A DNA stretch of 64,000 nucleotides from Eledone cirrhosa (Eukaryota). The notes beneath the pieces were generated by a model. The model saw nothing but the letters and a program-made list of their open reading frames with translations. It searched no databases and was not told the origin of the DNA. A program made the translations under genes and the position numbers. Shown piece by piece: positions 1 to 64,000 of the stretch. The stretch covers positions 49,166,001 through 49,230,000 of the forward strand of contig OZ024746.1 of NCBI GenBank assembly GCA_964016885.1, given 5' to 3'. Each line of letters opens with the position of its first letter. Within the stretch, counting starts at the first letter, position 1.

Positions 1-52
1 TTTCCAAGGGTGAGAGCACTCAGTCCGTAGGACGAGTTTAGTTGCAACAGTG

Positions 53-102
53 ACAGGCTGAATGAGTTGGGGTCCAGAACCCAACGAAACTTAAGTACCT
101 GT
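53..102 (+). ncRNA. Minimal type I hammerhead ribozyme (PLE-type) with a 1-nt core insertion
   Basis: acagg CTGAATGA gttggg..cccaac GAAA cttaag TA cctgt. Stem III is the palindrome ACTTAAGT. Stem I is extended by 39-53 pairing with 108-122, and (TA)n follows. Confidence 0.75.
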
Positions 103-579
103 ATATCTCACTGTTGTAACTACATATATATATATACATATATGTGTGTGTGTGTGCGTGTGTGTGCGTGTGTGTGTGTGTGTAGTTAATAAATGAAACA
201 AACAAAACACATATATTTACCTGATTGTGATCTCGTGTTACGAACGAAAACGAATGAGATCTCGATATAAACAGATGGTTGATATATATGTTTTCATGTA
301 TGGTATTAGTAATACACTCAAACCACTGCAAGTGTCATATACATTGTTAACAGAATTACGTCCATTATCAAAATTGATGGTTAGACTTGATAAAATATAA
401 GTAAATGTTCTGAAAATGGAGAATAAGTTCTGTTTGCCAATAATGTCAATGACACCGGAAGATGTTTCAGGGTATTACAAATATTATGTGTTAGAATATA
501 TATATATATTATTAAAATAACAGATTAAAGTTTAAGCAAAGAATCGCTGCTTTGGATTAAACTTCAAATTTATTATTAT

Positions 580-632
<53 letters not shown>

Positions 633-635
633 TAT

Positions 636-683
<48 letters not shown>

Positions 684-685
<2 letters not shown>

Positions 686-3600
686 TTCTTTATTAGCCAC
701 AGGGGCACAAAAGAAGGGGACAAATACAAAGGGGGAAGTTTCCATACAATAAAAACGTGTAAAATGTTATCACAAATGGAATTTAAAAATTAGTCGATTT
801 TCCCCAATAGAGGGAGACAGTTTATATGGGTAACACATACCCCCGAAAAAAAATGTGAAACCCTCATCTCCAGGAGTACGAAGAGCTTGTACTCCTTTCC
901 TCTCCTCCTCCTTTTCCTCAACCTACAGGCTGATATAGAGAGAAGGCCCATTTACTCGGGCCATTCTCGCCACTTTCACCCACCTTTCATAAAACTTGCT
1001 GGGGTACAGCACCTCTCTCTCCATCCTGATTCTTCTTCCAAAGTGGTATTTGAAAAAAAGAATCAGTTGTTGGCCGGAGAGAAAGGTGTCTGACCTCAGT
1101 CCTTTCAACCTTGTCCACCATACAACCTCTTTCGCCATAGCTATCACACAAAGGAAAACCGCCTCTCCTTCGTTTTTGAAGGAGGGTGGCGGTTTGATCA
1201 TGATAATGGACTCGGTGGTCAACTGGATTGGTCCCACCCGCGACAATAGTCGTTCTACATAGCCCCACAGGTCAGTGACGCCCGGGCAGTGTATGAATGC
1301 GTGCGCGACGGTTTCTTCGTCTCGCACGCACCTCGGACAGATCTTTTTTGCAGGGTCCCTGCCCGGGCGCCCATGTCTGTAGAGCTTGTCTCGAACTGGT
1401 AGAGCTCCTCGGTAGCACTGCCAGGCCAGGGACTTTTGGAAGTTGTCCATCGGTCCCGGGCGGAAGGTCCTACCGAACAGACTGGCCAGTTCATCTTCCT
1501 CTACGCCTAGAGTTTCACCGAGCGCGTCGTCGCACTTGCTGCGGACCAACCCTCTATAGAATGACGAAGTGGAGTCTCCACTGATCGCCGGGTCCGCCTG
1601 CCAGAGGGCTGTGAGCGGCTGAGCACATTTGATGTGCCAGTCGCCCAGTTTCCTCGGTCTTTGCTTGACCCAGGACTGCAGCTCGGTCAGCGAGACGAGT
1701 CGTGGGAAGGCTCGCCTCACGAACGGGGCCCACACCGGTTGTCCGGTGAGGAATACGTAGAGATGCCGCAGCCTGAGCGCGTGTTTGCGCATCGTCAACC
1801 ACGGCATCCCCAGCACCTTAGAAGGGTGTTGGCAGCAGATGGATCTTCTCACCAAAGGAGCCCGCCTCTTCCAAAAGAATCGGAAGAGCGCGCGCTCCAT
1901 TTTGGCGAGCGTTTTGGCTGGACAAGGCACGACGGTCAAGCGGTAGTAGATGGCGGACGCTATAAAAGTGTTCGCCACCTCCGCTCGACCTTTCAAGGAT
2001 AGTTTACACTCGGCCCACTTCTGGGTGAGTGCAAACACCTTGGCCGTCACTTCGTTCCAGTTCTTCTCCACCTGGAGGTCCGGACCAAACCAGACACCGA
2101 GCAGCTTTACCGGTCCTTCCGTCCAGCGTCCGACGACGCCATCGGAAGGCATCGGTCTGCCTCTCCACGATCCGAGTTTCAAACCGATGTACTTGTCCCG
2201 GTTCAGCTTCGCTCCTGTGAGACTTTCGTATTCCTTTAGTAAGGTGCCGACTTCCTCTATTTGCGAGGTGCTCGACACCGTTACTGTCACGTCGTCGGCG
2301 TAGGCCGACGCCGCTTTCCGCAGTCCCGGTTCCAGAGGGATGCCCTGCAATAGCTCCAGCTTCCGCAGTAGTGGCTCGAGAGTCAGTACGTACAGAAGGG
2401 AGGAGAGAGGGCATCCCTGTCGAATGGATCGCGTAATATGGAACGGCTCCGAGAGGTAGCCGTTCACCTTGACCCTTGAGCAGATGTTGCTGTTGTGCAT
2501 TGCAGCAATCCAGACCCTGAACACGGGTCCGAAGCCTGCCGCCTCGAGCACCGCATCCAGGTAACGATGGTCAACCCTATCGAAAGCCTTAGACTGATCC
2601 AAGTTGATCAGGGCCCCACCGAAGCCGGGTTTACACCCTACCCTCTCTATGATGTATCGCATGAGGTGGAGGTTGTCGTGTATGGACCTGGTCGGGATTG
2701 CGCATGTCTGCGCTTCTCCCACCAGGTTCTCGACGACAAACGCCAGCCTCTTTGCCAACATCTTGGCCAAAATCTGTAACTCTGTGTTTAGCAGAGTTAT
2801 GGGCCGGAAGTTGCCTATGTCATCCCCCTTATTCTCGTCCTTCCTGATTAGTGTGACCACGTCCCCGGTTACAGAACTGGGAATTCTCCCGTTCTGTTGC
2901 CAGTTGCAGTAGACCGCTTCCAGGAGACCGGAGAATAAGTCCGGCATTGCTACGTAAAATTCGTAGGGTAGACCGTCGAGACCTGGAGATTTGCGTTTGA
3001 CGCATTGGCTCAGCGCGTCCCCTATCTCAGTGGCTGAAATCGGCTTTTCGCAGAACTTTGCCTCGCTGTCCGAGAGTCGCGGTAGGCCGTCGAGGTATGG
3101 ACCGAAATCCATAGCCTCTCCCGGCGCGCCGCTCCCCCCGAACAGCCGAGCGAAGTGCCGCTGAAAAGCCGCACACATCTGCTTCGGCTCACGTTCACGC
3201 GTCCGTTTTGGTCCCTCAAAGAGCGAATCGTGGACTTGTTGCCACTTTTTGCCTCCGTCACTCGGGCCCAGCTAACAGCTTTGGCTCCCTCGTTTCCCAG
3301 AGCACGTATTTTGCTTCTGACAACGCAGCCCTCGTGCTTTGCGTCGAAGAACTGATCCAAGGCCGTTCTCGTTGCTAGCACGCTGGCTACGTTGCCACTT
3401 CTAATTGCCTCTTCTACTTTATCTACCAGTTCCTTCTCGGTTCTATTTCTATCTAACGCTAATTCTTTACTAAAAACTATCGAGTCTAATCTAACTGCCC
3501 TCTTGAGAGAGTACCACCATCTGTTGTTGACAATGGCCCCTGTCAAGTGCTGTTTAACTAAAGTGCTAATCCGTCTACTGTAGGCTTTGCTTGTCGGTAA

Positions 3601-4254
3601 CGACAAGTTCAGCTTCCAGTAGCCGGGTCCTTGTCTATGGGTTCTATCAAGGTTGGCCATGCAGGTCACTAGTTTGTGATCTGAATAGGCAACCATGAAC
3701 ATTTGTGGACAGCTTAACATGTCCCTATCCTTATTTCTAACTAGAACCCTATCTAGGTACGATCTAGATGTTCCGCTACGATTACTCCACGTCCACATTG
3801 GCGCAGTCGGAAAATCTAGTCGATATCTATCGGCCAGGTCAAATCGGTCGATTAACTGTTTGAGGCTGTTACACCCCCCTTTATCGGGACATGCTCCCAC
3901 ATAGTCCCAACGTGCATCTAGGATTCCATTCCAGTCCCCCACTAAAAGCAAGGAGCGGGACGTTCCCAGAAAAGTCTCTAGACGTTTGAAGAAGTCTGGT
4001 CATGGGGGCCAGCTGTCGCTCGCCGTGGATCCTGGACTCGCAAATGGCTACCACATCCATACTGTGCGACCTGGGGTCGTTTAAGAGTTTGCCCTGTTTC
4101 CAGGGCATCCCCAGGCCGCGTACATTCACACATCCGACTCTTATATTGGCCATGTTGGTGCTGAAAAGTTAAAAGAGGAAAAGAGATCACTCACTCTTCG
4201 CCTCCTGGGGACCAGGCCGCACGATTTCCATGGGGGTGTTGGAGGGGTTGTCTG
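684..4254 (-). mobile_element. Tx1/L1-clade non-LTR retrotransposon copy A, 5'-truncated at the end of ORF1, with an internal deletion in APE
   Basis: APE motifs (GCVNVRGL, GDWN, SYLDR, SDH) and RT motifs (KSPGLDG, FRPITLLN, DQSKAFD, QGCPLS, YADD), plus a C-terminal CX2C-X7-HX3-C. The 3' end reads AATAAAGAAA then (TCTA)n, and (GATA)n lies on both sides. Confidence 0.95.
923..4153 (-). pseudogene. ORF2 (APE-RT) of copy A, broken into 3881-4153, 3022-3951 and 923-3178
   Basis: The three ORF pieces are collinear with ORF2 of copies C and E. There is a frameshift near 3190 and a deletion near 4004. Confidence 0.93.
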
Positions 4255-4298
<44 letters not shown>

Positions 4299-4299
4299 T

Positions 4300-5868
4300 A
4301 TTTCTTTATTAGCCACAGGGGCACAAAAGAAGGGGAAAAATACAAAGGGGGAAGTTTACATACAATAAAAACGTGTAAAATGTTATCACAGTTGGAATTT
4401 AAAAGTTAGTCGATTATCCCCAATAGAGGGAGACAGTTTATATGGGTAACACATACACCCGAAAAAAAATGTGCAACCCTCATCTCCAGGAGTACGAACA
4501 GCTTGTACTCCTCTCCTCTCCTCCTCCTTTTCCTCAACCTACAGGATGATATAGAGAGAAGGCCCATTCACTCGGGCCATTCTCGCCACTTTCACCCACC
4601 TTTCATAAAACTTGCTGGGGTACAGCACCTCTCTCTCCATCCTGATATCTTCTTCCAAAGTGGTATTTGAAAAAAAGAATCAGTTGTTGGCCGGAGAGAA
4701 AGGTGTCTGACCTCAGCCCTTTCAACCTTGTCCACCATACAACCTCTTTCGCCATAGCTATCACACAAAGGAAAACCGCCTCTCCTTCGTTTTTGAAGGA
4801 GGGTGGCGGTTTGATCATGACAATGGACTCGGTGGTCAACTGGATTGGTCCCACCCGCGACAATAGTCGTTCTACATAGCCCCACAGGTCAGTGACGCCC
4901 GGGCAGTGTATGAATGCGTGCGCGACGGTTTCTTCGTCTCGTGCGCGACGGCTTCTTCGTCTCGCACGCACCTCGGACAGATCTTTTTTGCAGGGTCCCT
5001 GCCCGGGCGCCCATGTCTGTAGAGCTTGTCTCGAACTGGTAGAGCTCCTCGGTGGCACTGCCAGGCCAGGGACTTTTGGAAGTTGTCCATCGGTCCCGGG
5101 CGGAAGGTCCTACCGAACAGACTGGCCAGTTCATCTTCCTCTACGCCTAGAGTTTCACCGAGCGCGTCGTCGCACTTGCTGCGGACCAACCCTCTATAGA
5201 ATGACGAAGTGGAGTCTCCACTGATCGCCGGGTCCGCCTGCCAGAGGGCTGTGAGCGCCTGAGCACATTCTATGTGCCAGTCGCCCATTTTCCTCGGTCT
5301 CTGCTTGACCCAGGACTGCAGCTCGGTCAGCGAGACGAGTCGTGGGAAGGCTCGCCTCACGAACGGGGCCCACACCGGTTGTCCGGTGAGGAATACGTAG
5401 AGATGCCGCAGCCTGAGCGCGTGTTTGCGCATCGTCAACCACGGCATCCCCAGCACCTTAGAAGGGTGTTGGCAGCAGATGGATCTTCTCACCAAAGGAG
5501 CCCGCCTCTTCCAAAGGAATCGGAAGAGCGCGCGCTCCATTTTGGCGAGCGTTTTGGCTGGACAAGGCACGACGGTCAAGCGGTAGTAGATGGCGGACGC
5601 TATAAAAGTGTTCGCCACCTCCGCTCGACCTTTCAAGGATAGTTTGCACTCGGCCCACTTCTGGGTGAGTGCAAACACCTTGGCCGTCACTTCGTTCCAG
5701 TTCTTCTCCACCTGGAGGTCCGGACCAAACCAGACCCCGAGCAGCTTTACCGGTCCTTCCGTCCAGCGTCCGACGACGCCATCGGAAGGCATCGGTCTGC
5801 CTCTCCACGATCCGATTTGCAAACCGATGGACTTGTCCCGGTTCAGCTTCGCTCCTGTGAGACTTTCG
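4300..5868 (-). mobile_element. Tx1-like copy B, 5'-truncated, nearly identical to the 3' part of A
   Basis: Aligns by eye with 684-2230 and carries a short tandem duplication near 4920-4960. (GATA)n lies at 4255-4298 and 5869-5900. Confidence 0.95.
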
Positions 5869-6115
5869 TAGATATATAGATAGATAGATAGATAGATATA
5901 TTTCTTTATTTACCATAAAGGCATAAACAGAAGGGACAAATACAAAGGGGGAGTTTACCTCCAATCGAGTAAAAAGGGTATAAAATGAAAATAATCGAAA
6001 ACAACCTCAAAAGGGAGGGGACGTGATGGGGGTTGCACACACCCCCGAAAAAGTGTGCAATCCTTTACCCGGGGAGCACCTTCTCCATGTGCTCCCCTCT
6101 CCTTCACTTCTTTAC

Positions 6116-9100
6116 CTACAGGATGGTATACAGAGAAGGCCCATTTACACGAGCCATTCTCGCCACTATCACCCACCTTTCATAAAACTGCCTGTGGCCA
6201 AGCAACTCTCTCTCCATTCTTATCCTTCTTCCGAATTGATATCGGAAGAAGTAGACCAGACTATGGCCAGAGAGGAAGTTGCCTGACCTCAGACCTTTCA
6301 ATCGTGTCCACCAAACAACCTCTTTCAACATGGCTATTACGCACAGAAAAACCGCCTTTGCTTCCTTTGTGAAGAGGGGAGGCGGCTTGATTGTCATCAT
6401 GGACTCGGCTGTCAATCGAATCGGCGCCACCCGCGACAGCTGTCGTTCGGCGTAGCCCCACAGATCATCCACGCCCGGACATTGCACCAATGCGTGCGCA
6501 ACGGTTTCTTCGGGACGCACGCATCTAGGGCAAATCTTTTTCGAGGGATCCCTGCCCGGGCGCCTGTGTCTGTAGAGCCTCTCTCGAACGGATAGAGCCC
6601 CCCGGTAGCACTGCCAGGCTAGTGACTTCTGGAAGTTGTCCATTGGTCCCGGGCCGAAAGTCCTACCGAACAGGCTGGCCAGTTCGTCCTCTTCGATGCC
6701 CAGCGACTCTCCAAGGGTGTCATCGCCCCTGCTAGCCACCAGCCCTCGATAGAATGATGAGGTGGATTCTCCACCGATGGCCTGCCCGCTTACCAGAGAA
6801 CCCTGAGCGCCTGGGCACACTCAGTGTGCCAGTCTTCCAGTTTTCCGGATCTTTGCTTGACCCAGGACTGCAGCTCGGTGAGCGAGACGAGTCTCGGAAA
6901 GGCTCGTTTCACCAACGGAGCCCACACCGGTTGACCAGTGAGGAATACCTGTAGGTGCCGTAGCCTTAATATGTGCCTACGCATCATCAACCACGGCATC
7001 CCCAGCCCTCCTTTCGAAGGTTGTTGGCAGCAGATGGATCTTCTCACCATAGGAGGGCGTTTCTTCCAAAGAAATTGGAAGAGCATGCGTTCTATGGGGG
7101 TGAGTGTTTCCTTAAGGCAAGGCACGACAGTCAGGCGGTAGTAAGTGACGGACGCTATGTAAATGTTCGCCACCTCCGCCCGACCTTTTAGGGACAGCTT
7201 ACACTTGGTCCATTTCTGGGTTAGTGCAAACACCTTGTTCGTAACCTCGTCCCAGTTCTTTTCCACCTGGAGGTCCGGTCCAAACCAGACCCCAAGCAAC
7301 TTCACCGTCCGGAGGCATCGGTCTGCCTCTCCACGTTCCGAGTTGCAGCCCGATGGATTTTTCCCGGTTCAGTTTCGCTCCTGACAACCTTTCGTAATCC
7401 TCTAGTAAGGTACCGATCACCTCGATCTCGGAGCCGGTCGATACCATTACTGTTACGTCATCGGCGTAGGCCGACACCGCTTTGCTCAATCCTGGTTCCA
7501 GGGGGATACCCTGCAACAACTCCAACTTCCTCAGTAAAGGCTCGAGAGTCAATACGTACAGAAGGGAGGAGAGAGGGCACCCCTGTCAAATGGATCGTGT
7601 GATTTCGAACGGCTTCGAAAGGTAGCCGTTCACCTTGATCCTAGAACAGATGTGGTTGCTATGTAAGGCAGTGATCCAGCCTCTGAAAACAAGACCGAAC
7701 CCAGCCGCCACTAGCACCGCATCCAGGTAACCATGGTCGACCCTATCGAAGGCCTTAGACTGATCCAAGTTGACCCGAAGCCGGGTTTGTTGCCAACCTT
7801 CCCTATGATGTATCGCATGAGGTGGAGGTTATCGTGAATGGACCTGGATGGGATAGCACATGTCTGCGCATCTCCCACCAGGCCACCCACGACAAGCGCC
7901 AACCTCTTTGCTAACACCTTGGCCAAAGTCTTTAACTTTGTGTTTAGCAGGGTTATGGGCCGAAAATTATTTATATTATCCCCCTTGTTCTCGTCCTTCG
8001 TCACCAGCGAGACTACGCCCTTGGCTACAGAACAAGGAATTCTCCCGTTCTGCTGCCAATTGCAGTAGACCGCTTCGAGGAGTTCGGAGAAGAAGACCGG
8101 CATTGCTAAATAAAGTTCGTAAGGTATACCATCGAGACCTGGAGATTTGCGTCTGCTGCATTGGCTCAGCGCATCCCCGATCTCATCAACCGAGATTGGT
8201 CCCTCGCAGGACTCTGCCTCTTCGCTCGAGAGACGCGGCAGGCCGTCGAGGTATGGACCGAAATCCATGTCCCCGCCCGGACCCTCGCCTTCCCCGAATA
8301 ATCGGGCAAAGTGCCTTTGAAAGGCCTCGCATATCTACTTAGGCTCCCGGATCACCCGTCCATCCTCGTCTTGCAAAGACCGGATGGTGGATCGATTTCC
8401 ACTCTTAGCTTCTGTCACGCGGGCCCAGCCAACGGCTTTGGCCCCCTCATTACCTAGAGCACGTATTTTACTTCGAATTACGCAGCCTTCGTGCTTTGCA
8501 TCGAAAACTGGTTCAAGGCCGTCTTCGATGCCAGCACTCTGGCCACATCTTCTCTCTTGATTGCCTCTTCTAATTTACCTGTTAATTCTTTCTCGTTTCT
8601 ATTCCTATCGGCAGCTAACATCTTGCTATAACTTATTGATTCTGTTCTAATCTCTCTTTTGAGAGATGCCCACCATCGGTTGTTGACGATTGCACCCGTC
8701 AACCTCTCCTTAACTAATCTGCTAATCCGGTTTCTGCAAGTCTCTTTTGCCGGTAAAGATAAATTAAGTTTCCAGTAACCGGGACCCTGTTTATGTGTTT
8801 TCTCGAGATTGACTACGCAGGTCACTAATTTGTGATCCGTATAGCCAACCGTGAGCATTTCTGGACAGCTTAATATGTCCCTATCCTTACTTCTAACTAA
8901 GAATCTATCTAAGTACGATCTAGATTGACCACTGTGGTTCGTCCAAGTCCAGGTTGGCACAGTTGGAAAATCTAGTCGATATCTATCGACCAAGTTAAAA
9001 CGGTCGAGTAACCCCTTGAGGCTGTTACACCCCCTCTATTAGGACATGCTCTTGCATAGTCCCAACGTGCATCTAGGATGTCATTCCAATCCCCCGATAG

Positions 9101-9511
9101 AAACAGGGAACGCGATGTTCCCAGAAAAGTCTCCAAACGCTGGAAGAAGTCGGGCCGTTCAGCTCCGAAAGGGGAGTAGACGGCGACCAGTCTCAAGGCC
9201 GCACCTTCACTACTGCCAACGTCTAGCACCAACAAACGACCCTCCGTGTCCGAGTGAACAACCTGTACGGCAAGACCCAGGTGTTTTTCCAGCAGTACGA
9301 CAACCCCACCCCCACCTCCAGGTTGACAGAGAGATGCATGCACCTCAAAGTCATCGAAGGTAGGAGCCAGCTGCCGCACGACGCTGATCCGAGTCTCACA
9401 GATAACCATTACATTTATACCACATGACCTGAGGTCATTTAGAAGCTTTGCTTTCTTCCAAGTTGAGCCCAGGCCACGTGCATTCAAACATCCTACTCTT
9501 AACACATCCAT
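6116..9511 (-). pseudogene. ORF2 (APE-RT) of copy C, multiple frameshifts
   Basis: Pieces 8972-9511, 8478-8993, 7711-8268, 7586-7768, 7199-7552, 6790-7305 and 6116-6820 carry APE and RT motifs in order. Confidence 0.92.
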
Positions 9512-9544
9512 GTGGGCGGCAAAGCCAAAGGAGGGTGTAGAGAC

Positions 9545-11424
9545 CTACCTTTCTGCTTCCCGGGGTTCGGGTCGCACGACTTCCATGGGGTCGGGGGTGT
9601 TGGGTGAAGGGGTGTCTTGTGGTGGTGTGGGGTCGTCAGTGTGTGGTGGGGTTGGGGTGTTTGGAGTTGTGTTGGGGAGGGGAAGGGGAGGGGGAAAGCT
9701 TTTTAGTAGGACGCGGTTTATGGGTTTGACAGAGGGTGGTCCTACGTCCTCCTTAAAATCCTTTTTTAGTTTTTGGTAGAGGTTCATTGGGATCTTTATT
9801 AGTTTTCTGAAGAAACAAAGTTTACACCTTCGGTTTGTACCGAAGGATTATTGTTTGAGTTCATTTAATTTATTATTGTTTCTGTTGATGTAAGTATAGT
9901 GTAATGTCTTTTTTTCGGATGGTGTGAGTGATTCGAAGAGGGGAGGGGCAGGTTTGGTTTTGTTTGTTGGTGGAGGGGTGTTTTGTGTTTTGTTGGATTG
10001 TGTTGACATTTGGGTAGGGGTTGTTTGGCCTTGTGTGTTTTGCACATGTTTTCTTTTTTTCCTTTTAATCTGTCTGAAGGACTCCGTTTCTTCCTCCGAA
10101 TTCGTTGGGTTATCTTCAGTGTTGGAGGGAAGAGGTATGTTTGCTGGTAATGTTTCCGTGTTGGTTTTCTTTGTGGGGGAGATGGATGTCACTATGTTAG
10201 ACTGTGTTGTGTGTTGTGGCTGCGGTGGTTGTGTTGTTTTATTGAGTGAGGGGTTGGGTGGTACTGTATTTTGTTTTTGGGTAATGTGTTGTGACTGTTT
10301 GTGTTGTGGTGGTGGTGTAGTTTTACTGAGGGACGGGTTGGTTGGGACTGAGTTTTGTTGTTTGTTTATCTGTTGTGGTGGTGGTGGAGCTGGTGTTGGT
10401 AGCAGGGTTTTCTTTTTGTTGAGTTGGGGACAAGCCGCCTTCAGGTGCCCTCTGCCTGCACAGATATGACAGGACGGCCTTCTCCCCTCCACGCTAATGT
10501 TTATATACCCATGGCCCTCTAATAGGATTCTGTCGGGTATTTGGGCGATGCGCTCAGGCTTCATTTGCACTACAAGTTCTATACCTGTTCCACTGAACGC
10601 ATTGCCTGTGGTTTTCCCAATGGAAATCACGTTGTCATTCGCTGGATCGATGAAGCCAGCTATGAGCCAGCAGTAGTCCACATCTGGCATCATTGCATCC
10701 AGCCATATGCGCTGAGTTCTTTTACCCATATAAGATGGATAAAAGGTAAAATTTTTCGAACGAATCGGTGACAAAGCACATTTTTTTGCCGCCGATTCGT
10801 TCTTCATAACAATCGCTAGGTTTCCATACAGTCTGTCTTTTCTTATGAAAGTGGTTTCATTAAGTACTTCTGTAAGTACTGCTTTGATTTCTGTTTGTGT
10901 TGGCTGTTCAGGTTTTTTAGAAATGTGCGGAAAACGACCGTCCGACTTTCAATGTCTTTGGTGAGTTCTTGAGGCATTTTTACCGATAAAATACCATTTT
11001 CTCCTTCAGTTATGTATTGTTTGGCGTCTGTAATTCTTTGTGCCACATCTGAAATATTTTCAGGTATATATGTCAAAGATTTATTTGTTGTTTGTGCAAA
11101 TGAAATATTATTGGTGTTGACTTTGTCGTCTGCTTTGCTTTCTGTTATGATGTTGTTTTCAAATGTTATTTTTGTGTTTGTCGTGTCTTTGTTTGTGGTA
11201 TTAATATTGTCATGCAATTATTCAAATTTTTTTTTTTCGTTGTTGGAATCAATGTCCAGATTTGTGTTTTCGTCATTTTTCTCCGCAGATTCGTCTGTTT
11301 TTATTTTATTTTTTCTTTCCTTCTCCATGACGTTAGTTGGGAAGGAAGGGGGGACTAAAGCGTGCGAGCTTACAACTCTTACCGCTGTCCCCCCACCACT
11401 ATTTTCCTTAGCTTCGTTTAACAT
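9545..11424 (-). pseudogene. ORF1 (gag-like, single CCHC knuckle, P/T/Q-rich C-terminus) of copy C
   Basis: CHICAGRGHLKAAC fits CX2CX4HX4C. The FYPSYMGKRT block matches FYPTYMGRRT in copy E. The ORF is split by stops and frameshifts. Confidence 0.85.
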
Positions 11425-11660
11425 TTCTGTCAGACGATTGAAATTTTTTATGCCACAAAATGTTTAAAAACAGGTTTTTCACCCCTGGGAGGGGCAAAGA
11501 TGAGCTGACCCACCGCCTGACAGTTCAGACGGGGGGTCAAGCTACACAATAGTATCAAAATTAAAATTGAACTTACAAAATTTCCGCAATAAATTTGAAC
11601 AAAACTTCTGCGCGAATTGAATTACATCTGCGCTGTAGAACAGACGACAGCTAGATTAAT

Positions 11661-12491
<831 letters not shown>

Positions 12492-13616
12492 GTATGTACA
12501 TACATAGGTAAATAAATAGATAGATAGTGTAAGAGTCGTAGTATATTACTGATACTTGTATAATGTAATACATTGTTCTATGTTATATCATTAGTTCTGC
12601 ATCTATAGTTATATTGTTGGTTCATCATGTTATATTGTTAAATGGTAAAATGCCACACAACCCTGTTATTCTGGCATCTGTGTAACATAAACATTATTTA
12701 TATCTCTTAACATTTTATAGTGTGAAAGTAATTACTTGAAGTAAATTGTTCAATTTGGATCTAAAGTAAGGGGAAGCGTCATCGAATATTTCATAATAAA
12801 TATACTGAATTCTTTGGTTTCCCTTATGAAATTTAATTAAAATATATATTAAATCCATAAAGACGGACATTATATGTACTACAAAGAAATATTTATTCAC
12901 TATTATTTAGGAGATTGAAAGAAGTGTGAGGGTAAGAAAGAAGCACATTAAAAACATGGATCGTGGGAATACTTTTAACGAAGTAGAAGAAAGCGTTGAG
13001 AGAGAGAGATATAAAAGTAGAGAGACAAAGAGAGAGGGAGAGAGAAGTAGTGAAGAAGAGGAACATAATAAATACGTGTAGTAATAATAATAACAACAGT
13101 AACAATAAAAACAATAATAAAATTAACAAAAGAATATTTATCTTTACGAGTAGCTGGATTCAAATGTGTCGCCGCAAACTAATACTATATTCTATTGATT
13201 ATATTGTGTTGTTCAATGGACCCAATTTAAAATTATATTTACCATGCATATAATAAAATGTTCTGGATTTCTTTCGCGTCATTTCTGAAACATAAATGAA
13301 ATATATATTGTAAATCTATAAAACATACAGCCTAAAACGTATTTCAAAGAAATATTAATTTCACTTCACTTATGGAACTCTATATACGTGACTGAAATTA
13401 ATTGCTTAATGAAAGTATTAGCAAACCAAAAAATTATTACATGAAATTTCTATTGCGTCACTGATTATACTTAAACTAAAACATAAAATACTTTTGCTTT
13501 TTTAATATTTTACTGGATTCAATCAAATGACTGCAGCTAGATTAGTGTACCGGCTTGGATTAGTTGATTATATTAACCACAGTACTTATCGTTCACTCTT
13601 TGTTGAACTGTTAAGT

Positions 13617-13985
13617 TCTTCTTCTTCTTCTTCTTCTTCTTCTTCTTCTTCTTCTTCTTCTTCTTCTTCTTCTTCTTCTTCTTCTTCTTCTTCTTCTTCT
13701 TCTTCTTCTTTGCCCACTTATTCCTGAGAGGGTCGCAGGGGCAGAGACCTCAGACAGTCCTTCCAGCGGGTCCTGTGAGAAGTAACTATCTCCAACTGAT
13801 CCAGCTGGATCTCAAAGATAGACTAGTCAAGCTCATAGATGTTATCCAACCATCTTGCTTGGAGTCTACCCATGGGTCTCCTGTCGGTTGGTTTCGCCCG
13901 TAAAATCTGTCCAGCGATTCTTTCACGAGACATTTTAAACACATGTCCATAGTATCGGCGCTGTGATCTCTCAAATCGGAAAATC
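13617..13985 (-). mobile_element. RTE-clade LINE 3' end with a (GAA)n tail
   Basis: RYYGHV.KM..RI..QIL..RPMGR..RWLD matches the RTE C-terminal motif. (TTC)n spans 13617-13709. Confidence 0.75.
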
Positions 13986-14084
13986 GGAGAAGTAGCGGCT
14001 CTAACTGTTAAGCTACCATACATAATCACAGACAGACGATACAAACTTAAACATGGATACACAAGCGCAGGCACACACATACCT

Positions 14085-14200
14085 GAGTGGTTTCTGCTAT
14101 TTCCATCTGTGAAACTCTACTTACAATGGATTGGTCAACCTAAAGTTATAATAGAAAACACTCAACGAAAGTGTCACAGAGCGGGAATGAACTCAGAATA
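14085..14200 (-). mobile_element. Degraded copy of a second tRNA-derived SINE family
   Basis: The minus strand has a B-box-like gagttcattccc followed by gtgttttctattataac...gaccaa..ttgtaagt, similar to a recalled octopus SINE. Confidence 0.45.
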
Positions 14201-14747
14201 TAATAAATATAAGCGTATTACAAAGCAATAGGAATTTCATTTCATTGAAAAATTTAGAAAGAAATCTTTAGTGAAATAGTGTACTGAAACGATGGAACGT
14301 AACTAAATTTGTATTCAACTTTAAAACGAAGAACTGTTAACGTAAAAGAAATACAGACCACACATACATACACAAACACAAAACGTATTAGAAATATAAA
14401 TCTCACTTCACTTACCAAAATGATAATGTATATCTTAAAGTAACTGTTTAATGAATATCTTTCAACTCGGATGTAAACAAAGTCGTTTATCGCGTCACTG
14501 ATTAAATTTAATGTAAATACATATATTATATATGTAAGGAATATACGTAATACAAAGAAATAGAAATTTCAGTAAAGCAACAAATTCTCAGAGAAATCGA
14601 TAAGAAACGTGCATTGAGAAATAAGTATACAAAACGAAAAATAAATAAAACAGTAACATGTAAATGTAGAAATAGAGGAAAAATGTATGATATAATATTA
14701 AAGGATATATTTGAGTGTCATACTGAGATATATAGACACCCACAAGC

Positions 14748-14830
<83 letters not shown>

Positions 14831-15001
14831 CATACACACACACATATATACATACACACATATATATATAGTAAGAGGTGTGTTAGTTGATAAGGTTCAC
14901 ATGCCTATAAACTAGGAATGTGTATACATTTATACTCGTTGGTGCAGTTTCGGTTACACGCTTTTATACAGATATATTTTAACATACGCACACATATATA
15001 T

Positions 15002-15143
<142 letters not shown>

Positions 15144-15184
15144 GAATTGAAAGGCAGTATATTAGAATTCCACCACATTCTATT

Positions 15185-15257
15185 TGTAACGCAAACCAAT
15201 TTATATACGTTTCGATTATATCTGTTTTGTCATCCTCAGATACGATCTCTTCAGACA
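15185..15257 (-). ncRNA. Hammerhead-like motif
   Basis: Minus strand reads tgt CTGAAGA gat..tatctg..cagata..atc GAAA cg...cg TT aca. Confidence 0.5.
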
Positions 15258-15554
15258 GATTTCACTTGCATAAACATTGGTAACGTAAGTTTTTCAATGA
15301 TATATTAACTGGCCGACGTGTTGTTTCTTCTCTGCACAGCTGGCATATCATAGCTATATCATAGCTATCTCGGTATCCGGTGATAATACGAGACACGTGC
15401 TTGTAGAATTGTATCCGTCATCGATGACATTTATTCATTCGGTACAGAGAGAAACATAAGCTAAAAGCTTATCTGTGGTGAAGAAGCAGCACTCAAGTCT
15501 ACCAGCTGGTATATCACATAAGAATGTACATCACTACTGCTCAAACAATTGAAA

Positions 15555-15617
15555 ACTGTCTGAAGAGATCATATCTGAAAATTATATAACAGATACCATA
15601 GAAACACGTGTAGCAGT
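15555..15617 (+). ncRNA. Minimal hammerhead-like motif
   Basis: actgt CTGAAGA gatc.tatctg..cagata.cata GAAA cacgtg TA gcagt. Stem III is the palindrome ACACGTGT; the closing pair of stem II is mismatched. Confidence 0.6.
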
Positions 15618-16163
15618 GATTACGAATCTACTAACTCGCATGATGGACGAACCTCTTTTTCTCAGACTTTATTACTGAGATTAGTTTTCAGAGGAGTTTC
15701 TTAAATGTATTACCTCTGTCACTATTCCTGTGTGACATCTATTATCACTAGACTATCCTTTCATATCGTATGACGGACAGGCCTTGGGTATTATATATTA
15801 TCTGAAACCACTCTACTCTAAAATCTTCTTACGGTATAAGACACATATTCCACCATACGTCATTTCAAACACCTTCTTGACTCCTTTATATACTCTGTAG
15901 CTATCAATTTTTTTTTTTTGTCATTTTGTAATCAGATAAATGCTTTCTAAAATTCAAGCGCTGCATGTTCTTTACATGTTTTTGATGTTAGCACATTGGT
16001 GACACTTCACTCATCATTCTTAAGAGAACTGGCATTCAATAACAAGGTTTCGTTCCTTCGTAACCTTTCGTACCATAGCGTTATCCAGTGTATTTTAGAC
16101 GTAATCTATTTCTTTCCGTCTTGCTCACTTTCATGCTCTTTATATCTCTTACACTTTCTCTTT

Positions 16164-16249
<86 letters not shown>

Positions 16250-16251
16250 TG

Positions 16252-16338
<87 letters not shown>

Positions 16339-16558
16339 ATCTATCTGTCTTGGGATGGACACACGCGTGAAACTTGCTGAGTAAGTTCTGCTTAAATTTC
16401 TATAGAAATTCTTGACTGTAAACTTTCATTTTTGTACCATTTTGTAGAGGGACTGCCAGGTCAAATTTTGATCTGGTCAGTCTCTCAAAATATTCTACGC
16501 CTTTAGGCGAAATAGTTAACAAAAAGTTTTTTTTTTGAAAAGCTAACATTTTAAAAAA

Positions 16559-18376
16559 ATGGCTGAAGCTTCTTCACCAAAATTCGAAGGAAGAAAGGGG
16601 AAGATATACTTACAGCTTCCCCCTGCCACTGTCATAGTAGCAGATTTCAAAGACAAAGGTCACCCAGAGGAAGGATTTTCTCCACCTGCTGACCGACAAC
16701 TTGACGTTGCCATGGCAACAAACCAAACAACCAGCGGCACCAGCAACAACAACAACAACAATGCTACGAATGAAAATAACACCAACAACAATAACAATAA
16801 CAACAACAACAAGACCAATAACTGTGATAACAACAACAATGATAACAACAACACCACCAACTACAACAGCAACACAAACAAGGAAAAGGACTCCTTCGCT
16901 CAGACGGCAAGGAAAACTCTGGACTATCTGCCAGTAGATATAACCAAAGCGAAGGAGCTACTGGCAAATGCCAACAATTACATAATGTACGGGGAAAATG
17001 GATCATTTTCGATGCACTCCCCCCCCCCCGGAACTAAAAAGCCAGAGACTCCTAAACACTGTCATGTTTAGGACAGTCTAAAACAAAAGCAAAAAACCAG
17101 CTCAACCATCACAGAGTTAGATAGAGCTGGTTTTAAAAGATGTCATGAAAGACATCATATTCATTCAGAAGGATAGACTCTACGGGAGTCTATCCATTCT
17201 CATGAAGGACAGACACAGCAGTGAAACTGTCCATAAAACCAATTACATCCACCGCATACACCTTCTACCCTACGTACATGGGTAGAAGGACACACAAAAT
17301 AAAAATTCACACCATCCTGCCGATTATGGACATATGGTGGGTTTTAACAGGTTTCCTGAACCTAGACGATGACACACTAATATCCATGGGAAAGGCATCG
17401 GGTGACGCGTTCAGTTGAATGAGCCTCGAACAAGTATTTCAAATGAGGCCCGAAAGGATCACCCAGATCCCTGAACGCGTCATACTGGATGATCAAACGT
17501 TTATCAACATTACCGTTGAGGGTGGGCGGCCCTCGTGTTACCTCTGTGGAGCTAGAGGTCACCTGAGGTCTGGTGGTCACCTGAGGTCACCTGGTCCTCA
17601 ACTTAATAAGAAAACCCCAATCCTGCCTACACCACCAACAACTGCACAACCAACACAATCACCACAACCACCACTACAAAAACAACAACCACAGCTCAAA
17701 CCAAAACAAAACAATGTCCAACACATCCCCCCACTCAATAAAAACAATTTCCAAAACACCCGCACCGCAAACACAACCCGAAAATCTACCCCTCCCCTCC
17801 AACGCGGAAGATGACCCTCGTTCGTCGTCAGATGAGGAGGAGCACTTCCACACAATCAAAAGAAAAAAAGAAAACACACCTCAGACACACAAATGAAAGC
17901 AACCCCTCCCCAAAACATAACACTGACACCAACACAAAGAAGCACACAACAACAACAAACAAAAAACACCACACTAAAACAAAAACATGCATACACACAC
18001 ATAAACACAAGAAATAAAAAACTGCTAAACATTGTGTACAACAACAATTTAGTAAAAACCCAAGGGCCTAACTTCACCCAGGCAGGGGATTTCCCCCACC
18101 TCAAAATGATTTAGGCCCCAGAGGACACATATAAAACACTAAAAAACAACTTTAAAGAGGACGTGCCCCCCCCCCCCCCCCCTGCGTCGGGCCCATTAAC
18201 CGCGTCCTCCTAAAAAACTACCCCACGCCTCCCCAAACACCCACACAACTCCAAACACCCCAACCACACAACACACTGATGCCCCTACACTTCCACAAAC
18301 TACCCTTCCACCCAACAACCCATCCCCCACCCTCATGGAAATTGTGCAGCCCGATACCCGGGAGGCAGAGAGGTAA
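16559..18376 (+). pseudogene. ORF1 of copy E (Asn-rich N-terminus, CCHC knuckle disrupted by a short duplication)
   Basis: Pieces 16559-17071, 17221-17418 and 17419-17814 (CYLCGARGHL). The C-terminus MEIVQPDTREAER* ends at 18376. Confidence 0.85.
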
Positions 18377-18400
18377 GTGCCTTTTCTCTTCCCCACCAAC

Positions 18401-21400
18401 ATGGCTATGCTAAGAATAGGCTTTCTAAATGCGCGTGGCCTGGGCTCAACGTGGAAGCAAGCAATGCTTCTAAATGACCTCAGGTCACAACGTATAGATG
18501 TGATGGTTATTTGCGAGGCCCGGATCAGCAACGTGCGACAGCTGACCCCCACCTTTGATGACTTTGAGATGCACGCATCTCTCTGTCAGCCCGGAGGTGG
18601 GGGTGGGGTTGTCGTTCTGCTGCAAAAACATCTGGGTCTCGCAACACAGACGGTACAATTAGACCCGGAGGGTCGACTAGTGGTTCTGGACCTTGGCAGT
18701 GGTGAAGGCGGAGCGTTTAGGTTGGTAGCCGTCTACGGCCCTTTCGGGTCAATGCGGCCAGACTTCTTCCATCGTCTGGAGACTTTTCTAGGGACTCCCG
18801 CTCCTTGCTATTAGTGGGGGACTGGAATGGTATCCTAGATGCACGCTGGGACTACGTAGGGGCATGTCCCGATAAAGAGGGGTGTAATAGCCTCAAAGGG
18901 TTAATCGGTCGATTTGACCTGGCCGATAGATATCGACTAGATTTTCCGATTGCGCCAACCTGGACTTGGGCAAACCGTAGCGGATCATCTAGGTCGTACC
19001 TAGATAGGTTCTTAGTTAGAAATAAGGATAAGTACTTTTTAAGTTGTCCAAAAATGGTTGGCTATTCAGACCACAAGTTAGTGACGTGCATGGTCAACCT
19101 TGACAGAACGCAGAGACAGGGACCCGGTTACTGGAAGCTCAACTTGTCCTTACCGGCAAGTAAGGCTTACAGAAACCGGATTAGCACTTTAGTTAAGGAG
19201 CGGTTGACGGGCGCCATCGTCAACAGCAGGTGGTGGGGATCTCTCAAAAGAGAGATTAGAGTAGTCTCTATAGAATTTAGTAAGGAGTTAGCCTCAAATA
19301 GAAATAGGAAAGGGAGTTGGTAGATAGTGTAGAAGAGGCAATTAGAAGCGGCGACGTGGCCAGAGTGCTAGCGTCGAGAACGGCCCTCGGCCAGTTCTTC
19401 GACACGAAACACGAAGGCTGCATCGTCCGAAGCAAAATACGTGCTCTGGGAAACGAGGGGACTAAAGCTGTTAGCTGGGCCCGCGTGACAGAAGCCAAAA
19501 GAGGGAGTAGATCCACTATCCGGTCTTTGCTAGACCAGGATGGACGGGTGATCCTTGAACCCAAGCAGATGTGCGAGGCTTTTCAAAAGCACTTTGCCAG
19601 ATTATTCGGAAGGGGCGGGGAGCCGGTTAGGGAAGTGGACTACGGTCCATACCTCGACGGCCTGCCGCGTCTCTCGGACAGAGAGGCGAAGTCTTGCGAG
19701 GAGCCGATTTCAGCGGCTGAGATAGAGGACGTGCTGTGTCAATGCGGCAAACGCAAATTCCCGGGTCTCGATGGTCTTCCATACGAACTATATTTAGCTA
19801 TGCCGGACTTGTTCCCCGATCTTCTCGAGGCGGTCTACTGCAACTGGCAACGGAACGGGAGAATTCCCTGTGCTGTGACCAAGGGCGTAGTCACGCTAGT
19901 GAGGAAGGACGAGAACAAGGAGGACGATATAAATAATTTCCGGCCCATAACTCTGCTAAATACAGAGTTACAGATTTTGGCCAAGGTGCTAGCAAAGAGG
20001 TTGGCGCTTGTCGTGGCCAACCTGGTGGGAGATGCGCAGACATGTGCTATCCCGTCCAGGTCCATCCACGGCAACTCCACCTCATGCGATACATCATAGA
20101 GAGGGTTGGGAACGAACCCGGCTTTGGTGGAGCCCTGATCAACTTGGATCAATCTAAGGCGTTCGATAGGGTCGTCCATGGTTACATGGATGCGGTGCTA
20201 GCGGCGGCAGGCTTCGGACCTGTTTTCAGGGGCTGGATCAATGCCATGCACAGCAGCTGCATCTGCTCTAGGGTCAAGGTGAACGGCTACCTCTCGGAGC
20301 CCTTCGAAATCGCGCGGTCCATCCGACAAGGGTGCCCTCTCTCCTCCCTTCTGTATGTAATGACTCTAGAGCCACTGCTGCAGAAGTTGGAGTTGTTGCA
20401 GGGCATCCCGTTGGAACCGGGATTGCGGAAAGCAGTGTCGGCCTACGCCGATGACGTAACAGTAATGGTGTCGACGACCTCGGAAATCGGGGTGAATGGC
20501 ACCTTACTGGAGGAGTATGAAAGGTTTACAGGGGCTAAGCTGAATCGGGACAAGTCGATCGGTCTGCAACTCGGCACGTGGGGGTGGAAGATCGATGCCC
20601 TCCGATGACGTCGTCGGGCGCTGGACGGAGGGCCCGGTGAAGTTGCTCGGGGTCTGGTTCGGACCAGACCTCCAGGTGGAGAAGAACCGGGATGAGGTAA
20701 CGAACAGGGTGTTTGCACTGACCCAGAAGCGGGCCGAGTGCAAACTGTCCCTGAAAGGTCGGGCGGAGGTGACGAACACTTATATAGCGTCCGTCATCTA
20801 CTACCGCCTGACCGTTGTGCCTTGCCCCAGGGAAACGCTCGCCAAAATGGAGCGCGCACTCTTCCAATTCCTTTGGAAGAAGCGGGCTCCTATGGTGAGG
20901 AGATCCATCTGCTGTCAACACCCTTCCAAAGGAGGGCTGGGATGCCGTGGTTAATGATACGTAAACACGCATTAAGGCTACGGCACCTCCAGGTATTCCT
21001 CACCGGTCAACCGGTGTGGGCCCCCTTTGTGAGGCGAGCCTTTCCCAAACTCGTCTCACTCACCGAGCTGCAATCCTGGGTCAAGCAAAGACCGAGAAAA
21101 CTGGGCGCCTGGCACACCGAGTGTGCCCAGGCGCTCACGGCTCTCTGGCAGGCGGACCCGGCTGTCAGTGGAGAATCCACCTCGTCATTCTATAGAGGGC
21201 TGGTGGTTAGCAGGTGCGTCGACGCCCTCGGAGAAGCCCTAGGCATGGAGGAAGACGAACTGGCCAACCTGTTCGGTAGGACATTCAGCCCGGGACCCAT
21301 GGATAACTTCCAGAGGTCCCTGGCCTGGCAGTGCTACCGAGGGGCTCTGCCCGTTCGAGAAAGGCTCTACAGACACGGGCGCCCGAGTAGGGACCCCTCG

Positions 21401-21826
21401 AAAAAGATCTGTCCCAGATGCGTGTGCGACGAGGAAACCGTTGCACACGCATTGGTACACTGCTCGAGCATTGCCGATCTGTGAGGCTATGTCGAACAAT
21501 TGATGTCAAGGGTGGCACCGATCCGGTTGACCACCCAGTCTATTGTAACGATCAAGCCGCCTCCCCTCTTCAAAAACGAAGGAGAGGCGGTGTTTCTGTG
21601 CGTAATAGCCATGGCGAAAGAGGTTGTATGGTGGACGCGTCTGAAAGGACTGAGGTCAGACACCCTTCTCTCTGGCCAACAACTGGTCCATTTCTTCCGA
21701 TATCATTTCGGAAGAAGGGTCAGGATGGAGAGAGAGGTGTTGCACCCCAGCCGTTTTTATGAAAGATGGGTGAAAGTGGCGAGAATGGCCCGTGTGAATG
21801 GGCCTTCACTCTACATCAGACTATAG
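18401..21826 (+). pseudogene. ORF2 (APE-RT) of copy E, multiple frameshifts and one stop
   Basis: ATG at 18401 in ccaacATGG context. APE and RT motifs run across 18377-21826. Confidence 0.92.
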
Positions 21827-22442
21827 GTGAGGAAGATGAAAGATCAAAGGAGCACCCCCTCTCTGTGCTCCTGACGAGAAGGGTTGCACACTTTTTTTCG
21901 GGTGTGTGTGCGACCCCCCAAGGCGCCTCCTCCCTATTGAGGATTTTGTTATAAAATTTATTTTGTTATATTTTATTTTATTTTTATATTTTGTTATTGC
22001 CTCCTCCTTATTGAGGACGCCTTTTTATGTAAACGCCCCCATTGTACTTTTTGATGCCCTGGTGGCAAATAAAAAGAAATTTATCTATCTATCTATTTAT
22101 CTCTTTCTCTCTCTTCACACGGCCACTATTACTATTGACTACTTTCTTTCAGAGCTTCAAAAGCATGTTCGTACACCTCCCGTTTCCTGGATCATAACGT
22201 GCAGTAGAAATGTCAACGTTTGCCACGGATTTATATATCATTCAATACTGAAAGTAAGAGAAATTTGTCCTTCAACTAAATTTTGCTACTGAATACTTTC
22301 ATGCAATAATTGATAGTTAATATAACTATTAATAATTCTAGGATTGCATCCAAAATACTAACAAGTCAAATATGTAAAATTCCAGAGCAGACACAGATAT
22401 TCGCTTCAATACAACACACGTAAATGGGTACCTTCAATCTAT

Positions 22443-22556
22443 ACCCGTACTCAAGTTTTCGGTCACACGTAATGCAGCAATATAGTGCACCGCATCCACT
22501 GCCTGCATTTATTATGCAACACTGCACCATCGGTACATGTGGCTTCATCAGCGGGT
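22443..22556 (-). ncRNA. Degenerate hammerhead-like motif with long stem II
   Basis: Minus strand reads acccg CTGATGA agc cacatgta...tacgtgtg acc GAAA acttgag TA cgggt. Confidence 0.55.
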
Positions 22557-23279
22557 TTCGCTTAATCAATAACCAATCGATAGACATATATATGTGTGTA
22601 TGTGCGTGTGTGTGTGTGTGTAAATACTAAATTGTTCTTTAAGTAGCTGAGATATACGATAAATACTTATATGTTGAACCTCAATGAACTGGAGTTTCCA
22701 ATTTGCATATAATTAGAGCATTACGCTCGTTGATAATTGAATTTTACACATTTCTCTGTGGACCAGAGAAATGTGTAAGAGAAATGAAATAAGAGGGAAA
22801 CATGCCAATATAGTTATTCAAACATTTCCCAAGCTTCGATTATATCTTGTATTGTTCCTTACATATATACATATACTTCAACTGCTTAGTGCTTAATTGA
22901 ATATCTAATTGCATTACTTTCCAATGCAAGCATTAATAATATGAATTAATTATATGCATACTAATATGTTAACTACCCTGTTTGAAAGGCGAATACAATA
23001 TTTAGTAACATATTTCTCAATTAACGTATTTCTCTGATGATGATACAACTAGATTTGAAACTTGAATCATGTTTGTTCAGCCTTCTTTCGGTCCGCAGAA
23101 AAATTCTTGTCGGTGAAATCGGAATTATTCTTGGCAGTACATGTACTTACACAATTACTCAACTCGGATCATATTGTGTGACCGTTCTGTACAAATATCT
23201 ATTTATTATATATCTCGACTCTTCAGTGCGCAATTCAATATCTAATTTATTATTGCTATTATTATTGTTACTATTAAAA

Positions 23280-23495
23280 GGGCGGTGGATTAGCAGTATC
23301 TGTAAAGAGTCGGACGCCATGCTTTGCAGCATAGAGTTACGGTCCTTTACGGTCTGAGTTAAAATCCAGCCGAGGTTAACTTTGCCATTCATACTTACAG
23401 GGTCGATAAAATAAAGCACCAATAACGTACTGGGGTCGATTTAATCGCCTTTCTCCTCATCAAAATTGCTGGCCTTGTGCCTATACGTGAAATCA
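23280..23495 (+). mobile_element. tRNA-derived SINE with a Meta-like central domain; a partial second head lies at ~23515-23610
   Basis: A-box-like start, B-box-like tgagttaaaatcc, and core gccgaggttaactttgcc..ggtcgataaaataaag. The family recurs throughout the window. Confidence 0.75.
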
Positions 23496-24214
23496 TTATT
23501 ATTGTTACTATTATGGTAGATTTGCAGTATCGGTGGAGCGTCGGTAAAAATACTCTGAAGTAATTGGTTATGGCCCTTACGCTCTGAGTTCAAATCCTGT
23601 CGAGACAGCCCGTATCATATCAGAGAGAATAAAGGAACACTGGTACTAACTTACGGAGGATAAAAGATCATCAGTGTTAAACTAACATATCAACCTGTAA
23701 CAAGGGGTATCAATAGATAACATAGAAATAAAGAACCTATCCACTCATAGAACTGATGCAGCACTAAGACAAATTACTGAGGCCACTTAGATAATAGAAG
23801 ATAAACCTAACCTGAACAGAAAACATAAGTGGCATAGTAACAGTCCACAACCTAACGACTGCAGGCAGAATAGGGGGAAAGACACAAACAGTGAAAGATA
23901 CAAACCCCCCACACACAGAAAAGAGGCACATAGACATGCCAAACACGAAGACGCATCCACGGGGGAAGGCGCAAATGCATGCGCAGACACAAATCACGAA
24001 ACATACACCACAAAACAAAAGACAAGATGGAGTAGCTGATGAACACAAGAAAGAAGAGGGGGTACAAAAAAGAACAGATAGTCATTGAGGAGGTCACACA
24101 ATGAGTGACAAAAGAACTTCGAAGGAGTAACGTATAGCTGAAGTGAAAACCATATGGAACGTGTGTTTCTTCTTATTGACAATGCTAGCAACATGAGTAT
24201 CCACAAATATAACA

Positions 24215-24306
<92 letters not shown>

Positions 24307-24359
24307 TGAGAGTAATTGAAGTCAGATTTGCTGCTTGTGTAGAAACTTTATTTGCATAT

Positions 24360-24426
<67 letters not shown>

Positions 24427-25150
24427 ATGTGTGTGTGTTTGTGTGTACGTGTGTACGTGTGTGTGTGTGTGTGTGTGAGCGAGAGAGGAAGCAAGAAAGC
24501 AAGAGAGAAAGGAGACAAAGATGTGGGTATGAGAAAGAGAAAAACAAACCGTCTCAGCCATGTAGACAGATTGATAAGATGTTAGATATTTTTGTGCGGA
24601 TCACTAAATATGCACAGAAATTATTTAGACATAACATTGATCAAAACATTAGATATGCAGAGAGTTTATTGTGTGTAGTGTTTATAGTATTCTGTAACGA
24701 GGATTACAAATTCATACATAAAGATTTCGTGCAACAAATCTTGTTTGGTCAAATTTACTTATAAGTAGGAAGAAAGGTAATTCGCGATTTCTTTCAGACG
24801 TACTCATGAATGCACTAGGTCAAACATGGCTGCTTGCACGAAACATTACAGAGTGGGTTACTAATACTGCACCTAGGCAAATAACCACTCGTTCATACAC
24901 AAACGTACGAATACGTAAATAGATAAGTGGGTAGAGAGAATGTGTACTTATATGATATATATGCAACTTAGTTATTCAGAATGATTACAATTTGATTCTA
25001 TTTTGATGTAGTTTATTTGCATATATATCTATATAAATATATCGGTTTATATCATATGAAGTGTATGTTATCCAAGTACGCCTGCAATGTGTATGTGTGT
25101 GTAGGTGTTTGTATATGCCCACGAACATTTTATATTTTGCGTAAATATGC

Positions 25151-25254
<104 letters not shown>

Positions 25255-25263
25255 ATGTGCGTG

Positions 25264-25310
<47 letters not shown>

Positions 25311-25339
25311 TTATATATAGTGAGGTTTGCTTGTCTACG

Positions 25340-25715
25340 GCCTCTCTATTTACGTTTTTCAGTTATAGTCCATTGAAGGGTTTTTCTTACCATCGTTTTA
25401 GTGTGGTATTCTGAAGGTATGTTTTCAATTCAAATTTTATGCTGCATCTTTTTGTTTTCATTTTCCTCGCAATTATTTGTCAATCCAGCTTCTGTTTTGA
25501 ATGTGTTGGTTTCTTTGAATGCAGAAAATAATTTGTTGTTTTGTTTATTATTCGTGGCTATTTGTATCAATTATCCTTTGTTCTTCATTAGATATTTTAT
25601 GTAGTCCTAGAGTAGTTATTTTATGATAATCTTCTAGTTGCCTAAAGCCCCTTCTTCGTGATAGGTATAATCTTTCTACGCCTGATTCTGAATTGTCTAT
25701 TCCTAAATGTATCAT
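25340..25715 (-). mobile_element. Degraded internal fragment of an R4/Dong-like element
   Basis: The minus-strand remnant SGVERLYLSRRRG..QLE..K.TTLGL resembles the post-RT RLYL.R..GGRGL motif. Confidence 0.45.
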
Positions 25716-27769
25716 AAATAAAATATAGAGAGAAATATATATACATATAAAGTCAATAGATACACAAATAAATAAAAGTATTTCCCATTATTTATCGAGA
25801 AACAATATGTAAGTCTCACTAATTCCCAGTTAAACAGAACACGAAAGCTGCTCTTTATAACAATCACAATGCAGAGAATAGCACTAAATACAAACTCCAA
25901 ATTATTTAAAACCTTCATTTCCCTCTATAAATTACATCCCATCAGAGAAACTATTTGTATATTTATTTATACATTCTTTCAGTAATTCACTCGTCATAAT
26001 ATCACTTCAAATATCTTATTTTAAGATTTTCTTCGTTCCAATCTGTGAGAAAATGACTGCAGACATGTGTACATGTGTGAATCCCCTTGTATGTTCACAT
26101 ACTTCATCTGTAACAAAACTCTATAACAGTTAACAACTCTAATATCTTGAGATGGCTATTTGTGAGATCAAGAGCTCCTGTGTGTCATTCATAAATTAGT
26201 TAAATATCAGAAATAAAATGGCTATAACTTATAATCTTAACAAAGACGTGGAGTTGGCTTCCTATGAAGATTATTTGTCCAAAACGTCAATCATTCTTTT
26301 CAAAGAACATGATTTTAGATAATATATAAATTTGTCTTATGAGATGTCGTTACGTCCAAGTTTTATTGAACAGCAATTAGATACGTAAACATGAAGTGAA
26401 ATAGCTGAAGCCACGAATTGACATGGAATTGTGAGTTGTTTAACTGATCTGTCTAGTGGGAAAACCCCATTATCTCAGATATCTAAAAGGATTTTTTAGT
26501 TATATCCATATTCATGCATTCATACAAAAAAGGACTGAGATACGTAGTAACCATGTCTTGATGTTTGAAACCTGCTCAGTCTTGATGATAGAATTGACTG
26601 ATTGTGAAAGGCAGGACAATCTCGTCTTTTTATGAGTATGTAAGCTTATATTATCAATTATGTCTTGTCCTTATATAAGAAATGTAGGATGTGATTTGAG
26701 GGTGATTTAGCTGTTGTTTAGCATGTTAAGTGACCTCGTAAGAACTCATCCCGAGTGCTTGCCCATGCTTTAGCTGGTAGAGGAGAATGAACGGAATAGA
26801 TATTAATCAGTAATCGAAGCTGAGTCGCGATATACTTAGCTCCCGTTCTACAGAACCCCAACTTGATTACATATGATAAATTCGATCAGTCGAGAATTGT
26901 TCTAACATAAACAGTAATCTTTCTCCTACTATCCTTATCGATTCTCCTGAGTTACATGTAATGAAATAATGTTTTCATAGATTTGACACTAAAAACAAGA
27001 ATGTACCATTTTCTATTCTATTCCCTTTCACTAACATATGGTAATTCTCATAGACTTCGTTACCTCGGGATTCATCTTTATTTAATTGTTTTATTGAGCG
27101 ACATTTTTTTTTTTTTTTTACTAAATTTGGTTTTTCCTACCTCCAGCGAAACGTTCACTTGAATTTAAAAAAAACTTCTTGCATTGATCAAAAGTAATAG
27201 CATTGCCAAGAATATTGTCTATTAAAGTTTCGCAACAGACAATTGATTTAACATCAGTGTAGTGGACTGAGTTATATGTTTACATATTGAGTGTGTAAGG
27301 AGTGTGTATGTGTTAGTTAATTTGTGGTTGAACGTAGACTAAATTGAAAGATGTTTAATGAAAAGAAGATGGCCGACGATGATATTTTTAAAATATGATA
27401 GAGGTCTATAATGAAATGTAAGATATTGTTATATGATGAAACAAGAGAATGGAATGAATTTATAATAACAGTATGAGGAACTAATATTGCAGAACAGTAA
27501 TGATTGACTACAGTGAAATTATAAGGTAAAAATAAAGTAAATCTAAGTTAGTCAAATATAAGAAAACTAATATATATCGGAAAAGATAAATAATTATTGT
27601 TTGAAGACACTTGAAACATATCGATTTTTCGTTTATGCACACATCTCAAAACGTGCGTAGTCGATAGTGTATCTGAATATGAGCCTACTCGTCGGTGGGT
27701 TGTGTATAATATATATAAGGGAAGCACTTCACTCTCGCTTAATCCACCTGAGTATACATCGACATGATA

Positions 27770-28138
27770 GTAATCCGGCAGAGACCCAGGGGTAGATCCC
27801 GAGCAAGATGGTTGCATAATATCCATGAGCTTGAATAATCTCGCTTGTGGATCCACAATTGGAGACGCCGTTGCTTCTGACAGGACACGCTGGAAGAAAT
27901 GATTGAGGACTCTTCCCCCATGACCCTCTCAAGAAGAAGAAGAAGAAGAAGAAGAAGAAGAAGAAGAAGAAGAAGAAGAAGAAGAAGAAGAAGAAGAAGA
28001 AGAAGAAGAAGAAGAAGAAGAAGAAGAAGAGGAGGATGAGGAGGGGGGGAGGAGGAGGAGGAGAAGAAGAAGAAGAAGAAGAAGAAGAAGAAGAAGAAGA
28101 AGAAGAAGAAGAAGAAGAAGAAGAAGAAGAAGAAGAAG

Positions 28139-28167
<29 letters not shown>
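27770..28167 (+). mobile_element. Second RTE-clade 3' end with a (GAA)n/(GGA)n tail
   Basis: RPRGRSRARWLHNIHEL and a gaccctctca 3' end are homologous to 13710-13900 (minus). Confidence 0.7.
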
Positions 28168-28169
<2 letters not shown>

Positions 28170-28559
28170 GTGTTTGATAACTGTAGAGGATATTTACTGT
28201 ATCAATAACTATTAGATATTCGGTCGTAATTGTGTTTAAACTGAGGTTAGATAACTCTGTATTTCCATAGTTAAGCTGATATATTACTGTAGGCTAGAAT
28301 CATCATATATCTACGATCTGTCAACTTAGATATTTCAATATCCTTTTACAAGAAATTGATGTCCAATTACTGATATGACAGACATTTTGCAGATCCTCGA
28401 AGACTTCTACAAACTATTACTGAATACTTTATTCACTCCCCTCCGTCCAATTATTAGAAAATAAAAGTCACGAATTCCTGATTTATTACAGTAGATTCTC
28501 CATAAAGAATAAGCTATGGAAAATAAACCTTACGAAACATTCCAATTCTGCAAGCAAAG

Positions 28560-28613
<54 letters not shown>

Positions 28614-28682
28614 AAAAAGGGATGAAATCGAAAATGCAACTGAAGTCTTATTTTTTTTAAAAATATATATATTTATTTGGTT

Positions 28683-28720
28683 CCTTTACCGGTTTCGCAG
28701 TTCTTCTGCTTTTCAAAAGG
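28683..28720 (-). ncRNA. Minimal hammerhead ribozyme with U3-A8 core variant
   Basis: Minus strand reads cctt TTGAAAA gcag aagaa ctgc GAAA ccgg TA aagg. It sits in a ~150-bp island with (TA)n on both sides. Confidence 0.7.
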
Positions 28721-28761
28721 TGAGTTGAGATGGAGGGTCTGTGGTTTTTCTCACATCTGAG

Positions 28762-29027
<266 letters not shown>

Positions 29028-29058
29028 TCCACCTGGTTCCTTACCACATTTCCCTTCG

Positions 29059-29118
<60 letters not shown>

Positions 29119-29122
<4 letters not shown>

Positions 29123-29322
29123 CGAAGGGAAATGTGGTAAGGAACCAGGTGGACCATATCGCACCGAAGTACTCAATACTTAGGGTAGTAGAGTGGGTAA
29201 TAGGAACCAGTAAGACCCCGACGGCTGAGCTCAAGCCGTTTCGACGGCTAATTCTGGACTAAATTTAGTCCAGAATTAGCCGTCGAAACGGCTTGAGTTC
29301 AGCCGTCGGGGTCTTACTGGTT
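29119..29322. mobile_element. Non-autonomous hairpin derivative of the PLE-2 pseudo-LTR end, within (TA)n
   Basis: Palindrome at 29205-29322 centred on ctaaa|tttag. The long left arm is the reverse complement of 55256-55398. Confidence 0.85.
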
Positions 29323-30829
29323 ACTATATATATATATATATGCCTGTGTGTGTGAGTATCTATATATAATATGTGATATAGTGTAGTTCACTGTTTTCTT
29401 TGAAATATATAGTGTCTAAAAAATGTATACATACCTCAATAACATTCTAATAAATATTGCCCTGTACAGGTAAACAAAGTGTGTATACATTTTGGAGGGA
29501 CATCCTGTATATATACATATATAAGGGGGAGGGGTGTGTATGTGTCTGTATGTGTGTGTTGAGCGATACAAATGGATGGAGAGATTTATAATATAGAGTC
29601 TATTATCAAAAGGGTTATATTTTAAAAGACTATATATTTGAATCAAATGACCATGATACCATGCAGCAACTTGTACAATACATGTCTGCATATAACGTTT
29701 TCTTTTTCTTTTATATAACTTTTATATATCTTTATAAAGTTATTTACATATTGAGGAGTTGTAAAAATCATACATAAAATCAGATGATTCTGTTTGATAC
29801 ACCTTGTATATTTCTTATATCTCTACTATTGACCCTAGGATAAGGTGTTTTGTACTTAACGTATTTTTTCAAACCAGGACCTGTTGTCATGGTTTCATTT
29901 AAATGTATGTTTAGCTTCCATCCACTGGGGTGTGAGAGGCTTCTACAAAAAGTGTGTTGGGAACAAAATTAAAAGATTACGAAACAATACATAGATAGAA
30001 GCTAAATATATTGTTGAATGTTCAGGTTCGTAAGGAGAAGCAGACTGAAAGTGCGTTACACACACATACATTGGTTTATGTATATATGTGGTTGCTGAAG
30101 TGGTAATCATATTTACAGGTGGCCACGAGTGGGTTGGCTTATATTTTAAACCAGGATTTTGAAGGGAGGTTGGTTAAGAGGTTAGGTTTCGTTAGTGTTT
30201 TTGGAAGACGAACAGACGTTAAGTACGCATCTATTGTACACACACTGCAAGTGTTATATACGAACATTTTAAAACTACATATACACGCTAGCACACATGT
30301 CTGCACACATGTGTGCATACATGATTATGTATGCGTACACATATACATGTATGCGTACACTTGTTTACACATGCCGTTGAGCGTACACATAAGTGTGTCC
30401 AATTGTGTGTAATATATGCGTGCATATATGTATATAGTGTAGGCACATTGTGTGTGCATGCGTTTATGCTATTATTCATATAAGCCATCAGCAGATTAAT
30501 TTATATGAAAACAATTTTACAACATGCCTAGCTTATGAGATTTTGATTTATGTATTGAATTGAAATACCTTTTACAATGTACGCGCTCCTTGGTATTGGT
30601 TCTGTTCCAAAAATGTCAGCTACATCTCAATCAAATCACACCTCTTGCATAAAGGAAGGACGCATTGGACAATGTTGTTCTTGATATACAAAGAAAAGAC
30701 ATTGTTATGGCTAGAACAACTTTGATCACATTTGCATAATCATGGCTGACCTGGGGCAAAACAATATCAACTAAAAAACTTCAAACGAAATCTTTATGAT
30801 TGAGTACATTATTCAACTTTTAACACACC

Positions 30830-31229
30830 TGTAGCGCTCTCTAGACAGGAAGTAGCTGGAGTTACTTGCCGTTGAGATTGCAGAACCTTCTTTGTTACTT
30901 CCGTCCAGGGAACTATAAAAGGAGAGAGCTGAAAGCTATCTCCCTCTCTATTCACCGTTTGGCTGCTGGCCTTTGGCCAGGCGCGTTCCGCCGAAGGTAT
31001 ACTCGCTCGCATCCTGACTGCAAAAAGGTAAACACTTAACTTTCTTTCATCATGAAAGAAACATGTAACACAACAACTTAACCACGGCCTGGCAACACTT
31101 CAGCCAGTGGACCTTGTCTTCTGAAATCCTTAATTCATTGTTTCATTTCTCTATTCAGCTCTACTCAGCTCAATCTTCGTAAATAAATATTGTACATACA
31201 ACCCAGTGTCCTGTTATACACCTATTACA
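30830..31229 (+). mobile_element. Candidate solo LTR (~400 bp)
   Basis: TGTA...TACA termini, TATAAAA at 30914-30920 and AATAAA at 31182-31187. No target-site duplication is visible. Confidence 0.45.
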
Positions 31230-32631
31230 TTATAATACACTGAAATGTTTTAGGTATGTTATTATATTATATCGAGAAAAGCTTTAATACACCGTATTTA
31301 ATGCACGGCTATAACAATGTTTCATTCTATACAAGACTAAATTATTGGGAACTGATCTATTAATTGATTTTTTACCACCTTTCATTTATTTCAAGCTGTC
31401 TTATTGACTGGTGTAGGATTGCCAATTGATGCAGAAATCCCTATGTAAGATTCTCTAACTGTTGGATAATCACTTCATCTTTATAATCTTGTAATGGCAG
31501 CATAGAGCTAAGTTTAAGTAAATTTTCACAGGATTTCATCTCAGTCCTGTAAATTCCTTGACTTATGTGTGAAGTATACGATTAGATTTAAGCCACATTC
31601 ATTATTATCTAAAATCAGATCGTGTTTTCTCTTTTTCTCTAAGTAGTTTCTATATGTCATTGTTGTTTGGCCTCACATCACTTTTAATCGAGTATAAATT
31701 TGTTGAAAGGGATTCTAGTCATGCAAGCCTATCATTTTAGAGGTGTTAAAAATTACATCAGCGACTATGTGCACTTCGCTCTTATACCGATATTGAGGAA
31801 AATTTCGCTGATGTATCTAGCAGATTGTATGACCTCGTAGAGACTTCTCCATTGGCAAGAATAGTTCACTCATGTTTCTTAGGGGTAATGTAACAATAGA
31901 TTTACAACCAATGCCAATGAAGAGGAAATTCGAGCCTACGACCTTATATCCGATATGGGTCACCGACTCATCCGATTGTAACACTTAATCCCTAACCCTC
32001 GCACGCAAATATATCGAATTAGATTCCTTTCTAATATTAAGTTCTGATCACGTAAATGCTATAATCCGTAGATCAAAGAATGAAATACAACAATAAATCT
32101 CTAGTTAGAAAATGTCTTAACGATTGTCGAGTTGACGTGAAGAGAGATTTGTGTTAGACAGAAAGAGAGAAATCCTTTCATTTTTCAATTGATATTAGTT
32201 TTTACTATAAGAGAATAGTACACTATTGGTTTCGTCTGTGTATTTAATTGTATGTTTTGCTTAGGTAGTATCAATTTCGGCAGGACATGGCTTATTAAAA
32301 GGAAGAAAGAAAGCATTACAGAGTTAAATAACTAATTAAATAAATAGAATATATTGATAGTGAAAACGTTAGTTTGTCTAATGTTATATAACTTCGTAGC
32401 AGAGTTTTTGAAAGTTGCATTTAAAAGCGTCGATAAGGCATTGTTCCAGTAATCCATCAAAGAAGCTATAGTTCGCTTCGTATCCTGTCTTTAGTACTCC
32501 TATTTTCTATGGGTCTTTAGGATCCATAATTAACGTTTGCCGGTCTAATAATGGGTATAATGTTTAAATGCATATAAGCAAAGCATGTTGTGGATATGTT
32601 TGAAATAAACAACGTACACACTAAATAATTG

Positions 32632-32846
32632 TTTCTACTTTAAGCGCAAGGCCAGCAATTTTGGGTGAGGTCCGAGAAAGTCGATTAAATCGACCGCAGT
32701 GCATTACTGGTACTTTATTTTATCGACCTCATCACGATGAAAGGCAAAGCTAACCTCGGCGGGATTTTAACTCAGAACGTAAAGGGACGTAACTCTATGA
32801 CACGAAGCAAGTATCCGACGCTCTACCGCCGATTCTGCCAATCCAT
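32632..32846 (-). mobile_element. Same SINE family
   Basis: Reverse complement of the 23280/33797 family. Confidence 0.75.
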
Positions 32847-33164
32847 GCTAAATAATAATCAAGCAATCACAATTGATGTCTACTAGTTTTGGACAAAACA
32901 CGCCCTCCTTAGAGAACAGAAAAAGGTCCAATCGAATAATACTCTGCGAGGAATTACATATCATATTCTCTAAAGTTATTATTTGTTTAGGAGTATAGAA
33001 AATCATTTTGTTCAACTTTAAATAATAGAAAGTTAATTAGTCGAAAATAACTTATCCTGATATTCACATCAATACGTAAGGATTAAAAACATTTGTTTAC
33101 AATGAATTTTCGTGAAAACGAATTAATACATGTGTGGGTATGTTTGTTTATATATATATATAGT

Positions 33165-33238
<74 letters not shown>

Positions 33239-33796
33239 CATATATATAATATATATCACACTATATATATATCACCGTCATTAGTATCTCCTTATAATAT
33301 ATAACCACCAATTTCTCTGTCTGTCCGACAGTGGAAACACGTGCGCGCGTGCGAATGTTTTTTGCGCACGCGACGCGTAGAGAGAGAGTGAGAGTGAAAG
33401 AAAGAGACAGACTACAAGAGGGGGATAGCGGGAAGGAGAGTGGGGGGAATTGAGGAGTGCTACAGAAACATATATACATTTCTGTGAGTGTGTAATATAT
33501 ATATATATACACACACAGAAATATATATATATACAAACAGAAATATATGTTACATCCCTTAGCTACTGTACTGTATCTGTTGCTATCTCTCTCTCTCTGT
33601 CCAGCTATCCCTCTCTTTTAGTCTGTCTGTTTCTCTCACTCTCACTCTTTCTCTTTGTAACACACTAACATTCCTCCCCTATATCGCTGTGACGAATGGG
33701 GAGATGGAGGAGGAGGAGGAGGAGAGAGTCACTTCGTCACTTCACCTCTGCCTTTCTTTCTCTCCCCTCTCACTCCCTCATTACGTACAGACATTA

Positions 33797-33985
33797 GGGC
33801 GGTGGATTGGCAGAATCTGTAGAGAGTCGGACACCATGCTTCATAGCATGGAGTTACGTCCCTTTACGGTCTGAGTTCAAATACCGCCGAGGTTAACTTT
33901 GCCCTTCATCCTCACGGGGTCGATAAAATAAAGTACCAGTAATGTACTGTGTAATTGCTGGCCTTGTACCAAAAGTAGAAACAAT
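33797..33985 (+). mobile_element. Same SINE family
   Basis: ggcggtggattggcagaatc...tgagttcaaata...ggggtcgataaaataaagtaccag. Confidence 0.78.
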
Positions 33986-34099
33986 TATTAGAAACATTGC
34001 TTCATTTTTACATATCTAAGCATTAGTAAAATAACTAATAATTTCAAAAGTAATTTTTCAATTCCAATTGTTATGAACAGCAAAACATTAATAATAATT

Positions 34100-35666
34100 T
34101 TCTATAGATCTATGTACAATATTTATACAAACTATCAGAGGGAATATACATATCTACACATATATATGCTGTCTTCAGAAATAATGATATTTGTTTATTG
34201 AAAAAACAAAGATTCAATACAATAGGTCTGTTTGGGAACAGGTTTTGAATTGACCAATAGAGAGATAGTGAGGGTCAAGGTAGTAATATAGTAGTAGAAG
34301 AACCTTAAATTATGGGTAGAGGAAGGTAGATTTCAGTTTTGGATGGAAAAGAATATTATGAATGAAGGATTATTTTAGGGAAGAAATAGGTCTTATGCTG
34401 ACCTCAGAAATAATTTTATTTGTTCATTGAATAAAACCAACAAAGATCTAATATATTCTGTCTGTTTGGTAAGAGGTTTAGAATTAACCAATAGAAAGTT
34501 AATAATTGGCCAAATGGTAAAATAGTAGTAATTGAAGCTTATTTTAGGGGTGAAAATAGGTCAGGTGGTCAGTAAAAGGTATACAAGCAGTTGCTGTTAT
34601 AAAATAGTAATGCCAATACAAATATCTAAGGTGACTAAAGTTTTACGATAAGAATGTTAGTGAAAAAAATACATCTATGAAAAGAATATAAATTAATTTA
34701 ATTGATGGATATATTTATATTGATAAAATTATACTAATACATATAGATATGATAAATAAGAGTTAGATGCAGTTGAAAAGTGGTGTTAAAGATGAGGGGA
34801 AATTAAAAGAATATAAAAATAATATATATATATACTTATATATATATATATGGTGGCTGCCAACTCGTTTTCGAGTACGGCCACTACTTTATATCCATGT
34901 AGGAGAACCCCTACCGAAGCGCTGCATGAGTGTGACTTTTTAGTCCAGCCAGCGACTTGAAAACTCTGGTACAAACACTACACTTGTGACAATTATTGAC
35001 ACATAGTGCTGGGCCCATGGTACCATGTGAGGACAAGTGCAGAGAGATCTCCAGATATAAAGCAATGCCTGTGCCGTGAAGCTTTTATAGTGAGCAAAGG
35101 CACTGCACAAAGCCAGTCCCACTCTCTTAACCAAGATGATATTTACCAAAAAGAAGAACAAGTCAACATCATTGGATACCATCAAGGTTGCAGGTGTTAT
35201 ATCAGAGTTTTCCTTCTCCTAGAATTCTGCCTTGACAAAGGCTAAGGGGTCATCTCTCCCGGTGATTTTGGATGGCCATTGACTCTTAAGAGCTCCTTTG
35301 CCCTTTGACAGGTTTTGTTTTTAGTCCTGCAGGATGTCCAAAGTCACCCTCCTCACCAAGAAACCTTGGTGGGGTTGCCAGTTTAGTCGCCAACGACCCG
35401 ACCATGAGACAGGTTGTACTGGGATACATGTTACCAGTAGCACCAACTGGTGACCTGACATATATTTATATTGATAAAATTATACTAATACATATAGATA
35501 TGATAAATAAGAGTTAGATGCAGTTGAAAAGTGGTGTTAAAGATGAGGGGAAATTAAAAGAATATAAAAATAATATATATATATACTTATATATATATAT
35601 ATATACACATATATATACACATACACACACACATATATACACATATATATACACATATATATACAC

Positions 35667-35735
<69 letters not shown>

Positions 35736-36150
35736 CATGCATATATACATACATACATACATATATATACACACATACACACTTACATATACATATAATT
35801 ATTGGGGGGGGGGGGGGGGTTAAATTTATTAGTGAGAAATAATAAATATATATAGTTTTCAAGGAACATAGAGTCATAACCTGAAGTTAAAGCATTATAT
35901 ATGTTTACTTAATGGTATCAGTTTTAGGAAATGATAGTTGTAAGAAGGAAAGCAAAATTAATTTGCTTTCCTTGACCCTCACTATCTCTCTATTGGTCAA
36001 TTCAAAACCTGTTCCCAAACAGACCTATTGTATTGAATCTTTGTTTTTTCAATAAACAAATATCATTATTTCTGAAGACAGCATATATATGTGTAGGTAT
36101 GTATATTCCCTCTGATAGTTTGTTTAAATGTTGTACATAGATCTATAGAA
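34100..36150. repeat. Long-range inverted repeat (arms ~34100-34280 and ~35970-36150)
   Basis: The ~180-bp arms are near-perfect reverse complements. A diverged direct copy of part of the left arm lies at ~34396-34500. Confidence 0.85.
34851..35460 (-). mobile_element. ~610-bp non-coding insertion (SINE-like or RTE-5'-like) flanked by a ~140-bp direct duplication
   Basis: A GC-richer block lies between matching copies at 34709-34850 and 35461-35602. Family and strand are tentative. Confidence 0.6.
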
Positions 36151-36319
36151 TATGCATACCAACTCTAACATATATATATCCTAGAAACGATCGTAAAATG
36201 ATGAATTTGTTTTAATATAAGGAACTGTTTCTTTGTTTATTAATTATTTTATTAATTTATATATATATATATACACACACAGAAATATATATACATTTCT
36301 GTGTGTGTAATATATATAT

Positions 36320-36869
36320 ATATATTACACACAGAAATATATGGGCATTTCTCTGTCTGTCTGTCCTTCCTTAAAACTCAAATGTAGGTGCTACAGAAAT
36401 ATTACCTTCCCCTTCCTTTCTCCACTTTGGTACTACCAAGAGAAACACTGTCGCTATAGAAACATTACTTTCCCCTCTCCACTGACTTTGGTCACTGAGG
36501 CCGAGGGAATCGCTGGTTGCTATAGAGACACCTTGCACAAGCCAGAAGTAACCAGTTCGAGGCGGTTCTGACTTGACACCATGCCAAGGACCTTTGAAGA
36601 TATATTTCCATCGTTATATCATAACGTTTATGCATCATAACGTTTATATTTCCGTCACTAATCTCTTTTTCTCCTTTTTCGTTTTAACATATATTTATTT
36701 CAAAGATTTCACCGTATAGATAACATATATATTTATACATGCATAAAAGACACACCGAGAGACGGTGAACATGTGGTGCCGAAAACATTTCTCATCCAAA
36801 TCTCAACAATATCAGTATATACTCTAGATTTGCTAGCAGAAAACCGCCCACCGGGTGGTTTTCTGCTAG
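36320..36869 (+). mobile_element. Candidate non-autonomous Helitron-like repeat (related piece at ~33285-33790)
   Basis: A GC-rich hairpin at 36833-36869 ends in CTAG|T, and ctctgtctgtc...gctacagaaa blocks are shared with 33285-33790. Confidence 0.4.
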
Positions 36870-37345
36870 TCATTATATATATTCGATGACTGTGTCTGTA
36901 GCTTAATGGTACCCCCAAGGTAGTTTAGTCAATAATGTTTATATCTGTCTCGAGTCATCTTTTATCGATGTGCTATCGATCTCTATGTGTCGTATGTGTA
37001 AAGTACAATACATAATGTGACAAAAACATCAACCGGTTTTTAGGCTGTAAGCATAAACATAAATACAGACGTAGAAATACGGGACCCAGAGACACAGAGT
37101 AAGTTAGTTGGAAGTGGAGGACACTTGTTCGGCTGTCACTTTTACACATGTATTGAGTACATTTTTGAATCAATTCATTTCATATAATAAACTATTTGTT
37201 TACTAAATTACATACACACAATAATACCCGGCGGTTTTGAAGGTTATATTCGTTCAAAACACGTAAAAAATAATATATGAGTCTCGGCTTTAATCGGAGG
37301 CAACCACAGTGAGTAAGGTACTTAATACATTAGTAGAGTGTAAAC

Positions 37346-37474
37346 ATCATATTTAATACAGAAAGGGTTTCTACAGGGCTAGAACTGTTTCATTCAAAAG
37401 AGATCACCAGAAATAACTTTCCTGAATGAAACCTGTTCTAGTCATGTAGAAGCCATTTCTATATTAAACATGAT
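37346..37474. repeat. Diverged hairpin
   Basis: atcatatttaatacagaaa...gtttcattca pairs with tgaatgaaac...tttctatattaaacatgat. Confidence 0.75.
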
Positions 37475-37924
37475 ATATATGTGTGCGTGTGTGTATGTGT
37501 GTGTGTGTTTATTCATGCTTCCGTGTTTTTGTGTGTGCATAAAATGTCTTCTTTGATGTAGCCACAAGGGTGGTGGAGAATAAATAGAAATTACGAAAAA
37601 CATTCTATAAATAGTTCAGGGTTAGTATTCAGGGTTAGTATTCAGTGTGCATGGATACAAATAAGAAAATAAATGATGGTAAGCATTCGTATTCAGGTAA
37701 CATCTTCTCATTCAAAGGATCCTAATTAAATGAAATACATTTATTTATTATTTCGTTTGTTTTTTGTAAAAATGTCTGATTGGCCGTATGTTGCGTTGGG
37801 ATAAATTAAAAACAATGCAGTCTAATGAATGGCTATTCATTATAGTTATTCTAGAAATTGAAAACAAAAAATGTCCCTCGTCAAATGTTATTCATAGATT
37901 CGATTCCTGTCATGTGATAATAGT

Positions 37925-38148
37925 TTTTAATTTAGGTACGAGGCCAAAACGTTTGAGGGGACGGTATATGTCGATTATACTGACCTTGATCTTGTACTGG
38001 TGTTTTATTTTATTGAACCTAGAAAGATAAAAGGCAATGCTGACATCGTCGGTATTTCAAGCCAGAATGTCGGTATTTAAAGACAGGCCGTAGAAATACT
38101 GAAATACATTTTATCCAATGCACTAACAATTCTGCCAATCCACCACCC
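37925..38148 (-). mobile_element. Same SINE family, more diverged
   Basis: gtactggtgttttatttt..gataaaaggcaa..ttctgccaatccacc. Confidence 0.6.
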
Positions 38149-38399
38149 TCCATCTCATTCTATATTGAAAATGATGTGTGTCGAGAAAGACAATAATTTC
38201 GGCAAAAACATTTAGCAGGACAATTTCAGGAAGTTATTATTTAAACATTCCTACCATCGTTTTTTATATAGCTTGTCTCTTTTACCCCACATATCTTTGT
38301 AACTTCCATTTGTTGTTTTATATACATGAATGAAGTCGCAGGAAATTGCTAAAATAAAAAGCTAAATAAAAAGAATTATTTTTTATTAATATTATTTTT

Positions 38400-39390
38400 A
38401 TTTTTATTGCCTCTTGTTATTGCATTTGCAGTGCCTGGTGAAGCTATTTTCAGTATGATGCATACATTTTTAAGTTATGTAACTGTCTGCTGTTCTTTTC
38501 TTATTCCTAGAGCACCAATTATTATAGGGATGGTTTCTGTTTGCATCATTCACGTTGCAGTTTTATATCCAGATATCTATATTTGTATATTTTTTCATTT
38601 TCTTGATGAATATATTGTTGCCTGTAGGGATCTGTCTTTTCTCTTTTTTGTTCCTGTAACTCCTGATAGAATCGAGGGGCGCCATATTGACATACGGCGT
38701 TTCTTGGGCATTTTAAGCCTGGAGGAGCCCATCCTTTCCCAGGCAAATTCTTTACAGCAAATTCTTTCCAGAGAAAGATAAAAAGTGAGAGAGAGGAAAT
38801 GAGAAAGCGATATAGAGGAGGAATCGACCCCAGTACTAGACTGGTACATTTTTATCGACCTCGAAAGGATGAAAGGCAAAGTTGACCTCGGCGGGATTTG
38901 AACTCAGAGAGCTGAGAGCCGGAAAGAATGCCATAAATCCTTTTATCCAATGTTTTAACGACTCTCCCAATTCGCCGCCTGTCTGCAGGGATAGATACAC
39001 CAATTAGAAGACATTTTCTTCTTCGTGGTCATTGATTATAATATCCATTCTGTCGAGCTGGATCCTCCTGTTTATGAGTATTAGTATACCCCAGATTATG
39101 GCTGGTTGGACATTCTCTGACATCTTTTCTGGTGTATGTTTGTGCCATCATTTTTCTGTTGGTATTTCGTAGTGTTGGCATAATTTCCAGTGTGTGTAAA
39201 TTCCAAAGATATCTCAGCCTGTGGATATATTCTTTCTTTATGGCTAAAGCTGAGCAGCCAGAGATAATTCGGTTGTTTCTTCATTATCACCCCATATCCT
39301 GAAAATATAAATGGACATATTGGATAATGTAGTTTTAGATACTGGTTGTTTGAAAATGGATGCCATAGATATGGTGGAAATGTCTTTGAT
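38400..39390 (-). mobile_element. Degraded 3' part (RLE endonuclease) of an R4/Dong-like element, interrupted by an insertion at ~38631-38980
   Basis: The minus strand translates to remnants IIWG..RMDII..CLLIGVSIP, EKIYKYRYL and TETIPIIIGALG. An AAT-rich tail lies near 38380-38407. Confidence 0.6.
38820..38980 (-). mobile_element. Same SINE superfamily
   Basis: tttatcgacctcgaaaggatgaaaggcaaagttgacctcggcgggatttgaactcaga. Confidence 0.78.
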
Positions 39391-41049
39391 CAAAGATGGC
39401 CTGAGTTTCAACTAGAAACGTATTCCATACATTTCAACTAATGGTTAAAAATGAAAATACAAAGGTTAATACTTATACATTTTAGAATACAGTTTGCGCA
39501 GTCATGCCCTAGTCATTAGGTTCATTTTGTAATCATTAAGTTCTGGGTTTGACTACATAACGTGTCTTCGGGTTGATGCAAAAATACTGTTTGGAGAGAA
39601 TGTTTAAACAACATTGCGAAATTTTTGGCACAGTCAAGTTCAAATAACCAATTTTAGATGATGTAACAATGCACATAATGTTTTAAGCATGTTATTTACA
39701 ATAAAACGTAAAATACTGTTTTCATGTAATGTATTGAAGGAAAAGAGACTTGGCAGAGGCTATTGTCACACTGCAAGATATTGATCACGAATGTAATCAT
39801 ACGTAAAACATTAGTAGCCTAAGTTATATGAAGAAAAATTACTCTGCGTGGGAATTGAATCTAACTCAGCTTAAATAAACAATATTTACGTCCAATAAAT
39901 TTATTTTTAGTAAAGCTAGATCGAGTGAATCTGTCTTATAAAAGAATTTTCCAATAGAGAATATACAAGCATTTCTTTTTCTTTTTAAACTGTTCTATAG
40001 CATTACTAGCATTCTTTCGAAGGTTTAATTATGTGAACTTTTTCCGATATGCCCTTGAGAATATCACTGTAACTTTCCAGGTATGCTTGTGCTTTAGAAA
40101 TGAAAATCACACTGAGAATATGCTTAGGAATTTAGCCTTTTGACTAATCCGTACGTAGAATATTTCATGTTTTATATTGAATTTCTCTCCCCAAAATACA
40201 AATGAAATATTGAAAAGTTAATCTGTTTTGATGGATGTCAACTCTGAATTCAAGTTGGGAAGATTTTAAGACACGTTTCTATTTCTTTAATGCACTTGTG
40301 TAAATGAGGTTAAATCCAATAAAAGTGCAATATTATTACAAATTCTGACACTTCCATTGATAGAAAAATATAAATAAGGAAGCTAAAATAATCAATAAAA
40401 TCAGGTATATGGAAAAAAGAAATAAGATAAAATAAAAGCTACAGTTATGTTGTTATATTTCTCTAGCTAAGAATCGAATCTAACGCTTATTAAGCTCAGA
40501 AACGAGAAGGTTTGGAATCATTATGAAGATGAAAAGCTACAAAATTACATGTTGATATTAAAATGTCTATATATGAATATAAATACCATTTTGTGGTGAG
40601 TTTCCCACTGAATAATGTTCCGGTAAATATTCTACTGTGTTATGTTTGGTACCTCACTGATCGACTTCATCGAGCCAGAATCCGTTGTACATTTCAAAGT
40701 CCTGTATCTAATAAAATAAATTCCATCTCTTTTAGATAAACAAGAGAACCACATCTTGTTAACTCCACTGTACATACCAACAAGAAATCATAGCGACTTG
40801 TTAGACAATTGAGGAATAGCAACCATATTTCCCTCAAATCAAACATCACTATCTTAGAAAATTGAAACTATATTGGCTAATGTGGTTCTAGGCATACTGT
40901 AACTGATGGACAGAAAACAATATAGTGGTCAGGTGGAAGTTATTTTTGATAATAGTTCTGTTTGGTCAAATCGTACCTGGAAAATCGTACAACAGCAATA
41001 ATCGCCACAGTATAAACCTGAAACTTTATATATATAACATAAAATTAAA

Positions 41050-41111
<62 letters not shown>

Positions 41112-41116
<5 letters not shown>

Positions 41117-42332
41117 TAAACGTAACGAATAAGAGATCACTTTTAATTAAAATTTTTCCAGGTGATAGTGGAGTTTGGGGATGATATTGTGTTCTCTAAG
41201 CCGATCAAAGCTATCACTTAGTTCAATTTTGAAATTGCATATTACAGATGATTATTAATCTCCGGTCACGTCAGCCATTGCTACTGATGTAGATATTTTA
41301 TTTCATAAAATCAACCTATATTTATATATATGTATGTATATATATAAATATATAAATTTTAATTTATGTTATATATATATTTGACATAAATTTTAATTTG
41401 TTTCAGAATGTCCTTTTTGATTTTTGTAAACAGGTTGTGTTTCATTGCTTTGGCAGGTGTTTGTCAGGAGACTACTAGTAGGGTAAGAGCTACTGATTTT
41501 TCAGAACCCTTCAGTCAATTAATCATGTTCTCGTAACCGGTACAGATACTCTTTGGGGTGCCACTCTAGACGTTTGACTGTGTGTCTGTCATGACGTTTC
41601 AGTTGGCCTTAGAAATGCTTCGTGATACTCATCTCCTCTCCAAGCATCCATTCCTTACTACGTTTAACTTGCCATCAGAAGCAATTATCAGGATGTGGCT
41701 GAAAAATGTCCCAGATACAGAACTGAAAGTCAGGCGAGGACCTGTGTACCCGTTGACCCCGAAAGATGTCGCTGACTGATATCAAGATATTCTTTCTACT
41801 GGAAGACCACAGTTTTGAGATAGCGTTTCTTTAAAATCTTAGATAACGGTACATCCGGTATTGCAAATAATTTCACTCTATTTTCAAAGCAAATATAAAA
41901 CAACGCTGTGTCCAATATTGAAATAAGGTTTCTTTAAATCGTTTCGCTCTTCTTTCTCCTTATAGAGAGTGTGTAACAGTACGTCCGGTTTTGAAATAAT
42001 GATTATTTAAATCCTGGATAACGTATATTCGCTTTTGAATAACGTTTCATCAAATCACTTCAAGACAATAGTAAATAGATCTGCATTCAATATAGAAGTT
42101 ATAGTATAACTTGACTTTGTCTTCTATACTAAACGTAACGAATAAGAGATCACTTTTAATTAAAACTTTTCCAGATGATTGTGGAGTTTGGGGACGATAT
42201 TGTGTTCTCTAAGCCGATCAAGGTATCGCTTAGTTCAATTTTGAAATTGCATATTACAGATGATTATTAATCTCCGGTCACGTCAGCCATTGCTACTGAT
42301 GTACATATTTTATTTCATAAAATCAACCTATA
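41112..42332 (+). repeat. ~208-bp direct duplication (41112-41320 and 42125-42332)
   Basis: The two copies differ by a handful of substitutions. Confidence 0.9.
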
Positions 42333-44644
42333 CCATATTACAATGTCTGAATTACGTAAGAAATGTTGCAGTGAATAAAGAATTAAATCATTCGACTAGT
42401 AACAGTATACAGATCTTAAAGCTGCATTCAATCTCACAAACCTAGAGTCTAGGACACTAAGTAGAAATATTTCTCTTCCTCGGTAACAGCATAACTTCCC
42501 TTTTATTTCTTCTTCCTCAACATTCATTTTTCTCTTCTTCTCTCCTTTATTTAACCTCCTCTCTCCATTATTTCATCTACTATTCTATAGACTTTTTTTA
42601 AAGCTTCATCCAAACTCTCAACACGTCTGCTTGAACAAATAAATGTAATTGTGTTATTTCATCCGTAATTTTCAAAGCCAGAATTTTCTGTTACATTGCG
42701 ATATCTTACTGATGAATACAACCAAAACTAATTTTGTATAATGATATATATTTATTTACTTGTCTTTATTTTAGTATTATGTAAGCGCTGATCCAGCCAC
42801 AACCGTCCCACCTTTATTTCTTTCATTTGTTTAAGCAATGCATCGAGGATTAAATTACACAAAAATAGGATTAGGTTTGAGGATGACGAGGCTATATACC
42901 AAGTTAATCAATTATATAAAGGCTGCTCGTGTTCCTTTCTTACTTAATTGTTGTTGTTTTGTTTAAACCCTTGAACACCTAAAACGATCAAGACATTTCT
43001 AATAGAATAAGATGCGATGTGTAGATGAAGTTGATTACACTGAATTTTATCGAGAAGTCAAAATGCTATATAATTAATATAACAGACTCTTGGGAGGTTT
43101 TAATCCTATCATATGTGATGATTGTCATCATATGTCGTCGACGTTGATGTTGTTTTTTTAGCACTTGGTCAGCAGTGATCGAGCAGACGTATGATCAAAG
43201 ACATTCAGGGATGATTATTTTGTTTCGCATTGCTGTATAAAGAACTACAACATCCAGTGCGTCCTTCGTTGTAGCTTTATTTGCTCGATCGATTAAATAC
43301 AGATTTACTAGTTAAATCAAATATATATTTCATGTTCTTATGTTCTTATAGCGTAAAACAACTGTTAGGATAGGACGTAAGTATCAGTGCCTTTATAGAA
43401 GGTAACAAAACGTTATAGTTAACTGAAATGATGTGTTAGGTAGTAGCAGTTGTACTGTATGCTTGACTAAGACATACATCCCTCAACTACCCAATACATA
43501 GGTCGAAAGTAAGTACTCCAAAATAAGAGATATGCATCCACTGCTATCTGCATTCGCAGAAAAGAATATTAACAAATATATTGTTAACCTCCTTTGTTAA
43601 GTTCAATTTTTCTCGTGAATATTTGCAGAAGATACTATATAAAATCATCTAAAATATAAAGCTAAAAGACTTTTTTTTTTGTCTTGTTGAATAACATAAA
43701 GAATAACCATAAGAAAGATAAAAAGATAAAGACAGGAACGCGCGATCGAGTAAATAATTGAAAACTGTGATATCGAATAGCATAATATGAGTATGCATAA
43801 TGTCTTCACCCCTATACCACAATTAAATATTGACTTAGTTTTCTGAACATTTTCACCTTGATAATGTTTTCATACCAATCTGCCTCGTTTACATTGACAC
43901 CCTCTCATCGACTACAAGCATTAACCGAACTTTTGTTCATCTAAATCGATGATGCAAAAGGAGTTATCATCTACAGAGACAAACAACGAAAAATGTTTGA
44001 ATGTCATCTTAAAGAAATACCGATATGCCACTTCAGGCCTCAATTACAATGGCGATCGTTAAGTTATGCCTGCTGCTCACGTCTGAAAAAATTAGCTAAG
44101 AAAGAAATCAACAGATATATTACATATTACATAAGACATAAGCAACGTTATTGGTGCTAGAGTAAGTATTGATGTGGGTGCAAATAATTCTGCTGCTTCA
44201 ACAGAATTCCGCAGATGATTCTTGTGATGAAAATATTCGTTGTTTACATAAAGAGCAGAGCTCATCATATGAAGACGTTAACTACAGTGGATTATAAATG
44301 TGAACATTAAAATATAAAAAGCAGATGTTTATTTTACGCAGCCTAATGCTAAGAAACATATTTTGTAAAGTAGATAAAGAAACCACATTTTTAGAGTCTT
44401 ATGTCTTTTCAGAATAGTTCTTTTGATATAAATTACCTTTGTATTACCGTGCCAACACATAATAATATATCACAATTGTTTGATACAAAATACCGGTGTT
44501 TGTATCCAACGATATGCATCACATCCCATTTTTGCTCATATTCAATCATACTCATTTGAAAGCGGGTAGCTTTAAAATAATAATTACTAGTCAAAAATTA
44601 CTAGAGTATTATTTGTGAATGACTGTACAGGGTTTTGTACTTGG

Positions 44645-44795
44645 TCGAACCCAGTGTATTACTGGTACTTTATTTTATCGTTCCCGTGAAGTGGATTGGC
44701 AGAATTGGACAATATGCTTTGCAGCATATAGTTATACCCCTTTAAATTCTGAGTTCAAATCCCGCCGAAGTTAACTTTGCCTTTTATCTTTACGA
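44645..44795. mobile_element. Same SINE family, rearranged (inverted 3' piece joined to a forward 5' piece)
   Basis: 44645-44690 matches the minus-strand tail and 44690-44795 matches the plus-strand head. Confidence 0.6.
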
Positions 44796-44799
44796 GATT

Positions 44800-45062
44800 G
44801 GAGCGCCTACTCTTTCACTTCTTGTGTAAATGACTCGTTCCATTTGCCAAGCGGCCCATCTGCTGCCAGAAGACTTTGTGCGGAGGGCTGGGTATACCGT
44901 GACGGATGATGCGCAAATATACGCTGAGACTACGGCATCTGAAGATATTCTTAAATGGTGAACAGGTCTGGTCACCGTTTGTGAGACACGTCTTTCCGTA
45001 GCTCGGCTCCTTGACTGGCATGCAATCCTGGGTCAAGTGAAAACCGAAACTGGGTGCCAGGC
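44800..45062 (+). mobile_element. Old internal fragment of the same Tx1-like ORF2
   Basis: Recognisable match to 20845-21110, for example ccatctgctgcc...ggagggctggg and gcaatcctgggtcaag...gaaactgggtgcc. Confidence 0.7.
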
Positions 45063-45821
45063 ATCTTATTATTATTGTTGCTGCAGTTGCTGTTTTCATC
45101 AATATTGTCATCACTATCTTCATTATTATTCTGCCCTTGTGGCAAATAAAAGATTCGATTTATCATAACTATTATTATTAAATGGCAAGAGACAAATAGT
45201 AGCTTCTAAGATTTATTATATATAAATAATAAAATACATAATTACTTGAATGTTGTCTTTGGGGTTAACAAAATTGTTTCTCTGATAATATATTGTCTTA
45301 ATCTGCAAGATATAACTCCTGATGGAATCACCAATGTGGCGTGTATTCAATAAAGACTGACAATATAAACTAAAATGTTGTTTTTATATAAATATGGATG
45401 ATTTACTTGTCGACTAGAATGTATTACTTTATTCGCAAATACTAAAAGAACAAAATGCCAATACCTTTTATCCAATTTCCATACAAACCGCTATAAAAAT
45501 ATTTGACATTTTTTATGATAAATAAACAGAAAAAATCTCATATAAAAAACATTCCACGAAAGATGGTTTCTGGGGTCGCTCGGCCTACTAGAAATAGCAG
45601 TAGCCAAATTGAATTAAAACTGCATCCTCGTCTTCTACCATATCTGAAAATTGTAAGAAAATTGTAAGAACACGTGAGATATTCTACCTTAAAATATACA
45701 AAAATATAGGAACGTTATGATCAGAGATTTGCTTGACCAACACTCATTCTGGACCTACTCTTGTGTTTAAAATACAAGTCTGTATCTCTCTCTCTCGCTC
45801 ACTCTCTCTCTCTCCCTCTCT

Positions 45822-45922
<101 letters not shown>

Positions 45923-46097
45923 GTATATATATATATATTATGGATATGTATATTCATATATATATGTATATGTATATTCATATGTATATTCATATATATA
46001 TGTATATTATATATATATGTGTGTGTGTGTGTGTGTATTCATAAGACTGAAATAATCTGTTGAAACTACACGACCTGCTCCTGGGCTTTTCTTGTAA

Positions 46098-46143
<46 letters not shown>

Positions 46144-46235
46144 ACTAGAAATTGATTAACATATAAATAAACATGAATAATCACAGGAGATAATTTTTAC
46201 AAGTGTGTAACCACACATAGCTAGGTAGGTAACTA

Positions 46236-46407
46236 AATAAAGTTGACCAGAACTTCAAAAATAGATACCTTATAATATGATTAATCTTCCCTGTATATAT
46301 TCCATTAAAGAAATATATTTCACCAATTAATTCTTTAATGGAATATATACAGGGAAGATTAATCATATTATAAGCTATCTATTTTTGAAGTTCTGGTCAA
46401 CTTTATT
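46236..46407. repeat. Inverted repeat (arms 46236-46312 and 46331-46407); a related single arm lies at ~59285-59437
   Basis: The arms are reverse complements and the left tail runs to (TA)n at 46140. Confidence 0.85.
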
Positions 46408-46847
46408 ACCAATCTGGTAAACTGTTACTCGTAGGATGCTTGATAAGTAGTTGCTAGCTATGTTTTTATACATAGCACTAAGCTGCTTCTTTCCGCTCTG
46501 GGACGGCATCATTGTGGCATACTTGTCATGGCTCTGCGCACGTATTTTCTTTTTCATACACACATATGTATACATGTGCCTGCACTCATATATTTATACA
46601 CATATATCATGTCTGTACACTGTCAATTTAAATTCATACTTATTCCTACAGGGACCCAATATGTATCAGTACATATGTATGTAGGTGTCTTACTCTTTGT
46701 GAGTGATTGTATGCGTGAGTTTACTTTTAATATTAAAACAGAATTTCACAAAGTTTGCTTGTATGACTCCGCGCCATTTCTAAACACTCCTTTTCCCACA
46801 TGGCATACGACACAAATGGAAGGCAATATATATATATATATATAAAT

Positions 46848-46848
<1 letters not shown>

Positions 46849-46925
<77 letters not shown>
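46849..46925. repeat. (GATA)n microsatellite with no Tx1 insertion
   Basis: Read directly from the sequence. Confidence 0.95.
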
Positions 46926-46926
<1 letters not shown>

Positions 46927-46958
46927 TACACGGGTGTGTATGATTGTGTATAGAAGAT

Positions 46959-47533
46959 TATATTAATAAAAGGAATTCCAACTTTGTCTGATTTACTCGT
47001 TTTATTTACAATCCTTTAAAATTTATAATGGTATTATAATGAAATAGTATGACAGAATATTAAATTTCAAGTTTTAATTGAACAAGTACTTTCATGCTTT
47101 CGCAATCTTCAGGTTCATAATGTGTGGTGACAGTCAAGTTTGCAATTTTCAACTGTAATGAGATGGGTAAATTTTGTACCTTATATACAGTGAAAAGTGG
47201 CTCCAGATGCTAAATCTTGCAAACTGTATTTCGACCAATTCACTGAATTACTAAAGCTGAATCAGCTTTAGTAATTCAGTGAAACTACACACCGAGGAGC
47301 CACTTTTCACTGTATATAAGGTACAGAATTTACCCATCTCATTACAGTTGAAAATTGCAAACTTGACTGTCACCACACATTATGAACCTGAAGATTGCGA
47401 AAGCATGAAAGTACTTGTTCAATTAACACTTAAAATTTAATATTCTGTCATACTATTTCATTATAATACCATTATAAATTTTAAAGGATTGTAAATAAAA
47501 CGAGTAAATCAGACAAAGTTGGAATTCCTTTTA

Positions 47534-47541
<8 letters not shown>
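46959..47541. repeat. Long inverted repeat (arms 46959-47204 and 47296-47541) with an inner hairpin at 47239-47283
   Basis: The arms are near-perfect reverse complements, each carries a hammerhead, and the repeat abuts (TA)n. Confidence 0.9.
47383..47421 (+). ncRNA. Minimal hammerhead in a hairpin arm (mirror copy at 47079-47117, minus)
   Basis: tgaac CTGAAGA ttgc gaaa gcat GAAA gtac TT gttca. Stem III is the palindrome AGTACT. Confidence 0.7.
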
Positions 47542-47581
<40 letters not shown>

Positions 47582-47584
<3 letters not shown>

Positions 47585-47779
47585 CAAAGAAGGTATGGTA
47601 AGGTGGACCATAACGCACCAGAGTACTCAATACTTAGGGTAGTAGAGTGGGTAATACGAAAAGAGTCAGGACGCCGACGGCGCTGAGCTCCGGCCGTTTC
47701 GACAGCTAGATCCGAACAGTTTGGATCTAGCTGTCGAAACGGCCGGAGCTCAGCCGTCGGGGTCCTGACTCTATTCTTT

Positions 47780-47780
<1 letters not shown>
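47582..47780. mobile_element. Hairpin derivative of a sister PLE-2 family, within (TA)n
   Basis: Palindrome at ~47662-47772 centred on ccgaac-a-gtttgg. Its tail is homologous to 29119-29200. Confidence 0.85.
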
Positions 47781-47814
<34 letters not shown>

Positions 47815-47844
47815 ATAAACTATGCTCAAATCTACTTTCAGAGA

Positions 47845-48160
47845 TCATTTGTGAGAGATTGTCTTGATCGCCTTCACTGTGATGTCTTGTGGTCTAAGAA
47901 ATGCTCTTTCATAGCCACTCCTCATTGGAATGAGTAATTTGGAAATTAGGGAACACTTTATTAAGATTGTAATGCTTTCTGCAACAGTACAAAATGATGA
48001 AGGATCAAAACATAGTTCAGTATCAAAGAATTGCTTTTCTATGAATATGAATAGCTTAGAGGTGTTTATCCGTAACTCTGTGTGAGTCCACTCCCTTCCC
48101 GCCTCTGTTTTTGCACAGAAGAAATTTCGGAGGCTGGAAGAATCTGATGGTTCCACTCCT
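47845..48160 (-). pseudogene. Possible remnant of a hAT transposase C-terminal dimerisation domain
   Basis: DPSSFC...LIK..ISKLLIP..GYERAF resembles DP..FW...L..LA..LL.IP.SS...ER.FS. Confidence 0.35.
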
Positions 48161-48577
48161 CTTCCAATTCCGTTTTTGTTTGGAAAACGTGATGAAGCAT
48201 GTAAAATGTCAGATTAGTTGAAAACACACGAACGACCTTAATTATTATCAATTTTATTTAGTGTTAATAGCGGCCAACGTACAAACAAACTTCCTTTTTC
48301 TAAGTATATAGATAAATGACGGTCGAACAGATAGTATCTGCGTGCTAGAAAGAGCAGTTAAACCTTTTCATTTACGGAAAATAAGTTCACAGAGATCTTG
48401 TTGGCGGTCATATTAGATGGAAACACACGAAAATCCATAAGCAATTTTATTAAGTGTCTTTAGCAGTCAACGTACAAACAAATGCCTTTTTATAAGGTTA
48501 TATAAATATATATCTTTATTCAGTTGAAAGGAGTACTCAATACCGAAGTAGATTCTATATCTTCATTTTAATAATAG

Positions 48578-48654
48578 TTAATAGTGAGTCTTGTTACTTT
48601 GGTGGTTCGCCTGAGAAGCAGGTAAAACTCCAGAATAACAAGATTCACTATTAA
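48578..48654. repeat. Diverged hairpin
   Basis: ttaatagtgagtcttgtta...cctg agaag cagg...taacaagattcactattaa. Confidence 0.75.
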
Positions 48655-48670
48655 GCCTTAATAAAATGTA

Positions 48671-48793
<123 letters not shown>

Positions 48794-48956
48794 TCGTTTT
48801 CAAATATAAAAACTGGAAAGTTGTAAGTGAAAGTTGTAAGCTGATAATACAATATTTATTACAATATACTGTACACAAGGCTACATAACATTTTTTTTAA
48901 ATACATGAATTCCTAATGTGCAAGTTTATCCACACGTAGAGCGAATTTTACATTCA

Positions 48957-49070
48957 ATATATTACCAAACACCGTTAGATATACCATAATCTAATTTACA
49001 TATTTCATCCTAATGGATGAAACATATGTAAATTAAATTGTGATATAACTAACAGTGTTTGGTAATATAT
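48957..49070. repeat. Diverged hairpin
   Basis: atatattaccaaacac...tttcatcc taat ggatgaaa...gtgtttggtaatatat. Confidence 0.8.
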
Positions 49071-49087
49071 TTGATATATATATATAT

Positions 49088-49617
49088 AATAAGTAAAAGT
49101 GAAGTAGTTTCAGATGTTCAAGTCCTTTAATAATAATGCTGTGATATATATTTCAATGACGACACTGGCCACACTGTTCTGTGTGCGAGTGTCGTGACAT
49201 CATCAGACAGCTTGTTACATAATAAGGTTGTTTCCGAGGCAATCCAAATTGAATCTTCGGTGCTAATGGTCAACTTCCTTCGGACATGCGCTTGCGCAGA
49301 CCGGTGGGGGTGAATTGGTACTCACAAGGGAACGGATAAAAAACCCAAAAGCACGAACTTCGTCCGTTCCCATGTCGATTCAATTTGGATTGCCTCGGAA
49401 ACAACCTTATTATGTAACAAGCTGTCTGATGATGTCACGACACTCGCACACAGAACAGTGTGGCCAGTGTCGTCATTGAAATATATATCACAGCATTATT
49501 ATTAAAGGACTTGAACATCTGAAACTACTTCGCTTTTACTTATTCGATATTTACTCCGTCACTCCTATGTGGAAAAAGTACGTTGAGTGCTTGAATTGAA
49601 TTGCATCAATGTTTACC

Positions 49618-49620
<3 letters not shown>
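49088..49620. repeat. Inverted repeat (arms 49088-49255 and 49377-49544) plus a right-hand tail, between (TA)n runs
   Basis: The arms are reverse complements and each carries a hammerhead. Confidence 0.9.
49421..49494 (+). ncRNA. Minimal hammerhead in a hairpin arm (mirror copy at 49138-49211, minus)
   Basis: gctgt CTGATGA tgtc acgacact...agtgtcgt catt GAAA tatata TC acagc. Confidence 0.7.
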
Positions 49621-49666
<46 letters not shown>

Positions 49667-50332
49667 GTAAATAAATTATCGATAATCTGAATTTCGGCCC
49701 ACGAAATAACGAAACACAATCTTCGAAATGAGTGGGAAAGGGCTCAATAGTTTGGATAAACCAGAGCTATAACTATCGTTTAAATACCAACACACGGAGA
49801 CAATGCTTAAAATCACTCGCACAACCGAAAAAAACGAGCAGGAAAATTCGGGTCAGACAAATAATAATATAAATTAATGAAAAATCTTTACCCGGACCCG
49901 CTAGAATGATGGTAAATTCCAGCTTTTTGGATTCTGCGGTTCCTAAATCAGTTACCGTCAGCTTACATAAAAAATATTCGGCTACTGGCAGAAAGATGAA
50001 CGAGGAAAACTACTTTCTCAACAGGCATTTCGTTCGAATATACAGAAGAATCCGTTACTAAATCCATGTGGGGTTTAGCAAGGGAGGGAACCCCTATATT
50101 AGGCGAATAAATTCGGCAGTGTATATATTTGTAAAAATACAAAATATTTATGTATATATATATTTATGTATTAGTTTTGCGAGGTTTTTTTTATATGAAA
50201 TCGTGTGTCGAAACAAATATTGTTATACTTGGGGAGGGTCATATTTGTGTAATATTGCCAGAATTAATAACGGAACATACTCACTGTTTGGTTGGTTTTC
50301 GCTTCTCGCTTCTGTGTCTTTTATATCAATAG

Positions 50333-53130
<2,798 letters not shown>

Positions 53131-53499
53131 TGTGTGTAAGCATTTGTTTTAATATTTACGTCTGTGCGTTTCATGTGTGGGGATATATTATATTTATGTA
53201 CGTAAGTCGAAATAGAAACAGTGTGTCTAAGAGTGGAGTGGATGAATGCGTGAGACAATGCGAAATGTGAATGTAAAAGAGATGGTCTAATAGACGAATA
53301 GATGAACAATACATTGCATCATTGGTATTTTGGTGACCTCGTATCTTCTTTGATGATGAGAAACACTATTTTCTAAATTTGGATGTCAAAAGGAAAAAAT
53401 AATTAACAACGTCCGTGATTTGATTAGTTGGAGTATGTATTATTAACATCGCCGCAGTCATTGTTTTACTGTTGGTGCTGCTGGAACTGCTGGCGTTGC

Positions 53500-54315
53500 T
53501 GTTGAAGGTTTCAATGCTGCTGCTACTGCTGCTGTGCTGCTTCTATTGTTTCTCTCTCTCTATTGTTGCTGTCCCATTATCAATGTAACGCTCAAAGTTC
53601 TTGATTTTCACAATAATGGTGGTATTGATGTACATGATGTTGATGATAATGACGATGAGGATTATTATGAAGATGATAATGATGATGATGATCATCATCA
53701 TCATCATCATCATCATGTGGATCTTGATGTCGATGATGATGACGGTCAGGGTGATGATTATGAGAAGGAGGAGGATGCCGAGGATGATGATGATGATGAT
53801 GGTGATATCGGTGGTGGTGTTGGTGATGTTCATGATGATGATGAGAAGGAGGAGGATACCGCTGATAATGATGATGATGATGGTGATGATGAGGATAATG
53901 ATGATGATGATGATAATTTTGGCAATCAGTAGTTAGTTGGCATGGCTGTATTTTCCTTAGAGTTGCTACTGTCTAATAAACAGTTTTAGAATACAACGAC
54001 TTTCATAATGATATTGCTACAGTTTAGCGTTTCTATTGACAAAGATTGTTTTTCTAGATTCCAATATTATTTTTCTCTTTATAATACTGGCGTTGGCTTA
54101 TTGTTGTTGTTGCTGTTGTTGGTGGTGGCGGTGGTGATGGTGGTGGTGGTGGTGGTGGTGGCGGCGGCGGCGGCAGTGATGGTGATGGTGGTAGTGGTGG
54201 TAGTGGTGGTGGTGGCGGCGGCGGTGATGGTGGTGGTGGTGGTGGTGGTGGCGGCGGCGGCAGTGATGGTGATGGTAGTGGTGGTAGTGGTGGTGGTGGT
54301 GACGATCGTGTTGGT
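53500..54315. repeat. Degenerate trinucleotide low-complexity tract, (GAT)n/(CAT)n then (GGT)n/(GGC)n
   Basis: Read directly from the sequence. Confidence 0.9.
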
Positions 54316-54480
54316 GGCAGAATAATAAGGTTTATTTGTTTGTCATTACTATGTAGCGTAAAGAAAGAGAGAGTGGGGGAGACAATGACAGGAACAGAAC
54401 AGGAAAATCAGAGACAAGGACAGGGAGAGAGACAGAGAGAGGGTGAGCGATTAAGGTCAAAGTAGTTTTTGTTACTGTGG

Positions 54481-55316
54481 TTATTTTTTTTTTGGGGGGG
54501 GGGGTATTCTTAATTAATTTTCCGTATCAAATTTTACATATACTTCGTACTAGCTTTTATGTAGCTTGCACTAGAACTTTTGTATCGTGGCGGCACCCTT
54601 AGAGATAGTATTAGTATTCTTTTTCGGGACTCTGAATTATTATTTCGTATTAGTTTACTTTTTTGCACTGCGTGGTTGCTGGCCGTGTGCCTGGGGTAGA
54701 AACCTTTATTTATTATTTCGTGGTAGTTTCTTTAGTATTTTGGCCCCTCACTTGTTGACCCGTCACCGTAAGATATACTCGGTTTATTACTTATACCTCT
54801 TAAAAGGGTCTCATTATAATTCCGTCCCACCTAGTATATCTTTCTTTAGCCTAGCAGTACCAGTGAGAGACTTAGGTCGTAGTAACCAGAAATTGTTTAT
54901 TTTTTTTTTTTACATTTAATTGCTTTTTAACACTCGGTATTTTTCTATACATTTACCCCATATTGTTCTACTTATTGTTTCGACTTCCTCCCCCTCCCCT
55001 TCCCTCGTATCTTCTTTGACCTCACGCCCAGCTGTAGTCAGCACTATCAACGCATGAATGGGTCTCCTCCACCCCCTCTCCCTCTTTCTCCTACTGGCAG
55101 GTTCAGCTACCCCTTCCCTCCACAAATTGCCATCGTAGAATTATTATGTCCCAACAACAAACTTTTGACCAATCCTTGTGACAATCACTTTTACCATATA
55201 TGGAATTACCCCTTGAGAAGCTCGGCTATTCAAATACCAGGATAAAAATGTTCATTTAGTCCAGAATTAGCCGTCGAAACGGCTTGAGCTCAGCTGTTGG
55301 GGTCCTACTCGTTCCT
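54481..55316 (+). repeat. 5' pseudo-LTR of PLE-2
   Basis: Near-identical to 58015-58849. Confidence 0.9.
55208..55303 (+). ncRNA. Hammerhead (U3-A8 variant) in the 5' pseudo-LTR of PLE-2
   Basis: acccc TTGAGAA gct cggcta...tagccg tc GAAA cggct tgagctc agctg TT ggggt. Confidence 0.6.
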
Positions 55317-55543
55317 ATTACCCACTCTACTAACCTAAGTATTGAGTACTTTTTGTGCGTTATGGTCCACCTGGTTCCTTACCACATTTCCTCCGTTATC
55401 TAGCTCCTATTCCCGTAGTAGAGCACTTTCCGACCCTACCACGCCATATCCAGACTTTTCCGCTAAGCTCAAGTTCTTTCACCCGCACCATCGACTTCTC
55501 TACCAAGAACATCCCAGTCCCACCGAAAAAACTTTAGCTTCGG

Positions 55544-57649
55544 ATGCTCACGCAAAAAATCGATCTATTTGCGAAAAGACTTAGATGGAGAACTTTTTTC
55601 TACGACAGATATTGCGACAATCAGGACTTCGGTACCAAGGAGAGATTCGGATTTATTACCTACAAATCTCCCCCTCCGTACCCTATGCTCTCACCCTTCG
55701 AGAATGACCTTTTCCAACTGGTCAAGAAGATTAAATTCAAACCCAGACACAACCGATTCCTACAAAAACTCCGTAGCAACTTAACAGAGTATGATAACAC
55801 CAATGACATCATGGTGCACTCGGATAAAACTGGTAACCTCTACTTTGTCAACCCCGACAGATACCACACACTGATCAGGAGCAGCCTAAACTCCACCTAT
55901 AAAAAGGCTAACCACTCATGCATCGAGGACATACATCGAGATGGACAACAAATTACCTCCAGCCTCGGGGTCGCCGACCGCACGGAAGCCCTAGACCCAC
56001 GGACACCCTACTTCACACTGAAGGACCACAAATCCGATTTCGACCGTAAACCTTCTATCAGGCTTATAAACCCAACGAAGTCCGACATAGGGAGAATTAG
56101 CAAAGAAATCCTAGACCGCGTGATACCAAAAGTTAAGCAACACGCCCGACTTAGCCTATGGGTCAACACCCAGGAAGTAATCTCATGGTTCAGCAATATG
56201 GAGGAAAAACGAGACACTAAATTCATCCAGTTTGACATAGAGAGTTACTATGCTTCAATCACCTTACCACTACTTACGGCTGCCTTGGACTTCGCCGAAG
56301 CACTTGTGCCCATCACCGACCAGGAAAGAAACATCATCCTCCACGCCAGGAAGACAGTCTTACTCTTCGCCAACTCCAAATGGATAAAGAGAGCTCCCGA
56401 CTCACCCTTCGACGTCAGCATGGGCGCGACGGATTCGGCTGAGGTCACAGATCTTATAGGATTATTCCTAATAGCCAAACTCACCGATATGCTTCCTGCA
56501 TTAGATGGTGGATTGTACCGTGATGATGGGCTCCTTACCCTTAAAGGGTACAACCCCAGTAGTACAGATCGGGTCCGCAAACAATTAATCAGCTTCTTCC
56601 GCGACTGGGGATTTAAAATAACCCTACAAAGGTCGCTGACCCGAGTAAACTTCCTGGACGTTACGCTTGATCTCGATAATGATCTGTACTACCCATACAG
56701 GAAACCTAACGACAACCTGCACTACATCCACCGCCAGTCAAACCATCCTAGGAACATCACCAATAACCTGGTTAAAAACATCTCCCTTCGCATATCCCAT
56801 TTGTCAGCTAATGAGCAGATATTCGATAAACATGCACCTTATTACAATCAGGCCCTCAAGCAGAGTGGTTTCCGGGAGGAAATATCCTACTGTCCAGCTC
56901 CCATTAGCGGAACCAGCAGGCGACACCGCCGCTCACGCAATGTAACATGGTTCAATCCTCCCTACAACGCCGAGGAGACAACTCCTATCGGGAAAATCTT
57001 CTTTAGGCTCATTGAAAAACACTTCCCACTACAACACCGCTACCACAATATAATTAACAAAAATACCATCAAACTCTCTTACAGCACTACACCAAACTTT
57101 GCACAAAACATCGTCTCCTCTAACAACAAAAAACTCAACCCCTATGGAAGAAATAACCTAAATAGCTGTGGAGAGCCGACCAGGAGGTGCAACTGTCCTG
57201 ATGGATCCATTTGTCCCCTCGACAACAGATGCAGAGATCGTAATGTGATCTACCAGTGCAACGTGAGGACGGACACCTCCAACAAAGCTGATATAGGATT
57301 AACCGCATGTGACTTCAAGACCCGGCTATACCAACACAGACATACCTTCCGAAACCCGGCCCGGCGTCACGCCACTACACTTTCGGGCCACATATGGGAC
57401 CTCAAGGATAACAACATTACCTATGATCTCACTTGGAGCTTACTGTCCAGAGCCAACTCTTACACGGGAGGACGCCGTCCGTGCAATTTATGCTCGGAGG
57501 AAACTTTACAAATGTTGTTTTCGACGGACCAACTCCTAAACAAGAAAGATGAACTGGTTACTGCATGTAAACACAGATTGCGTAGGACTTACCTCGCCCT
57601 CAAACCCCATAATGACCCGGGGGGGGGGGGGGGTAGACTAGGGCTATAA
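55544..57649 (+). CDS. PLE-2 RT + GIY-YIG endonuclease; the frame extends upstream through an in-frame TAG at 55535-55537
   Basis: Motifs SDKTGN, RLINP, QFDIESYY, SMGA, YRDD, NFLDV and VIY...ADIGLT..FK.R..H. The upstream in-frame FSTKNIPVP looks like a PLE N-terminus. Confidence 0.92.
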   Translation: MLTQKIDLFAKRLRWRTFFYDRYCDNQDFGTKERFGFITYKSPPPYPMLSPFENDLFQLVKKIKFKPRHNRFLQKLRSNLTEYDNTNDIMVHSDKTGNLYFVNPDRYHTLIRSSLNSTYKKANHSCIEDIHRDGQQITSSLGVADRTEALDPRTPYFTLKDHKSDFDRKPSIRLINPTKSDIGRISKEILDRVIPKVKQHARLSLWVNTQEVISWFSNMEEKRDTKFIQFDIESYYASITLPLLTAALDFAEALVPITDQERNIILHARKTVLLFANSKWIKRAPDSPFDVSMGATDSAEVTDLIGLFLIAKLTDMLPALDGGLYRDDGLLTLKGYNPSSTDRVRKQLISFFRDWGFKITLQRSLTRVNFLDVTLDLDNDLYYPYRKPNDNLHYIHRQSNHPRNITNNLVKNISLRISHLSANEQIFDKHAPYYNQALKQSGFREEISYCPAPISGTSRRHRRSRNVTWFNPPYNAEETTPIGKIFFRLIEKHFPLQHRYHNIINKNTIKLSYSTTPNFAQNIVSSNNKKLNPYGRNNLNSCGEPTRRCNCPDGSICPLDNRCRDRNVIYQCNVRTDTSNKADIGLTACDFKTRLYQHRHTFRNPARRHATTLSGHIWDLKDNNITYDLTWSLLSRANSYTGGRRPCNLCSEETLQMLFSTDQLLNKKDELVTACKHRLRRTYLALKPHNDPGGGGGRLGL

Positions 57650-58014
57650 CACCCTACTTGCCGATTTTGTAATGGGTCACCCCTGCTTGCAAAGGTAGAC
57701 GTAAGATCTTTTATATCTTTTTATCGCTTCCTCTATATTTCCTTCTTCCCCCGATCCCTCCCTAGTCCTTCCACCCCAGTTCTCTTTCTTTGTCGTCGTC
57801 TATTTCTCGCCCACCCGAGACAGCCCCTCGGTCCTTTGTAGCCTCAGTACCCCCACCCCCTTCCCCTACTCTATGATAGATTTGGCCGACTCCACTTTTT
57901 ATAGCAGATGTGTTAGACCCCGGATACTTGCCCTCTTATCCGACCGCTGCCCCTTTTCCGTGCTTTCTATATTTCTTAGTGGTATCTTTGCTGTCATTTC
58001 TCGTATATCAGTAA

Positions 58015-58845
58015 TTATTTTGGGGGGGAGGGGGGGGGGATTCTGAATTAATTTTCCGTATCAAATTTTACATATACTTCGTACTAGCTTTTATGTAGCT
58101 TGCACTAGAACTTTTGTATCGTGGCGGCACCCTTAGAGATAGTATTAGTATTCTTTTTCGGGACTCTGAATTATTATTTCGTATTAGTTTACTTTTTTGC
58201 ACTGGGTGGTTGCTGGCCGTGTGCCTGGGGTAGAAACCTTTATTTATTATTTCGTGGTAGTTTCTTTAGTATTTTGGCCCCTCACTTGTTGACCCGTCAC
58301 CGTAAGATATACACGGTTTATTACTTATACCTCTTAAAAGGGTCTCATTATAATTCCGTCCCACCTAGTATATCTTTCTTTAGCCTAGCAGTACCAGTGA
58401 GAGACTTAGGTCGTAGTAACCAGAAATTGTTTATTTTTTTTTTTACATTTAATTGCTTTTTAACACTCGGTATTTTTCTATACATTTACCCCATATTGTT
58501 CTACTTATTGTTTCGACTTCCTCCCCCTCCCCTTCCCTCGTATCTTCTTTGACCTCACGCCCAGCTATAGTCAGCACTATCAACGCATGAATGGGTCTCC
58601 TCCACCCCCTCTCCCTCTTTCTCCTACTGGCAGGTTCAGCTACCCCTTCCCTCCACAAATTGCCATCATAGAATTATTATGTCCCAACAACAAACTTTTG
58701 ACCAATTCTTGTGACAATCACTTTTACCATATATGGAATTACCCCTTGAGAAGCTCGGCTATTCAAATACCAGGATAAAAATGTTCATTTAGTCCAGAAT
58801 TAGCCGTCGAAACGGCTTGAACTCAGCCGTCGTGGTCCTACTCGT

Positions 58846-58849
<4 letters not shown>
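58015..58849 (+). repeat. 3' pseudo-LTR of PLE-2
   Basis: Near-identical to 54481-55316 and abuts (TA)n. Confidence 0.9.
58741..58836 (+). ncRNA. Hammerhead (U3-A8 variant) in the 3' pseudo-LTR of PLE-2
   Basis: Same motif, with GAAA cggct..agccg TC gtggt (GUC triplet, one stem I mismatch). Confidence 0.6.
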
Positions 58850-58889
<40 letters not shown>

Positions 58890-59533
58890 TTCCCGTTAAG
58901 GGTGAAAGCTGTGATTCTTTGTTAACACTTTAATCTGTTATTTTAATAAATATATATATATATAGGAGTAGATAATAATACGGAACGGCTATTCCAAGTA
59001 TTAATAAATGATTCATTGGTATAGTGTGTCTAAAAACCGCTATCTGCAGCGTGTCGTGACAATCGATTTTAAGTACAGTTTACACGAACGAAACTCTCAA
59101 GAAGATCAGTGCTTGCAATTCTCGAAACCGAGATGCAACCATCGTATATCAGCAAGTTTATACCATTCCCCTATACACACACACATACATACACATATAT
59201 ATATATATATATATTATATATATACGCAAATATATGTAAGCATGTATCAACTAGAAATCGATTGACATATATATATATATATATAAAATAAACATATGAA
59301 GCAATCACGGAGGATAATTTCTAAAGAGTGCAAGCACACACAGCTAGGTAGGTAACTAATTAAAGTTTAACGAGAACTTCAAATTTAAAAATAATTAATC
59401 ACCTTTGTATATATTTCATTAAATAAAGAAATATATTTGTATTTATGTATGTATATATTTATGTATGTATATATTTATGTATGTATACATGCTCATATGT
59501 ATGCATGCATCTCTCTTACTCTCCCCCTCTATT

Positions 59534-59624
<91 letters not shown>

Positions 59625-59728
59625 AGTACATTTACCAACATATGTGTACAGATGTTCACCTATGCTAGCAAATATATATGTTATGTCTTAATACCTTTGT
59701 GGTTCTATGCAGGGGGATGCAGAACAAT

Positions 59729-60118
59729 TATATGAAAGACGTAAAATAAGAAAATTTTAAAAATTAAAAATCAACTTACTTACTAAAATTTTCACTGATT
59801 AACCTCAGTGAAACGTGATTGATTCTTTAGAATCTGCCACTGACCAGAGGCAGTGAATTTTTTCAGTGCTCCGGAATTTAGTCCTCGCTAGCTTTATTCC
59901 ATCCACTGAATTATTATTATTTGTATATGGGTTCCTAGTGTCCGCGCATCGCCTGGGAACTTAGCTGAGAATAGACTACCTGATGACGTAAGGAATTCTC
60001 TATAGTTATATTATGTAACTATATTCATCCCCTTACAGAAACTAATTAGTGAGTGAAAATTTTATAAGTAAGTTGATTTTTAATTTTTAAAATTTTCTTA
60101 TTTTACGTCTTTCATATA
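59729..60118. repeat. Inverted repeat (arms 59729-59796 and 60052-60118) with a hammerhead-like spacer
   Basis: The arms are reverse complements and the right end merges into (TA)n. Confidence 0.8.
59975..60055 (+). ncRNA. Degenerate hammerhead-like motif in a hairpin spacer
   Basis: actac CTGATGA c gtaagg...ccttac a GAAA ctaattag T gagt. The cleavage base and stem I are damaged. Confidence 0.45.
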
Positions 60119-60203
60119 TATATATATATATATAAAAACAAATAACGAAACAAAATTAAATTTCGTTTCGTTTGTAACTCACTTTTGTATGACTGACGCT
60201 TAA

Positions 60204-60861
<658 letters not shown>

Positions 60862-60863
60862 AA

Positions 60864-60897
<34 letters not shown>

Positions 60898-61178
60898 ATG
60901 GAGAGAGACGCATACATATGCGCCATACATACTTATAGGTGCAAGTGTATATGGCATTGATAAAGTAAGACGCAAAAGGAATTTTGCATCTTACTTTATC
61001 AACTGCTTTACAGTTTGCTTAGAGCTATAAAGTCCTACTTTATTGTTCGAAAACAACTTCAAATAACGTCGGAAAACATGAAAACATTCCATAATAAAGA
61101 AAAACCTAGAAGGTACAATAAAGAAAAAACTAGACGTACTACATATTTAATAATAAAGCCCCTAAATATTTGTATATG

Positions 61179-61239
<61 letters not shown>

Positions 61240-61580
61240 ATACTTTGGGAGGGTCATGTTGCCAATAAGAAACACAGGCACCAGTTGCTTTCACTTCAAT
61301 TTATTATAATAAATTTATAATAAATTTATAAATTTATAAATTTCTGGTTGGTTGGTTGGTTGGTTCCACAACCAGATAGTTGTTTATATATTGTCATAGT
61401 TCTTTCGTCACACACTCTGTGACCTCTTCAGTGACTGGGGATTCCTTTCTTTGTTCTGTCCTACGCCATTTTGTTTCTGTGTGTGTGTTGTGTGCTCAGT
61501 CTGCGCATCCCACAGTATAACAATATCGGTTTCAACACACGATTTCAGATAAAGAATCTTGCTAAACAAATTCAGAAACG

Positions 61581-61619
<39 letters not shown>

Positions 61620-61622
61620 TAT

Positions 61623-61745
<123 letters not shown>

Positions 61746-61754
61746 CGTGTGTGA

Positions 61755-61965
61755 TTTCTACTTTAGGCACAAGGCTCGAAATTTGGAGGGTAGCGAAAAT
61801 CAATTAAGTCGACCCCAGTGCGTGACTGGTTCTTTATTTTATCGAACCCGTAAGGATGAAACACAAAGCAGCTAACCTCGGAGGTATTTGAACTCAGAAA
61901 GTCAAGGGCCGTAACTCTAACCCACGAAGCATGTTGTCCGACGCTCTAGCGCTTCTGCTAATCTG
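61755..61965 (-). mobile_element. Same SINE family
   Basis: tttatcgaacccgtaaggatgaa...acctcggaggtatttgaactcaga. Confidence 0.75.
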
Positions 61966-61976
61966 TATAAGAATAA

Positions 61977-62017
<41 letters not shown>

Positions 62018-62022
<5 letters not shown>

Positions 62023-64000
62023 CAAAAACTAAGTCAGACATTCGAATACTACATTACAATGAAACTTATGCTTATTCATTTTTGGGGCCCTTTCTGCCCG
62101 TGTGTTTGTTTGTTTATGTGTGTCCGTATACAGCGTGGTGATAATGCCACACAAGGGCCAAGTGGGATGGCGGATCCACAGATGGCTATGTAAACATACA
62201 TTCGCCAATCCTCGATAAGAGTGTTTAAATATCGAACATAAACAGTTCGAATAACGGTGAAATGGAGACTAGAACGTCATGTGACAGACTCTCACCCAAC
62301 AGGTGCCCCCTGGCTCAGCAGCAGGAACCTGACTGTCAACCAAATACTGCTGATGTTGGAGGAAGAAGAAGAAGGAAAGGGGCCAGAACCAACTGGACGA
62401 AAGAATTGAATAGAACTGTTATGCAATGCTACCTGAAAAGTAACCCCAAGGAGAGGGGCTACAGGAGACGGATGCATAACATCTGGAACGAGATTGGTTT
62501 ATTTAAATTAGATGAACAAAAATTGGCCGGGCAGGCTCGGGTAATAAGAACTAATGGGTGGATAAGCGAGCTGGAACTGGAGGAACTGAGCAGAGAGAAT
62601 GGCTTGGAGATGGCGGGTGTAGTATGCCAGACAAGCGAGCCGGCGGGAAATGAAGGTGAGGAGGTCCTGAGAACGGAGGAACCACCCGAAGCAGACAATG
62701 ATCTGAATACTGAGATAAATAATACCTGGAACAGAGATACGGCCACTGAGGAGATGAATGCTGACGGGCTAGGACAAGATTCGGTTGACATCCTAAATTT
62801 AGTGGTAGATGAGTTGAACAATGATAGTGGGAGACCTATGAACCTAAGATTTGTAGACAGGAAAAAGTTAAAAGAAACAACAGCTAAGGTAAACAAAGTC
62901 ATCCCATACCTTGAGGCGAGGAGTCTTCACCAGTGCAACAATATCCTCAAAGCAACAGCAAATACGGTGAGGAAACTACTTGGTATAAAAGCGAGAGGAA
63001 ACAACAGACAAGAAAGAGCAGAGCCGTGGTGGAAGAAGCGACTGAGTGGGCAAATCGGGGAAATGAGAAATGACATAGGAAAGCTTGAGTCACTACTGAA
63101 TGGGACACTAAAAAACTTAGGCACTAAAAATAGACTGGAAATAAAATACAAAACTAGGAGTAAAAAGCTAAATATTATCATAGAGGAATTGAAGCAACGC
63201 ATTGTAGCAAAGAGTGCCAAAATCAGGCGATACGAGAACAGAGTCAGTCAGTATAAACAGAACCGCATGTTCGACAACAACCAGAAGATGCTGTTTGGAC
63301 AGCTTGAGGGGAAAGAAAGAGGCAACGACTTGATCCCTGGGGCGGAACAAGCTAAAACATTCTGGAGAGGAATATGGGAGCAGGATGTTAGACACAATGC
63401 CCAGGCAGGGTGGATTGAGACAGTACAGAGGGAGATCGGTGAGCAGGCACAACAACAGACTGATTTGAGTATCACAGTTGAAACTCTTAAGGAGCAAGCC
63501 AAAAAACTAACCAATTGGAAATCACCAAGCCCAGATGGTGTGCAGGGGTATTGGATTAAACATTTAACATCCCTCCACCCGAAGCTGACGGCCATGTTCA
63601 ATGACTGCTTGGTGTCGGGTGAGGTGCCAGAGTGGTTGACAAAAGGTACCACAGTTCTGATAATGAAAGACCGAATCAAGGGTAATGATGTTACCAACTA
63701 TAGACCTATCACATGTCTGCCCGTAATGTGGAAACTGTTGACGAGCATTGTGTCTGAGTAAATCTACCATCACCTCCACACAAACAACTTGTTGCCGGAC
63801 GAACAGAAAGGATGCCGAAAGAAGTCACGTGGTACAAAGGACCAGTTGCTTATTGATAAGATGGTAATGGGGAATTGCAGGAGAAGACACACTGATCTTG
63901 CCATGGGATGGATAGACTACAGAAAGGCATTTGACATGGTGCCTCATTCCTGGATCACCAAAAGCCTGGAGATCTTCAGGGTGGCAGATAACATCAGACA
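62018..64000 (+). mobile_element. R4/Dong-clade (RLE-type) non-LTR retrotransposon, 5' part, running off the window
   Basis: The N-terminal WTKELN..MQCY..GYRRRM..W..EQKLAGQ block is typical of R4/Dong. RT motifs WKSPSPDG, YRPITCL, EQKGC, DQLLID and [13 protein letters not shown] follow. It starts right after (TAA)n at 61975-62017. Confidence 0.85.
62262..64000 (+). pseudogene. R4/Dong-like ORF with a premature TAA at 63759-63761
   Basis: RT motifs continue in the same frame after the stop. Confidence 0.85.

Follow-up and report, generated by a model that had tools for sequence, protein, structure and literature searches.

The 64,000-nucleotide window analysed here (Eledone cirrhosa, GCA_964016885.1, contig OZ024746.1, positions 49,166,001-49,230,000 of the forward strand) contains copies A to E of a LINE, whose parts are listed in Table 1. 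Copy E matches a relative with both ORFs open (L120) at 91% across 5.8 kb, and the end of its ORF2 encodes the C-terminal sequence PSLYIRL. The endonuclease region of copy A carries a deletion. The predicted 3′ UTR hairpins show two-sided changes between subfamilies in 4 of 23 predicted pairs (10 related sequences).

Table 1. LINE copies and their parts in the window (slash, proposed splice site).
Feature	Position	Strand	Remarks
Copy E, near-full-length but broken LINE	16351..22080 (ends approximate)	+	Flanked by (TCTA)n/(TATC)n repeats
ORF1 of E	16559..18376	+	Frameshifted, zinc-knuckle type; ...ER then TAA at its end
5′ splice-site-like motif of E, GAG/GTAAGT	18370..18378	+	Over the ORF1 stop; conserved feature; GT at 18373
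Inter-ORF spacer of E	18379..18400	+	Pyrimidine-rich, up to the ORF2 ATG
ORF2 of E	18401..21826	+	APE endonuclease, RT, zf-RVT; broken; proposed intron body
ORF2 end of E	21802..21828	+	Proposed acceptor TAG/GT; rival AG 7 nt upstream
Two predicted 3′ UTR hairpins of E	21848..21916	+
AATAAA of E	22068..22073	+	Adjoins the TATC tail on its upstream side
Copy C	5905..11655 (approximate)	-	Donor AAG/GTAGGT, GT at 9548; ORF2 TAG ends at 6116
Copy A	686..4254	-	5′-truncated just upstream of the ORF1 end; GT at 4194; TAG ends at 923
Copy B	4299..5868	-	5′-truncated, A-type; TAG ends at 4539
Copy D	11760..12416	-	5′-truncated, A2-type tail; TAG ends at 11993

The family is a large, young, microsatellite-targeting LINE of the L1/Tx1 type, placed by domain content and target preference. 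It is abundant, with 6,505 ORF1 ends in the genome; ORF2 3′ ends number at least 11,380, and both ORFs remain open in 11 of 125 copies. Tandem arrangement of copies is frequent. ORF2 has the N-terminal APE endonuclease, reverse transcriptase and C-terminal zinc-binding region of L1/Tx1 elements: Exo_endo_phos, RVT_1 and zf-RVT score above the Pfam cut-offs in copy L168, and the best PDB match is human L1 ORF2p (E 4e-52; R2 proteins, 2e-22). All seven aligned ORF1s carry a CX2CX4HX4C zinc-knuckle motif, which Pfam zf-CCHC detects below threshold in two of four (intact relatives, E 0.0075 and 0.051); no ORF1 homologues were found in protein databases. The closest database relatives show 37-70% identity, and a metagenome scan for the pattern gave 17 matches, none of them confirmed. 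A Tx1-like target preference is present as well: 41 of 76 ends in what we call the GATA clade continue into TATC and 32 of 39 in the sister ATT clade into ATT, counts that leave out 46 other copies without a called end.

Copies were sampled as 200 stretches, all lying within the initial 170 Mb of contig C1, the last 100 being picked for diversity. The first 160 stretches yielded the 125 copies, 35 having no near-complete element or anchor; from the last 40, four were dropped for want of an ORF2 end. L364 was left out of the motif comparison for want of a donor anchor. Motif and joined-frame comparisons use a hand-picked subset per group, the groups being related to one another and O, P, N and J2a being single copies.

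The initial annotation had proposed that the whole of ORF2 resembles a spliceosomal intron, with a donor at the ORF1 stop and an acceptor at the ORF2 stop. The donor GTs of E, C and A lie where it had placed them (Table 1). In copy A, whose donor it read as A/GTGAGT, the A before the donor departs from the subfamily, which has GG/GTGAGT in 14 of 14 copies. The junction k-mers it gave for E and A include bases private to those window copies. G/GTRRGT is found at the ORF1 end in all 18 groups, group T being weaker with GTAATT. Positions -1, +2 and +6 are identical in all 18, +5 and -2 in 17, and +1 is the same in 17 (T is a tie between two copies), with purines throughout at +3 and +4. None of the 18 flanking positions (-8 to -3, +7 to +18) is invariant, a contrast that is partly circular because the flanks are anchored on the motif; the neutral baseline for invariance is 24% at four-fold sites (n = 119) and 36% at two-fold sites (n = 45). 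Conservation persists down to 69% DNA identity, and the motif is also found in distant sister families whose ORF1 C-termini are unrelated. It spans all three reading frames (phase 2 in E, C, F, G, I and S; phase 1 in A, J and R; phase 0 in K), so that more than stop context alone must be kept. In the phase-2 groups the final arginine codon is always AGG, never AGA. Genome-wide, 3,094 of 3,315 copies retain GTRRGT. Of 20 elements scored, with 266-380 GT sites each, 13 have the donor as their single best match to U1. The spacer that follows is 72-80% C+T in 11 GATA-clade groups and 74% in J. Donor conservation exceeds chance, and the conserved 5′ splice site that a U2-type intron would need is present.

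The acceptor fared differently. The TAG codons of all five copies and the second AG 7 nt upstream in A, D and E are as first described. The pyrimidine-rich stretch taken as an acceptor signal is no richer than a synonymous-codon null in any of eight copies (P 0.12-0.77), since the protein sequence dictates as much, and none of the eight has a YTRAY (CTRAY-type) branch point at -50 to -19, as judged by a generic rather than a host-trained consensus. ORF2 stops with TAG in 16 of 18 groups; S and T stop with TAA and consequently have no acceptor there (AG at the stop in 0 of 5 and 0 of 2 copies, respectively). The GT after the stop is missing in R, Jy and J2. As an acceptor, the ORF2-stop AG ranks 1st-6th among about 260 AGs in the GATA clade, where GT and a purine run follow it, and 12th-27th among about 270 in the ATT clade; most GATA groups have a competing AG 5-7 nt upstream. 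A T-rich CAG lies 159-181 nt beyond the ORF2 end in 6 of 7 S and T copies, which is nothing special because the 3′ UTRs of R, I, M and H carry similar T-rich YAGs. Thus the 3′ AG is not conserved throughout, and no polypyrimidine tract or branch point was found that goes further than the coding sequence requires. The acceptor half of the proposal is unsupported, and conservation of the AG may lie within chance expectation.

Joining donor to acceptor was said to regenerate the ORF1 stop immediately every time. This is true of E, C and A but not as a general rule: among 20 AG-bearing groups, 8 stop at once, 6 after 1-3 codons and 6 after 33-43 codons (A2, A3, H, M, O and P, with A2 and A3 gaining about 40). 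A stop within three codons is nevertheless reached in 14 of the 20, against 7 of 38 other, unused frames. The one-base donor shift of A had further been read as compensated by an extra T downstream. Groups A2 and A3 contradict this, having an E/C-phase donor yet the extra T (8 copies); the T must be older and have stood uncompensated, because A nests within A2/A3 in trees. The subfamily of window copy D, with its A2-type tail, is itself such a counter-example. The shift is not a private deletion of copy A, since all 14 of the subfamily's 14 copies have it. Recent phase shifts occurred in A, K and J2b, and all three reach short frames, an outcome expected by chance about once in eight. Observation and interpretation in the initial annotation thus each hold in part: the donor is supported, the acceptor and the compensation are not.

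Genomic copies lacking exactly the GT-to-AG interval were found neither at the 6,505 ORF1 ends, a scan that leaves out J, N, P and part of M and whose gapped-pattern positive control matched 3,094, nor at the at least 11,380 ORF2 3′ ends. Searches for spliced copies of J and R and for the alternative AG of S also gave none, these being searches without denominators or positive controls of their own. The 47 pattern matches from the ORF1-end scan were rejected as junctions (46 contain a GT inside the exon and one a point change at the donor), and the 20 of them that were read out are all unspliced; the 121 listed copies in which something other than GT follows the exon's AG every one run on into local sequence. 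Large deletions in a 100-copy sample have other, unique breakpoints, and no amplified ORF1-only derivative lacking ORF2 was seen in the copies examined. HAL1 is an ORF1-only element with the same layout as the predicted spliced product; the suggestion that splicing seeds HAL1-like copies has no support here because no spliced genomic copy was found. Shared ORF2 lesions among the 125 copies are scattered across subfamilies or lie in tandem neighbours, a pattern that suggests cis preference and so weakens the negative result. Reads on copy E (three runs of unrecorded kind from one sample) have no 18372-21827 joint among the 15 listed (255 further), and have no bearing on splicing because their 3′-rising depth looks like DNA.

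We tentatively favour, at somewhat less than even confidence, the view that the donor motif is a selected U1 snRNP binding site, predicted to act without a fixed acceptor; the AG at the ORF2 end would then likely be merely the TAG stop codon. U1 would bind at the ORF1 end and, by analogy with Arabidopsis EVD, suppress premature cleavage and polyadenylation, giving a full-length transcript, and splicing would be at most occasional, to any downstream AG on hand. The site could sit at the ORF1 stop because G followed by TAA, TAG or TGA supplies most of the consensus, and because the spacer is the sole internal non-coding room. Donor invariance, its presence in all phases, the best U1 match and the decoupled acceptor (TAA in S and T; R, Jy and J2) all point to such a site, and a splicing-independent U1 role has a retroelement precedent (PMC5580714). 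Against it, AWTAAA occurs just 0-2 times between donor and ORF2 stop in 20 copies scored, leaving little downstream for U1 to protect, and most internal poly(A) signals lie upstream, in ORF1. The weaker donor of group T also counts against a U1 site, and the GATA-clade AG rank and short joined frames are left to inheritance and chance. Depletion of internal donors and acceptors was rejected, only C reaching P 0.01 in 8 tests.

A regulated intron that begins at the ORF1 stop and extends to the ORF2 end, without compensation, could instead yield an ORF1-only mRNA, perhaps only in the soma or hidden by cis preference; we regard this as unlikely, if realistic. Whatever the phase, nonsense-mediated decay would not act on an mRNA whose junction lies at the stop. 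The element's best donor is placed exactly so that splicing spares ORF1, TAG prevails at the ORF2 stop, the YAG is top-ranked in the GATA clade, joined frames are short, including after the three recent shifts, S and T have their downstream CAG, and Drosophila copia splices away its entire pol region (PMC5580714). On the other side stand the missing spliced copies, which for human L1 amount to about 2% of copies, albeit with ORF2 kept (PMC5860796), together with the rival AG, the pyrimidines without excess, the lack of YTRAY and the unremarkable S/T alternative. A more elaborate form, in which a clade-wide programmed, tissue-regulated intron makes a decay-proof ORF1-only mRNA, somatic expression or cis-acting ORF2p leaves no retrocopies, and S and T have replaced the original acceptor, appears slightly less probable. 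Slightly less probable again is that the motif has no RNA-processing role, G-stop-GT being inherited at both ORF ends and motif and spacer serving termination and re-initiation at ORF2. In the GATA clade G-TRR-GT ends both ORFs, which would by itself regenerate a stop on joining when purines come next; the spacer ends with a constant CCAACATGG-like start context, the ORF2 start of K is an ATA overlapping the ORF1 TAG, and donor use is not seen in DNA, the 121 listed copies all continuing locally. However, the motif persists in A, J, R and K, groups in which it does not double as the stop codon, and beside unrelated ORF1 tails, and the last arginine is AGG instead of AGA in all phase-2 groups. 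We consider it improbable that the donor is spliced to another partner, be it an AG before the ORF2 ATG, giving an ORF1-ORF2 fusion, or the acceptor of a tandem copy or host gene. Such an AG lies 9 nt upstream of the ATG in A, A2, A3 and G, J2 and T have one close to the ATG, and tandem copies are common, but the mini-intron would measure only about 26-37 nt, is missing in 8 of 12 groups compared, and is in frame for A2 and out of frame for A. No mini-intron deletion occurs among the 121 variants listed, though an ORF2-retaining product would be copied in cis.

A LINE has a single transcript from which to make plenty of ORF1p but little ORF2p, and it has to escape splicing. For both reasons a strong, clade-wide donor at the ORF1 end is unexpected. 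Neither a U1 site nor an ORF2-removing intron in any LINE was found in the open literature, a search lying outside subscription journals, Repbase reports and supplements. The Tx1-clade elements Kibi and Koshi share two ORFs, APE endonuclease, reverse transcriptase and simple-repeat insertion (PMC4494074), but they target (TC)n or (TTC)n, whereas the present family inserts into (TATC)n and its sister clade into (ATT)n. TRE5-A.2, ORF1 plus 3′ UTR minus ORF2, has the make-up of the product that splicing would give here; it arose, however, by deletion at the DNA level and depends on mobilisation in trans (PMC3159450), and nothing amplified of this kind was seen among our copies. Human L1, an L1-clade LINE, has internal donors and acceptors (SpIREs, SpORF2; PMC5860796, PMC2896524), but its events start in the 5′ UTR, keep ORF2, leave spliced copies at a level of about 2% and have been described as dead ends, whereas the present donor is clade-wide at the ORF1 end and spliced copies were not found. 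The Arabidopsis Ty1/Copia element EVD likewise has a conserved 5′ splice site behind its structural ORF, where U1 acts in splicing and also keeps the full-length RNA from terminating prematurely (PMC5580714). EVD differs in that its intron is short and has a defined acceptor, with an early poly(A) site coupled to it; in the present LINE the acceptor is not conserved and ORF2 contains few poly(A) signals. In Drosophila copia, an intron over the whole enzymatic region gives a short structural-protein RNA (PMC5580714), as is predicted here. Copia is an LTR element with one ORF, and Gag ends only through splicing, which has been demonstrated at the RNA level, whereas ORF1 here has its own stop and the spliced RNA is a prediction. 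An intron, if real, would amount to a new on/off switch for retrotransposition; a U1 site, if real, would mean that a LINE recruits the spliceosome to shape its own RNA, as some copia elements do.

The LINE family is large and young. Its five copies in the window, named A to E, are flanked by (GATA)n/(TATC)n repeats, and the 3.0-Gb genome holds 6,505 exact ORF1-end motifs and at least 11,380 ORF2-end motifs, both ORFs being open in 11 of the 125 copies sampled. Intact relatives have an ORF1 of ~590–640 codons with a zinc knuckle (type I ORF1p features were taken from PMC5203782) and an ORF2 of ~1,150 codons that encodes an APE endonuclease, an RT and a zf-RVT domain and whose best match among solved structures is human L1 ORF2p. 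Generality was tested on 200 genomic stretches grouped by tree, between which ORF2 identity is 69–97%. Element ends run into TATC in 41 of 76 cases (GATA clade) or into ATT in 32 of 39 (sister clade), which fits Tx1-type elements, of which a target preference is expected (PMC4494074). The sister clade (L361–L400; groups J, R, S and T) is 69–78% identical in ORF2, targets (ATT)n, not (TATC)n, and shows one young subfamily with many copies of an open 1,150-codon ORF2. A head-to-tail array at G000:C1:423365374-423418069 contains ten ORF2 starts spaced by ~5.84 kb, and smaller arrays are common. Mosaic elements also occur: in a recombinant subfamily (L091 and about 11 variant copies) an E-type tail and donor come after an ORF1 tail of A2 type, and L125, L190 and others group with H in ORF2 and are E-type at their 3′ ends.

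The conserved splice donor at the ORF1 end is real. Across 18 groups, G at −1 and T at +2 and +6 are invariant, G at +1, G at +5 and A at −2 deviate in one group each, and positions +3 and +4 hold a purine throughout. Not one of the 18 flanking positions is invariant, a contrast inflated by anchoring the alignment on the motif; the same groups show no variation at 24% of four-fold and 36% of two-fold sites of ORF2. With GTRRGT retained in 3,094 of 3,315 copies genome-wide, the donor consensus described in the initial annotation is borne out. Groups in which the motif does not form the stop still keep it, in phase 1 (A, J, R) or phase 0 (K), as do families R, S and T with their differing ORF1 tails. 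By a simple U1-complement score built on the general consensus, in 13 of 20 elements it comes out as the unique best among 266–380 GT sites. A second AAG/GTAAGT lies 295–324 nt 3′ of the donor, in the endonuclease region, in L362, L371, L377 and L383 (R, S and T). The ORF1-end motif is apparently under nucleotide-level constraint, without a conserved partner.

The proposed acceptor, the AG of the ORF2 TAG stop, is weak. It had been described as ending a pyrimidine-rich stretch that fits a 3′ acceptor. The stop is TAA in groups S (5/5) and T (2/2), both of which retain the donor; the pyrimidine run is coding sequence for the ORF2 C terminus and shows no excess over synonymous shuffles in the 8 copies tested (P 0.12–0.77); and no YTRAY branch point was found at −50 to −19 of the ORF2-end AG. 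Among ~260 AGs the TAG ranks 1st–6th in the GATA clade, most groups of which have a further AG just upstream, and 12th–27th in the ATT clade. A T-rich CAG lies ~165 nt further on in 6 of 7 S and T copies, with comparable sites in R, I, M and H. Copies lacking exactly the GT..AG interval, the anticipated genomic trace of splicing, are absent among the 6,505 ORF1 ends. No spliced copy turned up with gapped patterns that pair the end of ORF1 with the 3′ UTR, and a broader pattern gave 47 matches and 0 junctions, placing the spliced share below ~0.05% in the groups it covers (AG 7 nt upstream included); the control search returned 3,094 matches. Searches for J, for R and for the alternative AG of S, which lack denominators of their own, likewise gave 0. 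All 121 listed copies without GT after the exon's AG run on in local sequence, and each of the large deletions sampled has breakpoints of its own, none at the donor. For comparison, spliced RNAs that keep ORF2 account for ~2% of full-length human L1 copies (PMC5860796). The family looks cis-preferring, since ORF2 lesions shared among the 125 copies occur across subfamilies or in tandem neighbours, and the negative therefore counts for less against an RNA without ORF2; splicing confined to the soma, which would leave no genomic copies, limits it further.

The coordinates and the three in-silico joins (E, C and A) are correct on recheck. The compensatory phase conservation drawn from them is refuted by A2 and A3, which combine a donor in E/C phase with an additional T behind the ORF2 stop (seen in 8 copies) and whose joined frames read on for a median of 40 and 43 codons. 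In trees, subfamily A nests within the A2/A3 clade, which makes the T the earlier change and A's loss of one base the later; A's shift is a single event, whose chance of hitting a stop was about even. Read-on is 33–41 codons in H, M, O and P, and the 20 AG-bearing groups divide into 8 with an immediate stop, 6 with a stop within 1–3 codons and 6 with a late one. Because both ORFs of the GATA clade end in G-stop-GT, with purines following at ORF2, a regenerated stop is likely without selection on phase. Against a reading without compensation count the excess of short joined frames in the donor-selected frame (14/20 versus 7/38 in the other two, the latter from 19 groups, all counts being over related groups) and the fact that all three phase shifts of recent date (A, K and J2b) land on a short frame, with a chance probability of ~1 in 8.

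The leading explanation of what the donor does, though with less than even odds, is U1 recognition: U1 would bind the motif, and bound U1 could help to keep the transcript full length, splicing being merely incidental. Bound U1 acts in this way in Arabidopsis EVD (PMC5580714). The protection step is weak here, because 0–2 poly(A) hexamers fall within ORF2 and the majority of internal hexamers are in ORF1, some 300 nt or more upstream. A regulated intron that takes out ORF2, as in Drosophila copia, would account for the donor and is opposed by the weak acceptor and the empty search for spliced copies; we consider it unlikely.

The constant pyrimidine spacer, and the ORF2 start of subfamily K at an ATA overlapping the ORF1 TAG, favour a reading of the motif as a context for translation termination and re-initiation, without any part in RNA processing; as the motif is also kept off the stop, we consider this slightly less likely still than the intron. 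In K (L246–L251, L271, L272 and L280) ORF1 reads past the donor to that TAG and ATA replaces the ORF2 ATG; with ORF2 open in L249, K apparently spread with no AUG from which to start ORF2. Splicing of the donor to another partner is highly improbable.

Two predicted 3′ UTR hairpins are candidate sites at which ORF2p may recognise the 3′ end of the RNA. Elsewhere in the window, the 823-nt repeats and the 703-codon frame, which has no Pfam match, are possibly another retroelement.

Features of the window
Feature	Position	Strand	Remarks
LINE copies A, B, C, D		minus	broken
LINE copy E		plus	broken
Two predicted 3′ UTR hairpins	21848–21916 and homologues		some two-sided base changes between subfamilies
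First hairpin, copy C	6080–6088	minus	9-nt loop inverted relative to sampled genomic C copies; stem intact
Old fragment	44856–45063		~70% identity to family ORF2
823-nt direct repeat (98%)	54496–55318 and 58030–58851		
703-codon open frame	55538–57649		between the 823-nt repeats
832-codon open frame	50062–52560		weak RT match, below cut-off
510-codon open frame	62229–63761		weak coiled-coil match

An ORF2-removing intron is unproven. HAL1, an ORF1-only derivative, is a DNA deletion. Published work describes ORF1-only derivatives as DNA deletions (PMC3159450) and L1 splicing as removing the 5′ UTR or ORF1, not ORF2 (PMC5860796; PMC2896524). Titles and abstract openings in the literature describe no donor kept across a whole clade at the ORF1 stop of a LINE; beside these known systems, the conserved donor is a real variant that can be tested and seems not to have been reported.
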